Positions 1-32,000 of a stretch of DNA of 32,000 nt are shown here, one piece after another. Origin of the DNA: Candidatus Saccharimonadota bacterium. Its GTDB lineage: Bacteria; Patescibacteriota; Saccharimonadia; Saccharimonadales; UBA4665. A program made the position numbers and the translations under genes. The notes under the pieces were generated by a model that worked only from the letters and a program-made list of their open reading frames with translations, searched no databases and was not told where the DNA came from. Numbering within the stretch: position 1 is the stretch's first letter; each line of letters opens with the position of its first letter. The stretch covers positions 1,050,001 to 1,082,000 of the forward strand of contig CP025011.1 in NCBI GenBank assembly GCA_002952755.1, in the 5' to 3' direction.

Positions 1-524
1 TGTACGTAGGCCGGCTGCTCGCCTGGAAAGGCCCCGATATCGCTGTCGAAGCCATGTCACTTGTGCGGCATGACATGCACTTAACAGTCATCGGCAATGA
101 AGACCAAAAGGGCTTCCGGCAGCAACTGCTCGACACAGTAGCAGCCAATAACTTAGGTGAGCGGGTCACATTTTTGCCGCAATTACCGCGAGACGAGCTG
201 CTCAAAAGCTTTGACGACTACGATGTTATTGTGTTTCCATCCAGGCGGCTGGAGGCTTTTTCACTCACTGTCGTAGAGGCTCAGGCGAGGGGCCTACCGC
301 TTATCTTTCATCCAGGGGGCGGCATCACTAATACCGTAGGCGACGGTGGGCTACGGCTGGCCGAATGCACATCTAAAAGCCTAGCCGCCAGCCTGGATTA
401 TGTATATCAACATCCCGACATACTAGCTCGCCTACAACGCAAGGCATACGCAAATGCCGAGCAGTACAGGCTGTCAGCCTCCCAAGAACGGCTCTTCCAT
501 CTTTCTCAAGCGTTTATTGCTTAA
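1..524 (+). CDS. Glycosyltransferase family 1 (GT4-like), C-terminal part; 5' end outside the window
   Basis: The frame of ORF 54..524 stays open back to base 3 (YVGRLLAWKGPDIAVEAM...), which is typical of the xVGRLxxxKG start of the GT1 C-terminal Rossmann domain. EAFSLTVVE gives the E-x7-E motif. TAA stop at 522-524. Confidence 0.8.
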   Translation, partial: YVGRLLAWKGPDIAVEAMSLVRHDMHLTVIGNEDQKGFRQQLLDTVAANNLGERVTFLPQLPRDELLKSFDDYDVIVFPSRRLEAFSLTVVEAQARGLPLIFHPGGGITNTVGDGGLRLAECTSKSLAASLDYVYQHPDILARLQRKAYANAEQYRLSASQERLFHLSQAFIA

Positions 525-1222
525 AGCGCGTGTTGCAAATCGAATTCTTCAATGATTTGATAGTGCGACTGTGCGGGAAACTTGGCAACCATGCATAGTT
601 TGGTGAATGCCACCTCATGCACGTCAGCAAACAAATCCGCCAGCCCCGCCTCTACACCCACCCGCTGCTTTAGCGTACCGGTAAAAGGGTTGATGCATGT
701 AAAATGCGGAGTGAATTCTTCAAATATATAAGGCGCATGGAACTGTTTGGTTTTAGCGACCTGTGATGGTGAGGACTCAAAATAATGTAGCGAATCTGCC
801 TGCAGTCGATTTGAGTATTCAGAGCCGTGACCTAGCGGGTGAATTGTTGCCACTAAAATGTCATGCAGAAGTTCAATGTTGCGGTTAGGGCGCAGATGAA
901 TCGCAGCTTGGTTGCTTTCGGGACGCCAAAAACCTACGCGCGTTTTGGTAAATACGTACTGATTACTCGGGCGTAGGCAGGTCAAAAGCTCGTGGACGCG
1001 AGCGACCACGGCCTGCAGCTCATCTTCTTCGATATCTATAGCGTCGGTAATCGTGGCGTGAAATCCATATTCGCCACTGAGTACAGTCCACTCCGGTTGA
1101 ATAAAAGCTGGCGGCGTGGTCGATTGGCGGCGCCGGATGTCATAACCAACGACGGCTGATCCACGCTCATAAAACACCCCCTCTTCGGGAATAACATACA
1201 ATCCAACGCGCATCATCGACAT
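521..1222 (-). CDS. DUF1045-family 2H phosphoesterase (PhnPP-like cyclic phosphodiesterase fold)
   Basis: Two H-x-T/S motifs in the expected context: YGFHATITDAI and APYIFEEFTPHFTCI. The N-terminal RVGLYVIP strand resembles the DUF1045 RYAIYFAP start. The 3' end overlaps the GT gene by 4 nt (convergent). Confidence 0.7.
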   Translation of the reverse strand: MSMMRVGLYVIPEEGVFYERGSAVVGYDIRRRQSTTPPAFIQPEWTVLSGEYGFHATITDAIDIEEDELQAVVARVHELLTCLRPSNQYVFTKTRVGFWRPESNQAAIHLRPNRNIELLHDILVATIHPLGHGSEYSNRLQADSLHYFESSPSQVAKTKQFHAPYIFEEFTPHFTCINPFTGTLKQRVGVEAGLADLFADVHEVAFTKLCMVAKFPAQSHYQIIEEFDLQHAL

Positions 1223-1226
1223 AGGC

Positions 1227-1967
1227 TTACTTTACTACCTTACGTTTTTTATGCGCCTTATCAGCAAAATAGTTTGTTGCCTCAAGCAATCGATCGAACT
1301 TGCCGGCATCGGTCCAAAATCCATCTAAGCGCTGCCACCGCAACTCACCTTCGGCGATATACTTATTATTAATATGGGTGGGCTTAATTTCGCCTTCTAC
1401 TTGGCCGAGATGCTCTTTAATAAATGAAAAACACTTTGTGTCATACATGTAGATACCGGTCGCCGCATACTTAGTTTTGGGCTTTGCTGGATTTTCTTCA
1501 ATACCAACAATGCGGCTTGGGTCGTTAGGGTCAAACTCCGGAACGCCCATACCATCAGGGTCGGTGAACTCCTGAATAAGCACCGTTGCCCCGCCAGTAA
1601 AATCTTGTACAGCCTGCTTAAGATTAGCATCAGTCACCTGATCGCCTAGCATGACCAGTAAAGGTTCGTTACCTGCAAAATCTTCGGCTAAAAGTAGGGC
1701 TTCGCCAGCACCTCCAAATCCATCCTGGTATGCATACTGCAAGCTACGAATACCCAGCTCTTTGCCATCTTTTAGCAGATTAAAGAAATGGCCGGCAAAC
1801 GGTCCACCAAGTACACACATAATATCAGTGACACCAGCTGTCAGCATCGTCTGCAAAGGGTAGTAAATCATCGGCTTGTCGTACACAGGCAGCAGATGCT
1901 TGTTGGTAGCACGGGTCAAAGGATAGAGACGGGTGCCAAGACCCCCACACAGCAAGACACCTTTCAT
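1227..1967 (-). CDS. rmlA: Glucose-1-phosphate thymidylyltransferase-like sugar nucleotidyltransferase (short form)
   Basis: MKGVLLCGGLGTRLYPLTRATNKHLLPVYDKPMIYYPL is a near-canonical RmlA N-terminus (GGxGTRLxPxT...LLPxYDKPMIYYPL). C-terminal GFWTDAGKFDRLLEA matches the RmlA WLDTGT..SLLEA region. The ORF track starts at GTG 1997. I prefer ATG 1967 because the conserved fold begins there and a TATAAT lies 7 nt upstream. Confidence 0.85.
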   Translation of the reverse strand: MKGVLLCGGLGTRLYPLTRATNKHLLPVYDKPMIYYPLQTMLTAGVTDIMCVLGGPFAGHFFNLLKDGKELGIRSLQYAYQDGFGGAGEALLLAEDFAGNEPLLVMLGDQVTDANLKQAVQDFTGGATVLIQEFTDPDGMGVPEFDPNDPSRIVGIEENPAKPKTKYAATGIYMYDTKCFSFIKEHLGQVEGEIKPTHINNKYIAEGELRWQRLDGFWTDAGKFDRLLEATNYFADKAHKKRKVVK

Positions 1968-1974
1968 TTGGCGT

Positions 1975-2005
1975 ATTATATCCTGCCCAAGGGTCACTTC
2001 GTCAA
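1975..2005 (-). promoter_or_regulatory. Putative sigma70-type promoter of rmlA (TTGACG-19-TATAAT), leaderless geometry
   Basis: Minus strand: TTGACG (2005-2000), 19-nt spacer, TATAAT (1980-1975), then 7 nt (acgccaa) to ATG 1967. No Shine-Dalgarno is present. The -35 lies inside a 6-bp inverted repeat, ttcgtc-aata-gacgaa (1998-2013). Confidence 0.4.
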
Positions 2006-2153
2006 TAGACGAACGGTAGAAAATTGTCTTCTAGGACACTGTGGACAAATGCAAGATGAAAGACATCGATCGCTACCCGTCCAAAGACTATCTAATTAAT
2101 GTTTATCAAATGGTTGCCGGCAGATGGATAAATTATTAGGGTCCGGGGATGTT

Positions 2154-2182
2154 TTCACAGGTTCTGCTTGCGTAGGTATACT
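2154..2182 (+). promoter_or_regulatory. Putative promoter TTCACA-17-TATACT for the PRTase-like gene
   Basis: TTCACA 2154-2159, 17-nt spacer, TATACT 2177-2182. It lies inside the N-terminal extension of ORF 2124, which argues that the real start is ATG 2202. Confidence 0.4.
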
Positions 2183-2201
2183 TAGCCTGGACTCAGATGT
2201 T

Positions 2202-2987
2202 ATGACCGAATATAGAGAACGTGCTTCAGACGCCAGCAACAGGGACAGATGTATCCAAGACTTGCTCGAGCGCTTACACCAACCATTCAATCACGAAACG
2301 GTACTTGGGGCCATGTTCGGTCTCGCCGAACGGATGAACCATTATCTCGGTGATTACGACTTGATCGTTGGCGACGACCCCAGCGGCAGACTCCCAGCTT
2401 TATATGTTAGAGAACTTGTTAACAAACGCCGAGCAGAGCAAGGCCTTCGTCCCGCAGCTATACGCTTCGTTCGTGGTCGAAGTTTAGCTAGGATAGAGAA
2501 TGCCCAGGCATTGACCTCGGGCGATTTTATACCAGGCGAAAACATGCCCGACGCCAGAACAGTCCTGGTTACTGAACAGATACAGAGCGGCCATACAATG
2601 GCTCAGATATACGAAACCGTCAGCCAAAAACGTCGTGCCAGCAAAATAGATATAGCCTCACTCAATAGCGATTACACCGCTGATCAGCTGAGAGAACAAT
2701 TCGCATACTCTCTTGACTCCTCTATATACATCGGCACTCCGCCCGAATTAGAGGAGGTACCCGACGACTTCTTACCGGATTGGAACAGGGCATCCCACCA
2801 TTTCCGAAGCCCGACCGAGTCTCTTGAGCATAGCGGGACACTCGCAAAAGGTGTGACAAGGGGAGAAGGAATGGATGAAGCACTTTTCACTGAGGGTCTC
2901 CCAGGTTACGGAGAAAAAGTATCGTGGGCGCGATACGAAATTGCCCTGATTGCATCAGCGTTTTATAGGCTTTTACCTCCCATATAA
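2202..2987 (+). CDS. Hypothetical protein with a type-I phosphoribosyltransferase-like (PRTase) core
   Basis: ORF 2124..2987. The internal start M27 (2202) is preferred because of the upstream promoter. DYDLIVGDDPSGRLPALYV and ARTVLVTEQIQSGHTM resemble the PRTase hood and PRPP-loop pattern (hydrophobic x4, acidic x2, then S/T-G-x-T). I recognise no closer family. Confidence 0.5.
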   Translation: MTEYRERASDASNRDRCIQDLLERLHQPFNHETVLGAMFGLAERMNHYLGDYDLIVGDDPSGRLPALYVRELVNKRRAEQGLRPAAIRFVRGRSLARIENAQALTSGDFIPGENMPDARTVLVTEQIQSGHTMAQIYETVSQKRRASKIDIASLNSDYTADQLREQFAYSLDSSIYIGTPPELEEVPDDFLPDWNRASHHFRSPTESLEHSGTLAKGVTRGEGMDEALFTEGLPGYGEKVSWARYEIALIASAFYRLLPPI

Positions 2988-3039
2988 ATCGGCCTATCGT
3001 TGGCACGAAAAGAGCCGCGCGGGTATGCCAGTAGACTTT

Positions 3040-3067
3040 TTCACATCCTCAGCTCATAGTGTATAAG
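3040..3067 (+). promoter_or_regulatory. Putative promoter TTCACA-16-TATAAG for the VOC-family gene
   Basis: TTCACA 3040-3045, 16-nt spacer, TATAAG 3062-3067. It is followed by SD AAAGGAG (3081-3087) and ATG 3095. Confidence 0.3.
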
Positions 3068-3094
3068 AGAATGTCTACAAAAAGGAGCACATAC

Positions 3095-3547
3095 ATGGGA
3101 CAAAAAATTACACCTAACTTGTGGTTCGATGGCAAGGCTAAGGAGGCGGTTGCCTTTTACCTTTCGGCGTTCCCTGATAGCCGAATTGTGGCCACTTCGT
3201 ACTACCCGAAAGAAGGTCTGCTGGATTTTCAAAAAGCGCTGGCCGGTAAAGAGTTAACTATTGATTTCGAATTAAACGGACAGCGCTTTACCGCCATCAA
3301 CGCTGGTCCCGAATTCAAGTTCAATGAATCAGTGTCTTTTATGATCGCATGTAAAGATCAGGAAGAAATCGACTACTACTGGGAAAAGCTCTCTCGTGTT
3401 CCACAAGCCGAGCAATGCGGCTGGCTAAAAGATCAGTACGGCCTAAGCTGGCAAGTAGTGCCTGCCAATATGGACGAGCTTATGGCCAAGCCGGATGCGT
3501 TCTCTAAGCTTATGCAGATGAAAAAGATTGAGATTGATAAATTCTAG
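3095..3547 (+). CDS. VOC-superfamily protein, PhnB/3-demethylubiquinone-9 3-methyltransferase-domain type
   Basis: MGQKITPNLWFDGKAKEAVAFY...FELNGQRFTAINAGPEFKFNESVSFMIACKDQEEIDYYWEKL...CGWLKDQYGLSWQVVP is the characteristic pattern of this family. SD AAAGGAG lies 7 nt before ATG 3095. The ORF-track start at 3059 is an upstream extension. Confidence 0.8.
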   Translation: MGQKITPNLWFDGKAKEAVAFYLSAFPDSRIVATSYYPKEGLLDFQKALAGKELTIDFELNGQRFTAINAGPEFKFNESVSFMIACKDQEEIDYYWEKLSRVPQAEQCGWLKDQYGLSWQVVPANMDELMAKPDAFSKLMQMKKIEIDKF

Positions 3548-3622
3548 AATCCTCCTTGAGATATGCAGTAGCCGTTTGAGCTGCGTTTTGTATACCACGC
3601 CAGAACGATATAGTATTAACCA

Positions 3623-4028
3623 ATGACATCTCCTCAGATTTCTCCAGAACATCTCAATCAAATATACCCCCAATTTCTGCAAGATATCAGCGAGGAGTTA
3701 AAGCTAACTCCAGAAGAGCAGATTATTGCAGGGCAGGTAGGCCCAATTACATGGGCAAAATGGAGCGTTTCAGTCTTAAGCGGTGATGAACGGGTAGCCT
3801 ACCCTTATAAAAGTAAATTGCCAAAAGTGCCACCCCTTCTTTGCAACAGAAGTAGAAGCACCAGGAAAACCAACCCTCGATTATCAAGCTGGCTCACTTG
3901 CCGCTAAGGTCGGCTCCATGTATGCGCATGAAGACCAAGGCGTACGGTAACGTTTTGAGAACTTTAGCGAGTTAGCGGCTCTGTTTACCTTTGATGACGT
4001 TCACCACACGGTAGTTGTAGCTGCATAG
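3623..4028 (+). pseudogene. Possible decayed gene: one +1 frameshift plus one in-frame TAA
   Basis: ORF 3623..3907 reads protein-like for about 68 codons, then turns into low-complexity junk (PPLLCNRSRSTRK...). The +1 frame reads protein-like from 3798 (..KCHPFFATEVEAPGKPTLDYQAGSLAAKVGSMYAHEDQGVR) to TAA 3948-3950. It then continues in the same frame for 25 more codons (RFENFSELAALFTFDDVHHTVVVAA) to TAG 4026-4028. The frame switch lies near the run aaaagtgccacccc (about 3823-3836). Confidence 0.3.
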
Positions 4029-4105
4029 ACAAGGCAACTTCGTCGCATTCAGACAGCCGCTAAAAGGAGCGCTTATAGTACGGCAGGAAACGCACCCTAG
4101 CACTT

Positions 4106-7100
4106 ATGGGTGGCCGCGTGGTACTATTTCGATATACAACTTTTACAACAGACCAGGTGTGGGGGTACTTTAGAGTGGGCAAGTATACACGCAAAATTAA
4201 AACCTTTTTTGGGCAATCCAAGCGGCGAATTACAAAAATAAGTACATCAAAATATCTACAGGGCAGGCGGGTATGGGCTGGTGGCATTGTTGTAATTATT
4301 CTGATAATTTTCTGGATACTGCCAGCTTTTGCCGCCAAAGCACCAGGTCAGATGGGGTACAGCATCAAACGCGGCGAAGAATGGCTGGTCGCCAACCTCG
4401 CGCCACTCCCTAACTGGCGTGAAAATTTGCGGTTAGATTTTGCGAATAATCGAGTAAACGAAGCAGCGTATGTTGCCGATCATGCCAACCGTCATAGCGT
4501 TACAGATACGTCAAAAACTACAGCAACAATCAACAACCTGCTCGGATCATACGAGAGCGCCTACGAACCAGTACTGGACGAATTAGATAAGCAGCTCAAT
4601 GCGGGCAAAAAGCCGGAACAGGAAGCCATCAAAGACCATCAAGATGATGTCGTCAATATTTACACAACGCTCCAGCTGCTGCGCTTGCAGGCACCTCCAA
4701 CTTCCCAACTTGCGGTACTCACTGCCGTTGACGATACGCAGCGGTATCTAGCGGCTTTAAATGACGCCCTGGGAACAGTACCGCTATCGGCAAGCGATTT
4801 CGCGCAATTGGCTCGACTCAGCTCAATAGGCGTAATTTCACCAGCTGCTGTAACCAGTCTGAGTAACGTAAAAAACAGCCGCCAGTTACATGCGGCACTT
4901 GTTAGCATGGTCAACGACGGGCAACTACCAGCGGACGCTAGCTATAATCTGGATTACGACGTAGTGAAGCACATCGCCCCAACTAAAGCAGCAGCCTTTC
5001 AAACAGAGGCTCAATTTGAAGAAATGCAACGTATTAGCGCCGTGCTGACCGCCAGCCGACCAACAGCCGAACAAAAACAGGCAATTCAGGCGTTCCTGAC
5101 AAGCTACAAACCAGGCCAACAAACCGCGTCAAGCGACATCCAGCCATACGTAACACCAATTGTGTACGGCATGGCACTATCCGGTCAATTGCAGGGCAAC
5201 TTACTAAGCTTAAGTGCAGTGCGTATGAATAGCGACGACCAAGCACTGTTTGATACCTGGAAAGTCGTCCTAGATCCACCAAATCTCAGCGACACCTACC
5301 AAACACTTATGACTGACGCTCAGAGCCAGCCAGCCCTGCATTTGCGCAACCTCGCGCAGACCCAGGCCGAGCTCACCGCAGCGCAAAAGGCCCAGGTAAC
5401 TTATCTAGTAATGCCTCCGGGATGGGGCGTAAATCAGCTGGCAACGCTCAATAAGCAAATGGGTGTAGAAATCGCCGAAACGAGCTTTGCACAGTCCAAG
5501 CCAAACGCAAATCAGGAACTGGCCAGCATAACCATCACTCAACTATCACTTCAAAATGAGCTCCAGCAACTTCAGGCAGCCTACAACGCAAATACAACTA
5601 AGCTGGAAACACAGATCAACAATTTTCAGGGCACAGCAGACCAAGTAACACAGCTCAAGCAAGAGTTAAGCAGTCTCACACAAAGCCAAGCCACAACCAT
5701 TGCCGATTTGCAGGCGCAAATCACGTATATTACCGATGCACACACGACCCTTGGCGGCACCATCACCAACCTGCAACAGCAGCAAGTGACTAATCTGACC
5801 GAGCTTGAGCTACGTGCCGCCACTACCGCCCAAACGATAAGCGACACTACTAAAGCACAGCTGACCGCCTCACTCAACCAGGTCAACTCAACCAGCCAAA
5901 CACTCATTACCAACTTAAGTACACATATTGATAATCTTGGAATCACGCACGTAGCCTTGCGTGATCGACTGAACGATGAGATTACTACCATCAAGAATAA
6001 TTACCAGGAGCTTAAGGCCGATGTCCAAGATCAAATTAATGCTGGAGTAACAACCACTGTCGACTTGCAAACGACGCTTACTCAAACGCGCACCGAGCTG
6101 GCGACACAAACAACTGCGCTCACCAACTTAGGGTCAAGCACGACTGCCCTCACACAGCTTGTCGATCAGGTTAAGAACAATTCCCAGTCCGACTTGCACG
6201 ACCTGCAAGGGCAAATCAACGACATCAAACTCGATCAACAAGCCATTAAGACAGCGACGGCAGATCTGCAGAATATTACACAAACGAGCCAGGCGCTTAC
6301 CAACGAACTGCAAGCGAAAATCAATAGTCTAGGCAGCAGTCAGGCCCAGCTACGCACCGAACTGACCAATGAAATAAACACCGTCAAAGACACCTACGAT
6401 CAACTACGAGAAGATACACAGGCACAGCTAGATGCGGGCAATGCTACCAGTGCGCAATTACAAACGATCTTGACACAGGTACGGGACGAATTAACAACGC
6501 AGAAGGCAAGTGTTGCACAGCTTGGTTCTTCGCACGATGTGCTGAGCCAGTTAGTTGGACAGATAAAAACGACATCCGAGACCGGGCTAACAGATCTGCA
6601 GGTGCAAATTGGAGCCGTGCATCTCGACCAACAAACTACGCAAACTGCAGTAAACAGCCTACAGTCTATTACGCAAACAAGCCAGGCGTTGATTAGCGGG
6701 CTGCAAGCCCGGACGGACGCTCTGGATAGCAGCCAGAGTCAGTTGCGACAAGAGCTAACAGCCGATATTCAGACTGTACAGTCCGACTACACCACGTTGA
6801 CTGCTGGCTTACAGGCCCAAATTAATGCCGGTATAGCTACAACCACCAGCCTTACCACATCACTGCAAACTATTCAGAGCAATCTAGTAGCGCAGGCTGC
6901 CGAGCTCGCATCCCTAGGAACAAGCCATACCACACTGACCGCACTAGTAAACCAAGTCCAAACTACGGCCAACGCGCAAACAGCAGATCTGCAAGGCCAG
7001 ATTAATGCCCTTGATATCAGCAGCCAAAGTGTGAAACATTCGCTCGAAAGCCTGGCTGCCAAGCAAGCTGCCGACCTCACTGGCCTCACTAATCAATTAG

Positions 7101-7819
7101 CAGATCTGCATGTCGTACAGATCGAGGCCCAGGCGGACATCGCCGATTTGGTACAAGCTCAGGCTTCCACCCAAGCAGATACAAACGCGCTGCACACCGG
7201 ATTCGATACACTACAAACCACGCTGCAAGATAGCCTGACAGTGCAGGCCTCCATCCAAGCTGATCTCAGTAATCAGCAGTCAGAACTGGATACGATCACT
7301 GCCCAAACCCAATCGGCTCTCGATACCCTTACCGCCCAACAATCCATTCTTGATGCCCAGCTCACCAATATCAGCAACAATACCACGAGCCTCAGCCAGG
7401 CGATCAATACTGTACAGACCGCAGCTAATACCACACAAACCACGCTCGATACACTGCTCGCTAACGCGCCGTGGGCCATTCCCTCTGGCACCTATGTTAC
7501 GCAAGCCGATTTTAATACCCTGACTGCTCAACTAAATACTCAATTCGCCCAAAAAGCAGCCCAGCTCGACGCCCAATTTCAGGCTTACCAGCAAACGCTC
7601 AACGCCTCAGTCGACCAGCTCAACACGCAACTAAACAACCTGAGTACAACGGTCACCAATACGGCAAATGCCCAAGCTGCAACGCAAGTGCAAGTCAATG
7701 GCCTGAGCACCACCGTTACTACCAACCAAACCAGTGCCCAAAATCAGATCAATACGCTTAGCAGCCAGGTACAAACGCTCCAACAGCAAGTCCAACAATT
7801 GCTGCATCCCGGTTTATAG
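4106..7819 (+). CDS. Giant (1237 aa) secreted or membrane-anchored Q/T/L/A/S/N-rich repeat protein, predicted extended coiled-coil; function unknown
   Basis: Uninterrupted 3.7-kb ORF. It has a basic N-region, then the hydrophobic segment GGIVVIILIIFWILPAFA-AKAPG (signal peptide with an AxA site, or a signal anchor). A roughly 400-aa non-repetitive domain follows, then about 750 aa with heptad-like L/I/V spacing, no Cys and almost no aromatic residues. The start is uncertain: ATG 4106 or GTG 4175. Confidence 0.85.
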   Translation: MGGRVVLFRYTTFTTDQVWGYFRVGKYTRKIKTFFGQSKRRITKISTSKYLQGRRVWAGGIVVIILIIFWILPAFAAKAPGQMGYSIKRGEEWLVANLAPLPNWRENLRLDFANNRVNEAAYVADHANRHSVTDTSKTTATINNLLGSYESAYEPVLDELDKQLNAGKKPEQEAIKDHQDDVVNIYTTLQLLRLQAPPTSQLAVLTAVDDTQRYLAALNDALGTVPLSASDFAQLARLSSIGVISPAAVTSLSNVKNSRQLHAALVSMVNDGQLPADASYNLDYDVVKHIAPTKAAAFQTEAQFEEMQRISAVLTASRPTAEQKQAIQAFLTSYKPGQQTASSDIQPYVTPIVYGMALSGQLQGNLLSLSAVRMNSDDQALFDTWKVVLDPPNLSDTYQTLMTDAQSQPALHLRNLAQTQAELTAAQKAQVTYLVMPPGWGVNQLATLNKQMGVEIAETSFAQSKPNANQELASITITQLSLQNELQQLQAAYNANTTKLETQINNFQGTADQVTQLKQELSSLTQSQATTIADLQAQITYITDAHTTLGGTITNLQQQQVTNLTELELRAATTAQTISDTTKAQLTASLNQVNSTSQTLITNLSTHIDNLGITHVALRDRLNDEITTIKNNYQELKADVQDQINAGVTTTVDLQTTLTQTRTELATQTTALTNLGSSTTALTQLVDQVKNNSQSDLHDLQGQINDIKLDQQAIKTATADLQNITQTSQALTNELQAKINSLGSSQAQLRTELTNEINTVKDTYDQLREDTQAQLDAGNATSAQLQTILTQVRDELTTQKASVAQLGSSHDVLSQLVGQIKTTSETGLTDLQVQIGAVHLDQQTTQTAVNSLQSITQTSQALISGLQARTDALDSSQSQLRQELTADIQTVQSDYTTLTAGLQAQINAGIATTTSLTTSLQTIQSNLVAQAAELASLGTSHTTLTALVNQVQTTANAQTADLQGQINALDISSQSVKHSLESLAAKQAADLTGLTNQLADLHVVQIEAQADIADLVQAQASTQADTNALHTGFDTLQTTLQDSLTVQASIQADLSNQQSELDTITAQTQSALDTLTAQQSILDAQLTNISNNTTSLSQAINTVQTAANTTQTTLDTLLANAPWAIPSGTYVTQADFNTLTAQLNTQFAQKAAQLDAQFQAYQQTLNASVDQLNTQLNNLSTTVTNTANAQAATQVQVNGLSTTVTTNQTSAQNQINTLSSQVQTLQQQVQQLLHPGL
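5735..7050 (+). repeat. Intragenic tandem repeat, period exactly 393 nt (131 aa), about 3.3 copies
   Basis: Landmarks stay in register. L(N/Q)x(V/I)(N/T)xTSQ(T/A)L starts at 5873, 6266 and 6659 (393 nt apart each). LG(S/T)S starts at 6128, 6521 and 6914 (393 nt apart each). Copy 1 (5735-6127) is the most diverged and copy 4 is partial. Conservation is stronger at protein level than at DNA level. Confidence 0.85.
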
Positions 7820-7856
7820 ATAGCCATCAAAAAGTAGATAAGAAGGGTAGGGACAT

Positions 7857-8078
7857 ATGGCCAAAAAACAAACAAAAAAAGTAGCATCCAGTAACGTAGC
7901 GATGAGCATTTGGCAGCTGGGTATATATATTTTTATAGCCATCGTGCTCTTTTGGCTGCTGGGGCTAGCCTTAGACCTAGCTAAATGGCTTCTAAAAGTC
8001 GGGCTCTTCGTATCGCTGATCGTGACGATTGCCTGGCTGGTTAATGCCTACCTAACGAGCCAAAAGCGAAGCCGCTAA
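7857..8078 (+). CDS. Small membrane protein (73 aa, two predicted TM helices), likely co-transcribed with the giant gene
   Basis: Basic N-terminus (MAKKQTKK), two hydrophobic spans (IWQLGIYIFIAIVLFWLLGLAL and VGLFVSLIVTIAWLVNAYL) and a basic C-terminus (QKRSR). A GGGTAGGG purine-rich stretch lies 5 nt upstream. The gap after the giant ORF is 37 nt with no hairpin. Confidence 0.6.
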   Translation: MAKKQTKKVASSNVAMSIWQLGIYIFIAIVLFWLLGLALDLAKWLLKVGLFVSLIVTIAWLVNAYLTSQKRSR

Positions 8079-8087
8079 ACACATCCA

Positions 8088-8768
8088 TTACTTGGCGGCG
8101 ATGCTGCGCACTGTCTTGTGCTGTTTGCGGCCTTCCTCGTCGACGTGGTAAATGTAGATTTCGCCAAATTGCGTTTCGACTTCTTCGATGCCTGTATCGC
8201 TTACATTTTCCAGATATTTCATGAGTGAGCGCAGCGTATTGCCATGCGATACTACTAAAATATTTTCGCCGTCGAGCAGGCGGGGCAGGATATACGACTG
8301 GTAAAATGGCACGGCACGCTCGTAAACCTTCTGGAGCGTTTCGCCCCCGGGGATGGGATGCGCCCAACTACGGCGAATTTTAGTAAAGGTGTCCTCGCCC
8401 AGCTGCTCTAATACTTCCCATTTATTGAGGCCCGTATATTCACCATAATCGCGCTCGTTCAGTTCGGCATGGGGAGTGTGCGTCAGCTCGCTCTTGCCTG
8501 CGGCTTCGAGAATACCGAGCAGTGTCTCTACAGTGCGGATTTGCTCAGAAGTATAGGCGTGATGCAGTTCAATATCCTGAATAATCTCGCCCAGCTGCCC
8601 GGCCTGTGAGCGGCCTTTGTCGGTTAAATGCACGTCTGTCCGGCCAGTCCATTTGCCTAAAAGGTTCCACTCGGACTCAGCATGGCGGATAAGCATAAGC
8701 GTACCCGGCTCAACGTTTGATTGCTTTTTCGAGGTCTTCGTTGCACTATGTGAGGTATCCATAGGCAT
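8088..8768 (-). CDS. gpmA: 2,3-bisphosphoglycerate-dependent phosphoglycerate mutase
   Basis: [12 protein letters not shown] (RHGxxxWN catalytic motif), [13 protein letters not shown], and [20 protein letters not shown] (dPGM-specific HGNSLRAL.KYL). The start is uncertain among M1 (8768), M3 (8762) and M25 (8696). Confidence 0.85.
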
Positions 8769-8770
8769 TA

Positions 8771-8799
8771 AGTATACGACAAGGAGTAAAAAGTATGAA
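8771..8799 (-). promoter_or_regulatory. Putative gpmA promoter TTCATA-17-TATACT overlapping the eno SD and start codon
   Basis: Minus strand: TTCATA (8799-8794), 17-nt spacer, TATACT (8776-8771). The -10 ends 2 nt from ATG 8768 and 8 nt from ATG 8762, so the transcript would be leaderless or nearly so. Confidence 0.35.
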
Positions 8800-10078
8800 C
8801 ATTGCGTCGATTAAAGCGCGCCAAATCTTTGATTCCCGCGGGTACCCCACTGTTGAATGCGACGTGACACTAGCTGACGGCAGCGTAGGCCGCGCCGCAG
8901 TACCATCTGGCGCCTCCACTGGTAGCGCAGAAGCGCTAGAATTACGTGATGGCGCAGCAGATTATAGTGGCAAAGGGGTCAACCAAGCTGTGCAGAACAT
9001 CGAAGAACGCATCGCACCGGCTCTAACCGGGAAAGACGCTTCAAACCAACGGGCAATCGACCAAGCCATGCTCGACCTCGACGGGACACCGAATAAAAGC
9101 AGCTTAGGCGCAAATGCCATCCTGGCAGTCTCACTAGCAACCGCAAAAGCTGCGGCAGGAGCCGCAGGGCAGCCGTTGTACGCCTACGTTGGCGGCCTGG
9201 CCGATAACAGTACCTTCACGCTTCCTATGCCCATGCTCAATATCCTGAATGGTGGCAAGCATGCCGATGGCTCGACTGATATCCAGGAATTCATGGTGTT
9301 GCCGCTGGGTGCCCAAGACCTGACTACTGCTCTTAAAATGGCCAGCACCATCTACCACCAGCTCGGCAAAGTACTAAAAAACGCTGGCTACGCTACTACC
9401 GTCGGCGATGAAGGCGGGTATGCGCCGAACGTCAAAGGCGGTTCAGACGAAGCATTAGCGCTCATCTCCCAAGCCGTAACCGAGGCTGGATACGACTTAG
9501 GTAAGGAGGTTTCACTCGCCCTGGACGTGGCCTCCAGCGAACTCACGGATGATCACGGCTACAATTTTGCCCGGGAGGGTAAACGCTACAGCAGCAGCGA
9601 ACTCATCGCTATGTACGAATCGCTCGCACAAAAATACCCGCTGGTATCCATCGAGGACGGACTAAGCGAAGATGATTGGGAAGGTTGGCAAGCACTCACG
9701 CAAAGCTTAGGCGGCAAATTGCAACTAGTGGGCGACGATCTGCTCGTTACCAACACCAAATTGCTCGAAAAAGCCATTGAGCTAAAAGCCGCTAATGCCA
9801 TCCTCATCAAACCGAATCAGATCGGCACCCTCAGCGAAACGATCGACGCCGTCACCATGGCTCAAAAGGCTGGTTGGCGAACAGTCATGTCGCACCGTTC
9901 AGGCGAAACCGAGGACACTACCATCGCCCACCTGGCAGTGGGGCTTAACACCGGCCAAATCAAAACCGGCTCGTTCTCGCGCTCCGACCGTATCGCCAAA
10001 TACAACGAACTCCTACGTATCGCCGAGTCTCTGCCGGGAGCGAAGTTGGCTCAGCCATTCGCCACCAAAAAAGACTAA
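8795..10078 (+). CDS. eno: Enolase (phosphopyruvate hydratase)
   Basis: Full-length canonical enolase: [42 protein letters not shown] and [21 protein letters not shown] lies 8 nt upstream of the ATG. Confidence 0.97.
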
Positions 10079-10090
10079 AGGCGCATGCCG

Positions 10091-10096
10091 TATAAT
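10091..10096 (+). promoter_or_regulatory. Perfect TATAAT -10 box 6 nt upstream of the Crp-family gene ATG (leaderless geometry)
   Basis: cgTATAATcatagtATG: the hexamer is 10091-10096 and the ATG is at 10103. No SD and no good -35 (A-rich). Confidence 0.35.
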
Positions 10097-10102
10097 CATA
10101 GT

Positions 10103-10747
10103 ATGGATGTCAGAGAAAAGGTCGCGGCTTTCTTCGAGTCATACCCGCAGCAAATATACCAGAAACGCAAACTGCTACTGCTCGCCGAGGAACCTGTCCT
10201 TTCAGTCTTCTACCTTCTTGAAGGCCGCGTTAGTCAATACGATATCGCTCCAAACGGTAATGAAGTAGTTGTCAATATTTTTAAGCCAGGGGCATTTTTC
10301 CCCATGGCTTCGGCACTGAATGACACTGAGAATCATTACTTCTTTGAGTCGAGTATCAAAAGCACAGTTTGCGTTGCACCAAAGGCAGAGGTGGTGCGTT
10401 TCTTAGGCGAAAATCCAGAGGTGTTACTCGACCTATTGGCCAGAGTGTACCGGGGCACGGACGGCGTGTTGAGGCGCATGGCACATCTCATGGGCGGCGA
10501 TGCCCAGACGCGGCTGGTCTTTGAATTATTAAACACCGCATACCGGTTTGGCGAACGGGAACCTGGCGACAATGTCGTCGTACACATAACTGAGGCTGAT
10601 CTTGCCAAACGCTCCGGCCTCGCCCGCGAAACAGTCAGCCGGTTACTGCAGAACCTAAAGACAACTGGTCTGATCGAAATGAGCCGCAGCAGTATTACGA
10701 TCATACATATCCCAACTCTGGAAGCCCAGCTCGGTACTGCGTTATAG
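10103..10747 (+). CDS. Crp/Fnr-family transcriptional regulator (cNMP-binding-like domain plus C-terminal HTH)
   Basis: N-terminal beta-roll pattern (FYLLEGRVSQY...GAFFPM) and a C-terminal HTH, ITEADLAKRSGLARETVSRLLQNLKTTGLI. Its recognition helix RETVSR parallels E. coli CRP RETVGR. The ORF track starts at 10085. I prefer 10103 (MDVREKV) because of the TATAAT-6-ATG arrangement. Confidence 0.85.
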   Translation: MDVREKVAAFFESYPQQIYQKRKLLLLAEEPVLSVFYLLEGRVSQYDIAPNGNEVVVNIFKPGAFFPMASALNDTENHYFFESSIKSTVCVAPKAEVVRFLGENPEVLLDLLARVYRGTDGVLRRMAHLMGGDAQTRLVFELLNTAYRFGEREPGDNVVVHITEADLAKRSGLARETVSRLLQNLKTTGLIEMSRSSITIIHIPTLEAQLGTAL

Positions 10748-10759
10748 CCACAATGTGAC

Positions 10760-10775
10760 TGTGATGCGTGTCATA
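10760..10775. promoter_or_regulatory. CRP-type operator TGTGA-TGCGTG-TCATA (9/10 match to TGTGA-N6-TCACA)
   Basis: It lies 13 nt after the Crp-family stop codon and 48 nt before the Rnk-like ATG. It is followed by a 22-nt gap and then TATGCT (10798-10803), the same geometry as the box at 11825. Confidence 0.5.
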
Positions 10776-10823
10776 GTCCTAAAATCCATACACCTTCTAT
10801 GCTGGTAGTAGGAGGTAGACAAC

Positions 10824-11228
10824 ATGCACACCACTAATCACCGAAAACAACATGATCTAGGGAGATACTTGCCCCTAGGAGGTTGGTATAAGCGCAGACA
10901 CGACGCGCGTCTTGATGCCCGCATCAAAACCATTCTGGATGAACGCCGAACTACCAAGACACATTACTTACCAGAAGAACGTCTTACGCTTCCATCTATC
11001 TGGGGACACAAAAAGGAAGTACTCACCGGCGACACAATCTATCTAGGCCACAATAATACCGTCCACTCATGCATCTTATCTGCATTAGACGGCACTGAGT
11101 TAGAAGAAGGACAGGTCTCGGTCACTTCACCGATAGGCAAGGCGCTGATTGGTCGGCACACCGGCGATAAGATATGCCTGACAACACTTGACGGCCGACA
11201 CGACTACACTATCCTTAAGATTATTTAG
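10824..11228 (+). CDS. GreA/GreB C-terminal-domain protein, Rnk-like (134 aa)
   Basis: The C-terminal VSVTSPIGKALIGRHTGDKICLTTLDGRHDYTILKII matches the Gre-factor FKBP-like domain (S.SPIG.ALIG...GD......P.G......I..I). Its size matches Rnk, and it lacks a long Gre coiled coil. Strong SD AGGAGG lies 8 nt upstream. Confidence 0.7.
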   Translation: MHTTNHRKQHDLGRYLPLGGWYKRRHDARLDARIKTILDERRTTKTHYLPEERLTLPSIWGHKKEVLTGDTIYLGHNNTVHSCILSALDGTELEEGQVSVTSPIGKALIGRHTGDKICLTTLDGRHDYTILKII

Positions 11229-11811
11229 AAAACTTCAGGAGCATGACGAACGCCAACGTCATCGCCAGTAACAGCCATGCAAAGCTATCGCCACCGCGGG
11301 CTATTACCTTTTGCAACTGACTGCGCCCACGGGTACCTATAGGCAAGATAGCAGCATTCATTCGTAACCAGCCCCAATTGAGCGTTAGCAACCCGGTAAA
11401 ACAAAACAGGCACAGAATACATAATGCGCCTACCCGAAAGGTACTCTCCCACATAAACCACAATGCAAAACCCAAGAAAAACGTGGCAATACCTTGCAGC
11501 CACAGGCGCAACCTCGCAGCCAACAATCCACCAGTCAGACCAACCAGACCGCTCGCGAACATCGTAGTAAAGAAGACCATACAAAGCATACTATTAGGAA
11601 ATCCGAATATTTTGCTTTGCCACGAGTTTAAAACATTCCCACAGCTAAACACACTATTAAGATTGCAGACCAACTGAGTGTGTGCGTTCTTGAGTATCTC
11701 CTGATATTCGATCGTTTCTAAAAATGAAGCAACCAGCCCAAGCGCGCCGCCAGCACTAATAAAGCCATATATCGTTCGTTGTTTTATCATGAGCCGACTA
11801 TATACGATCAT
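11221..11811 (-). CDS. Vitamin K epoxide reductase (VKOR) family membrane protein
   Basis: Loop cysteine pair CNLNSVFSC, then a Ser/Thr-containing segment and the active-site CXXC in a TM helix (LCILCLFCF). About four hydrophobic spans. The start is ATG 11811 or ATG 11790. The 3' end overlaps the Rnk-like gene by 8 nt (convergent). Confidence 0.8.
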   Translation of the reverse strand: MIVYSRLMIKQRTIYGFISAGGALGLVASFLETIEYQEILKNAHTQLVCNLNSVFSCGNVLNSWQSKIFGFPNSMLCMVFFTTMFASGLVGLTGGLLAARLRLWLQGIATFFLGFALWFMWESTFRVGALCILCLFCFTGLLTLNWGWLRMNAAILPIGTRGRSQLQKVIARGGDSFAWLLLAMTLAFVMLLKFSK

Positions 11812-11824
11812 CCCGGGAATGCAC

Positions 11825-11840
11825 TGTGACGGCAGTCACA
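11825..11840. promoter_or_regulatory. Perfect CRP-type operator TGTGA-CGGCAG-TCACA in the VKOR / ackA divergent region
   Basis: Exact 5-6-5 palindrome. A 22-nt gap separates it from TATGCT (11863-11868), which puts the box centre near -41.5/-42.5 of a putative ackA promoter. It shares the 9-mer ATACACCTT (11850-11858) with the 10760 site region (10788-10796). Confidence 0.6.
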
Positions 11841-11909
11841 ACATTTCTTATACACCTTGCACTATGCTTTGCTGTGTAGTCCGTTACGGGTACAATAACT
11901 ATAAGCAAT

Positions 11910-13085
11910 ATGGGTATAGCTGATTCACATGTCCTTGCTGTCAACGCCGGCTCGTCGAGCATTAAGATTGCTGTATTCGACTCGCCAAAGGTGCAAAAAG
12001 TAGCCGAAGCGACGGTAGAAAATATCGGCCAGCCATCTGCCAGCCTCCTGACAGCAAAAGGCCGTATCCATGCTGTTATTCCGACACATGCGGATGCTGC
12101 CACACTTCTTGTAAAGTGGCTGCAGGCATATAGCGACGAGTCGAGCGTCATTGCCGTGGGCCATCGGATTGTACATGGCGGTCCGGCATACGCACAGCCG
12201 CAAACCATCACCCAAGACCTGTTAGAGGACCTCCAAAAACTCGCAGCATTCGACCCAGAGCACCTGCCTATGGAGCTGGCACTTGTTGGTACTTTTCAGA
12301 AATTACTCCCTAAGGCAAAGCAAGTGGCCTGTTTCGACACTGCTTTTCACCATGACCTGCCACAGCGGGCACGCCTCCTGCCCATTCCTCGCCAGTTAAG
12401 CGAGAAGGGTATTCGACGGTATGGCTTCCATGGCTTATCCTATGCCTATATCTTGGACGAACTGCAACGAGTCGAAGGTGAGGCAGCCGCTCGCGGCAAA
12501 GTGATCATCGCCCACTTAGGTAGCGGCGCGAGCCTAGTTGCACTGCAAAATGGCAAACCCATTGACACCACTATGAGCATGACTCCCGCCTCGGGCATCC
12601 CCATGAGCACGCGCGCCGGTGACCTCGACCCCGGACTTGCGCTTTATCTGGCAACTACCGAAGGTTACGACGCAGCACGCTTTAATCATATGGCACATTT
12701 TGAGTCAGGACTGTTAGGCATGTCAGAGACCAGCGCCGATATGAAAAGATTGCTCGAAATGGAAGAAAAAGACCAGCGGGCGAAGGATGCCGTTACTGTA
12801 TTTTGCTACCAAGTAAAGAAGACTATTGGTAGCTTTGTAGCGGCGCTGGGCGGTCTCAACACGATCGTCTTCACCGGGGGTATGGGCGAAAATGCGCCTA
12901 AAATCAGGCGGCGAGTCTGCGAGGGACTAGATTTTCTGGGCGTCAGGCTAGATGAAGTACGCAACGCAGCAGGAGAACGCCTCATATCCGCCGATGGCAG
13001 TCAGACAGGAGTGCATGTTATTCATACCGATGAGGCCATAACAATCGCCAAAGAAACCGCGGCGCACATATTCCCAATAACCTAA
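11910..13085 (+). CDS. ackA: Acetate kinase
   Basis: [16 protein letters not shown] (the N.GSSS.K motif), [16 protein letters not shown] and [11 protein letters not shown]. Full length, 391 aa. Confidence 0.95.
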
Positions 13086-13095
13086 AAGGAGCACT

Positions 13096-15471
13096 ATGGA
13101 CTTACCAATCGAGGGCCCGCTGGACGAAAAAACACTACATAACATACATGCCTACTGGCGTGCCGCCAATTATCTCTCGGTCGGCCAGATTTATCTCTGT
13201 GATAACCCTTTGCTCAAAGAACCGCTCAGATTGGAGCATGTCAAAAAATTGCTTTTGGGCCATTGGGGCACGACGCCAGGTCAGAACTTCATTTACGCTC
13301 ACCTTAACCGCGTCATTAAAGCCAACAACCTCAATATGGTGTATATTTCCGGGCCGGGCCATGGTGGTCCGGCACTTGTCGGCAATGTGTACTTAGAAGG
13401 TACTTTTTCTGAGTATTATCCTGAAGTAACACTAGATGAATCAGGTCTTAAGAGATTGTTCCAAATGTTCTCATTTCCCGGCGGACTCTCCAGCCATGTA
13501 TCACCGCAGGTGCCGGGATCAATCCACGAAGGGGGCGAACTTGGATACAGTCTCAGCCACGCCTTCGGAGCGATCTTAGACAATCCAGACCTCATCACCG
13601 CTTGTGTAGTGGGCGACGGCGAAGCAGAAACCGGGCCGCTGGCAACTGCTTGGCATTCCAATAAATTTATTAACCCAAAAACCGATGGCGCAGTGCTGCC
13701 AATCCTGCACCTTAACGGCTATAAAATCAGCAACCCAACCATCCTGGCACGCATCGAGCATGACGAACTGGAGCAATTACTGCGGGGCTACGGGTGGACA
13801 CCCTACTTTGTTGAAGGCGACGAACCGCTGCGCATGCACCAACTCATGGCCGCTAAACTGGACGAAGCAATCGGCGAGATTAAAAGAATTCAAAGCAATG
13901 CCCGGAATAATAACGACGCTACCAGACCACGCTGGCCGATGATCGTGCTCAATTCTCCAAAAGGCTGGACCGGACCGCAAACTATAGACGGCAAGCAGAT
14001 AGAAGGCAACTTCCGATCGCACCAAGTGCCCCTCATGGTCGATGCCTCGTGCCCAGATAACGTAGCCGTTCTTGAAGCATGGCTAAAAAGCTACAAGCCC
14101 GAAGAGTTGTTTAATGAACATGGCCGGTTGCTGCCAGAACTTGCGGCACTAGCTCCTACCGGCCAACGACGAATGGGTGCCAATCCGCATGCTAATGGCG
14201 GCAGCTTCATGCGGGAGCTCGTTTTACCCGACTTTCGAAAGTACGCCGTGGCAATCCCGCAAAGAAGCGTAGCTAACGAAGGCAATACGCATGCCCTCGG
14301 CCCCTACCTAAGAGACGTTATTGCGCAAAATACTGCAAGGCATAATTTCCGGATATTTGGTCCAGACGAGCTGGTATCTAATAGATTAGAGGCGGTGTTC
14401 GAAGCAACCAAACGCCAATGGGAAGCCCGAATTCGCCCCACCGATGAATCCTTAGCAACCGAAGGAGCGGTGCTCGACTCGATGCTGAGCGAACACCAGG
14501 CAGAAGGCTGGCTAGAGGGTTATTTGCTTACCGGCCGGCATGGGTTGCTACATAGTTACGAAGCGTTTATTCGCATCGTCGATTCGATGGTTAACCAACA
14601 TGCTAAATGGATTAAAATGTCGAACGAGCTACCTTGGCGACACCAAATAGCCTCGCTCAATTATCTGTTAACTTCTCACGTTTGGCGGCAAGATCACAAC
14701 GGGTTCACCCATCAAGACCCAGGTTTTATCGACCATTTACTCAACAAAAAGGCCTCGGTGGTACGTATTTATTTGCCGCCCGACGCCAACACACTGCTTT
14801 CCACTATCGATCACTGCCTCAAGAGCCGTAACTATATTAACCTGACGATTACCGGCAAGCACGATAGTCCGCAGTGGCTGACCATGGACGAAGCCATTGA
14901 GCACTGCACGAAAGGTATCGGCGTCTGGGAGTGGGCAAGCAATGATGCGAGCGACCCCGATGTAGTGATGGCTTGCGCAGGCGATGTCCCTACCCTTGAG
15001 ACCCTGGCTGCCGTCTCGATCCTACGGGCGCACCTACCTGAGCTCAAAATCCGCGTCGTAAATGTTATTGACCTTATGCGTCTCGAACCCGACACCGAGC
15101 ACCCTCATGGTTTGAGCGACCCAGAGTACGATGCATTATTTACTAAAAACAAAGAGATCATCTTCGCCTTCCATGGATACCCGTGGGTTATCCATCGACT
15201 CACGTATCGGCGGGCCAATCGTAATATGCACGTCCGTGGGTATAAGGAAGAGGGGACTATTACCACAGCTTTCGACATGACAGTACGCAATGACATGGAT
15301 CGTTTTCATCTCGTAATGGACGTTATTAACCGTCTTGGCATGAACAGCCATGCTGCTATAACCTTAAAAGAACAGATGCAGCAGAAGCTGCTGGCCCACC
15401 AAGCCTATATCACCGAACACGGCGTTGACATGCCTGAGATCCAAAGCTGGCGATGGGATATTAACAGCTAG
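13096..15471 (+). CDS. xfp: Xylulose-5-phosphate/fructose-6-phosphate phosphoketolase
   Basis: 791 aa. [10 protein letters not shown], the [15 protein letters not shown] signature and [11 protein letters not shown] (ThDP motif). SD AAAGGAG lies upstream, 10 nt after the ackA stop, so this is an operon. Confidence 0.97.
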
Positions 15472-16108
15472 AGTCGATCAGGGCCTGGAGCTTTTCAAAA
15501 GCATCGCGGGGATTTTTGGCTTTGTGAATAAAGCCGCCGGTATTGAGTACTTCGATGCCGCCGCGGACGAGGCCGCAGGCAACATGGTCGTTGATGCCGC
15601 CATCCCAACCGAGTTCGATATCCGGTTTTAGTTCCAGCGCCCGTGTAGCCTTTTCCAGCAAAGTGAGATCGCTAGTACTGCCACCGTGATAGCCTAAATT
15701 GCCACTAAAAACGAGCAGATGCTCGAATGCCTGCAGCAAATCTTCAACACTGCCGATTGTTGTTTGTTGTAGCAAAGCGACACCCGCCTTGATGCCGCTG
15801 TCATGCAGTGCCTCGGCGAACGCGGCGTGGTCAACATCGGCCTCGAGGTGGAAGATAACCAGGTCCGGTTGCAATGCGCGCATCTCCTCAAGGTGGTCTT
15901 GCGGGCGCTGATACATCACGTGCAGATCAACAATAATATCTTTGTTATCCGGGCCCCACAGTGCGCTGAGGGGAGGGGAAGTAGTCGGTGCGAATACGCC
16001 GTCCATGAGGTCAATATGAATGCGTTTGGCAAACGGCTGCACTACATTCATTTGCTCACGGTACTCCTCCAGACTAAAAGCGGTAATCGTTGGCGTGATT
16101 ATGGACAT
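15461..16108 (-). CDS. rpe: Ribulose-phosphate 3-epimerase family protein (divergent)
   Basis: [13 protein letters not shown] (H.D.MDG.F.P), DLHVM, VIFHLEA and ELGWDGGIN match the metal and catalytic positions of the Rpe TIM barrel. The N-terminus is atypical. The 3' end overlaps the xfp stop by 11 nt. Confidence 0.75.
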
Positions 16109-16113
16109 GATTC

Positions 16114-16617
16114 CTAGGTCTCCTCATCTAATTTACGAACCCGGCGAGCGTGGCGCTCGGCATCACTATAGGGTGTTGCCAGCCACACTTCGATGGCGCG
16201 CTTCAGCTCATCTTTGTCTAAAAAACGAGCCGATAAGCTCAGCATGTTAGCATGATTGTGCTGGCGGCTGAGGCGCAAAATCTCGTACGGGTCATCGCTC
16301 ATGTGGCCTTCGGCGTCGACCGGCTCTTTGGCGACGGCTAATCCGTAGAACAGCGTACAGCGCACGCCTTTTACCCGATTAGCGGCCATAGCTTCACCTT
16401 GGCCGCTGCCGCCCATAATGATGCCTGTCTGGCAATCCCCATGTGCCACGGCGCGTGCTGCAGGGAATACGAAATCGGGATAATCGTCGTCCATGTCGAG
16501 ATTCTCGGGGCCAAAGTCAACGATCTCGTGGCCCAATGTTTGGGCAAAATCTTTCAACTCTTGGTAGAGCCCACCATATGCTAAACCTGCGTGATCGGTT
16601 GCTACTGCGATTCTCAT
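16114..16617 (-). CDS. rpiB: Ribose-5-phosphate isomerase B
   Basis: MRIAVATDHAG...GIIMGGSGQGEAMAANRVKGVRC is the canonical RpiB/LacAB fold, with the longer actinobacterial-type C-terminal extension. The start was moved from 16656 to ATG 16617, where homology begins. A 5-nt gap separates it from rpe. Confidence 0.9.
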   Translation of the reverse strand: MRIAVATDHAGLAYGGLYQELKDFAQTLGHEIVDFGPENLDMDDDYPDFVFPAARAVAHGDCQTGIIMGGSGQGEAMAANRVKGVRCTLFYGLAVAKEPVDAEGHMSDDPYEILRLSRQHNHANMLSLSARFLDKDELKRAIEVWLATPYSDAERHARRVRKLDEET

Positions 16618-16755
16618 GAGAATTTTAGTGTACGCCTTGACGTACAACCGGCGCAAGCGTATACCGGAATGGTTGATAACGAGCGGTTCCTTGCAAAAAA
16701 GACTGCCGCTATTAGACTCTAAAGATTGCAGTTAAAACTCATGAAGGAGCGTTCT

Positions 16756-17412
16756 ATGAAGTTCTTTATCGATACCGCGGTGCTTAACGAGATCAAAAAA
16801 GCAGCTGACTACGGTGTACTCGACGGCGTAACCACCAATCCCAGCCTGATGGCTAAAGTCGGCATCAAAGGCCGTGAGGCTATTCTGAAACACTATAAAG
16901 ACATTTGCGAACTTGTACCTGGTAACGTCAGCGCCGAGGTCATCTCTACTGACTTCGAGGGCATGATGAAGGAGGCTCACGAACTAGCCGCCATCGATCC
17001 AAAAATTGTGGTGAAGGTCCCATTCATCGGCGATGGTGTTAAGGCCATTAAAGCGCTGAGCGATGAAGGCATTCGCACTAACTGCACCCTCATTTTCCAG
17101 CCCATGCAAGCAGTCATCGCCGCTAAGGCAGGCGCCAGCTATGTCAGCCCCTTCATCGGCCGCTTAGACGATATCGCTACCGACGGGATGCAGTTAATTC
17201 GCGACTTAACGCTCATCTTCAAGAACTATAACTTCCAAACCGAAATTCTGGTTGCCAGCGTTCGCCACCCTATGCATATGGTAGAAGCCGCCAAAGCTGG
17301 CGCCCATGTTGCGACCATCCCATTCGCCGTCATTGAGCAACTTTTCAAGCACCCGCTCACCGATAGCGGCCTTACTAAATTCCTCGCTGACTACGAAGCA
17401 AGCCAGAAATAA
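16756..17412 (+). CDS. tal: Transaldolase, short (Fsa/TalC-type, 218 aa)
   Basis: MKFFIDTA...[10 protein letters not shown]...VKVP...TNCTLIF...[18 protein letters not shown] lies 6 nt upstream of ATG 16756. The ORF-track TTG at 16726 is an upstream extension. Confidence 0.93.
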
Positions 17413-17429
17413 TAAGACAAGGAAAAAGC

Positions 17430-19451
17430 ATGAATCCTGACCCCCAAGTTGTCGAACAAGCTATTAACACGATCCGCATTTTATCGGCCGCCCAGCCCGA
17501 AAAAGCAAACAGCGGCCATCCTGGCGGTGCAATGGGCGCAGCCGCGTTTATCCACATTCTGTATAGCGAATTTCTGGTTGAAGATCCGGGTGATCCACAC
17601 TACTTTTTCCGCGACCGTTTTTTCTTAGATCCGGGCCACATGAGTGCTATGCTTTACAGCGTCTTAGCACTCACCGGACGAATGCCGCTTGAACAGCTGA
17701 GTCAGTTCAGACAGTGGGGTTCGCTAACACCCGGTCACCCGGAGCGTTCCGTCGAACATGGTATTGAAAATACCAGCGGTCCGCTTGGCCAGGGCCATGG
17801 TTTTGGGGCTGGCGCCGCAATCGCCGCTAAATTCCTGTCTGCCCGCTTTGGCGACTGGATGAATCACGATATCTACTCCTTCATTAGCGACGGTGGTATC
17901 CAGGAAGAAGTCAGCCAAGGAATTGGTCGCATTGCCGGCCGGCTTGGCCTCGGAAACCTCACCATGTTCTACGACTCAAACAACGTCCAGCTCTCCACGT
18001 TAACCACCGCCACCACCCACGAAGACACTGCCAAGAAGTATGAATCATGGAACTGGCATGTCGTTACCATCGACGGGGAAAATGTAGACGACATCCGGCG
18101 CGCGCTCAACGAAGCTAAGGCAGAAACTAAGCGGCCCACGCTCATTATTGGCAAAACCATTATGGGCAAGGGCGCTGTCGATCCTGATGGAAAGCCATTC
18201 GAAGGCAAGGTGAGCATGCACGGCCAGCCCATGTCGGCAGCCGGCGCCTCATTCCCGAAGACCATCGCGGCCCTGGGCGGCGACCCGGAAAACCCCTTCG
18301 TAATTCCCGAAGCCGTCAAAGCACTGTACGAACAGGCCGCCGAACGCAAACGCAGGGCAATTGCCGAGCGCAAAGCAGCAGAAGCCACATGGCGCACGGC
18401 CAATCCAGAATTGTCCAAAGAGCTAGACAGCTACATCAACGGCGACGTACCTCAACTTGATTGGAGTACTATCGCAGCTACGCAAAAACCCGGCTCTGCC
18501 ACCCGCGCCAGCGGCGCCCACGTACTTAGTCATTTTGCCGATGAAGTCGGAAACATGCTCGTAATGAGCGCCGACCTCGCGAACAGCGACAAAACCGACG
18601 CCTTCCTGGCCAAAACACACCCGCTCGACGCCGGCGACTTTAGCGGTGCCTTCCTGCATTGCGGCGTCAGTGAATTCTCTATGGCCGATCTGGCTATTGG
18701 CATGGCGTTGCATGGTGGCGTTATTCCGGTATGCGCCACCTTCTTCCCATTCTCCGACTACCAAAAGCCGGCCTTGCGCTTAGCGGCACTCATGGAGCTG
18801 CCCGTGAAGTTCATCTGGACACATGATGCCTTCCGGGTCGGCGAAGACGGCCCTACCCACCAGCCAATCGAGCAAGAGACACAGCTGCGCCTGCTCGAGA
18901 AAGTACACAACCATCACGGTCAACCCGGCTTACTGGCGTTACGCCCGGCCGATTCAGCGGAAACAACTATGGCCTGGAAAATGGCGCTTGAAAACACCAC
19001 CACACCCACCGGCCTCGTCCTCACTCGTCAAAACATCACCGAAGTTACCGACTTTATGAAGGCACAAGACGCCGCCAAGGGTGGCTATGTGGCCGTAGAT
19101 TGCGATGGGACTCCGGAACTTGTTGTCGTAGCCAATGGCAGCGAAGTAGGTACCGCTTACGACGCGATCCAACTGCTACCAGAACACAAGATCCGCCTCG
19201 TGTCCGTGCCCAGCGAAGGCCTATTCCGTGAGCAACCAACAGACTACCAGGATATTGTATTGCCTAAAGACGTCCCGCGCTTCGGCATCACCGCCGGATT
19301 GAGCGTCAACTTGCTTGGGTTAGTGGGCGACGTCGACCATATCCATGGCCTCAACCACTTCGGCTTTAGCGCGCCATATCAAAAACTCGATGAAGAATTC
19401 GGCTTTACTCCTGAAAAAATCGCTGAGAAGTTGAAGGCTAGTATAGCTTAA
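17430..19451 (+). CDS. tkt: Transketolase
   Basis: 673 aa. SGHPGG, GPLGQG, ISDGGIQEEVSQG (the GDG.l.EG ThDP motif variant), HDAFRVGEDGPTHQPIEQ. It begins 17 nt after tal. Confidence 0.97.
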   Translation: MNPDPQVVEQAINTIRILSAAQPEKANSGHPGGAMGAAAFIHILYSEFLVEDPGDPHYFFRDRFFLDPGHMSAMLYSVLALTGRMPLEQLSQFRQWGSLTPGHPERSVEHGIENTSGPLGQGHGFGAGAAIAAKFLSARFGDWMNHDIYSFISDGGIQEEVSQGIGRIAGRLGLGNLTMFYDSNNVQLSTLTTATTHEDTAKKYESWNWHVVTIDGENVDDIRRALNEAKAETKRPTLIIGKTIMGKGAVDPDGKPFEGKVSMHGQPMSAAGASFPKTIAALGGDPENPFVIPEAVKALYEQAAERKRRAIAERKAAEATWRTANPELSKELDSYINGDVPQLDWSTIAATQKPGSATRASGAHVLSHFADEVGNMLVMSADLANSDKTDAFLAKTHPLDAGDFSGAFLHCGVSEFSMADLAIGMALHGGVIPVCATFFPFSDYQKPALRLAALMELPVKFIWTHDAFRVGEDGPTHQPIEQETQLRLLEKVHNHHGQPGLLALRPADSAETTMAWKMALENTTTPTGLVLTRQNITEVTDFMKAQDAAKGGYVAVDCDGTPELVVVANGSEVGTAYDAIQLLPEHKIRLVSVPSEGLFREQPTDYQDIVLPKDVPRFGITAGLSVNLLGLVGDVDHIHGLNHFGFSAPYQKLDEEFGFTPEKIAEKLKASIA

Positions 19452-19565
19452 GTAGCGCTACTTACAGCCTGCCAGTTTAGTCTTCCGCCTTTCTGCCGAC
19501 CATCCGCGTAATCTTGGCATAGTAAGTCGAGGGCATCGTTCTTAACAACTCGGGTTATAAAATAG

Positions 19566-19594
19566 TTGCTATCGCCCCGAACAAAGCTTATGCT
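19566..19594 (+). promoter_or_regulatory. Putative promoter TTGCTA-17-TATGCT for the ABC transporter operon
   Basis: TTGCTA 19566-19571, 17-nt spacer, TATGCT 19589-19594, 38 nt upstream of ATG 19633. Confidence 0.35.
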
Positions 19595-19632
19595 CTAATG
19601 TAGAGTTTTATTAAAAGTGGGCAAATTCTAAA

Positions 19633-20322
19633 ATGGCTGATGCCGAGTATGTCATAGAGTTAACCAATGTCACCCGAACGTACAAACTGGGTGGGGAAAC
19701 ATTTAACGCGCTGGACAACGTAAGCCTAAGCGTCAAGCCCGGCGAATTCATCGCTATTATCGGCCCTTCGGGGTCCGGCAAATCAACTTTGGCTAATATT
19801 ATTGGCGGTCTCGATCGGCCGGACAATGGCACCGTGCTTGTTGACGGCAATGACATATCAAAATTACACGACGGTCAGCTTTCTGCGTATCGTAACCACC
19901 ATATAGGCTTCGTTTTTCAATCGTTCAATTTGCAGGGCAATAATACGACGATGGAAAATGTTATGTTGCCATTGGTTTTTGCGAAGTTAAGCCGCAAGGA
20001 GCGTAATGCGCGGGCAATTGAATGCTTGCAGTCCGTTGGACTTGGCGATCGGCTCAAACACAAAACAAATCAACTGTCTGGCGGCCAGCGCCAGCGCGTT
20101 GCTATTGCCCGGGCACTAGCTGTCAAACCAAGTATCATTGTCGCCGACGAACCAACGGGCAACCTGGACAGTGCGCGCGGACAGGAAATTATGTCACTCC
20201 TGCACAAGCTAAACAAGGAGGGCATCACACTCCTTATTATCACGCACGACCAAAGTCTAGCCAATCAAGCACACCGCATTGTGGAAATTAGGGACGGTAA
20301 ACTTACGGGGCGGAGGGGGTAG
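19633..20322 (+). CDS. ABC transporter ATP-binding protein (MacB/LolD/FtsE-like)
   Basis: Walker A GPSGSGKST, Q-loop, signature LSGGQRQRVAIARAL, Walker B IIVADEPTGNLD and an H-loop ITHD. Confidence 0.93.
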   Translation: MADAEYVIELTNVTRTYKLGGETFNALDNVSLSVKPGEFIAIIGPSGSGKSTLANIIGGLDRPDNGTVLVDGNDISKLHDGQLSAYRNHHIGFVFQSFNLQGNNTTMENVMLPLVFAKLSRKERNARAIECLQSVGLGDRLKHKTNQLSGGQRQRVAIARALAVKPSIIVADEPTGNLDSARGQEIMSLLHKLNKEGITLLIITHDQSLANQAHRIVEIRDGKLTGRRG

Positions 20323-20323
20323 T

Positions 20324-21763
20324 ATGCGTTTTTCAGATTACGTGCTTATCGCTTTGCGTAATATCTGGCGAGCCAAATTACGGTCGGCGCTTACTATTTT
20401 TGCGGTTGTCATCGGCGCTATGAGCGTCACCATTATGCTTGCCCTGGTAACTGGCGCGAAAAGCTTCTTTCTAAGCCAAGTAGAAGCTAATGGCACACTG
20501 CAACAAGTAGCCATCTCTCCCCAGCAGGATATTACGAATTTTAACGATGCCCAGCACAGTGGCGGGGGTAATTGTAGTGCTAACTGCGTCAAACTCACTG
20601 ACGACATCGCCGGTAAGATTAGGGCAGTTCCGCATGTCGTAGGCGTAACCCGCGTAGCCAACCAAGGTATGCTGGCAGCCATAGGCTACAACGGCCAACT
20701 CTTAACGCTTAATCAGACGAACGCATATGACGCCAACGGCATCATCGTTAACAATGTGCTCGCCGGCCGAGATCTTAACGCCAGCGACGCGACCGGTGTG
20801 ATTACGATGACCTCGGACTATGCTGATAAGTTTGGGTTTAAAGGTAATTACCAAGGGATCATAGGTAAAACGGTAAAGCTCCAAACCCAAAACTTCTATA
20901 GAGGTGTCGGCGCTACTGTGCAACCACCACAGCAATGTGATGGTCCGTGCAATCCCAATAACCATCCCGACGATCAGCCGACAACATTGACCGCCCAAGT
21001 AGTAGGCATTATTGACACCAGCAACGAGTCCAAGTCGATTCGTGTGCCGCTGGAATGGATGCGCCAAATGCAAGAGAATCAAATGTACCAGATGACTGCG
21101 GCGGACCAAGCGGCCAATGAGGCCGAGCAGACGAAATGTCAACGTCAGCCTGGACCCTGCAACCCCACGCAGCATTTTTCTCTGATAGTCACCGACATGC
21201 TCGCTCAAAATGGCTACAGTAGCATGATAGCTAAAGTCGATAACAGCAAGAACGCCGCTTCGGCAGCTACTGCTATCAAAAAATTAGGTGTCGGCGCAGC
21301 CGATGCGTCTGCCTCAGTCAAACAACAACTCACCGTCTTTAATATAGTTGGGCTGGTGCTGGGTGGCATTGGTGGCATCGCCCTGGCGGTTGCGGCCGTT
21401 GGAGTTGTAAACACCATGGTAATGGCGATTTTGGAACGCACCCGTGAAATTGGCGTTATGCGGGCTGTGGGCGCCAAACGCTCTACCGTGCGCAGCTTGT
21501 TTACCATTGAAGCTTCGTTACTTGGTTTCTGGGGAGGGGTTATAGGCGTGCTCGCTGGTTTCGGCCTTACCCGTATTGCTAATATCCTAGTAAACAAGCA
21601 GCTCGCCAGCCAAAGCGTGAAGGCGCACAACATTATTGGCTTGCCGCTATGGCTCATTTTGGCCGTAATAGGTATAGCCACACTCATAGGTATGCTGGCT
21701 GGACTTTACCCCGCAGCGCGGGCAGCCAAACTCGATCCAGTCGAAGCGCTTCGCTACGAATAG
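20324..21763 (+). CDS. ABC transporter permease, MacB/FtsX family, with an enlarged Cys-containing extracytoplasmic domain
   Basis: TM1 (LRSALTIFAVVIGAMSVTIML), an extracytoplasmic domain of roughly 300 aa, and a C-terminal FtsX domain (ILERTREIGVMRAVGA...YPAARAAKLDPVEALRYE). ATG 20324 lies 1 nt after the ATPase stop and is preceded by GGAGGGGG. Confidence 0.9.
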   Translation: MRFSDYVLIALRNIWRAKLRSALTIFAVVIGAMSVTIMLALVTGAKSFFLSQVEANGTLQQVAISPQQDITNFNDAQHSGGGNCSANCVKLTDDIAGKIRAVPHVVGVTRVANQGMLAAIGYNGQLLTLNQTNAYDANGIIVNNVLAGRDLNASDATGVITMTSDYADKFGFKGNYQGIIGKTVKLQTQNFYRGVGATVQPPQQCDGPCNPNNHPDDQPTTLTAQVVGIIDTSNESKSIRVPLEWMRQMQENQMYQMTAADQAANEAEQTKCQRQPGPCNPTQHFSLIVTDMLAQNGYSSMIAKVDNSKNAASAATAIKKLGVGAADASASVKQQLTVFNIVGLVLGGIGGIALAVAAVGVVNTMVMAILERTREIGVMRAVGAKRSTVRSLFTIEASLLGFWGGVIGVLAGFGLTRIANILVNKQLASQSVKAHNIIGLPLWLILAVIGIATLIGMLAGLYPAARAAKLDPVEALRYE

Positions 21764-21879
21764 CAAGGCAGGGCGCGTACCTTGTTCAAGCGTCTCGTAG
21801 AACTCCAGCATATCACCCTACAAGCTATACCACATTTTCCATCTTCCAAAGACTGGCTTAGAATTTGCGGATGATTTTA

Positions 21880-24800
21880 CTAGCTCTTAAGGCGAGACGC
21901 CTGCGTACGCATTCTTTGTAATAAGCCTTTATAAAATGTAGGGGAATAATAGAGGTCCAGCTGCCGCGTCTCCTCGGACCGGCAGACATCGTGGCTGCCT
22001 TGCTCCAAGCCAAAATCGGGCAAAACTTGTAATTTGAGTCCACGGGCGTCCGCAAGAACGCGATCATGACTCACCCAACCAATCTGGGGCGAGAAAAATT
22101 GGCGACTGCTTAGCGTACTATACAGACCGCCTTTAATCATATCGCCACTTCCGTCATTATTCTTACCTATCGCACTCGTACCCCCATGCCGCAGTGACAA
22201 AACCTGGAGAGCGATGAGTGTGCTTTCCATGCCATCCATGGCCTCGTCTAGCGAAATCCAACTGTCTTCTGTATACGCGCCGAGAGTTGCAAGTGACTTA
22301 ACCTCTGCATCGACGGGAAGAGAGGGCCGGCGCCTAACTCCTTGCTCTCGCACTTTAGGTTCCGGGCGCTCATCAGTGTGTACAGAGGCGGCGGCGTTGG
22401 GTTGCTTCTGGGGTCCTGCATCTTCTTCCCATTCGTTATCTGCCTTGAGGGGTGCTATTTGTTTGGCATTGATATATTTTGCTTGCAGAAGCTGATTACG
22501 TACAGCGCTTTCCGGATCAGACGCTGCTTGTTCTGCCGTAAGGACGACCGAATCGCGATCGATATTTGGGGCATCAGACGCCGGCTTAAGGCCCCGATCG
22601 ATAAGACTGAGTAGGATAGAAAATGGGTAGATTCTCACCGCCTTAACGCCAGGCAAAGGCCTAATTTCGGGCTCTGCTATATCGAGGCTATCAAGCAATT
22701 TGGTCATAGTGGGGAGCTTGTATCCAAAATATGCAGCTACGATGGCCTGCGTCACTTCCCAGGGCTGCAATTTGCGAGGTTTTATGCTATCTGCATACGC
22801 TTCGCCCCACTCCCGAAGCACAAAATCGCTTGGCCGCGACCTTTCATTAGCCCGAAGCGAAACGATCTCAGGGCGCTTGTGATCGTCCAAATCATTAAAT
22901 TTATACATAAAGCCCGACGGTGAAAACTCAGCTCTCGCTGCCATTTCACTAAAGCTTATGTATAAGGAATTGTCTGCGATAGGGGCTCTCTCACACTCTA
23001 GTCGAACTCTTTCTGCATCCTCGGCAGTCACATGATTGGCGACACCCATAATTTCGTAGAGAGGATTGCGACGCTTGGATATTGCAGTAATACCATTAGC
23101 CGGATTAGCGATAAAATCCCTTACCACATCGTTACCGAGTTCGTCGCCAAGGTCCACTACGGGCACATCTGTTTCGTCGGCAATGGGTATCTTTTCTAGT
23201 TCGTTAGCTATTCTTTTAACGCTTTTCATACTATACACAAGAGGAGACCGGTTATGTTTAGTGATACGATCTAAAGGCTCAATTTGTAATTGATTAATAA
23301 TTCGTCTAACCATGTTACGGGATGCGCCAAGCAGTCGTGCAATCGCTTCGTCCCCCAACTCAGCAGTACTGACCAGCTTGGCGACCGGATTACTGTCAAA
23401 GTATGCGTGCGTAGCGGGTGAATAGAAGCGCACATAGTGCGTCTCGCCCGACTCATCTTCAACCCAAGCACCTACATACCTCATAGCGGGATCGTTCAAT
23501 TTCTTGACTATGTCGAATAACCATTCTACAGGCACGCCTTCGGGCGCTTTGTCAGTAAGTGGTTTATAGTCTTCGGGCGGTAACTTGGCCCGATCCGCAG
23601 CCGACATCGTTACTTCAGCCACCGATAAACCCGTCACAAGCGTATCCTGCAACTCGACGGGCGGCATATACAAATCGGGTCTTTGACGAGGTGTTCTGCG
23701 TTTTAGAGCTGCAGCTCCGATCTGATGTTTCGTCTCTGTTGCGTGTTCACTCTCAGGTAGCCCAACTATGTCTTGCTCGCCTTCTGGCAAAGTGTTACCC
23801 AGTGATACATCGCTAACTACGCCCTCATGATCGCTTATATTTTCCGCAGGATCTTCTTGACTGTCCTCAAATTCTTCTTCCTCGTCCTGGCCAATATAAT
23901 ACCCTGCTGTTATGGTAGCCTTTTCGAGGCCAAACGCTCCAAAAACCGACGCAATCGGACGGCCGGTTTCGGTTTCGCGGGGTAAGACCTCTGAGACAAC
24001 CGCTGACTTATCTCCATCTTTACGCAAAACACGGCCAACCCATTGTGCAATCCGCCACTCTGGATTTTTACCGAGTAATATGAGCCCGTCAAGATCGCGA
24101 ATATTCAGGCCCTCTCTACCCGTATCTACAGTGGTTAAGATCAAACGCTCGCCACGACGGATACGATCAATCTCCATTGCCGTAGACGAATTCGCGAATT
24201 TACCCACAGCGCTCGCTATCTCTTCACTCCGAAACTTAAAACTAGGATGCGGCGTGATCTTGCTGCTCGCATATAGTTGATTGAGTGCTTCTGCGATTGC
24301 TTGAGCCTGTAAGGACTCGCCCCCGGGCTCGCAGACTATGAGTGTTTTGAGTCCATTGCGTACATAATCGGCAGCAAGGTTGACTGCAAGGTTAAAGGCT
24401 TCAGCCCCTTCGCTGCGATAGGTAAACAATTGCACGGGAGACAAAATGCCATCTCTAATAAAATCCACAGGCTTCCCGGCGTGGGAGTGCGGATAACGCT
24501 GCTTTAGGTCGCGTAACTCGTCATACTTTTCGGTAGCGGTAAAAAGGTAAGGGGCTACCATGGTTCCAAGCAAGAGTCGTGCCTTAGGAGCGAGGGCCAG
24601 GCCGTGGGCTTCGTCTACCACATAGCTCACAGTCGCGTCCGGGTAGATTGCCCCTCTCGATAAGGCTTTCATATATGATCGGGGAGTTGTAACAAGCGCA
24701 TGACATTCATCGTGCCCCTGATGAGCATTCGCATAGTAGGCACCAACGGTTATATCGCGATCAGCAGCGGCCAGGAACTGCATAAATGTCTCTGATGGAT

Positions 24801-25401
24801 CAATCATTTGCCGTACTAAAATCTGACTTGGAACAACCACGACCGCACGGCGCTGCTCGGGGTATGTCTCATTAATAGGGAGACCGATGCCTGAATATTT
24901 AAGCGTCAGAGCTTGTAGCGCCGTTTTACCGCTCCCCATTGGCGCGATAGTTAGAAACGGATTATAGTGTTGTCCTTGTGACTTATCTACATGCGGGGCC
25001 TGTTGAGCGCGAGTGATGATATCGCGCATTGATCGCGCTTGGACCTTTGCTCGCCTTGTATGAGGTTGGTCTGCCGCTGCCGGCATCGGTGGTGGTTGCG
25101 CATAATTAAACCATAGGTCGTTGGCGACCTGCACACGGGCAGGCAAGCCGGAGAGCTGTGGTTGGGCGCGCAATAACGCCACATGTTCATCACTAACCTC
25201 TAGCTCTTCGACAGGGGTCTTTCTATCATGTAGTATTCTACGCACTGCTGCGCTAACAGTTTTGCAAGCAAATTGACGAATGTCGTCAGAGCCCATCTCA
25301 GGGGCAACGCCAGGGGGGACTAAGGGCACGCCTAGTACCCGTTCTGTGAGATCCAGTGCCGCGGGCGAAAACCTTATGTCAGGGCCGATATGATCGCTCA
25401 T
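21880..25401 (-). CDS. Large (1173 aa) SF2 DEAH-type helicase with an acidic linker and a C-terminal region of about 600 aa of unknown function
   Basis: Motif I APMGSGKT, Ia VVVVPSQ, II VVDEAH, III FTAT, V TTVDTGREGLNI and VI QWVGRVLR. It is followed by the acidic run QDEEEEFEDSQEDPAE, then repeated HTH-like segments. Confidence 0.85.
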   Translation of the reverse strand: MSDHIGPDIRFSPAALDLTERVLGVPLVPPGVAPEMGSDDIRQFACKTVSAAVRRILHDRKTPVEELEVSDEHVALLRAQPQLSGLPARVQVANDLWFNYAQPPPMPAAADQPHTRRAKVQARSMRDIITRAQQAPHVDKSQGQHYNPFLTIAPMGSGKTALQALTLKYSGIGLPINETYPEQRRAVVVVPSQILVRQMIDPSETFMQFLAAADRDITVGAYYANAHQGHDECHALVTTPRSYMKALSRGAIYPDATVSYVVDEAHGLALAPKARLLLGTMVAPYLFTATEKYDELRDLKQRYPHSHAGKPVDFIRDGILSPVQLFTYRSEGAEAFNLAVNLAADYVRNGLKTLIVCEPGGESLQAQAIAEALNQLYASSKITPHPSFKFRSEEIASAVGKFANSSTAMEIDRIRRGERLILTTVDTGREGLNIRDLDGLILLGKNPEWRIAQWVGRVLRKDGDKSAVVSEVLPRETETGRPIASVFGAFGLEKATITAGYYIGQDEEEEFEDSQEDPAENISDHEGVVSDVSLGNTLPEGEQDIVGLPESEHATETKHQIGAAALKRRTPRQRPDLYMPPVELQDTLVTGLSVAEVTMSAADRAKLPPEDYKPLTDKAPEGVPVEWLFDIVKKLNDPAMRYVGAWVEDESGETHYVRFYSPATHAYFDSNPVAKLVSTAELGDEAIARLLGASRNMVRRIINQLQIEPLDRITKHNRSPLVYSMKSVKRIANELEKIPIADETDVPVVDLGDELGNDVVRDFIANPANGITAISKRRNPLYEIMGVANHVTAEDAERVRLECERAPIADNSLYISFSEMAARAEFSPSGFMYKFNDLDDHKRPEIVSLRANERSRPSDFVLREWGEAYADSIKPRKLQPWEVTQAIVAAYFGYKLPTMTKLLDSLDIAEPEIRPLPGVKAVRIYPFSILLSLIDRGLKPASDAPNIDRDSVVLTAEQAASDPESAVRNQLLQAKYINAKQIAPLKADNEWEEDAGPQKQPNAAASVHTDERPEPKVREQGVRRRPSLPVDAEVKSLATLGAYTEDSWISLDEAMDGMESTLIALQVLSLRHGGTSAIGKNNDGSGDMIKGGLYSTLSSRQFFSPQIGWVSHDRVLADARGLKLQVLPDFGLEQGSHDVCRSEETRQLDLYYSPTFYKGLLQRMRTQASRLKS

Positions 25402-25611
25402 TGCGATTTAATCCCATTAATACCCTCATATAATCACAAAACGGTTCTAAGGACTACTAGTTAGCAGTCAGTTGCTGGAACGAACCTGGGGAAAATAGCT
25501 ATTGTTCTTTGGCGCCTGCAATGATTTGAGCGACAATGAATATCACTGAGTTGCCCAAGATTACCAGGTCCCAGCCGCCCTAGCTATCTTCCTTTCGGCA
25601 CCGGCTAAGTG

Positions 25612-26169
25612 CTAAATTGGGCGTTCCTTAACACCTAGGAGAAAACCTAAAGCACTAGAGGCCAGATGGGCAAGTAACCATAATATGAGCAGAAGAGAGT
25701 ATTGGGCAAGACTCAATCTGACAAAAGGCATCGTGGCAATGGCACCGCCAATAATGTAATCGGTTTGGTCGAAGGGGAACCAACCGTGGCCCGGTGCTAT
25801 ATTACGTTGACGCTTAAAGAAACTTTCGAGGGCATCGCCCCCCAAAGCACCGATCGCAAACAGCGGACCAAGTGCAAACGTGGGTACATGTTGATAATCG
25901 ACTTGGCTGGTCATATGCTGCAGCCAGCCGCTGTGTATGACCAGCAGTTGTTGCGATGCAAGCACGAGCGTGCCGCACAAAATGCCCATTATCAAGCCAC
26001 GCCAGGTCTTATGATCGCCAAAAATCCGCTTGCCTCGGAACGATTTCCCAAGATCCATGGGAGCATCCAGCTTGCGTAACCCAGGAATAATGGCTGCAAA
26101 AATTGGCACCATATTGGCGATACCAGCCGGCAAGAAGAACCAGAGCGCAAAAAAGATATCACGAAGCAT
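25612..26169 (-). CDS. carS: CDP-archaeol synthase (CarS / DUF46) family membrane protein
   Basis: FLPAGIANMVP...DLGKSFRGKRIFGDHKTWRGLIMG and GDALESFFKRQ...FPFDQTDYIIG align with the archaeal CarS blocks (PIDFGK.F.DGKRILGDGKTWRG and GDL.GSFIKRR....DQL.F). Its ATG overlaps the PHP stop (ATGCTTCGTGA). Confidence 0.85.
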   Translation of the reverse strand: MLRDIFFALWFFLPAGIANMVPIFAAIIPGLRKLDAPMDLGKSFRGKRIFGDHKTWRGLIMGILCGTLVLASQQLLVIHSGWLQHMTSQVDYQHVPTFALGPLFAIGALGGDALESFFKRQRNIAPGHGWFPFDQTDYIIGGAIATMPFVRLSLAQYSLLLILWLLAHLASSALGFLLGVKERPI

Positions 26170-26803
26170 TATTACCCCTTAATCGATTCAATGTAGGATA
26201 GAGGCGCCCACGCAAGCCAGTAGAACGCATATACAGCCTCGCATGGTGTAATTGCGAAATCAGTGAGGAGACATCTACCTGAACTTGTACTTGGCAATAG
26301 GTATTGCCCCAGCCGTACCATCCATGTGCATCACTGCTCGCCGCCTGGGCAACGCCATGAACAGCGGACCATGATCGTGCCTGCGTGCCTTGCCGCTGCA
26401 TACTACGTCCATTATAGCTTTCTACAATGTCGACAAACGGCGCAATGTGAGCAAGTGTATCAGCCGATACGCCCTTACGCACTGTTTCAAACGGATGCGG
26501 CACGTATACGAGCCCTCCTTGCGCGCGTATATGCTTTGCGGTCTCTAGCGCAGACAGGCCTGGGGGAACAAGCCGCTGCAGGTATAAGCCAATGAGCTCG
26601 CCTTCGGTAGTAGTAATTTCTTCGCCCACGATGATCTTCCCTCCCAGTGTGTCGTGCACCGCTTGGGCGAAATCAATACGATCATGATCAGTTATAGCGA
26701 TGATGTCCAGCCGCCCAGACTCCAACATCCGTCGATACTCTTTTAGTCCTAACGAACCATCGGGGGAAGCTTGCGAGTGAGTGTGTAAATCCAACCGGAT
26801 CAC
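26159..26803 (-). CDS. PHP-domain metal-dependent phosphoesterase
   Basis: (M)IRLDLHTHSQASPDG...IIAITDHD...PHP...SDAH carries the PHP His/Asp metal ligands. The GTG start overlaps the upstream stop (GTGA). Confidence 0.85.
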   Translation of the reverse strand: MIRLDLHTHSQASPDGSLGLKEYRRMLESGRLDIIAITDHDRIDFAQAVHDTLGGKIIVGEEITTTEGELIGLYLQRLVPPGLSALETAKHIRAQGGLVYVPHPFETVRKGVSADTLAHIAPFVDIVESYNGRSMQRQGTQARSWSAVHGVAQAASSDAHGWYGWGNTYCQVQVQVDVSSLISQLHHARLYMRSTGLRGRLYPTLNRLRGNNAS

Positions 26804-27441
26804 GCCAAATGCCTGCTAATTTGGTCAAGGCGTTGCAACGCAGTAAAACCAGCGAGCACAGCGATTATAATTACCGCATATGAAAGCTGGTCGACAAATA
26901 GGCCAGTAACCAACACACACATACGAAGCTCAAAACTTAAGAGGCCGCCTGAAAATAAACGATTTAAAACATCGTGGGAGATAACCCGGCCGCTGCTAGC
27001 CACGGCGGCTTCGCCCTTCGCTTTCACATAGCTAACCGATAAAGAAGCGCCGCAGGCTGCGGCGGCCCAAGCCGCCGTTGCCGGATGTTTACTGAGCGCC
27101 ATGGCGTAAGCTGCTCCGCTATAGAGCAATACTTCTTTTAGGCGGTCAGTTGATGCATCGAGCAGCATACCGCGTACTGATGTCGTGTTTTGCAAGCGCG
27201 CCAATTCGCCGTCAAGCGTGTCAAACAAGCCAAAGATTATAAGCAAAACGGCAGCCGTTATATTATGCTGCGTAGCGATCAAATAAGCGATGGGTACATG
27301 CATCGCAAAACCCACAATAGTTACAGAATCAGGGGTAATCTTACCTTTACTTATGCGGTGCAAAAAACGTGCAAACTGGCGCATGCATGCCCGGATAGTC
27401 TTTTTAATACCGCTCAGCATCAATGGCATTGTATCATCCAA
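26800..27441 (-). CDS. CDP-alcohol phosphatidyltransferase family protein
   Basis: The signature D-x2-D-G-x2-A-R-x8-G-x3-D-x3-D is present exactly as DTLDGELARLQNTTSVRGMLLDASTD. Multiple TM spans. Confidence 0.9.
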   Translation of the reverse strand: MDDTMPLMLSGIKKTIRACMRQFARFLHRISKGKITPDSVTIVGFAMHVPIAYLIATQHNITAAVLLIIFGLFDTLDGELARLQNTTSVRGMLLDASTDRLKEVLLYSGAAYAMALSKHPATAAWAAAACGASLSVSYVKAKGEAAVASSGRVISHDVLNRLFSGGLLSFELRMCVLVTGLFVDQLSYAVIIIAVLAGFTALQRLDQISRHLA

Positions 27442-27543
27442 TGGGCCGGTATCATATGTACACTAGTTGCTTCGCTAATACCGGCAAACCGAGCCAAGAA
27501 ATTAGAACACATCTTCATTTCCAAGGAGTGGCCAGGAAGTCCG

Positions 27544-27999
27544 CTACAGTCTGGAGATTATTTTAGGGATGCCATTCTTGGCTTGGTCCTCTAGCCTCTC
27601 GGTCGCTAAGAACTCCGGCATTACGTGCATAGCAGCGGGGTCTATAAAGGCCGCTTCTTCGATCTCTTTAGCACCATGGGTAGTCTGGGTAAGGTCTATA
27701 TGCACGTAATCTTCGCCATTCGTAATGTGAAAGAAAAACTCCAAGTATTCTTTATCTTTGTGAGCAAATTGCTGAACATAGAGCAAATTGCCAACGACCG
27801 GCCGCACGCCAGTCTCCTCTATCATCTCTCGCTCAATGCCCGAAATGAGCGGTTCGCCTTCGTCCAACCCGCCACCCGGCAAACACCAATACTCAGCGCC
27901 GCTTGCCGTGCGCAAACTACCGGCATACTTTTTTAAACGCACACACAGTAATTTTCCCTCGTGCAAAATAATGCCCCGGACGGATATCCTTCGTATCAT
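27544..27999 (-). CDS. NUDIX hydrolase
   Basis: Nudix box GGGLDEGEPLISGIEREMIEETGV (G-x5-E-x7-REUxEExGU). ATG 27999 is preferred over the ORF-track TTG at 28023. Confidence 0.85.
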   Translation of the reverse strand: MIRRISVRGIILHEGKLLCVRLKKYAGSLRTASGAEYWCLPGGGLDEGEPLISGIEREMIEETGVRPVVGNLLYVQQFAHKDKEYLEFFFHITNGEDYVHIDLTQTTHGAKEIEEAAFIDPAAMHVMPEFLATERLEDQAKNGIPKIISRL

Positions 28000-28035
28000 G
28001 CCCTTAATAGTACCATAGGGCAATCTACGCCTCGC

Positions 28036-28064
28036 TTTGCCCGCAAACTACACTTTGCCGCAAC
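28036..28064. promoter_or_regulatory. Two tandem short palindromes (TTTGC-cc-GCAAA and TTTGC-c-GCAAc) in the Nudix / dehydrogenase divergent region; candidate operator
   Basis: TTTGCCCGCAAA lies at 28036-28047 and TTTGCCGCAAC at 28054-28064, 18 nt start to start. Both sit inside a larger direct repeat, ctttgcc(c)gcaa(a)ct. Confidence 0.3.
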
Positions 28065-28092
28065 TCAACCCACAAAGAGCACGTCTGCTATC

Positions 28093-29007
28093 ATGGAAAG
28101 CATGCAGATTGTCGTTGCCGCGCCACTAGAGATCGCACCTGACCAACGGGAACGCCTAACAAAACTTGGCGACGTTACTTTTTATGAAGAGAGGGCGGCG
28201 ACACCAGATGAGTGGCTGCAGCGTGTGCAGGGAGCTACTATTATTTGCACAGGCAAATTTGGTTTGGTCGAAAAATGGCAGGAGTTGCACGATGTGTATA
28301 TACCCGTACCATTTGTATCGGTCAGCTGGGTAGATATAGATATCGCCCGGGAAAAGAACATCACTGTCTCGAACGCACCTGGCTGCAATAGGCATGCCGT
28401 TTCGGAGTGGATCATTGGCATGCTGCTGCATATCTCACGGCAGCTGGACCGTTATATAAACGTCGAAGACCTATCCGATGATTTTATTCGCACACCCACG
28501 CTGGGACTCGCCTACAAGCGTATTGTTATTTTGGGCAAAGGAAATATCGGTTCGAGAGTTGGTGAGATTGCTGGCGCTCTGCAGATGGAGGTCGACTATG
28601 TTACCCGCGGCGATGCCTTGCACCAAAAAGTAAAAAACGCCGATGTGGTAGTAAATTGCCTTGGCTCAAACCCAACCACACGTAAAATCTTAGATGAAAG
28701 ATTCTTTCGTTCGCTCCAACAAAACGCCATTTTTATTTCCGTGACCGGCGATTCGATTATAGATAAGTCTGCAATGCTCAGCGCGCTCGACAGTGGACCG
28801 TTAGCAGCTGTCGCTGACGATGCAGGTGGCATTTTAACCGGAGACACCGCCGATCCGTCGTACCGCGAGCTACTTAAGCACCCTAATATGTACGCCACGC
28901 CGCATATTGCCTATAACACAGACGTCGAGCGTCGCATCAGCAACGACATGATGATCGATTGTATCGAGGCCTGGATTAATGGCAAGCCGCTCTACGTCGT
29001 CACATGA
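28093..29007 (+). CDS. D-isomer-specific 2-hydroxyacid dehydrogenase (NAD-binding) family
   Basis: RIVILGKGNIGSRVG (GxGxxG), catalytic-region ATPHIAYNT, and overall PGDH/GyaR-like layout. ATG 28093 is preferred because ORF-track start 27961 would overlap the Nudix gene. Confidence 0.88.
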   Translation: MESMQIVVAAPLEIAPDQRERLTKLGDVTFYEERAATPDEWLQRVQGATIICTGKFGLVEKWQELHDVYIPVPFVSVSWVDIDIAREKNITVSNAPGCNRHAVSEWIIGMLLHISRQLDRYINVEDLSDDFIRTPTLGLAYKRIVILGKGNIGSRVGEIAGALQMEVDYVTRGDALHQKVKNADVVVNCLGSNPTTRKILDERFFRSLQQNAIFISVTGDSIIDKSAMLSALDSGPLAAVADDAGGILTGDTADPSYRELLKHPNMYATPHIAYNTDVERRISNDMMIDCIEAWINGKPLYVVT

Positions 29008-29041
29008 GAAACCCAGCAAGTACAAGTAATCAATAAAGCTC

Positions 29042-29067
29042 GTAACTTTTTGCTACATCCACGCGTA
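29042..29067 (+). promoter_or_regulatory. ECF-type promoter candidate GTAAC-N17-CGTA upstream of the sigma gene
   Basis: cGTAAC (29042-29046), 17-nt spacer, CGTA (29064-29067). This matches the AAC...CGT architecture of ECF promoters (for example B. subtilis SigW/X/M types). The ATG lies 8 nt downstream with no SD. Confidence 0.45.
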
Positions 29068-29075
29068 TTAGTATT

Positions 29076-29588
29076 ATGAGCAACGACGAAACTGAGCTAA
29101 TCGCTCGCATTGTGAATGGCGATACTGAGGCATATCGCACAGTAGTAGACCATTACACAGCAACACTATATCGCCATTGCTTTTACATTATGCGCGATGA
29201 GGATACGGCGGAGGACATGGCGCAAGAAGCGTTCATCCAAGCTTATCGTCACTTGTCTAAGTACGATCCCGAGAAAGGTAGCCTCAAAAGCTGGTTGCTA
29301 ACCATCGCCACCCGGCGCTGTTTAAGTGAACTGAGGCGCAATAGGGCAGTACGGCTCATGGATGACGATATCGTAATTAGTCCACTGCGCACCGAGCAAT
29401 ATGCTAAGGAGCAGGAGGTACACGATGCGGTACTCCGTTTAAAGCCAAAGTATCGCACGGTAGTTACCTTGCACTACTGGCATGGCTATAGCTACGCCGA
29501 GATCGCTGCCGCTATGGAGGTACCGATTGGATCTGTCCGCGGATGGCTCTATCGCGCCAAACAACAACTTAAGGAGGCTTTGCTATGA
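29076..29588 (+). CDS. RNA polymerase sigma factor, ECF (sigma-70 group 4) family
   Basis: Region 2 (YRTVVDHYTATLYRHCFYIMRDEDTAEDMAQEAFIQAY) and region 4 HTH (YSYAEIAAAMEVPIGSVRGWLYRAKQQL). 170 aa. Confidence 0.92.
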   Translation: MSNDETELIARIVNGDTEAYRTVVDHYTATLYRHCFYIMRDEDTAEDMAQEAFIQAYRHLSKYDPEKGSLKSWLLTIATRRCLSELRRNRAVRLMDDDIVISPLRTEQYAKEQEVHDAVLRLKPKYRTVVTLHYWHGYSYAEIAAAMEVPIGSVRGWLYRAKQQLKEALL

Positions 29589-30523
29589 AGAATCTAGAGT
29601 CGCTCATAAAAGCTCATTCCAATGCCGAGCCGCGGCGGAATGTGTCGCATGGCTTTTCCGACCGGGTTATGGCAGAAGTGCATGCGTCCAAGGGCAACTC
29701 GTTCTTAGCACGCATTGCTTCCGCCCGTAAAGGATTAGCTATGTACAAAATAACCAAACCAACCGCACTTATCGGAGGCTTAGGCATTGTCCTGCTTACC
29801 ACCGCAACCGGCTTCGCTACATTAAAATGGACCCAGCCTGATGTCGCCCTCGATAGCGCACAGGGTATTACAACCTTGTCCAATGGCGATCGTCGTTTCT
29901 GGATCGATTACACCAATTGCCCAAGTGCCATGGCACCTACCGGTTCTAAAGCCTACTACGAGATCAAGGCCGGCTCAAAGCTGACGCCAGAACAGCTTAC
30001 ACAAGGCCTACTGGCTTCCTGCGATTCGAATGAGTTAAGCAATTTCTTCCCGCAAATCGCCGGCAAAAAAGGGGAAACACCTCCATTCAAGCCTTATCAA
30101 GATCAATACTATACACCGATTGTAACCTTCCGGAGCGCAAGCAGCGATACGATTACTGTGGATAATGGAAGCTACAAAAATGTAAACTTGCCTGTTGACC
30201 AAGACGCTGCTTTTTATAGTCAGGGAAAGCAAGTGCAGCTCAGAGATCTGCGTCCGGGGGACACAATCGACTTAGTCGTCCATACCACTGCGCTTGCCCA
30301 GGCTTATAGCACCGAGACTATTCCTCCGGACCAGCTTGCCAGCATGAGTAAAGACGGCTTCCCAATCGGGGCTACTGTGCAGGGCGGCGTAAGGTATACC
30401 GCCGACCATTGGCAGATCATAGATACCATCATGCAAAAACAAGGGACAGACTGGACTACGCTTAAGCAAGATGCTTCTGCGCCAGACGGCTGGAGCCAGG
30501 TAACGCCTCTAGCCAATAATTAG
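29585..30523 (+). CDS. Putative anti-sigma factor / single-pass membrane protein (called from context)
   Basis: Its ATG overlaps the sigma stop (ATGA). It has a cytoplasmic N-terminus of about 60 aa, one TM (ALIGGLGIVLLTTATGFATL) and an external domain of about 230 aa. There is no HxxxCxxC zinc motif. Confidence 0.5.
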   Translation: MKNLESLIKAHSNAEPRRNVSHGFSDRVMAEVHASKGNSFLARIASARKGLAMYKITKPTALIGGLGIVLLTTATGFATLKWTQPDVALDSAQGITTLSNGDRRFWIDYTNCPSAMAPTGSKAYYEIKAGSKLTPEQLTQGLLASCDSNELSNFFPQIAGKKGETPPFKPYQDQYYTPIVTFRSASSDTITVDNGSYKNVNLPVDQDAAFYSQGKQVQLRDLRPGDTIDLVVHTTALAQAYSTETIPPDQLASMSKDGFPIGATVQGGVRYTADHWQIIDTIMQKQGTDWTTLKQDASAPDGWSQVTPLANN

Positions 30524-30543
30524 CTGTGCGCACAATCTAGTAC

Positions 30544-30589
30544 AGAGAGATACCCCTAGACAACCACCTGAGCTAGGGGCCTTCTCTCT
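30544..30589 (+). terminator. Compound stem-loop downstream of the anti-sigma gene
   Basis: Outer stem AGAGAGA (30544-50) pairs with TCTCTCT (30583-89). Inner stem CCCCTAG (30553-59) pairs with CTAGGGG (30573-79), with a 13-nt loop. There is no trailing T-run, so intrinsic-terminator function is uncertain. Confidence 0.4.
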
Positions 30590-30593
30590 ACAT

Positions 30594-30602
30594 TGCTATA
30601 CT
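30594..30602 (+). promoter_or_regulatory. Extended -10 element TGcTATACT, 7 nt upstream of the HIT-like ATG (leaderless geometry)
   Basis: TG 30594-95, TATACT 30597-30602, 7 nt (ttgtggt), ATG 30610. No SD. Confidence 0.35.
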
Positions 30603-30609
30603 TTGTGGT

Positions 30610-30972
30610 ATGAATTTAGATGCCGGGTGTCCATTTTGTCTTGAGAATCATCTGCTAGTATGCGAAGTCCTGTATGAGGATGAGCTATGGTATTTTGCTT
30701 CGGCGGAACCCGGAAGCATCAATAATGCCGGCATGGCTATTACAAAACGGCACGTTGCGACGCCGTTCGAGATCAACCAGGAAGAATGGATGCAACTCCA
30801 TGCGCTATTACCAACGTTTAAAGCACTCTTGGATACTGACAATCCACAAGGCTACAACCTGGGCTGGAACGTCCATACAAAGGTGAGACAAACCGGAGAC
30901 CGCATCAGAGGAAGTGGCAACATGACGAGCGCCAATAAAACAAAACGCCGACCACAGCGTAGAGCGCACTAA
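30610..30972 (+). CDS. HIT-like protein lacking the histidine triad (degenerate, or non-catalytic)
   Basis: The N-terminal 90 aa fit the HIT fold (CPFC, YEDE, ITKRHV, EINQEEW, GYNLGWNV). Where ..GQ.V.H.H.H.IPR..GD is expected, the sequence reads HTKVRQTGD, followed by a basic tail. No H-x-H-x-H is found in any frame downstream. Confidence 0.55.
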   Translation: MNLDAGCPFCLENHLLVCEVLYEDELWYFASAEPGSINNAGMAITKRHVATPFEINQEEWMQLHALLPTFKALLDTDNPQGYNLGWNVHTKVRQTGDRIRGSGNMTSANKTKRRPQRRAH

Positions 30973-30973
30973 A

Positions 30974-30998
30974 CCCGCTTGCAGCCCCCCCTGGCGGG
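30974..30998 (+). terminator. Weak bulged hairpin after the HIT-like gene
   Basis: CCCGC-ttg-CAG-cccccc-CTG-GCGGG gives 8 bp with a 3-nt bulge and no T-run. Confidence 0.2.
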
Positions 30999-31125
30999 CC
31001 ATTGGCGTACTCAGTATACTTGCGCCTTAGTATCTTTGCTGCGAGCTTTACTTCTATGGCTGATTTAAGGCGACTTTCAAAGTAAGCCTATCGCATCCAC
31101 AACCAGACATGGCTACATCATGCCA

Positions 31126-31154
31126 TTGACATGTGATGAACCATATGTTATTAT
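31126..31154 (+). promoter_or_regulatory. Near-consensus sigma70 promoter TTGACA-17-TATTAT
   Basis: TTGACA 31126-31131, exactly 17 nt, TATTAT 31149-31154. ATG 31165 lies 10 nt downstream with no SD. Confidence 0.55.
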
Positions 31155-31164
31155 CATACATATT

Positions 31165-32000
31165 ATGACTGCTGGTTGGGAAGCAAATGGTCAGTATGAA
31201 ACGGCGGCTGCAACTCTGGCGGCCCTAGACGCCGTCAGGGAAGCAGGCGGCCTTATCCACGATCTTCCTGGCTACGCTACCCATTTCTTGGCAACCGAAT
31301 ACAATACCCACACCACAGAGATGCCCGAATATCCGGGAACGTATAGAGAATACTCAAAAGCACAAAGAATACATAGTGCATTGGGTCAGCAAGCCTTGAA
31401 TGGAGAATTGGCCCTCACCAATGTGCCCGGTTACAAAGACGCAAATAGAGAAGGAGAGGAAGGAGTGGCCTACAGGGCTGCAAGTGCACTCCTGCGTATT
31501 TCTACAGTTGAAGGTCACGACGTGAGGGTAGATTCAAGTGAAGCCAGTGGCGATAAAGTAGTTATCGGACGAACAATCTTTACCGTCGCCACAGAAAAAG
31601 ATGCCAAACTTATTAATGGGCTGTTTCAAAGCTGGTCGCGCCCCGAAGATGGTTTTAAGGGTGTGCATACCGTATTCACGGACAAAAAAGAGGACGAATC
31701 ATACACGGTAATCGTCTATGACCTCAATGAATACACTATTCGTAACATGGGAAGCGCGTTAGATCAAATGGTTGCCGAGCGCGACTATGCTGAGTTTGGC
31801 GTTGCCTTACCAGATAATAAGCGCACACTTAAAACCTGGGAACAAGAGGGTCACACCTTCCCACCAGAATATCGTAAACGACTAGAAGAACGGAATCTCG
31901 CTTATCAGCTCCTTAAAGTTAAAGTAGATGGGACCTACGTCGGCGAGCCCAATATGCAACCAGACAAACGAGACGACCTACTTGGCACTGACGCAGCTCC
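31165..32000 (+). CDS. Hypothetical protein, 5' part (at least 278 aa); runs off the right edge and is absent from the supplied ORF track
   Basis: I translated it by hand and found no stop from 31069 to 32000 in this frame (MTAGWEANGQYETAAATLAALDAVREAGG...KVDGTYVGEPNMQPDKRDDLLGTDAA). The alternative in-frame ATG at 31120 would place the consensus promoter inside the coding region. I recognise no family. Confidence 0.6.
   Translation, partial: MTAGWEANGQYETAAATLAALDAVREAGGLIHDLPGYATHFLATEYNTHTTEMPEYPGTYREYSKAQRIHSALGQQALNGELALTNVPGYKDANREGEEGVAYRAASALLRISTVEGHDVRVDSSEASGDKVVIGRTIFTVATEKDAKLINGLFQSWSRPEDGFKGVHTVFTDKKEDESYTVIVYDLNEYTIRNMGSALDQMVAERDYAEFGVALPDNKRTLKTWEQEGHTFPPEYRKRLEERNLAYQLLKVKVDGTYVGEPNMQPDKRDDLLGTDAA

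Follow-up and report, generated by a model that had tools for sequence, protein, structure and literature searches.

Streptococcal M proteins, and related fibrillar surface proteins of Gram-positive bacteria, extend outside the cell as long parallel coiled coils; their heptads are imperfect, and their tandem repeat blocks vary in number between lineages. Trimeric autotransporter (TAA) stalks vary by whole repeat modules. Tetrabrachion, the S-layer stalk of Staphylothermus marinus, and Braun's lipoprotein (Lpp) are membrane-anchored coiled coils whose length sets an envelope distance; the former is a right-handed hendecad coil of four strands that is anchored C-terminally and whose distal domain forms a canopy, while the latter is only 58 aa long.

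Here a protein is described that, on balance, is probably an extracytoplasmic, fibrous, homo-oligomeric coiled coil--that is, a membrane-tethered or secreted surface rod--as judged from its sequence and those of its relatives. It is encoded within a window of 32,000 nucleotides (the whole stretch of DNA that was analysed), whose source organism belongs to the Saccharimonadales and is a TM7-type, ultrasmall bacterium. The 1237-aa open reading frame given in the first-pass annotation is indeed present (4106-7819, + strand; open reading frame list), but the product itself is probably shorter. For the identical protein (P0001), JGI calls a start 23 codons downstream, giving 1214 aa; the corresponding GTG at 4175 is preceded at 9 nt by a Shine-Dalgarno-like run of GGGGG, and ATG 4106 only by AGGA, at 17 nt; and the N-termini of homologues align with the N-terminus counted from 4175. 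Together these observations make GTG 4175 the probable start, with the gene at 4175-7819 (+) and a product of 1214 aa, from which residues are numbered below.

The protein has 39 close homologues (E<1e-185) of like architecture, the named ones being Saccharimonadales. Among 1.84 billion representatives, 18 clusters at 50% identity match with E<1e-30, some of them with proteins assigned to 'Patescibacteria group' and Kerfeldbacteria. The family appears, from these sequences, to be specific to a Saccharimonadales subclade, with looser relatives in other Patescibacteria. The source organism belongs to the reduced-genome, epibiotic lineage, a setting that the first reading had considered, and the named homologues are Candidatus Saccharimonadales, Saccharibacteria or other Patescibacteria. 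JGI's automatic labels on homologues read 'chromosome segregation ATPase' and 'SbcCD ATPase subunit'. Profile searches found no Pfam, NCBIfam or PHROG family above cut-off, Foldseek found no fold match in the PDB or BFVD, and a literature search found no paper that mentions DUF5667, the domain discussed next; these results support regarding the family as uncharacterised, as the first reading had it.

The first 32 residues (4175-4270, +) form a basic tail with 10 K/R, which by the positive-inside rule is predicted to be cytoplasmic. A K/R-rich tail of ~25-65 aa, mostly 30-45, occurs in all full-length homologues and retains its character and, in part, its sequence (S.S.Y..D.R.W). It is followed by a hydrophobic helix, VWAGGIVVIILIIFWILPAFA (aa 33-53; 4271-4333, +), with an AFA|AK site, which may act as a signal-anchor or be cleaved as a signal peptide. 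Next comes a divergent DUF5667-like segment (aa 57-158; 4343-4648, +), which matches positions 4-95 of the 99-position PF18915 profile with E 0.0024 at 18.7 bits, short of the 27-bit gathering score. Of 12 family N-domains, 8 match DUF5667 at E<=0.01, and the family profile in turn picks up bona fide DUF5667 (PF18915) proteins above the gathering score; in most of the latter the domain is preceded by an N-terminal hydrophobic, signal-peptide-like segment. Because these relatives mostly bear signal peptides, there is strong support for predicting that the rod protein, too, lies outside the cytoplasm. The segment opens an all-alpha N-domain of ~17 helices (aa 55-446; 4337-5512, +), delimited by an AF2 model and by family conservation; close to the end of this domain is an invariant PPGW motif. 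The AF2 model of aa 55-470 (pLDDT 85, pTM 0.85) has no Foldseek match in the PDB or BFVD (best E 0.05, TM<0.25). It is strongly supported that a ~390-aa all-alpha domain, starting with a divergent DUF5667, adjoins the membrane.

The remaining ~770 aa, comprising the rod and a C-terminal segment, are rich in Q, T, L and A. The paucity of Cys, aromatic and charged-cluster residues that had been noted in the rod is confirmed by its composition (Q 16, T 17, L 13, A 11, C 0, W 0.1, F 0.7, Y 0.9 and K+R 3.2%), and the hydrophobic spacing, described at first as heptad-like, proves to be a continuous heptad-type seam. This predicted coiled-coil rod (aa 447-1096; 5513-7462, +) has 183 core layers with 3.54 residues to the turn. 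Averaged over the family, hydrophobicity is 0.74 along the 3/4-step path versus 0.09 off it, the hydrophobic periodicity is 3.54-3.58 in every rod segment, and the family seam is unbroken over 650 aa, passing through the LG[ST]S sites that are considered below. Core position a is occupied by L (28%), I (25%), V (14%) and Q (12%), and position d by L (65%); position e is 20% K/R and position g 13% D/E, a complementarity that favours parallel strands. Taken together, the a/d/e/g statistics point to a parallel, in-register homo-oligomer. The a/d asymmetry is dimer-like; the best weak PDB profile matches, which are driven by composition, are mostly to trimeric fibres (gp26, sigma-1, YbgF, spike HR1 and UspA1), with E ranging from 4e-4 (P22 tail needle gp26) to 0.1. 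AF2 models the rod monomer as all helix (pLDDT 60, pTM 0.33) and gives it no confident intrachain packing.

At its distal end the rod meets a conserved break, NAPWAIPSGTYVTQADF (aa 1097-1113; 7463-7513, +), which is non-helical in the AF2 model and which contains an invariant P-W (P1099, W1100) followed by Y-V-T-Q-x-[DEQ]-[FL]; the latter has a single occurrence in the rod protein, and 29 of 38 homologues carry it at the corresponding site. This YVTQxxF motif seems to resemble the trimer-specific beta-layer motifs of alpha/beta coiled coils listed in PMC4786415, a likeness offered as a lead only. A C-terminal segment (aa 1114-1214; 7514-7816, +), predicted to be coiled coil from the AF2 model and the hydrophobic seam, ends in ...LLHPGL, where the family consensus is QQL..A.P..GL. 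Neither an LPXTG nor a second TM is present there, the protein has no wall-anchoring motif, and its distal end lacks a globular head domain, which is unusual for an adhesin.

Within the rod, a period of 131 aa (393 nt) far exceeds every other self-offset in strength, at both the protein and the DNA level. The first-pass annotation had recognised this unit, with correct landmarks (5873/6266/6659 and 6128/6521/6914), and had put it at about 3.3 copies; an HMM of the family module instead finds exactly three full-length copies (3.0) at nt 5861-7039, with 145-154 bits, and only generic matches below 5 bits in the flanking rod. These are module 1 (aa 563-693; 5861-6253, +; 153.9 bits, HMM positions 1-131), module 2 (aa 694-824; 6254-6646, +; 145.0 bits), which is an extra, middle module, and module 3 (aa 825-955; 6647-7039, +; 146.5 bits), the phase of the boundaries being arbitrary. 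The repeats had been called exact, and they are so in period and in their lack of indels, but not in sequence: protein identity among the three is just 39-46%. Their DNA, as was said from the outset, has diverged (46-51% nucleotide identity, with codon position 3 saturated at 24-37%), and because of this divergence TRF reports no tandem repeat. In two-module homologues the first module is the orthologue of module 1 (60% identity) and the second that of module 3 (58%), while module 2 is common only to P0002, with whose module 2 it shares 55% identity, compared to 45-46% with modules 1 and 3. Together with the saturated third codon positions, these relationships indicate that the duplication is old, the modules being positionally orthologous across species.

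Length differences within the family follow the same unit. The gap relative to the rod protein is exactly 131 aa in 25 of 38 homologues and exactly 262 aa in 11, and the HMM counts three modules in 2 clusters, two in 25 and one in 12, always as whole modules. Comparison of copy number across relatives thus yields whole-module steps only (3, 2 or 1), which strongly supports the earlier notion of a modular rod that differs in length by fixed steps. One-module proteins come with N-domains of two different length classes, implying that modules were gained or lost repeatedly. With its 14 heptads and 3 hendecads, a module covers 37 core turns exactly, so gaining or losing one keeps the seam in phase, as do smaller indels of 18 and 21 aa.

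Starting 37 nt after the rod gene, with a good RBS and no terminator-like site in the gap, is an open reading frame for a 73-aa protein (7857-8078, +) with two hydrophobic helices, just as first described. As a conserved partner, however, this protein failed: it matches itself alone among 5.8 billion clusters, has no Pfam or NCBIfam family, and does not recur across relatives. What recurs at its position, in most homologues, is another small two-TM protein, DUF378, which adjoins the rod gene in six distinct lineages; any other neighbouring family is common to at most 4 loci. At one locus (L010) an lmo0937-family protein takes the place of DUF378, and the 73-aa protein matches it weakly (E 0.008). 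Four loci (L006, L007, L011 and L016) lack a partner gene beside the rod gene.

These features are most easily combined as follows. The N-terminal hydrophobic helix would direct Sec export; if it is a signal-anchor, the basic tail would remain in the cytoplasm, and if the protein is instead cut after AFA, it might be held non-covalently. The N-domain would sit at the membrane, followed by the 650-residue seam of heptads with regular stutters and, after the Pro-Pro-Trp/YVTQxxF break, by a further ~100 residues of coiled coil. At 0.148 nm per residue, two or three strands would form a rod of ~110 nm, whose length would be set by the number of 131-aa modules at ~19.4 nm each (about 72, 92 or 111 nm for one, two or three). 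It would project from the cell as a distance-setting fibril or spacer, and the separation in question might be from a host cell or a surface, or else that of envelope layers from each other; the small two-TM protein encoded next to it (mostly DUF378, here the orphan) could be its membrane partner. A surface fibril or spacer is the most likely form suggested by the sequences, and a function as an adhesin, spacer or host-contact protein is possible.

Other arrangements need to be weighed against this one. That the helix is a true signal peptide, cleaved after AFA, and that the protein is released to form an S-layer-like or sheath layer or matrix, or to act at a distance, is somewhat unlikely. 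A P-x-x-A-x-A motif does end the hydrophobic stretch, position -1 is A or G in 32 of 36 aligned sequences that cover the site (read by eye), and the remote DUF5667 relatives mostly start with short, hydrophobic, signal-peptide-like N-termini; yet four homologues carry D, V or R at -1, the stretch extends over 21 aa, the basic tail is conserved, and Pfam and NCBIfam searches detected no self-assembly or wall-binding domain. Less probable still is that helices of ~95-125 aa fold back at LG[ST]S and other breaks, outside the cytoplasm, into a compact antiparallel bundle of ~15-18 nm or a membrane or wall lattice like those of spectrin, EzrA or BAR-domain proteins. The helix breaks in the (low-confidence) AF2 model do recur every 131 aa (aa 652-657, 783-786 and 913-917, at one of the LG[ST]S sites in each module, besides others), which counts against an extended rod, and Foldseek, queried with the rod model, gives low-scoring matches that include those to BAR domains, SMC arm fragments and three-helix bundles. 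But these matches all have E>0.4 and come from a model with pTM 0.33; the LG[ST]S sites do not interrupt the heptad seam; the charge pattern, basic at e and acidic at g, favours parallel over antiparallel packing; and, since copy numbers of 1, 2 and 3 all occur, odd versus even counts would, in such a fold, reverse everything downstream.

It is very improbable that the protein is cytoplasmic and belongs to the cytoskeletal, chromosome or division proteins of the SMC/Rad50/DivIVA/EzrA class. The automatic labels on homologues and sub-threshold NCBIfam matches to SMC, Rad50 and ASRP coiled-coil arms lean that way; these matches, however, involve the coiled-coil part only and fall far short of cut-offs (SMC 38.8 versus 729 bits, ASRP 55 versus 300), no ATPase head was found by Pfam or NCBIfam, the Q/T-rich, charge-poor composition is unlike that of SMC arms, and the basic tail and mostly signal-peptide-bearing relatives put the bulk outside. 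A phage origin, as a prophage tail fibre, tail needle or tape-measure protein, has the slightest probability of all, even though tape-measure proteins likewise set length through their own length, the best PDB sequence match is gp26 and the top BFVD matches are tail-fibre and tape-measure proteins. The BFVD matches are non-significant (E>=0.05, TM<=0.18); neither the rod protein nor three nearby ORFs match PHROG; the neighbours in the window are core metabolism genes (encoding enolase, a phosphoglycerate-mutase-like protein, phosphoketolase, acetate kinase and transketolase); and the chromosomal context differs in every species, with no phage genes near the rod gene.

Viewed as a membrane-tethered or secreted surface rod, the protein can be set beside several known systems. 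With DUF5667 proteins it shares its first ~100 ectodomain residues (APGQLGY.IKRGEE...), which match nearly the full profile, and one relative is named 'DUF5667 domain-containing protein' by NCBI; typical members, from Patescibacteria and other bacteria, have a short signal-peptide-like start, an S/G/P-rich tail and sometimes three DUF5667 copies, but lack the 770-aa coiled-coil rod, and the rod protein's own match stays below the cut-off. EzrA resembles it in having an N-terminal TM and then a long helical repeat region, though EzrA and SMC would have the opposite topology, since the bulk of the rod protein is predicted to lie outside the cell; moreover, unlike SMC, it has neither ATPase heads nor, by AF2, confident intrachain antiparallel packing. 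M proteins share the long coiled coil and variable repeat number, and the rod protein's a/d pattern is dimer-like, but there is no detectable homology: M proteins carry a C-terminal LPXTG anchor and YSIRK, whereas the rod protein has an N-terminal TM/signal helix and neither motif, is Q/T-rich and charge-poor, has a much longer module (131 aa) and has its globular domain proximal rather than distal. Trimeric fibres (the TAA stalks of UspA1 and YadA, gp26 and reovirus sigma-1) have similarly polar, Q/N/T-rich coiled coils; the rod protein lacks their beta-barrel anchor, head and neck domains, its a/d asymmetry argues against a trimer, and its source organism is not known to have an outer membrane. 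Tetrabrachion and Lpp, finally, show no homology to the rod protein, which differs from tetrabrachion in its period of 3.54, its mostly heptad repeats with 3 stutters per 131 aa and its lack of a distal domain; what it has in common with them is the concept of an envelope ruler, together with non-heptad, supercoil-tuning periodicities.

The open reading frame at window positions 4106..7819 (+) is confirmed, as is the repeat within it, though the start codon given in a first-pass annotation (ATG 4106) probably has to be moved. Read from ATG 4106 the frame encodes 1237 residues, as called by NCBI and in Logan, whereas JGI begins the protein (P0001, 1214 aa, 100% identical to the window frame) at GTG 4175, so that the calls differ over window positions 4106-4177. 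Because a GGGGG run lies 9 nt upstream of GTG 4175 (ATG 4106 has only AGGA, 17 nt upstream) and because, in the family alignment, an N-terminus beginning at 4175 lines up with those of the homologues, the gene probably starts 23 codons downstream of the NCBI call; residues are numbered accordingly. The product, termed here the rod protein, consists of a tail made basic by 10 K/R (aa 1-32), a hydrophobic helix of 21 residues (aa 33-53) that ends in LPAFA and is followed by AK, a conserved N-domain (aa 55-446), and a Q/T/L/A-rich region (aa 447-1214; Q, T, L, A and K+R at 16, 17, 13, 11 and 3.2%, respectively) that contains no Cys and almost no aromatic residues and that terminates in ...QQVQQLLHPGL. 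Across this coding region (window positions 5001-8000) the AT skew is strong (+0.23 to +0.32) and the GC skew negative, which reflects the codon bias of Q (CAR) and T (ACN) and not a replication signal.

By far the strongest self-similarity offset of the rod protein and its gene is 131 aa, or 393 nt. According to a hidden Markov model of this module derived from the family, there are exactly three full copies without gaps (aa 563-693, 694-824 and 825-954; nt 5861-7039), and the rod on either side yields nothing beyond generic matches of less than 5 bits; hence the register first described stands, but the array comprises 3.0 rather than 3.3 copies. Tandem Repeats Finder (TRF) reported no 393-nt array in the window, the copies being too diverged for it: they share 39-46% identity as protein and 46-51% as DNA, and codon position 3 is saturated (24-37% identity). 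This divergence indicates that the modules were duplicated long ago and have since been kept under protein-level constraint, and it bears out, at the level of sequence, the earlier suggestion of selection rather than recent slippage. An internal half-module repeat was sought because a pair of LG[ST]S motifs recurs at spacings of 63 and 68 aa, but no significant similarity emerged.

The history of the array can be read from 39 close homologues (E<1e-185), all of which have the same architecture and the named ones of which are Candidatus Saccharimonadales. Relative to the window protein, the repeat region is shorter by exactly 131 aa in 25 of 38 homologues and by exactly 262 aa in 11 of 38; by the module model, two clusters (the window protein and its relative P0002) have three whole modules, 25 have two and 12 have one. 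The rod thus does vary in fixed length increments, as had been proposed. Window modules 1 and 3 are orthologous to the first and second modules, respectively, of two-module proteins (60% and 58% identity), and module 2 is an extra, middle module that is common to P0002 (55%). Moreover, one-module proteins fall into two groups, a clade with longer N-domains (407-417 aa) and proteins whose N-domain has the standard 393 aa, so that module number must have changed more than once. Apart from whole modules, the rod varies in length within the family only by indels of 18 aa (7+11) and 21 aa (3×7).

These indels acquire meaning from the packing of the rod, which was traced by combining family-averaged hydrophobicity with dynamic programming, in which the path advances by 3 or 4 residues at a time. 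The 183 core positions so obtained form one seam that extends over aa 447-1096, with a mean hydrophobic weight of 0.74 on the path versus 0.09 off it, and every rod segment has a spectral periodicity of 3.54-3.58. Each 131-aa module contains exactly 37 core steps, that is, 14 heptads and 3 hendecads at 3.54 residues per turn; consequently, the gain or loss of a module keeps the seam in phase, as do the 18-aa and 21-aa indels. Within canonical heptads, position a is occupied by L (28%), I (25%), V (14%) and Q (12%), with L/I/V together at 67%, and position d by L (65%), while position e is 20% K/R and position g 13% D/E. The rod therefore shows the features by which a parallel coiled coil is generally recognised, namely a continuous a/d seam, a period of about 3.5 residues and complementary e/g charges. 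By the accepted rules for coiled coils, parallel, in-register strands need charge complementarity between positions g and e; here acidic g faces basic e, and an antiparallel arrangement would oppose like charges, so that the rod is probably a continuous coiled coil of parallel strands.

It might be argued instead that the rod folds back upon itself into a bundle. The AlphaFold2 (AF2) monomer model of aa 420-1214 is all helix but of low confidence (pLDDT 60, pTM 0.33), on which account a Foldseek search with it returned nothing meaningful; its breaks fall at the conserved NAPWAIPSGTY stretch and, once in each module, at an LG[ST]S site. Yet the model contains no confident intrachain packing, odd and even module numbers both occur, and the seam continues unbroken through the LG[ST]S sites, where the pattern is L-x-x-L-G-S-S-[T/H]-x-x-L; these observations argue against a bundle. 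For an extended coiled coil at 0.148 nm per residue, the rod and C-terminal segment would measure about 111 nm with three modules, 92 nm with two and 72 nm with one. As to the number of strands, the a/d asymmetry looks dimer-like, whereas weak profile matches in the PDB are mainly to trimeric fibres (gp26 at 4e-4, then sigma-1, YbgF, spike HR1 and UspA1). After the PPW break there is, moreover, a YVTQx[DEQ][FL] motif, which occurs once in the protein (YVTQADF) and is conserved in 29 of 38 homologues. It resembles MPN010 'GTRYVTHKQL' and 'NFVTKTEF' among the alpha/beta coiled coils (PMC4786415), in which a hexad or nonad insertion with a motif of the [aliphatic]-A-T-K-x-[DE] type forms a three-residue beta strand in a trimer (a beta-layer); this likeness is offered as a lead to a possible trimer rather than as a test of one.

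The N-domain yields a confident all-alpha model (AF2, aa 55-470; 18 helices, pLDDT 85, pTM 0.85), for which Foldseek found no match with E<0.05 or TM>0.25 in the PDB or BFVD. It resembles DUF5667 (PF18915, gathering score 27 bits): the match of the window protein spans profile positions 4-95 of 99 at 18.7 bits and E 0.0024, below the gathering score, that of its relative P0026 reaches 25.6 bits, and E<=0.01 is attained by 8 of 12 family N-domains (best 7.4e-6). A profile of the 12 N-domains retrieved 105 proteins at E<=1e-3 from 1.84 billion representatives. Eighteen of these (E<1e-30), many with the rod-protein architecture, include entries labelled Saccharimonadales ('DUF5667 domain-containing protein'), Patescibacteria group and Kerfeldbacteria; weaker matches carry PF18915 above its gathering score, with clear members at E 1e-22 to 1e-10. 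(A third, word-indexed profile search returned fragments only.) The profiles thus point to relatedness at the superfamily level, short of membership by gathering score.

Most of these DUF5667 proteins have a hydrophobic, signal-peptide-like start and an S/G/P-rich tail. Given such N-termini among its relatives, the N-domain is taken to be extracytoplasmic and, with the basic N-terminal tail also considered, some 1,160 residues are predicted to lie outside the membrane. Within the family a long N-terminal hydrophobic stretch goes together with a tail of conserved character; at the AFA site, after which the helix may be cleaved, position -1 (read by eye) is A or G in 32 of the 36 sequences that cover it and D, V or R in the other four. 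Neither the sequence of the rod protein nor Pfam reveals an LPXTG motif, an SLH domain or a second transmembrane (TM) segment. The family alignment does reveal a conserved C-terminal end, ...QQL-x-x-A-x-P-x-x-G-L-COOH (window positions 7802-7816), which fits no sorting motif known to us and which could be a recognition tail. The sequence evidence supports an extracytoplasmic modular rod well, and such a rod might plausibly serve as a surface fibril, spacer or adhesin.

The 73-aa frame that lies 37 nt downstream of the rod gene (7857-8078, +), which has a good ribosome-binding site and encodes two hydrophobic helices, had been proposed as a partner. It is an orphan that matches only itself among 5.8 billion clusters and that has no Pfam match at E<=0.1 and no NCBIfam match at E<=1. 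In the homologue loci (L-numbers), the most regular neighbour is a DUF378 (PF04070) two-TM protein of 63-71 aa, which adjoins the rod gene in six distinct lineages, either downstream and co-directional (L002/L009, L004, L005/L012 and L015) or upstream and divergent (L001 and L008). In L010 the same position is occupied by a two-TM protein of the lmo0937 family (NF033488, 6e-13; model cut-off at least 30 bits), and a small two-TM neighbour is missing from L006, L007 and L011 and from L016, which is more distant. The 73-aa protein belongs to neither family: BLASTP against the L002 DUF378 neighbour gave no alignment, a DUF378 query by phmmer found nothing in the window, and its similarity to the L010 protein is weak (28 residues only, E 0.008). 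The small two-TM gene is therefore a real positional trend, but not a single family, and the window's own version is not conserved; a physical partnership with the rod protein is putative.

Apart from that gene, no neighbour recurs in more than 4 of 14 loci, and neighbourhoods are otherwise unconserved. Just past DUF378, L002 (9189-9970) and L004 (4769-5659 and 8802-9869) carry Fic-domain genes, one of them accompanied by a VbhA antitoxin; genes for an AEP-TOTE primase-like protein and an SNF2 helicase are also present in L004 and suggest that the rod gene there adjoins a variable or mobile region. Further envelope features of Saccharimonadales are encoded near the rod gene in two loci: some 5 kb upstream of it in L002 (1-1226), a 1,395-aa SpaA-type pilin-like protein and a sortase, and directly upstream in L015 (3038-3802), a heliorhodopsin. 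A scan of the genome collection found the rod gene at only seven loci among GTDB species representatives. Two of these, L010 (OZ246414.1, a 915-kb chromosome) and L011 (DATHNF010000068.1), are titled 'Gammaproteobacteria' and 'Verrucomicrobiia', but their gene content and their 41-56% identical rod proteins make them probable mislabelled or mis-binned Saccharimonadales. L014, a 2,678-bp Logan contig from the same organism as the window, stops where the rod gene ends at its 3' side (contig positions 1-440) and before the 73-aa gene begins, which may be an assembly break due to the repeats or to strain variation.

Within the window itself, the rod gene is flanked by core fermentative metabolism, without signs of mobile elements: enolase, a His_Phos_1 phosphoglycerate-mutase-like gene and a Crp-type regulator occur at 8088-10747, and a cluster of acetate kinase, phosphoketolase (XFP) and transketolase at 11910-19451. 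Scans for Rfam families and tRNAs found nothing. A 1,173-aa frame at 21880-25401 (-) matches a DEAD/ResIII helicase in its N-terminal part only (aa ~120-290), the remaining ~880 aa having no Pfam family; the frames at 2124-2987 (+, 287 aa), 29585-30523 (+, 312 aa) and 3623-3907 (+, 94 aa) have no Pfam match, nor do the 287-aa and 94-aa frames match any PHROG.

Several familiar identities were considered for the rod protein, which against Pfam and NCBIfam gives only sub-cut-off coiled-coil noise (Filament, SHE3, SMC, Rad50, Mplasa_alph_rch). JGI labels suggest an SMC, Rad50 or SbcC ATPase, and the first-pass annotation had allowed that homologues might reveal an intracellular SMC-class protein. 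Such proteins, ASRP included, have N- and C-terminal halves of an ABC-type ATPase head and score above their family cut-offs; here the scores are 55 bits versus 300 for ASRP, 38.8 versus 729 for SMC and 28 versus 700 for Rad50, only the coiled-coil part matches, there are no ATPase heads, and neither SMC_N nor AAA is matched in Pfam. A phage tail fibre or tape-measure protein should belong to a phage protein family and lie within a phage structural gene cluster, whereas the rod protein has no PHROG match at E<=0.01 and no significant BFVD fold match, its flanks are metabolic and its context varies between species; a phage origin is accordingly rejected.

Cultivated Saccharibacteria attach to host bacteria, yet, pili and a few adhesins aside, little is known of the molecules responsible for contact and spacing (PMC10633639; bioRxiv 10.64898/2026.03.03.709456). 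The rod family is a concrete, testable candidate for this role, and predicts surface structures of about 72, 92 and 111 nm for one, two and three modules. A bolder and, on present evidence, rather unlikely proposal is that it constitutes a Patescibacteria-specific molecular ruler. A membrane-based DUF5667 domain would carry a parallel coiled-coil fibril; its length would be tuned by whole-module gain or loss, each step of 131 aa and 37 turns amounting to about 19.4 nm; and the fibril, together with a small two-TM partner (DUF378 or its analogues), would fix the stand-off distance or reach of the ultrasmall epibiont from the host cell or an envelope layer. If so, this would be a new lineage-specific apparatus for host contact or envelope spacing, unrelated to pili or known adhesins. 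More generally, the family provides a first structural context for DUF5667 and DUF378, both of unknown function, and a clean natural example of coiled-coil length evolution through phase-preserving module indels; and, even should it prove to be a generic envelope protein, its annotation is corrected in that it is not an SMC/SbcC ATPase and probably starts 23 codons downstream.

A literature search covering Saccharibacteria coiled-coil and surface proteins, DUF378, DUF5667, Tn-seq and cryo-ET found no paper on the rod family (an apparent 'DUF378' match in PMC4786415 is DUF3782). Among known surface systems, fibrils of the M-protein type end in a C-terminal LPXTG followed by a hydrophobic segment and a charged tail; the rod protein, in contrast, lacks both the LPXTG and the C-terminal hydrophobic segment and has no Gram_pos_anchor match in Pfam. 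Trimeric autotransporter adhesins are defined by a C-terminal YadA-type beta-barrel anchor with head and neck domains, none of which Pfam detects in the rod protein, the sole link being a weak match to the UspA1 stalk (E 0.09). The Pam pili of Mycosynbacter are built of Ig-fold donor-strand pilins (bioRxiv 10.64898/2026.03.03.709456), and are thus unrelated to the rod protein. In kind, the rod protein is a variable-length coiled-coil surface protein, which is a known theme; here it represents an uncharacterised family confined to Patescibacteria, in which the N-domain is new, the anchor lies at the N-terminus instead of the C-terminus, and length is quantised in an unusually clean, phase-preserving manner.

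Follow-up and report, generated by a model that had tools for sequence, protein, structure and literature searches.

The analysis of the 32-kb window (the whole stretch of DNA under study), from a Saccharibacteria (TM7) genome, revealed two CRP-type boxes that, compared across approximately 25 related species, are genuine conserved promoter elements, together with an adjacent Crp/Fnr-family regulator gene whose product probably acts on both of them. Box 2 would be common to the divergent promoters of a VKOR-family gene and the ackA-xfp operon, and box 1 would serve a Gre-family gene. All evidence is computational. It shows the sites, how they and their spacing are conserved, which family the regulator belongs to, and the residues of its recognition helix; from it we infer binding by the adjacent regulator, activation rather than repression, the positions of the transcription start sites (TSSs), and leaderless transcripts. 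In the proposed mechanism, a dimer of the 214-aa regulator would bind cTGTGAC-N4-GTCACAg boxes centred approximately 42 bp before the TSS, a class II position from which it would activate promoters devoid of a -35 hexamer. Box 1, conserved and weaker, has a TCATA half-site and would control the Gre-family gene by way of TATGCT (10798-10803), which precedes a short Shine-Dalgarno leader. Two divergent promoters in mirror image would share box 2: on the minus strand, TATAGT (11802-11797) would yield a leaderless VKOR mRNA from the ATG at 11790, and on the plus strand, TATGCT (11863-11868) would direct transcription from about 11875 into ackA-xfp. One bound dimer would then co-activate disulfide-bond formation and the phosphoketolase/acetate-kinase ATP branch. 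A local regulon of this regulator had been proposed in a first-pass annotation of the sequence, and the comparative evidence argues for it.

Box 1 is TGTGAtgcgtgTCATA (TGTGATGCGTGTCATA), located at 10760-10775 and agreeing with the TGTGA-N6-TCACA consensus at 9 of 10 positions, and box 2, at 11825-11840, is the perfect palindrome TGTGAcggcagTCACA (TGTGACGGCAGTCACA). The hexamer TATGCT occurs exactly 22 nt past each of them, and the coordinates previously given for boxes, spacers, and hexamers were all verified on the window sequence. Taken alone, the two matches are statistically weak, given that two boxes with at most one mismatch were found in 32 kb against 0.77 expected and that two or more appeared in 17 of 100 shuffles. 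Since this window-only count was not significant, a comparison across species was undertaken, which comprised 24 closely related species-level Saccharimonadales loci (267.5 kb in total), with expected counts taken from dinucleotide shuffles. Perfect boxes numbered 18 in these loci against 0.3 expected, a 60-fold excess over shuffles, and one-mismatch boxes 15 against 5.9. Intergenic enrichment, for which the first-pass annotation had suggested a test, was found over the 24 loci, as 29 of the 33 perfect and one-mismatch boxes were situated outside open reading frames (ORFs), with non-ORF sequence making up 15.5% of the DNA. A TAnnnT hexamer was located 21-22 nt from almost every box in the 24 loci, and over 22 loci the half-site letters were invariant and the central 4 nt free to vary. 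The box 2 family has the extended consensus cTGTGAC-N4-GTCACAg, consistent with an 18-bp operator.

Conservation of the boxes and their spacing in orthologous regions, likewise suggested there as a check, was observed for both across the Saccharimonadales loci. Box 2 is kept next to VKOR in 18 genome loci and in five VKOR-anchored metagenome loci (four perfect, one with a single mismatch), and it accompanies VKOR in L003 and L007 even though the regulator gene is 3-4 kb away. Box 1 is kept right behind the regulator stop codon in 10 loci, starting 2-33 nt after it, and its promoter-proximal half-site is TCATA in nine of these 10 (the window counted), L024 having TCACT. The class II geometry was also found before a second VKOR type (L010, L012, and L014) and before a class II ribonucleotide reductase (L019). 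When the 32 kb were scanned with a weight matrix made from the orthologous boxes, the only high scorers were box 2 and box 1 (28.0 and 15.5 bits); the next-best match reached 5.2 bits inside coding DNA, and no further credible site was found in the window, including the divergent gpm/eno and rpiB/tal regions. The adjoining glycolysis and pentose-phosphate genes are therefore not predicted targets, and the word local refers to the span of about 32 kb scanned in the source genome.

The regulator gene (10103-10747, plus strand, in an ORF opening at 10085) encodes a 214-aa protein with the recognition helix RETVSR and Pfam matches to cNMP_binding (41 bits), HTH_Crp_2 (48.5), and Crp (27.2), all above cutoffs. 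Its AlphaFold model has a pLDDT of 88, and the best Foldseek matches of this model were CRP, GlxR, M. tuberculosis CRP, and NtcA (E ~1e-15). With a beta-roll of the cNMP-binding type at the N-terminus, a long helix for dimerisation, and a winged HTH at the C-terminus, the protein belongs to the Crp/Fnr superfamily, and it displays the R-E-x-x-x-R helix that goes with TGTGA-type half-sites, TGTGA-N6-TCACA sites adjoining its gene. A total of 741 homologues were retrieved, mainly from Saccharimonadales and mostly of 214-216 aa. Residues R175, E176, T177, and R180 were invariant in 27 homologues (R-E-T-x-x-R) and align to RETVGR of E. coli CRP, which bears out the Arg-Glu...Arg triad ascribed earlier to this helix. 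Regarding its own expression, TATAAT (10091-10096, plus strand), read from the sequence, is the likely -10 of the regulator promoter; the ATG at 10103 comes 6 nt after it, orthologous regulators have similar TAnnnT hexamers 6-10 nt ahead of the ATG, and a leaderless regulator mRNA starting at 10103 is implied. No box was found upstream of the regulator gene in the orthologues compared.

A RET(V/I)xR helix was present in all homologues and paralogues examined, including a divergent neighbouring paralogue in L037 that is 42% identical and carries the same RETVSR helix. Because such same-helix paralogues exist, the assignment of the boxes to this regulator rests on co-localisation. The boxes might thus be genuine operators bound by another Crp/Fnr paralogue encoded elsewhere in the genome, the adjacent regulator having other targets; several FNR-family regulators may coexist in Saccharibacteria, five having been reported in one genome (PMC6031116). 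We consider this unlikely, since at least 20 species-level loci have the regulator gene and a box no more than approximately 2 kb apart, box 1 begins directly behind its stop codon at the short distances given above, and the 32-kb window encodes no paralogue of it. Binding by the adjacent regulator is the more probable reading.

Neither intergenic region contains a sigma-70-type -35/-10 pair, in line with the first-pass annotation, which had described both promoters as lacking a -35. As there is no -35, each promoter should need an activator, which would act through contact with RNA polymerase. The class II geometry claimed for both promoters, namely a box, 21-22 nt, and a -10 hexamer, is conserved in relatives: all 18 loci have the box-N21/22-TAnnnT layout toward VKOR, 15 of 18 have it on the plus side, and about 10 loci have it at box 1. 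With TSSs placed according to the -10 hexamers and putative leaderless ATGs, the activator site would be centred near -41.5, where it covers the place of the missing -35.

On the minus side of box 2, the gene encoding the VKOR-family membrane protein (11221-11790, ORF to 11811; Pfam VKOR, E = 3e-26) is, in the loci compared, the most constant partner of the perfect box. Judged from conservation, its true start is M8 of the ORF (MIKQRT...), that is, the ATG at 11790, as 17 of 18 loci have an M(I)KQRT start at 33-35 nt from the box and five further metagenome loci have it too. TATAGT (11802-11797, minus strand), the -10 of the predicted VKOR promoter, is separated by 22 nt from the box and by 6 nt from this ATG, and all 18 loci have a TAnnnT hexamer at a distance of 21-22 nt from the box; L017, the sole locus with a longer gap, has a GGAGG Shine-Dalgarno sequence instead. 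A leaderless VKOR mRNA is implied, with the layout box-N22-TATAGT-N6-ATG and a box centre at -42.5. Given this conserved mirror-image class II promoter of its own at activating distance, VKOR is probably co-activated and not repressed. The first-pass annotation had instead suggested that VKOR could be repressed at a candidate promoter with TATAAG (11853-11848); this hexamer was rejected because it is not conserved, and the conserved -10, TATAGT, lies beyond the opposite side of the box. The broader idea of a repressor or dual operator that turns ackA-xfp on and VKOR off at once could draw on the capacity of Crp/Fnr-family members for repression, and a dimer between promoters 85 bp apart could admit one RNA polymerase at a time. 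However, the lack of conservation of TATAAG, the conserved VKOR -10 across the box at activating distance, and the want of a -35 at either promoter, for which a need of an activator is expected, leave it a slim chance. A reading in which the palindromes match by chance, or act as RNA hairpins or terminators, and bind no protein, as the window-only count and a terminator scan marking 11825-11840 (a weak hairpin with a T-rich tail) might suggest, is effectively refuted by the excess of perfect boxes over shuffles, by the position of box 2 between two divergent gene starts, with no 3' end there, and by invariant half-sites around a varying loop, which indicate conservation of sequence and not of pairing.

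Co-activation from box 2 would extend to its plus side, where TATGCT (11863-11868) represents the -10 of a predicted class II promoter with a TSS at 11875 and where 15 of 18 loci carry a TAnnnT hexamer separated from the box by 21-23 nt. Five relatives (L001, L003, L009, L013, and L037) have the ATG of a SufS-like (cysteine-desulfurase) gene 34-35 nt past the box, an offset equal to that of 11875 in the window; the TSS expected near 11875 therefore coincides with the ATG of a putatively leaderless gene in all five. In these relatives, the plus promoter would drive the leaderless SufS-like gene ahead of ackA/xfp, and by comparison with them the source genome has lost this gene. The ackA-xfp operon (11910-15471, plus strand) is composed of ackA (11910-13085; Pfam Acetate_kinase, E = 2e-107) and xfp (13096-15471; XFP_N, XFP, and XFP_C). 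In the window the box does precede it, as first described, but the direct adjacency arises from the loss of the SufS-like gene, which comes first on the plus side in several relatives.

At box 1, TATGCT (10798-10803, plus strand) would be the -10 of a promoter with the box-N21/22-TAnnnT layout and a TSS at about 10810, and a Shine-Dalgarno AGGAGG is found at 10810-10815 (plus strand). The window and L001, L005, L008, L009, L010, L013, L018, and L050 all show this layout with a Shine-Dalgarno leader after it, and L024 departs from TAnnnT with TAGATA at the same offset. The downstream gene (10824-11228, plus strand) encodes a 134-aa protein that had been labelled Rnk-like. The label is right as to the Gre-family C-terminal domain (Pfam GreA_GreB, E = 6e-10), to which the Pfam match is confined (residues 89-133), but the NCBIfam Rnk model scores 26.9 bits, far below its cutoff of 109, and the GreA model 38.6 bits against 167. 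The protein does not correspond to a full-length Rnk or GreA/GreB with the N-terminal coiled coil; its best match among solved structures was Gfh1.

As to what the regulator senses, hhalign places P, M, N, H, V, and L opposite the cAMP contacts of CRP (G71, E72, R82, S83, T127, and S128), a replacement which makes cAMP, or the cyclic nucleotide sensing entertained in the first-pass annotation, unlikely. The protein falls outside CRP proper (NCBIfam equivalog, 41.5 bits against a cutoff of 266), outside the cysteine-cluster FNR type (38.7 against 228), the homologue alignment containing no invariant or near-invariant cysteine, and outside NtcA (TIGR03697, 37.1 against 245), its operators being TGTGAC-N4-GTCACA and not the NtcA-type GTA-N8-TAC. 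The PDB sequence search, hhalign, and the fold search all support the fold, and none names a ligand. Among oral Saccharibacteria, adenylate cyclase has been reported for clade G6 but not for G1 (PMC8386444). More tentatively, and at less than even chances, the regulator may represent a Saccharimonadales-specific Crp/Fnr subfamily responding neither to a cyclic nucleotide nor to O2 via an Fe-S cluster. On this reading the signal could plausibly be a redox, thiol, or central-metabolite one, as the targets include VKOR/DsbA, the SufS-like desulfurase, the B12-dependent ribonucleotide reductase, and phosphoketolase/acetate kinase, and one dimer would fire two leaderless promoters lying in mirror image 85 bp apart. 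Judging by our literature searches, no transcription-factor regulon had been defined before in the Candidate Phyla Radiation (CPR), and this one would be the first.

When compared to E. coli CRP, the regulator is approximately 20% identical with its cAMP contacts replaced, the flanking consensus here is C...TGTGAC/GTCACA...G, in contrast to the A/T-rich flanks of E. coli CRP sites, and two of the targets are predicted to be leaderless mRNAs. Shared with class II CRP promoters such as galP1 are the two-domain fold, the R-E-x-x-x-R helix, the TGTGA-N6-TCACA palindrome, and a site at about -41.5 to -42.5 in place of the -35. One dimer may also serve two divergent promoters, as established for a single CRP dimer in E. 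coli (El-Robh and Busby 2002, as cited in PMC3105977). The Crp/Fnr fold is likewise that of NtcA, the cyanobacterial 2-oxoglutarate sensor, which was the best phmmer match in the PDB (E = 1e-11). NtcA is a class II activator too, but it recognises GTA-N8-TAC, unlike the TGTGA-N6-TCACA operator found here, and the regulator stays well below the NtcA model cutoff, as stated above. Bacillus subtilis Fnr/ArcR-type and actinobacterial Crp/GlxR regulators also have a TGTGA-N6-TCACA core and sense non-cAMP signals or cAMP weakly; GlxR and M. tuberculosis CRP were among the top structural matches of the predicted model. Unlike these groups, the present regulator has no conserved cysteine for an Fe-S cluster, belongs to the Saccharimonadales/CPR lineage, and has VKOR, SufS-like, ackA-xfp, and Gre-like genes as putative targets.

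How genes are regulated in Saccharibacteria, and in the CPR at large, is nearly unexplored, and no description of a Crp regulon, a TSS map, or leaderless mRNA for Saccharibacteria was found in the literature searched. The locus offers a compact hypothesis over about 25 species, consisting of a regulator, an 18-bp operator, and an exact promoter geometry. Its targets fall into three to five families (VKOR, alone or together with DsbA, SufS-like, ackA-xfp, the Gre-like factor, and, in one lineage, ribonucleotide reductase). Under the predicted regulon, disulfide-bond formation outside the cytoplasm would be tied to the principal ATP-yielding branch of fermentation in these reduced genomes, and widespread leaderless transcripts would be expected. 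Class II activation and one site for divergent promoters are textbook CRP biology, and for this reason the conceptual novelty is modest.

Two further sequence elements were noted in the intergenic regions. The 9-mer ATACACCTT pointed out previously is indeed present twice, at 10788 and 11850, with a chance probability of ~6e-4, but it is absent from all orthologous promoters and its register differs (12 nt against 9 nt past the box); it was rejected as a functional element. The second is the conserved element TACAATAAnnATAAGnnAT (11891-11909, plus strand), situated directly ahead of the ackA ATG. As ackA/xfp has this TACAAT-type element besides the box, the box may account for only part of its expression. 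At least 13 loci have the element ahead of whichever gene comes first in the ackA/xfp pair, some of them with an upstream sufS-like gene, and it is a candidate for a second, box-independent ackA/xfp promoter with a very short leader.

The two Crp-type boxes reported by the first-pass annotation were found at their positions when the sequence was re-read: TGTGATGCGTGTCATA at 10760-10775 (box 1) matches nine of the ten consensus positions of TGTGA-N6-TCACA, TGTGACGGCAGTCACA at 11825-11840 (box 2) is a perfect palindrome, and exactly 22 nt separate each from a TATGCT hexamer (10798-10803 and 11863-11868). Box 1 lies between the ORF of the Crp/Fnr-family regulator (10085-10747; Pfam cNMP_binding and HTH_Crp_2) and a gene whose only Pfam match is the GreA/GreB C-terminal domain (10824-11228), and box 2 separates a minus-strand ORF with a Pfam VKOR match (11221-11811) from the acetate kinase (ackA, 11910-13085) and phosphoketolase (xfp, 13096-15471) genes, both assigned by Pfam. 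Taken by itself, the window offers weak statistics, with two matches at one mismatch or fewer against 0.77 expected, a number reached by 17% of shuffles. The 9-mer ATACACCTT, proposed as common to both promoters, does occur at 10788-10796 and 11850-11858 (chance about 6e-4), but it is absent from orthologous promoters, and its register relative to the promoter differs between the two copies.

Conservation among relatives and intergenic enrichment, two of the checks put forward with the original proposal, both favored the boxes. Scanning GTDB species, each represented by a single genome, gave 53 loci encoding relatives of the regulator (related Saccharimonadales loci are denoted by L numbers), and boxes were counted in the 24 close loci, 267.5 kb in total. 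Perfect TGTGA-N6-TCACA boxes numbered 18 versus 0.3 in dinucleotide shuffles, and one-mismatch boxes 15 versus 5.9; 29 of the 33 lay outside ORFs, although non-ORF sequence makes up just 15.5% of the DNA. The aligned boxes yielded an 18-bp palindrome, cTGTGAC-N4-GTCACAg, with invariant half-site letters and a centre free to vary. With the corresponding weight matrix, the two boxes were the only sites recovered from the window (28.0 and 15.5 bits); the runner-up, within ackA, reached 5.2 bits.

When the window proteins were mapped onto the loci, the perfect box always adjoined the 5' end of VKOR, including in L003 and L007, despite a distance of 3-4 kb to the regulator gene, and in L002, L021, and L026, which have no ackA/xfp gene nearby. 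Reading from the box along the VKOR strand, one meets 21-22 nt, a TAnnnT hexamer (mostly TATAGT; 18/18 loci), 6-7 nt, and the ATG of M(I)KQRT; the distance from box to ATG is 33-35 nt in 17 of 18 loci. The 6-7 nt interval is too short for a Shine-Dalgarno sequence, and the VKOR mRNA would be leaderless, with the box centre at -41.5 to -43.5; the sole exception, L017, has a longer gap containing GGAGG. In the window, the minus-strand -10 TATAGT is located at 11802-11797 and the ATG start codon at 11790 (M8 of the listed ORF), and the centre of box 2 falls at -42.5 for VKOR. Five further loci from an independent VKOR search of metagenomes showed the same layout, the box being perfect in four and carrying one mismatch in the other. 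The TATAAG at 11853-11848, from which repression of VKOR by the box had been proposed, is not conserved, and such repression is therefore not supported. A gene encoding a DsbA-like thioredoxin is situated directly 3' of VKOR in L007 (6857-7504), L008 (7201-7839), and L050 (3088-3729), probably forming a VKOR-DsbA operon under the box, and none was found downstream of VKOR in the window.

Fifteen of the 18 loci also carry a TAnnnT hexamer, often TATGCT, at 21-23 nt from box 2 on its plus side. In L001, L003, L009, L013, and L037, 6-7 nt separate this hexamer from the ATG of a gene encoding about 450 aa, an arrangement that places the ATG 34-35 nt from the box and mirrors the VKOR side. The transcription start site (TSS) predicted at 11875 coincides exactly with the position of this leaderless ATG in those relatives. 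The product belongs to the SufS-type class V aminotransferases (Pfam 277 bits; NCBIfam sufS 287 bits, under the cutoff), and downstream of its gene lies ackA-xfp or xfp-ackA. This SufS-like gene is the first on the plus side of box 2 in several relatives (among them L001, 7768-9114, and L037, 7320-8690), a frameshifted or truncated 5' remnant in L004 (7313-7494) and L011 (6702-6862), and missing in the window (11869-11909 compared), L017, L050, L006, L016, and L018, where the promoter leads straight into ackA or xfp; it has been lost repeatedly, with the promoter retained. Another conserved element, (G)GTACAATAAACATRAG...ATG (GTACAATAAACATRAGnnnTATG with an optional leading G), is found at 11889-11912 in the window, with 11891-11909 directly before the ackA ATG. 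In at least 13 loci (besides the window, L001, L004, L005, L008, L009, L011, L013, L016, L017, L018, L037, and L050) it stands immediately 5' of the ackA/xfp pair's leading gene, be it ackA or xfp, even where the SufS-like gene is upstream. The element is a candidate for a second, box-independent internal promoter whose leader would be very short, or for a translation signal; since it resembles a box-independent promoter, box 2 need not account for all ackA-xfp expression.

Box 1 begins 2-33 nt past the regulator stop codon in 10 loci, the window included. Its promoter-proximal half-site is TCATA in nine of them (TCACT in L024), and 21-22 nt further on comes TAnnnT, again in nine loci (TAGATA in L024), then a leader containing a Shine-Dalgarno sequence and finally the Gre-C-domain gene. 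In the window, and likewise in its two nearest relatives, AGGAGG begins 7 nt past the -10, which would put the Shine-Dalgarno sequence at the extreme 5' end of the transcript. The half-site has kept its C-to-T change even though the flanking sequence was randomised, suggesting that box 1 has been selected as a weaker site.

The regulator has 741 homologues, and nearly all of those with a name are called Saccharimonadales, Saccharibacteria, or Patescibacteria. Most homologues have 214-216 aa, so ATG 10103 is the real start. The Arg-Glu...Arg recognition triad noted earlier held up across 27 aligned homologues, which share 57-74% identity with the window protein: R175, E176, T177, and R180 are invariant. 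In hhalign, these residues pair with the RETVGR of E. coli CRP at a probability of 97.9%. An AlphaFold model (pLDDT 88) matches CRP, GlxR, M. tuberculosis CRP, and NtcA (E ~1e-15, ~20% identity), and the central helix carries an invariant RVYRGxDGxLRRMAHLMGG block. The gene appears to have its own consensus -10, TATAAT at 10091-10096, 6 nt before the ATG, implying a leaderless mRNA in the window, and its orthologues carry similar TAnnnT hexamers 6-10 nt upstream of ATG. No box precedes the regulator gene in the window or its clade; one lies just upstream of it in the more distant relatives L033, L038, L046, and L047.

In the class II arrangement of CRP and FNR, the palindromic site lies 21-22 nt upstream of the -10. 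The boxes have this geometry, as had been proposed, and neither intergenic region contains a sigma-70-type -35/-10 pair, which bears out the reported absence of a -35 and fits activator-dependent promoters. In the best explanation, for which the TSSs, the binding, and the sense of regulation are all inferred, one regulator dimer at box 2 would co-activate VKOR and the (sufS-like-)ackA-xfp operon, and the weaker box 1 would activate the Gre-like gene. That one E. coli CRP dimer can activate two divergent promoters is established (El-Robh and Busby 2002, cited in PMC3105977). L037 encodes a paralogue with an identical recognition helix, and five FNR-type regulators occur in one Saccharibacteria genome (PMC6031116); because paralogues share this helix, the assignment of the boxes to the regulator rests on co-localisation, observed in at least 20 species. 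The regulon is well supported in silico and, conventional as its mechanism is, offers a useful way into CPR regulation. Literature searches turned up no account of this regulon, nor of TSSs or leaderless mRNAs in Saccharibacteria.

Further targets have a like geometry. A second VKOR type has a box in L010, L012, and L014, and the order box-N21/22-TATGCT-N6/7-ATG in L010 and L014 looks leaderless. In L019, perfect boxes at 9018-9033 and 10669-10684, each box-N21-TATAAT, precede the genes for a B12-type (class II) ribonucleotide reductase and for a 507-aa protein without a Pfam match, suggesting an expanded regulon in that lineage. Next after the second VKOR type, in the region downstream of the box, comes a conserved gene of about 183 codons (L010 4456-4998, L012 4156-4707, L014 8604-9155, L026 7516-8076); its product (MASAERKAIDKVF...) has no match in Pfam or NCBIfam and, judged by eye, one predicted membrane helix.

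Regarding the signal, the cAMP contacts G71, E72, R82, S83, T127, and S128 of E. coli CRP are replaced by P, M, N, H, V, and L (hhalign), the 27-homologue alignment has no conserved cysteine, and the regulator scores far under the cutoffs of the NCBIfam CRP, Fnr, and NtcA models. For these reasons, cAMP and an FNR-type Fe-S cluster are both unlikely, and cNMP sensing, one of the options envisaged by the first-pass annotation, loses ground as far as cAMP is concerned. Adenylate cyclase distribution is patchy among Saccharibacteria (PMC8386444). From the targets (VKOR/DsbA, the SufS-like gene, ribonucleotide reductase, and the fermentative ATP branch), one could speculate about a redox or metabolic cue.

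Carbon-metabolism genes surround the regulon (8088-10078 and 15461-19451), encoding a phosphoglycerate-mutase-like histidine phosphatase, enolase, ribulose-phosphate epimerase, RpiB, transaldolase, and transketolase, and none of these genes has a box. Elsewhere in the window, a 1237-aa ORF (4106-7819) rich in Q, T, S, and L, with an N-terminal hydrophobic segment and long internal repeats of coiled-coil appearance, may encode a surface or filament protein. At 29076-30523, precomputed Pfam hits (Sigma70_r2/r4) of the matching locus L054 indicate an ECF-type sigma factor, and a 312-aa protein without a family comes next, making a possible sigma/anti-sigma pair.
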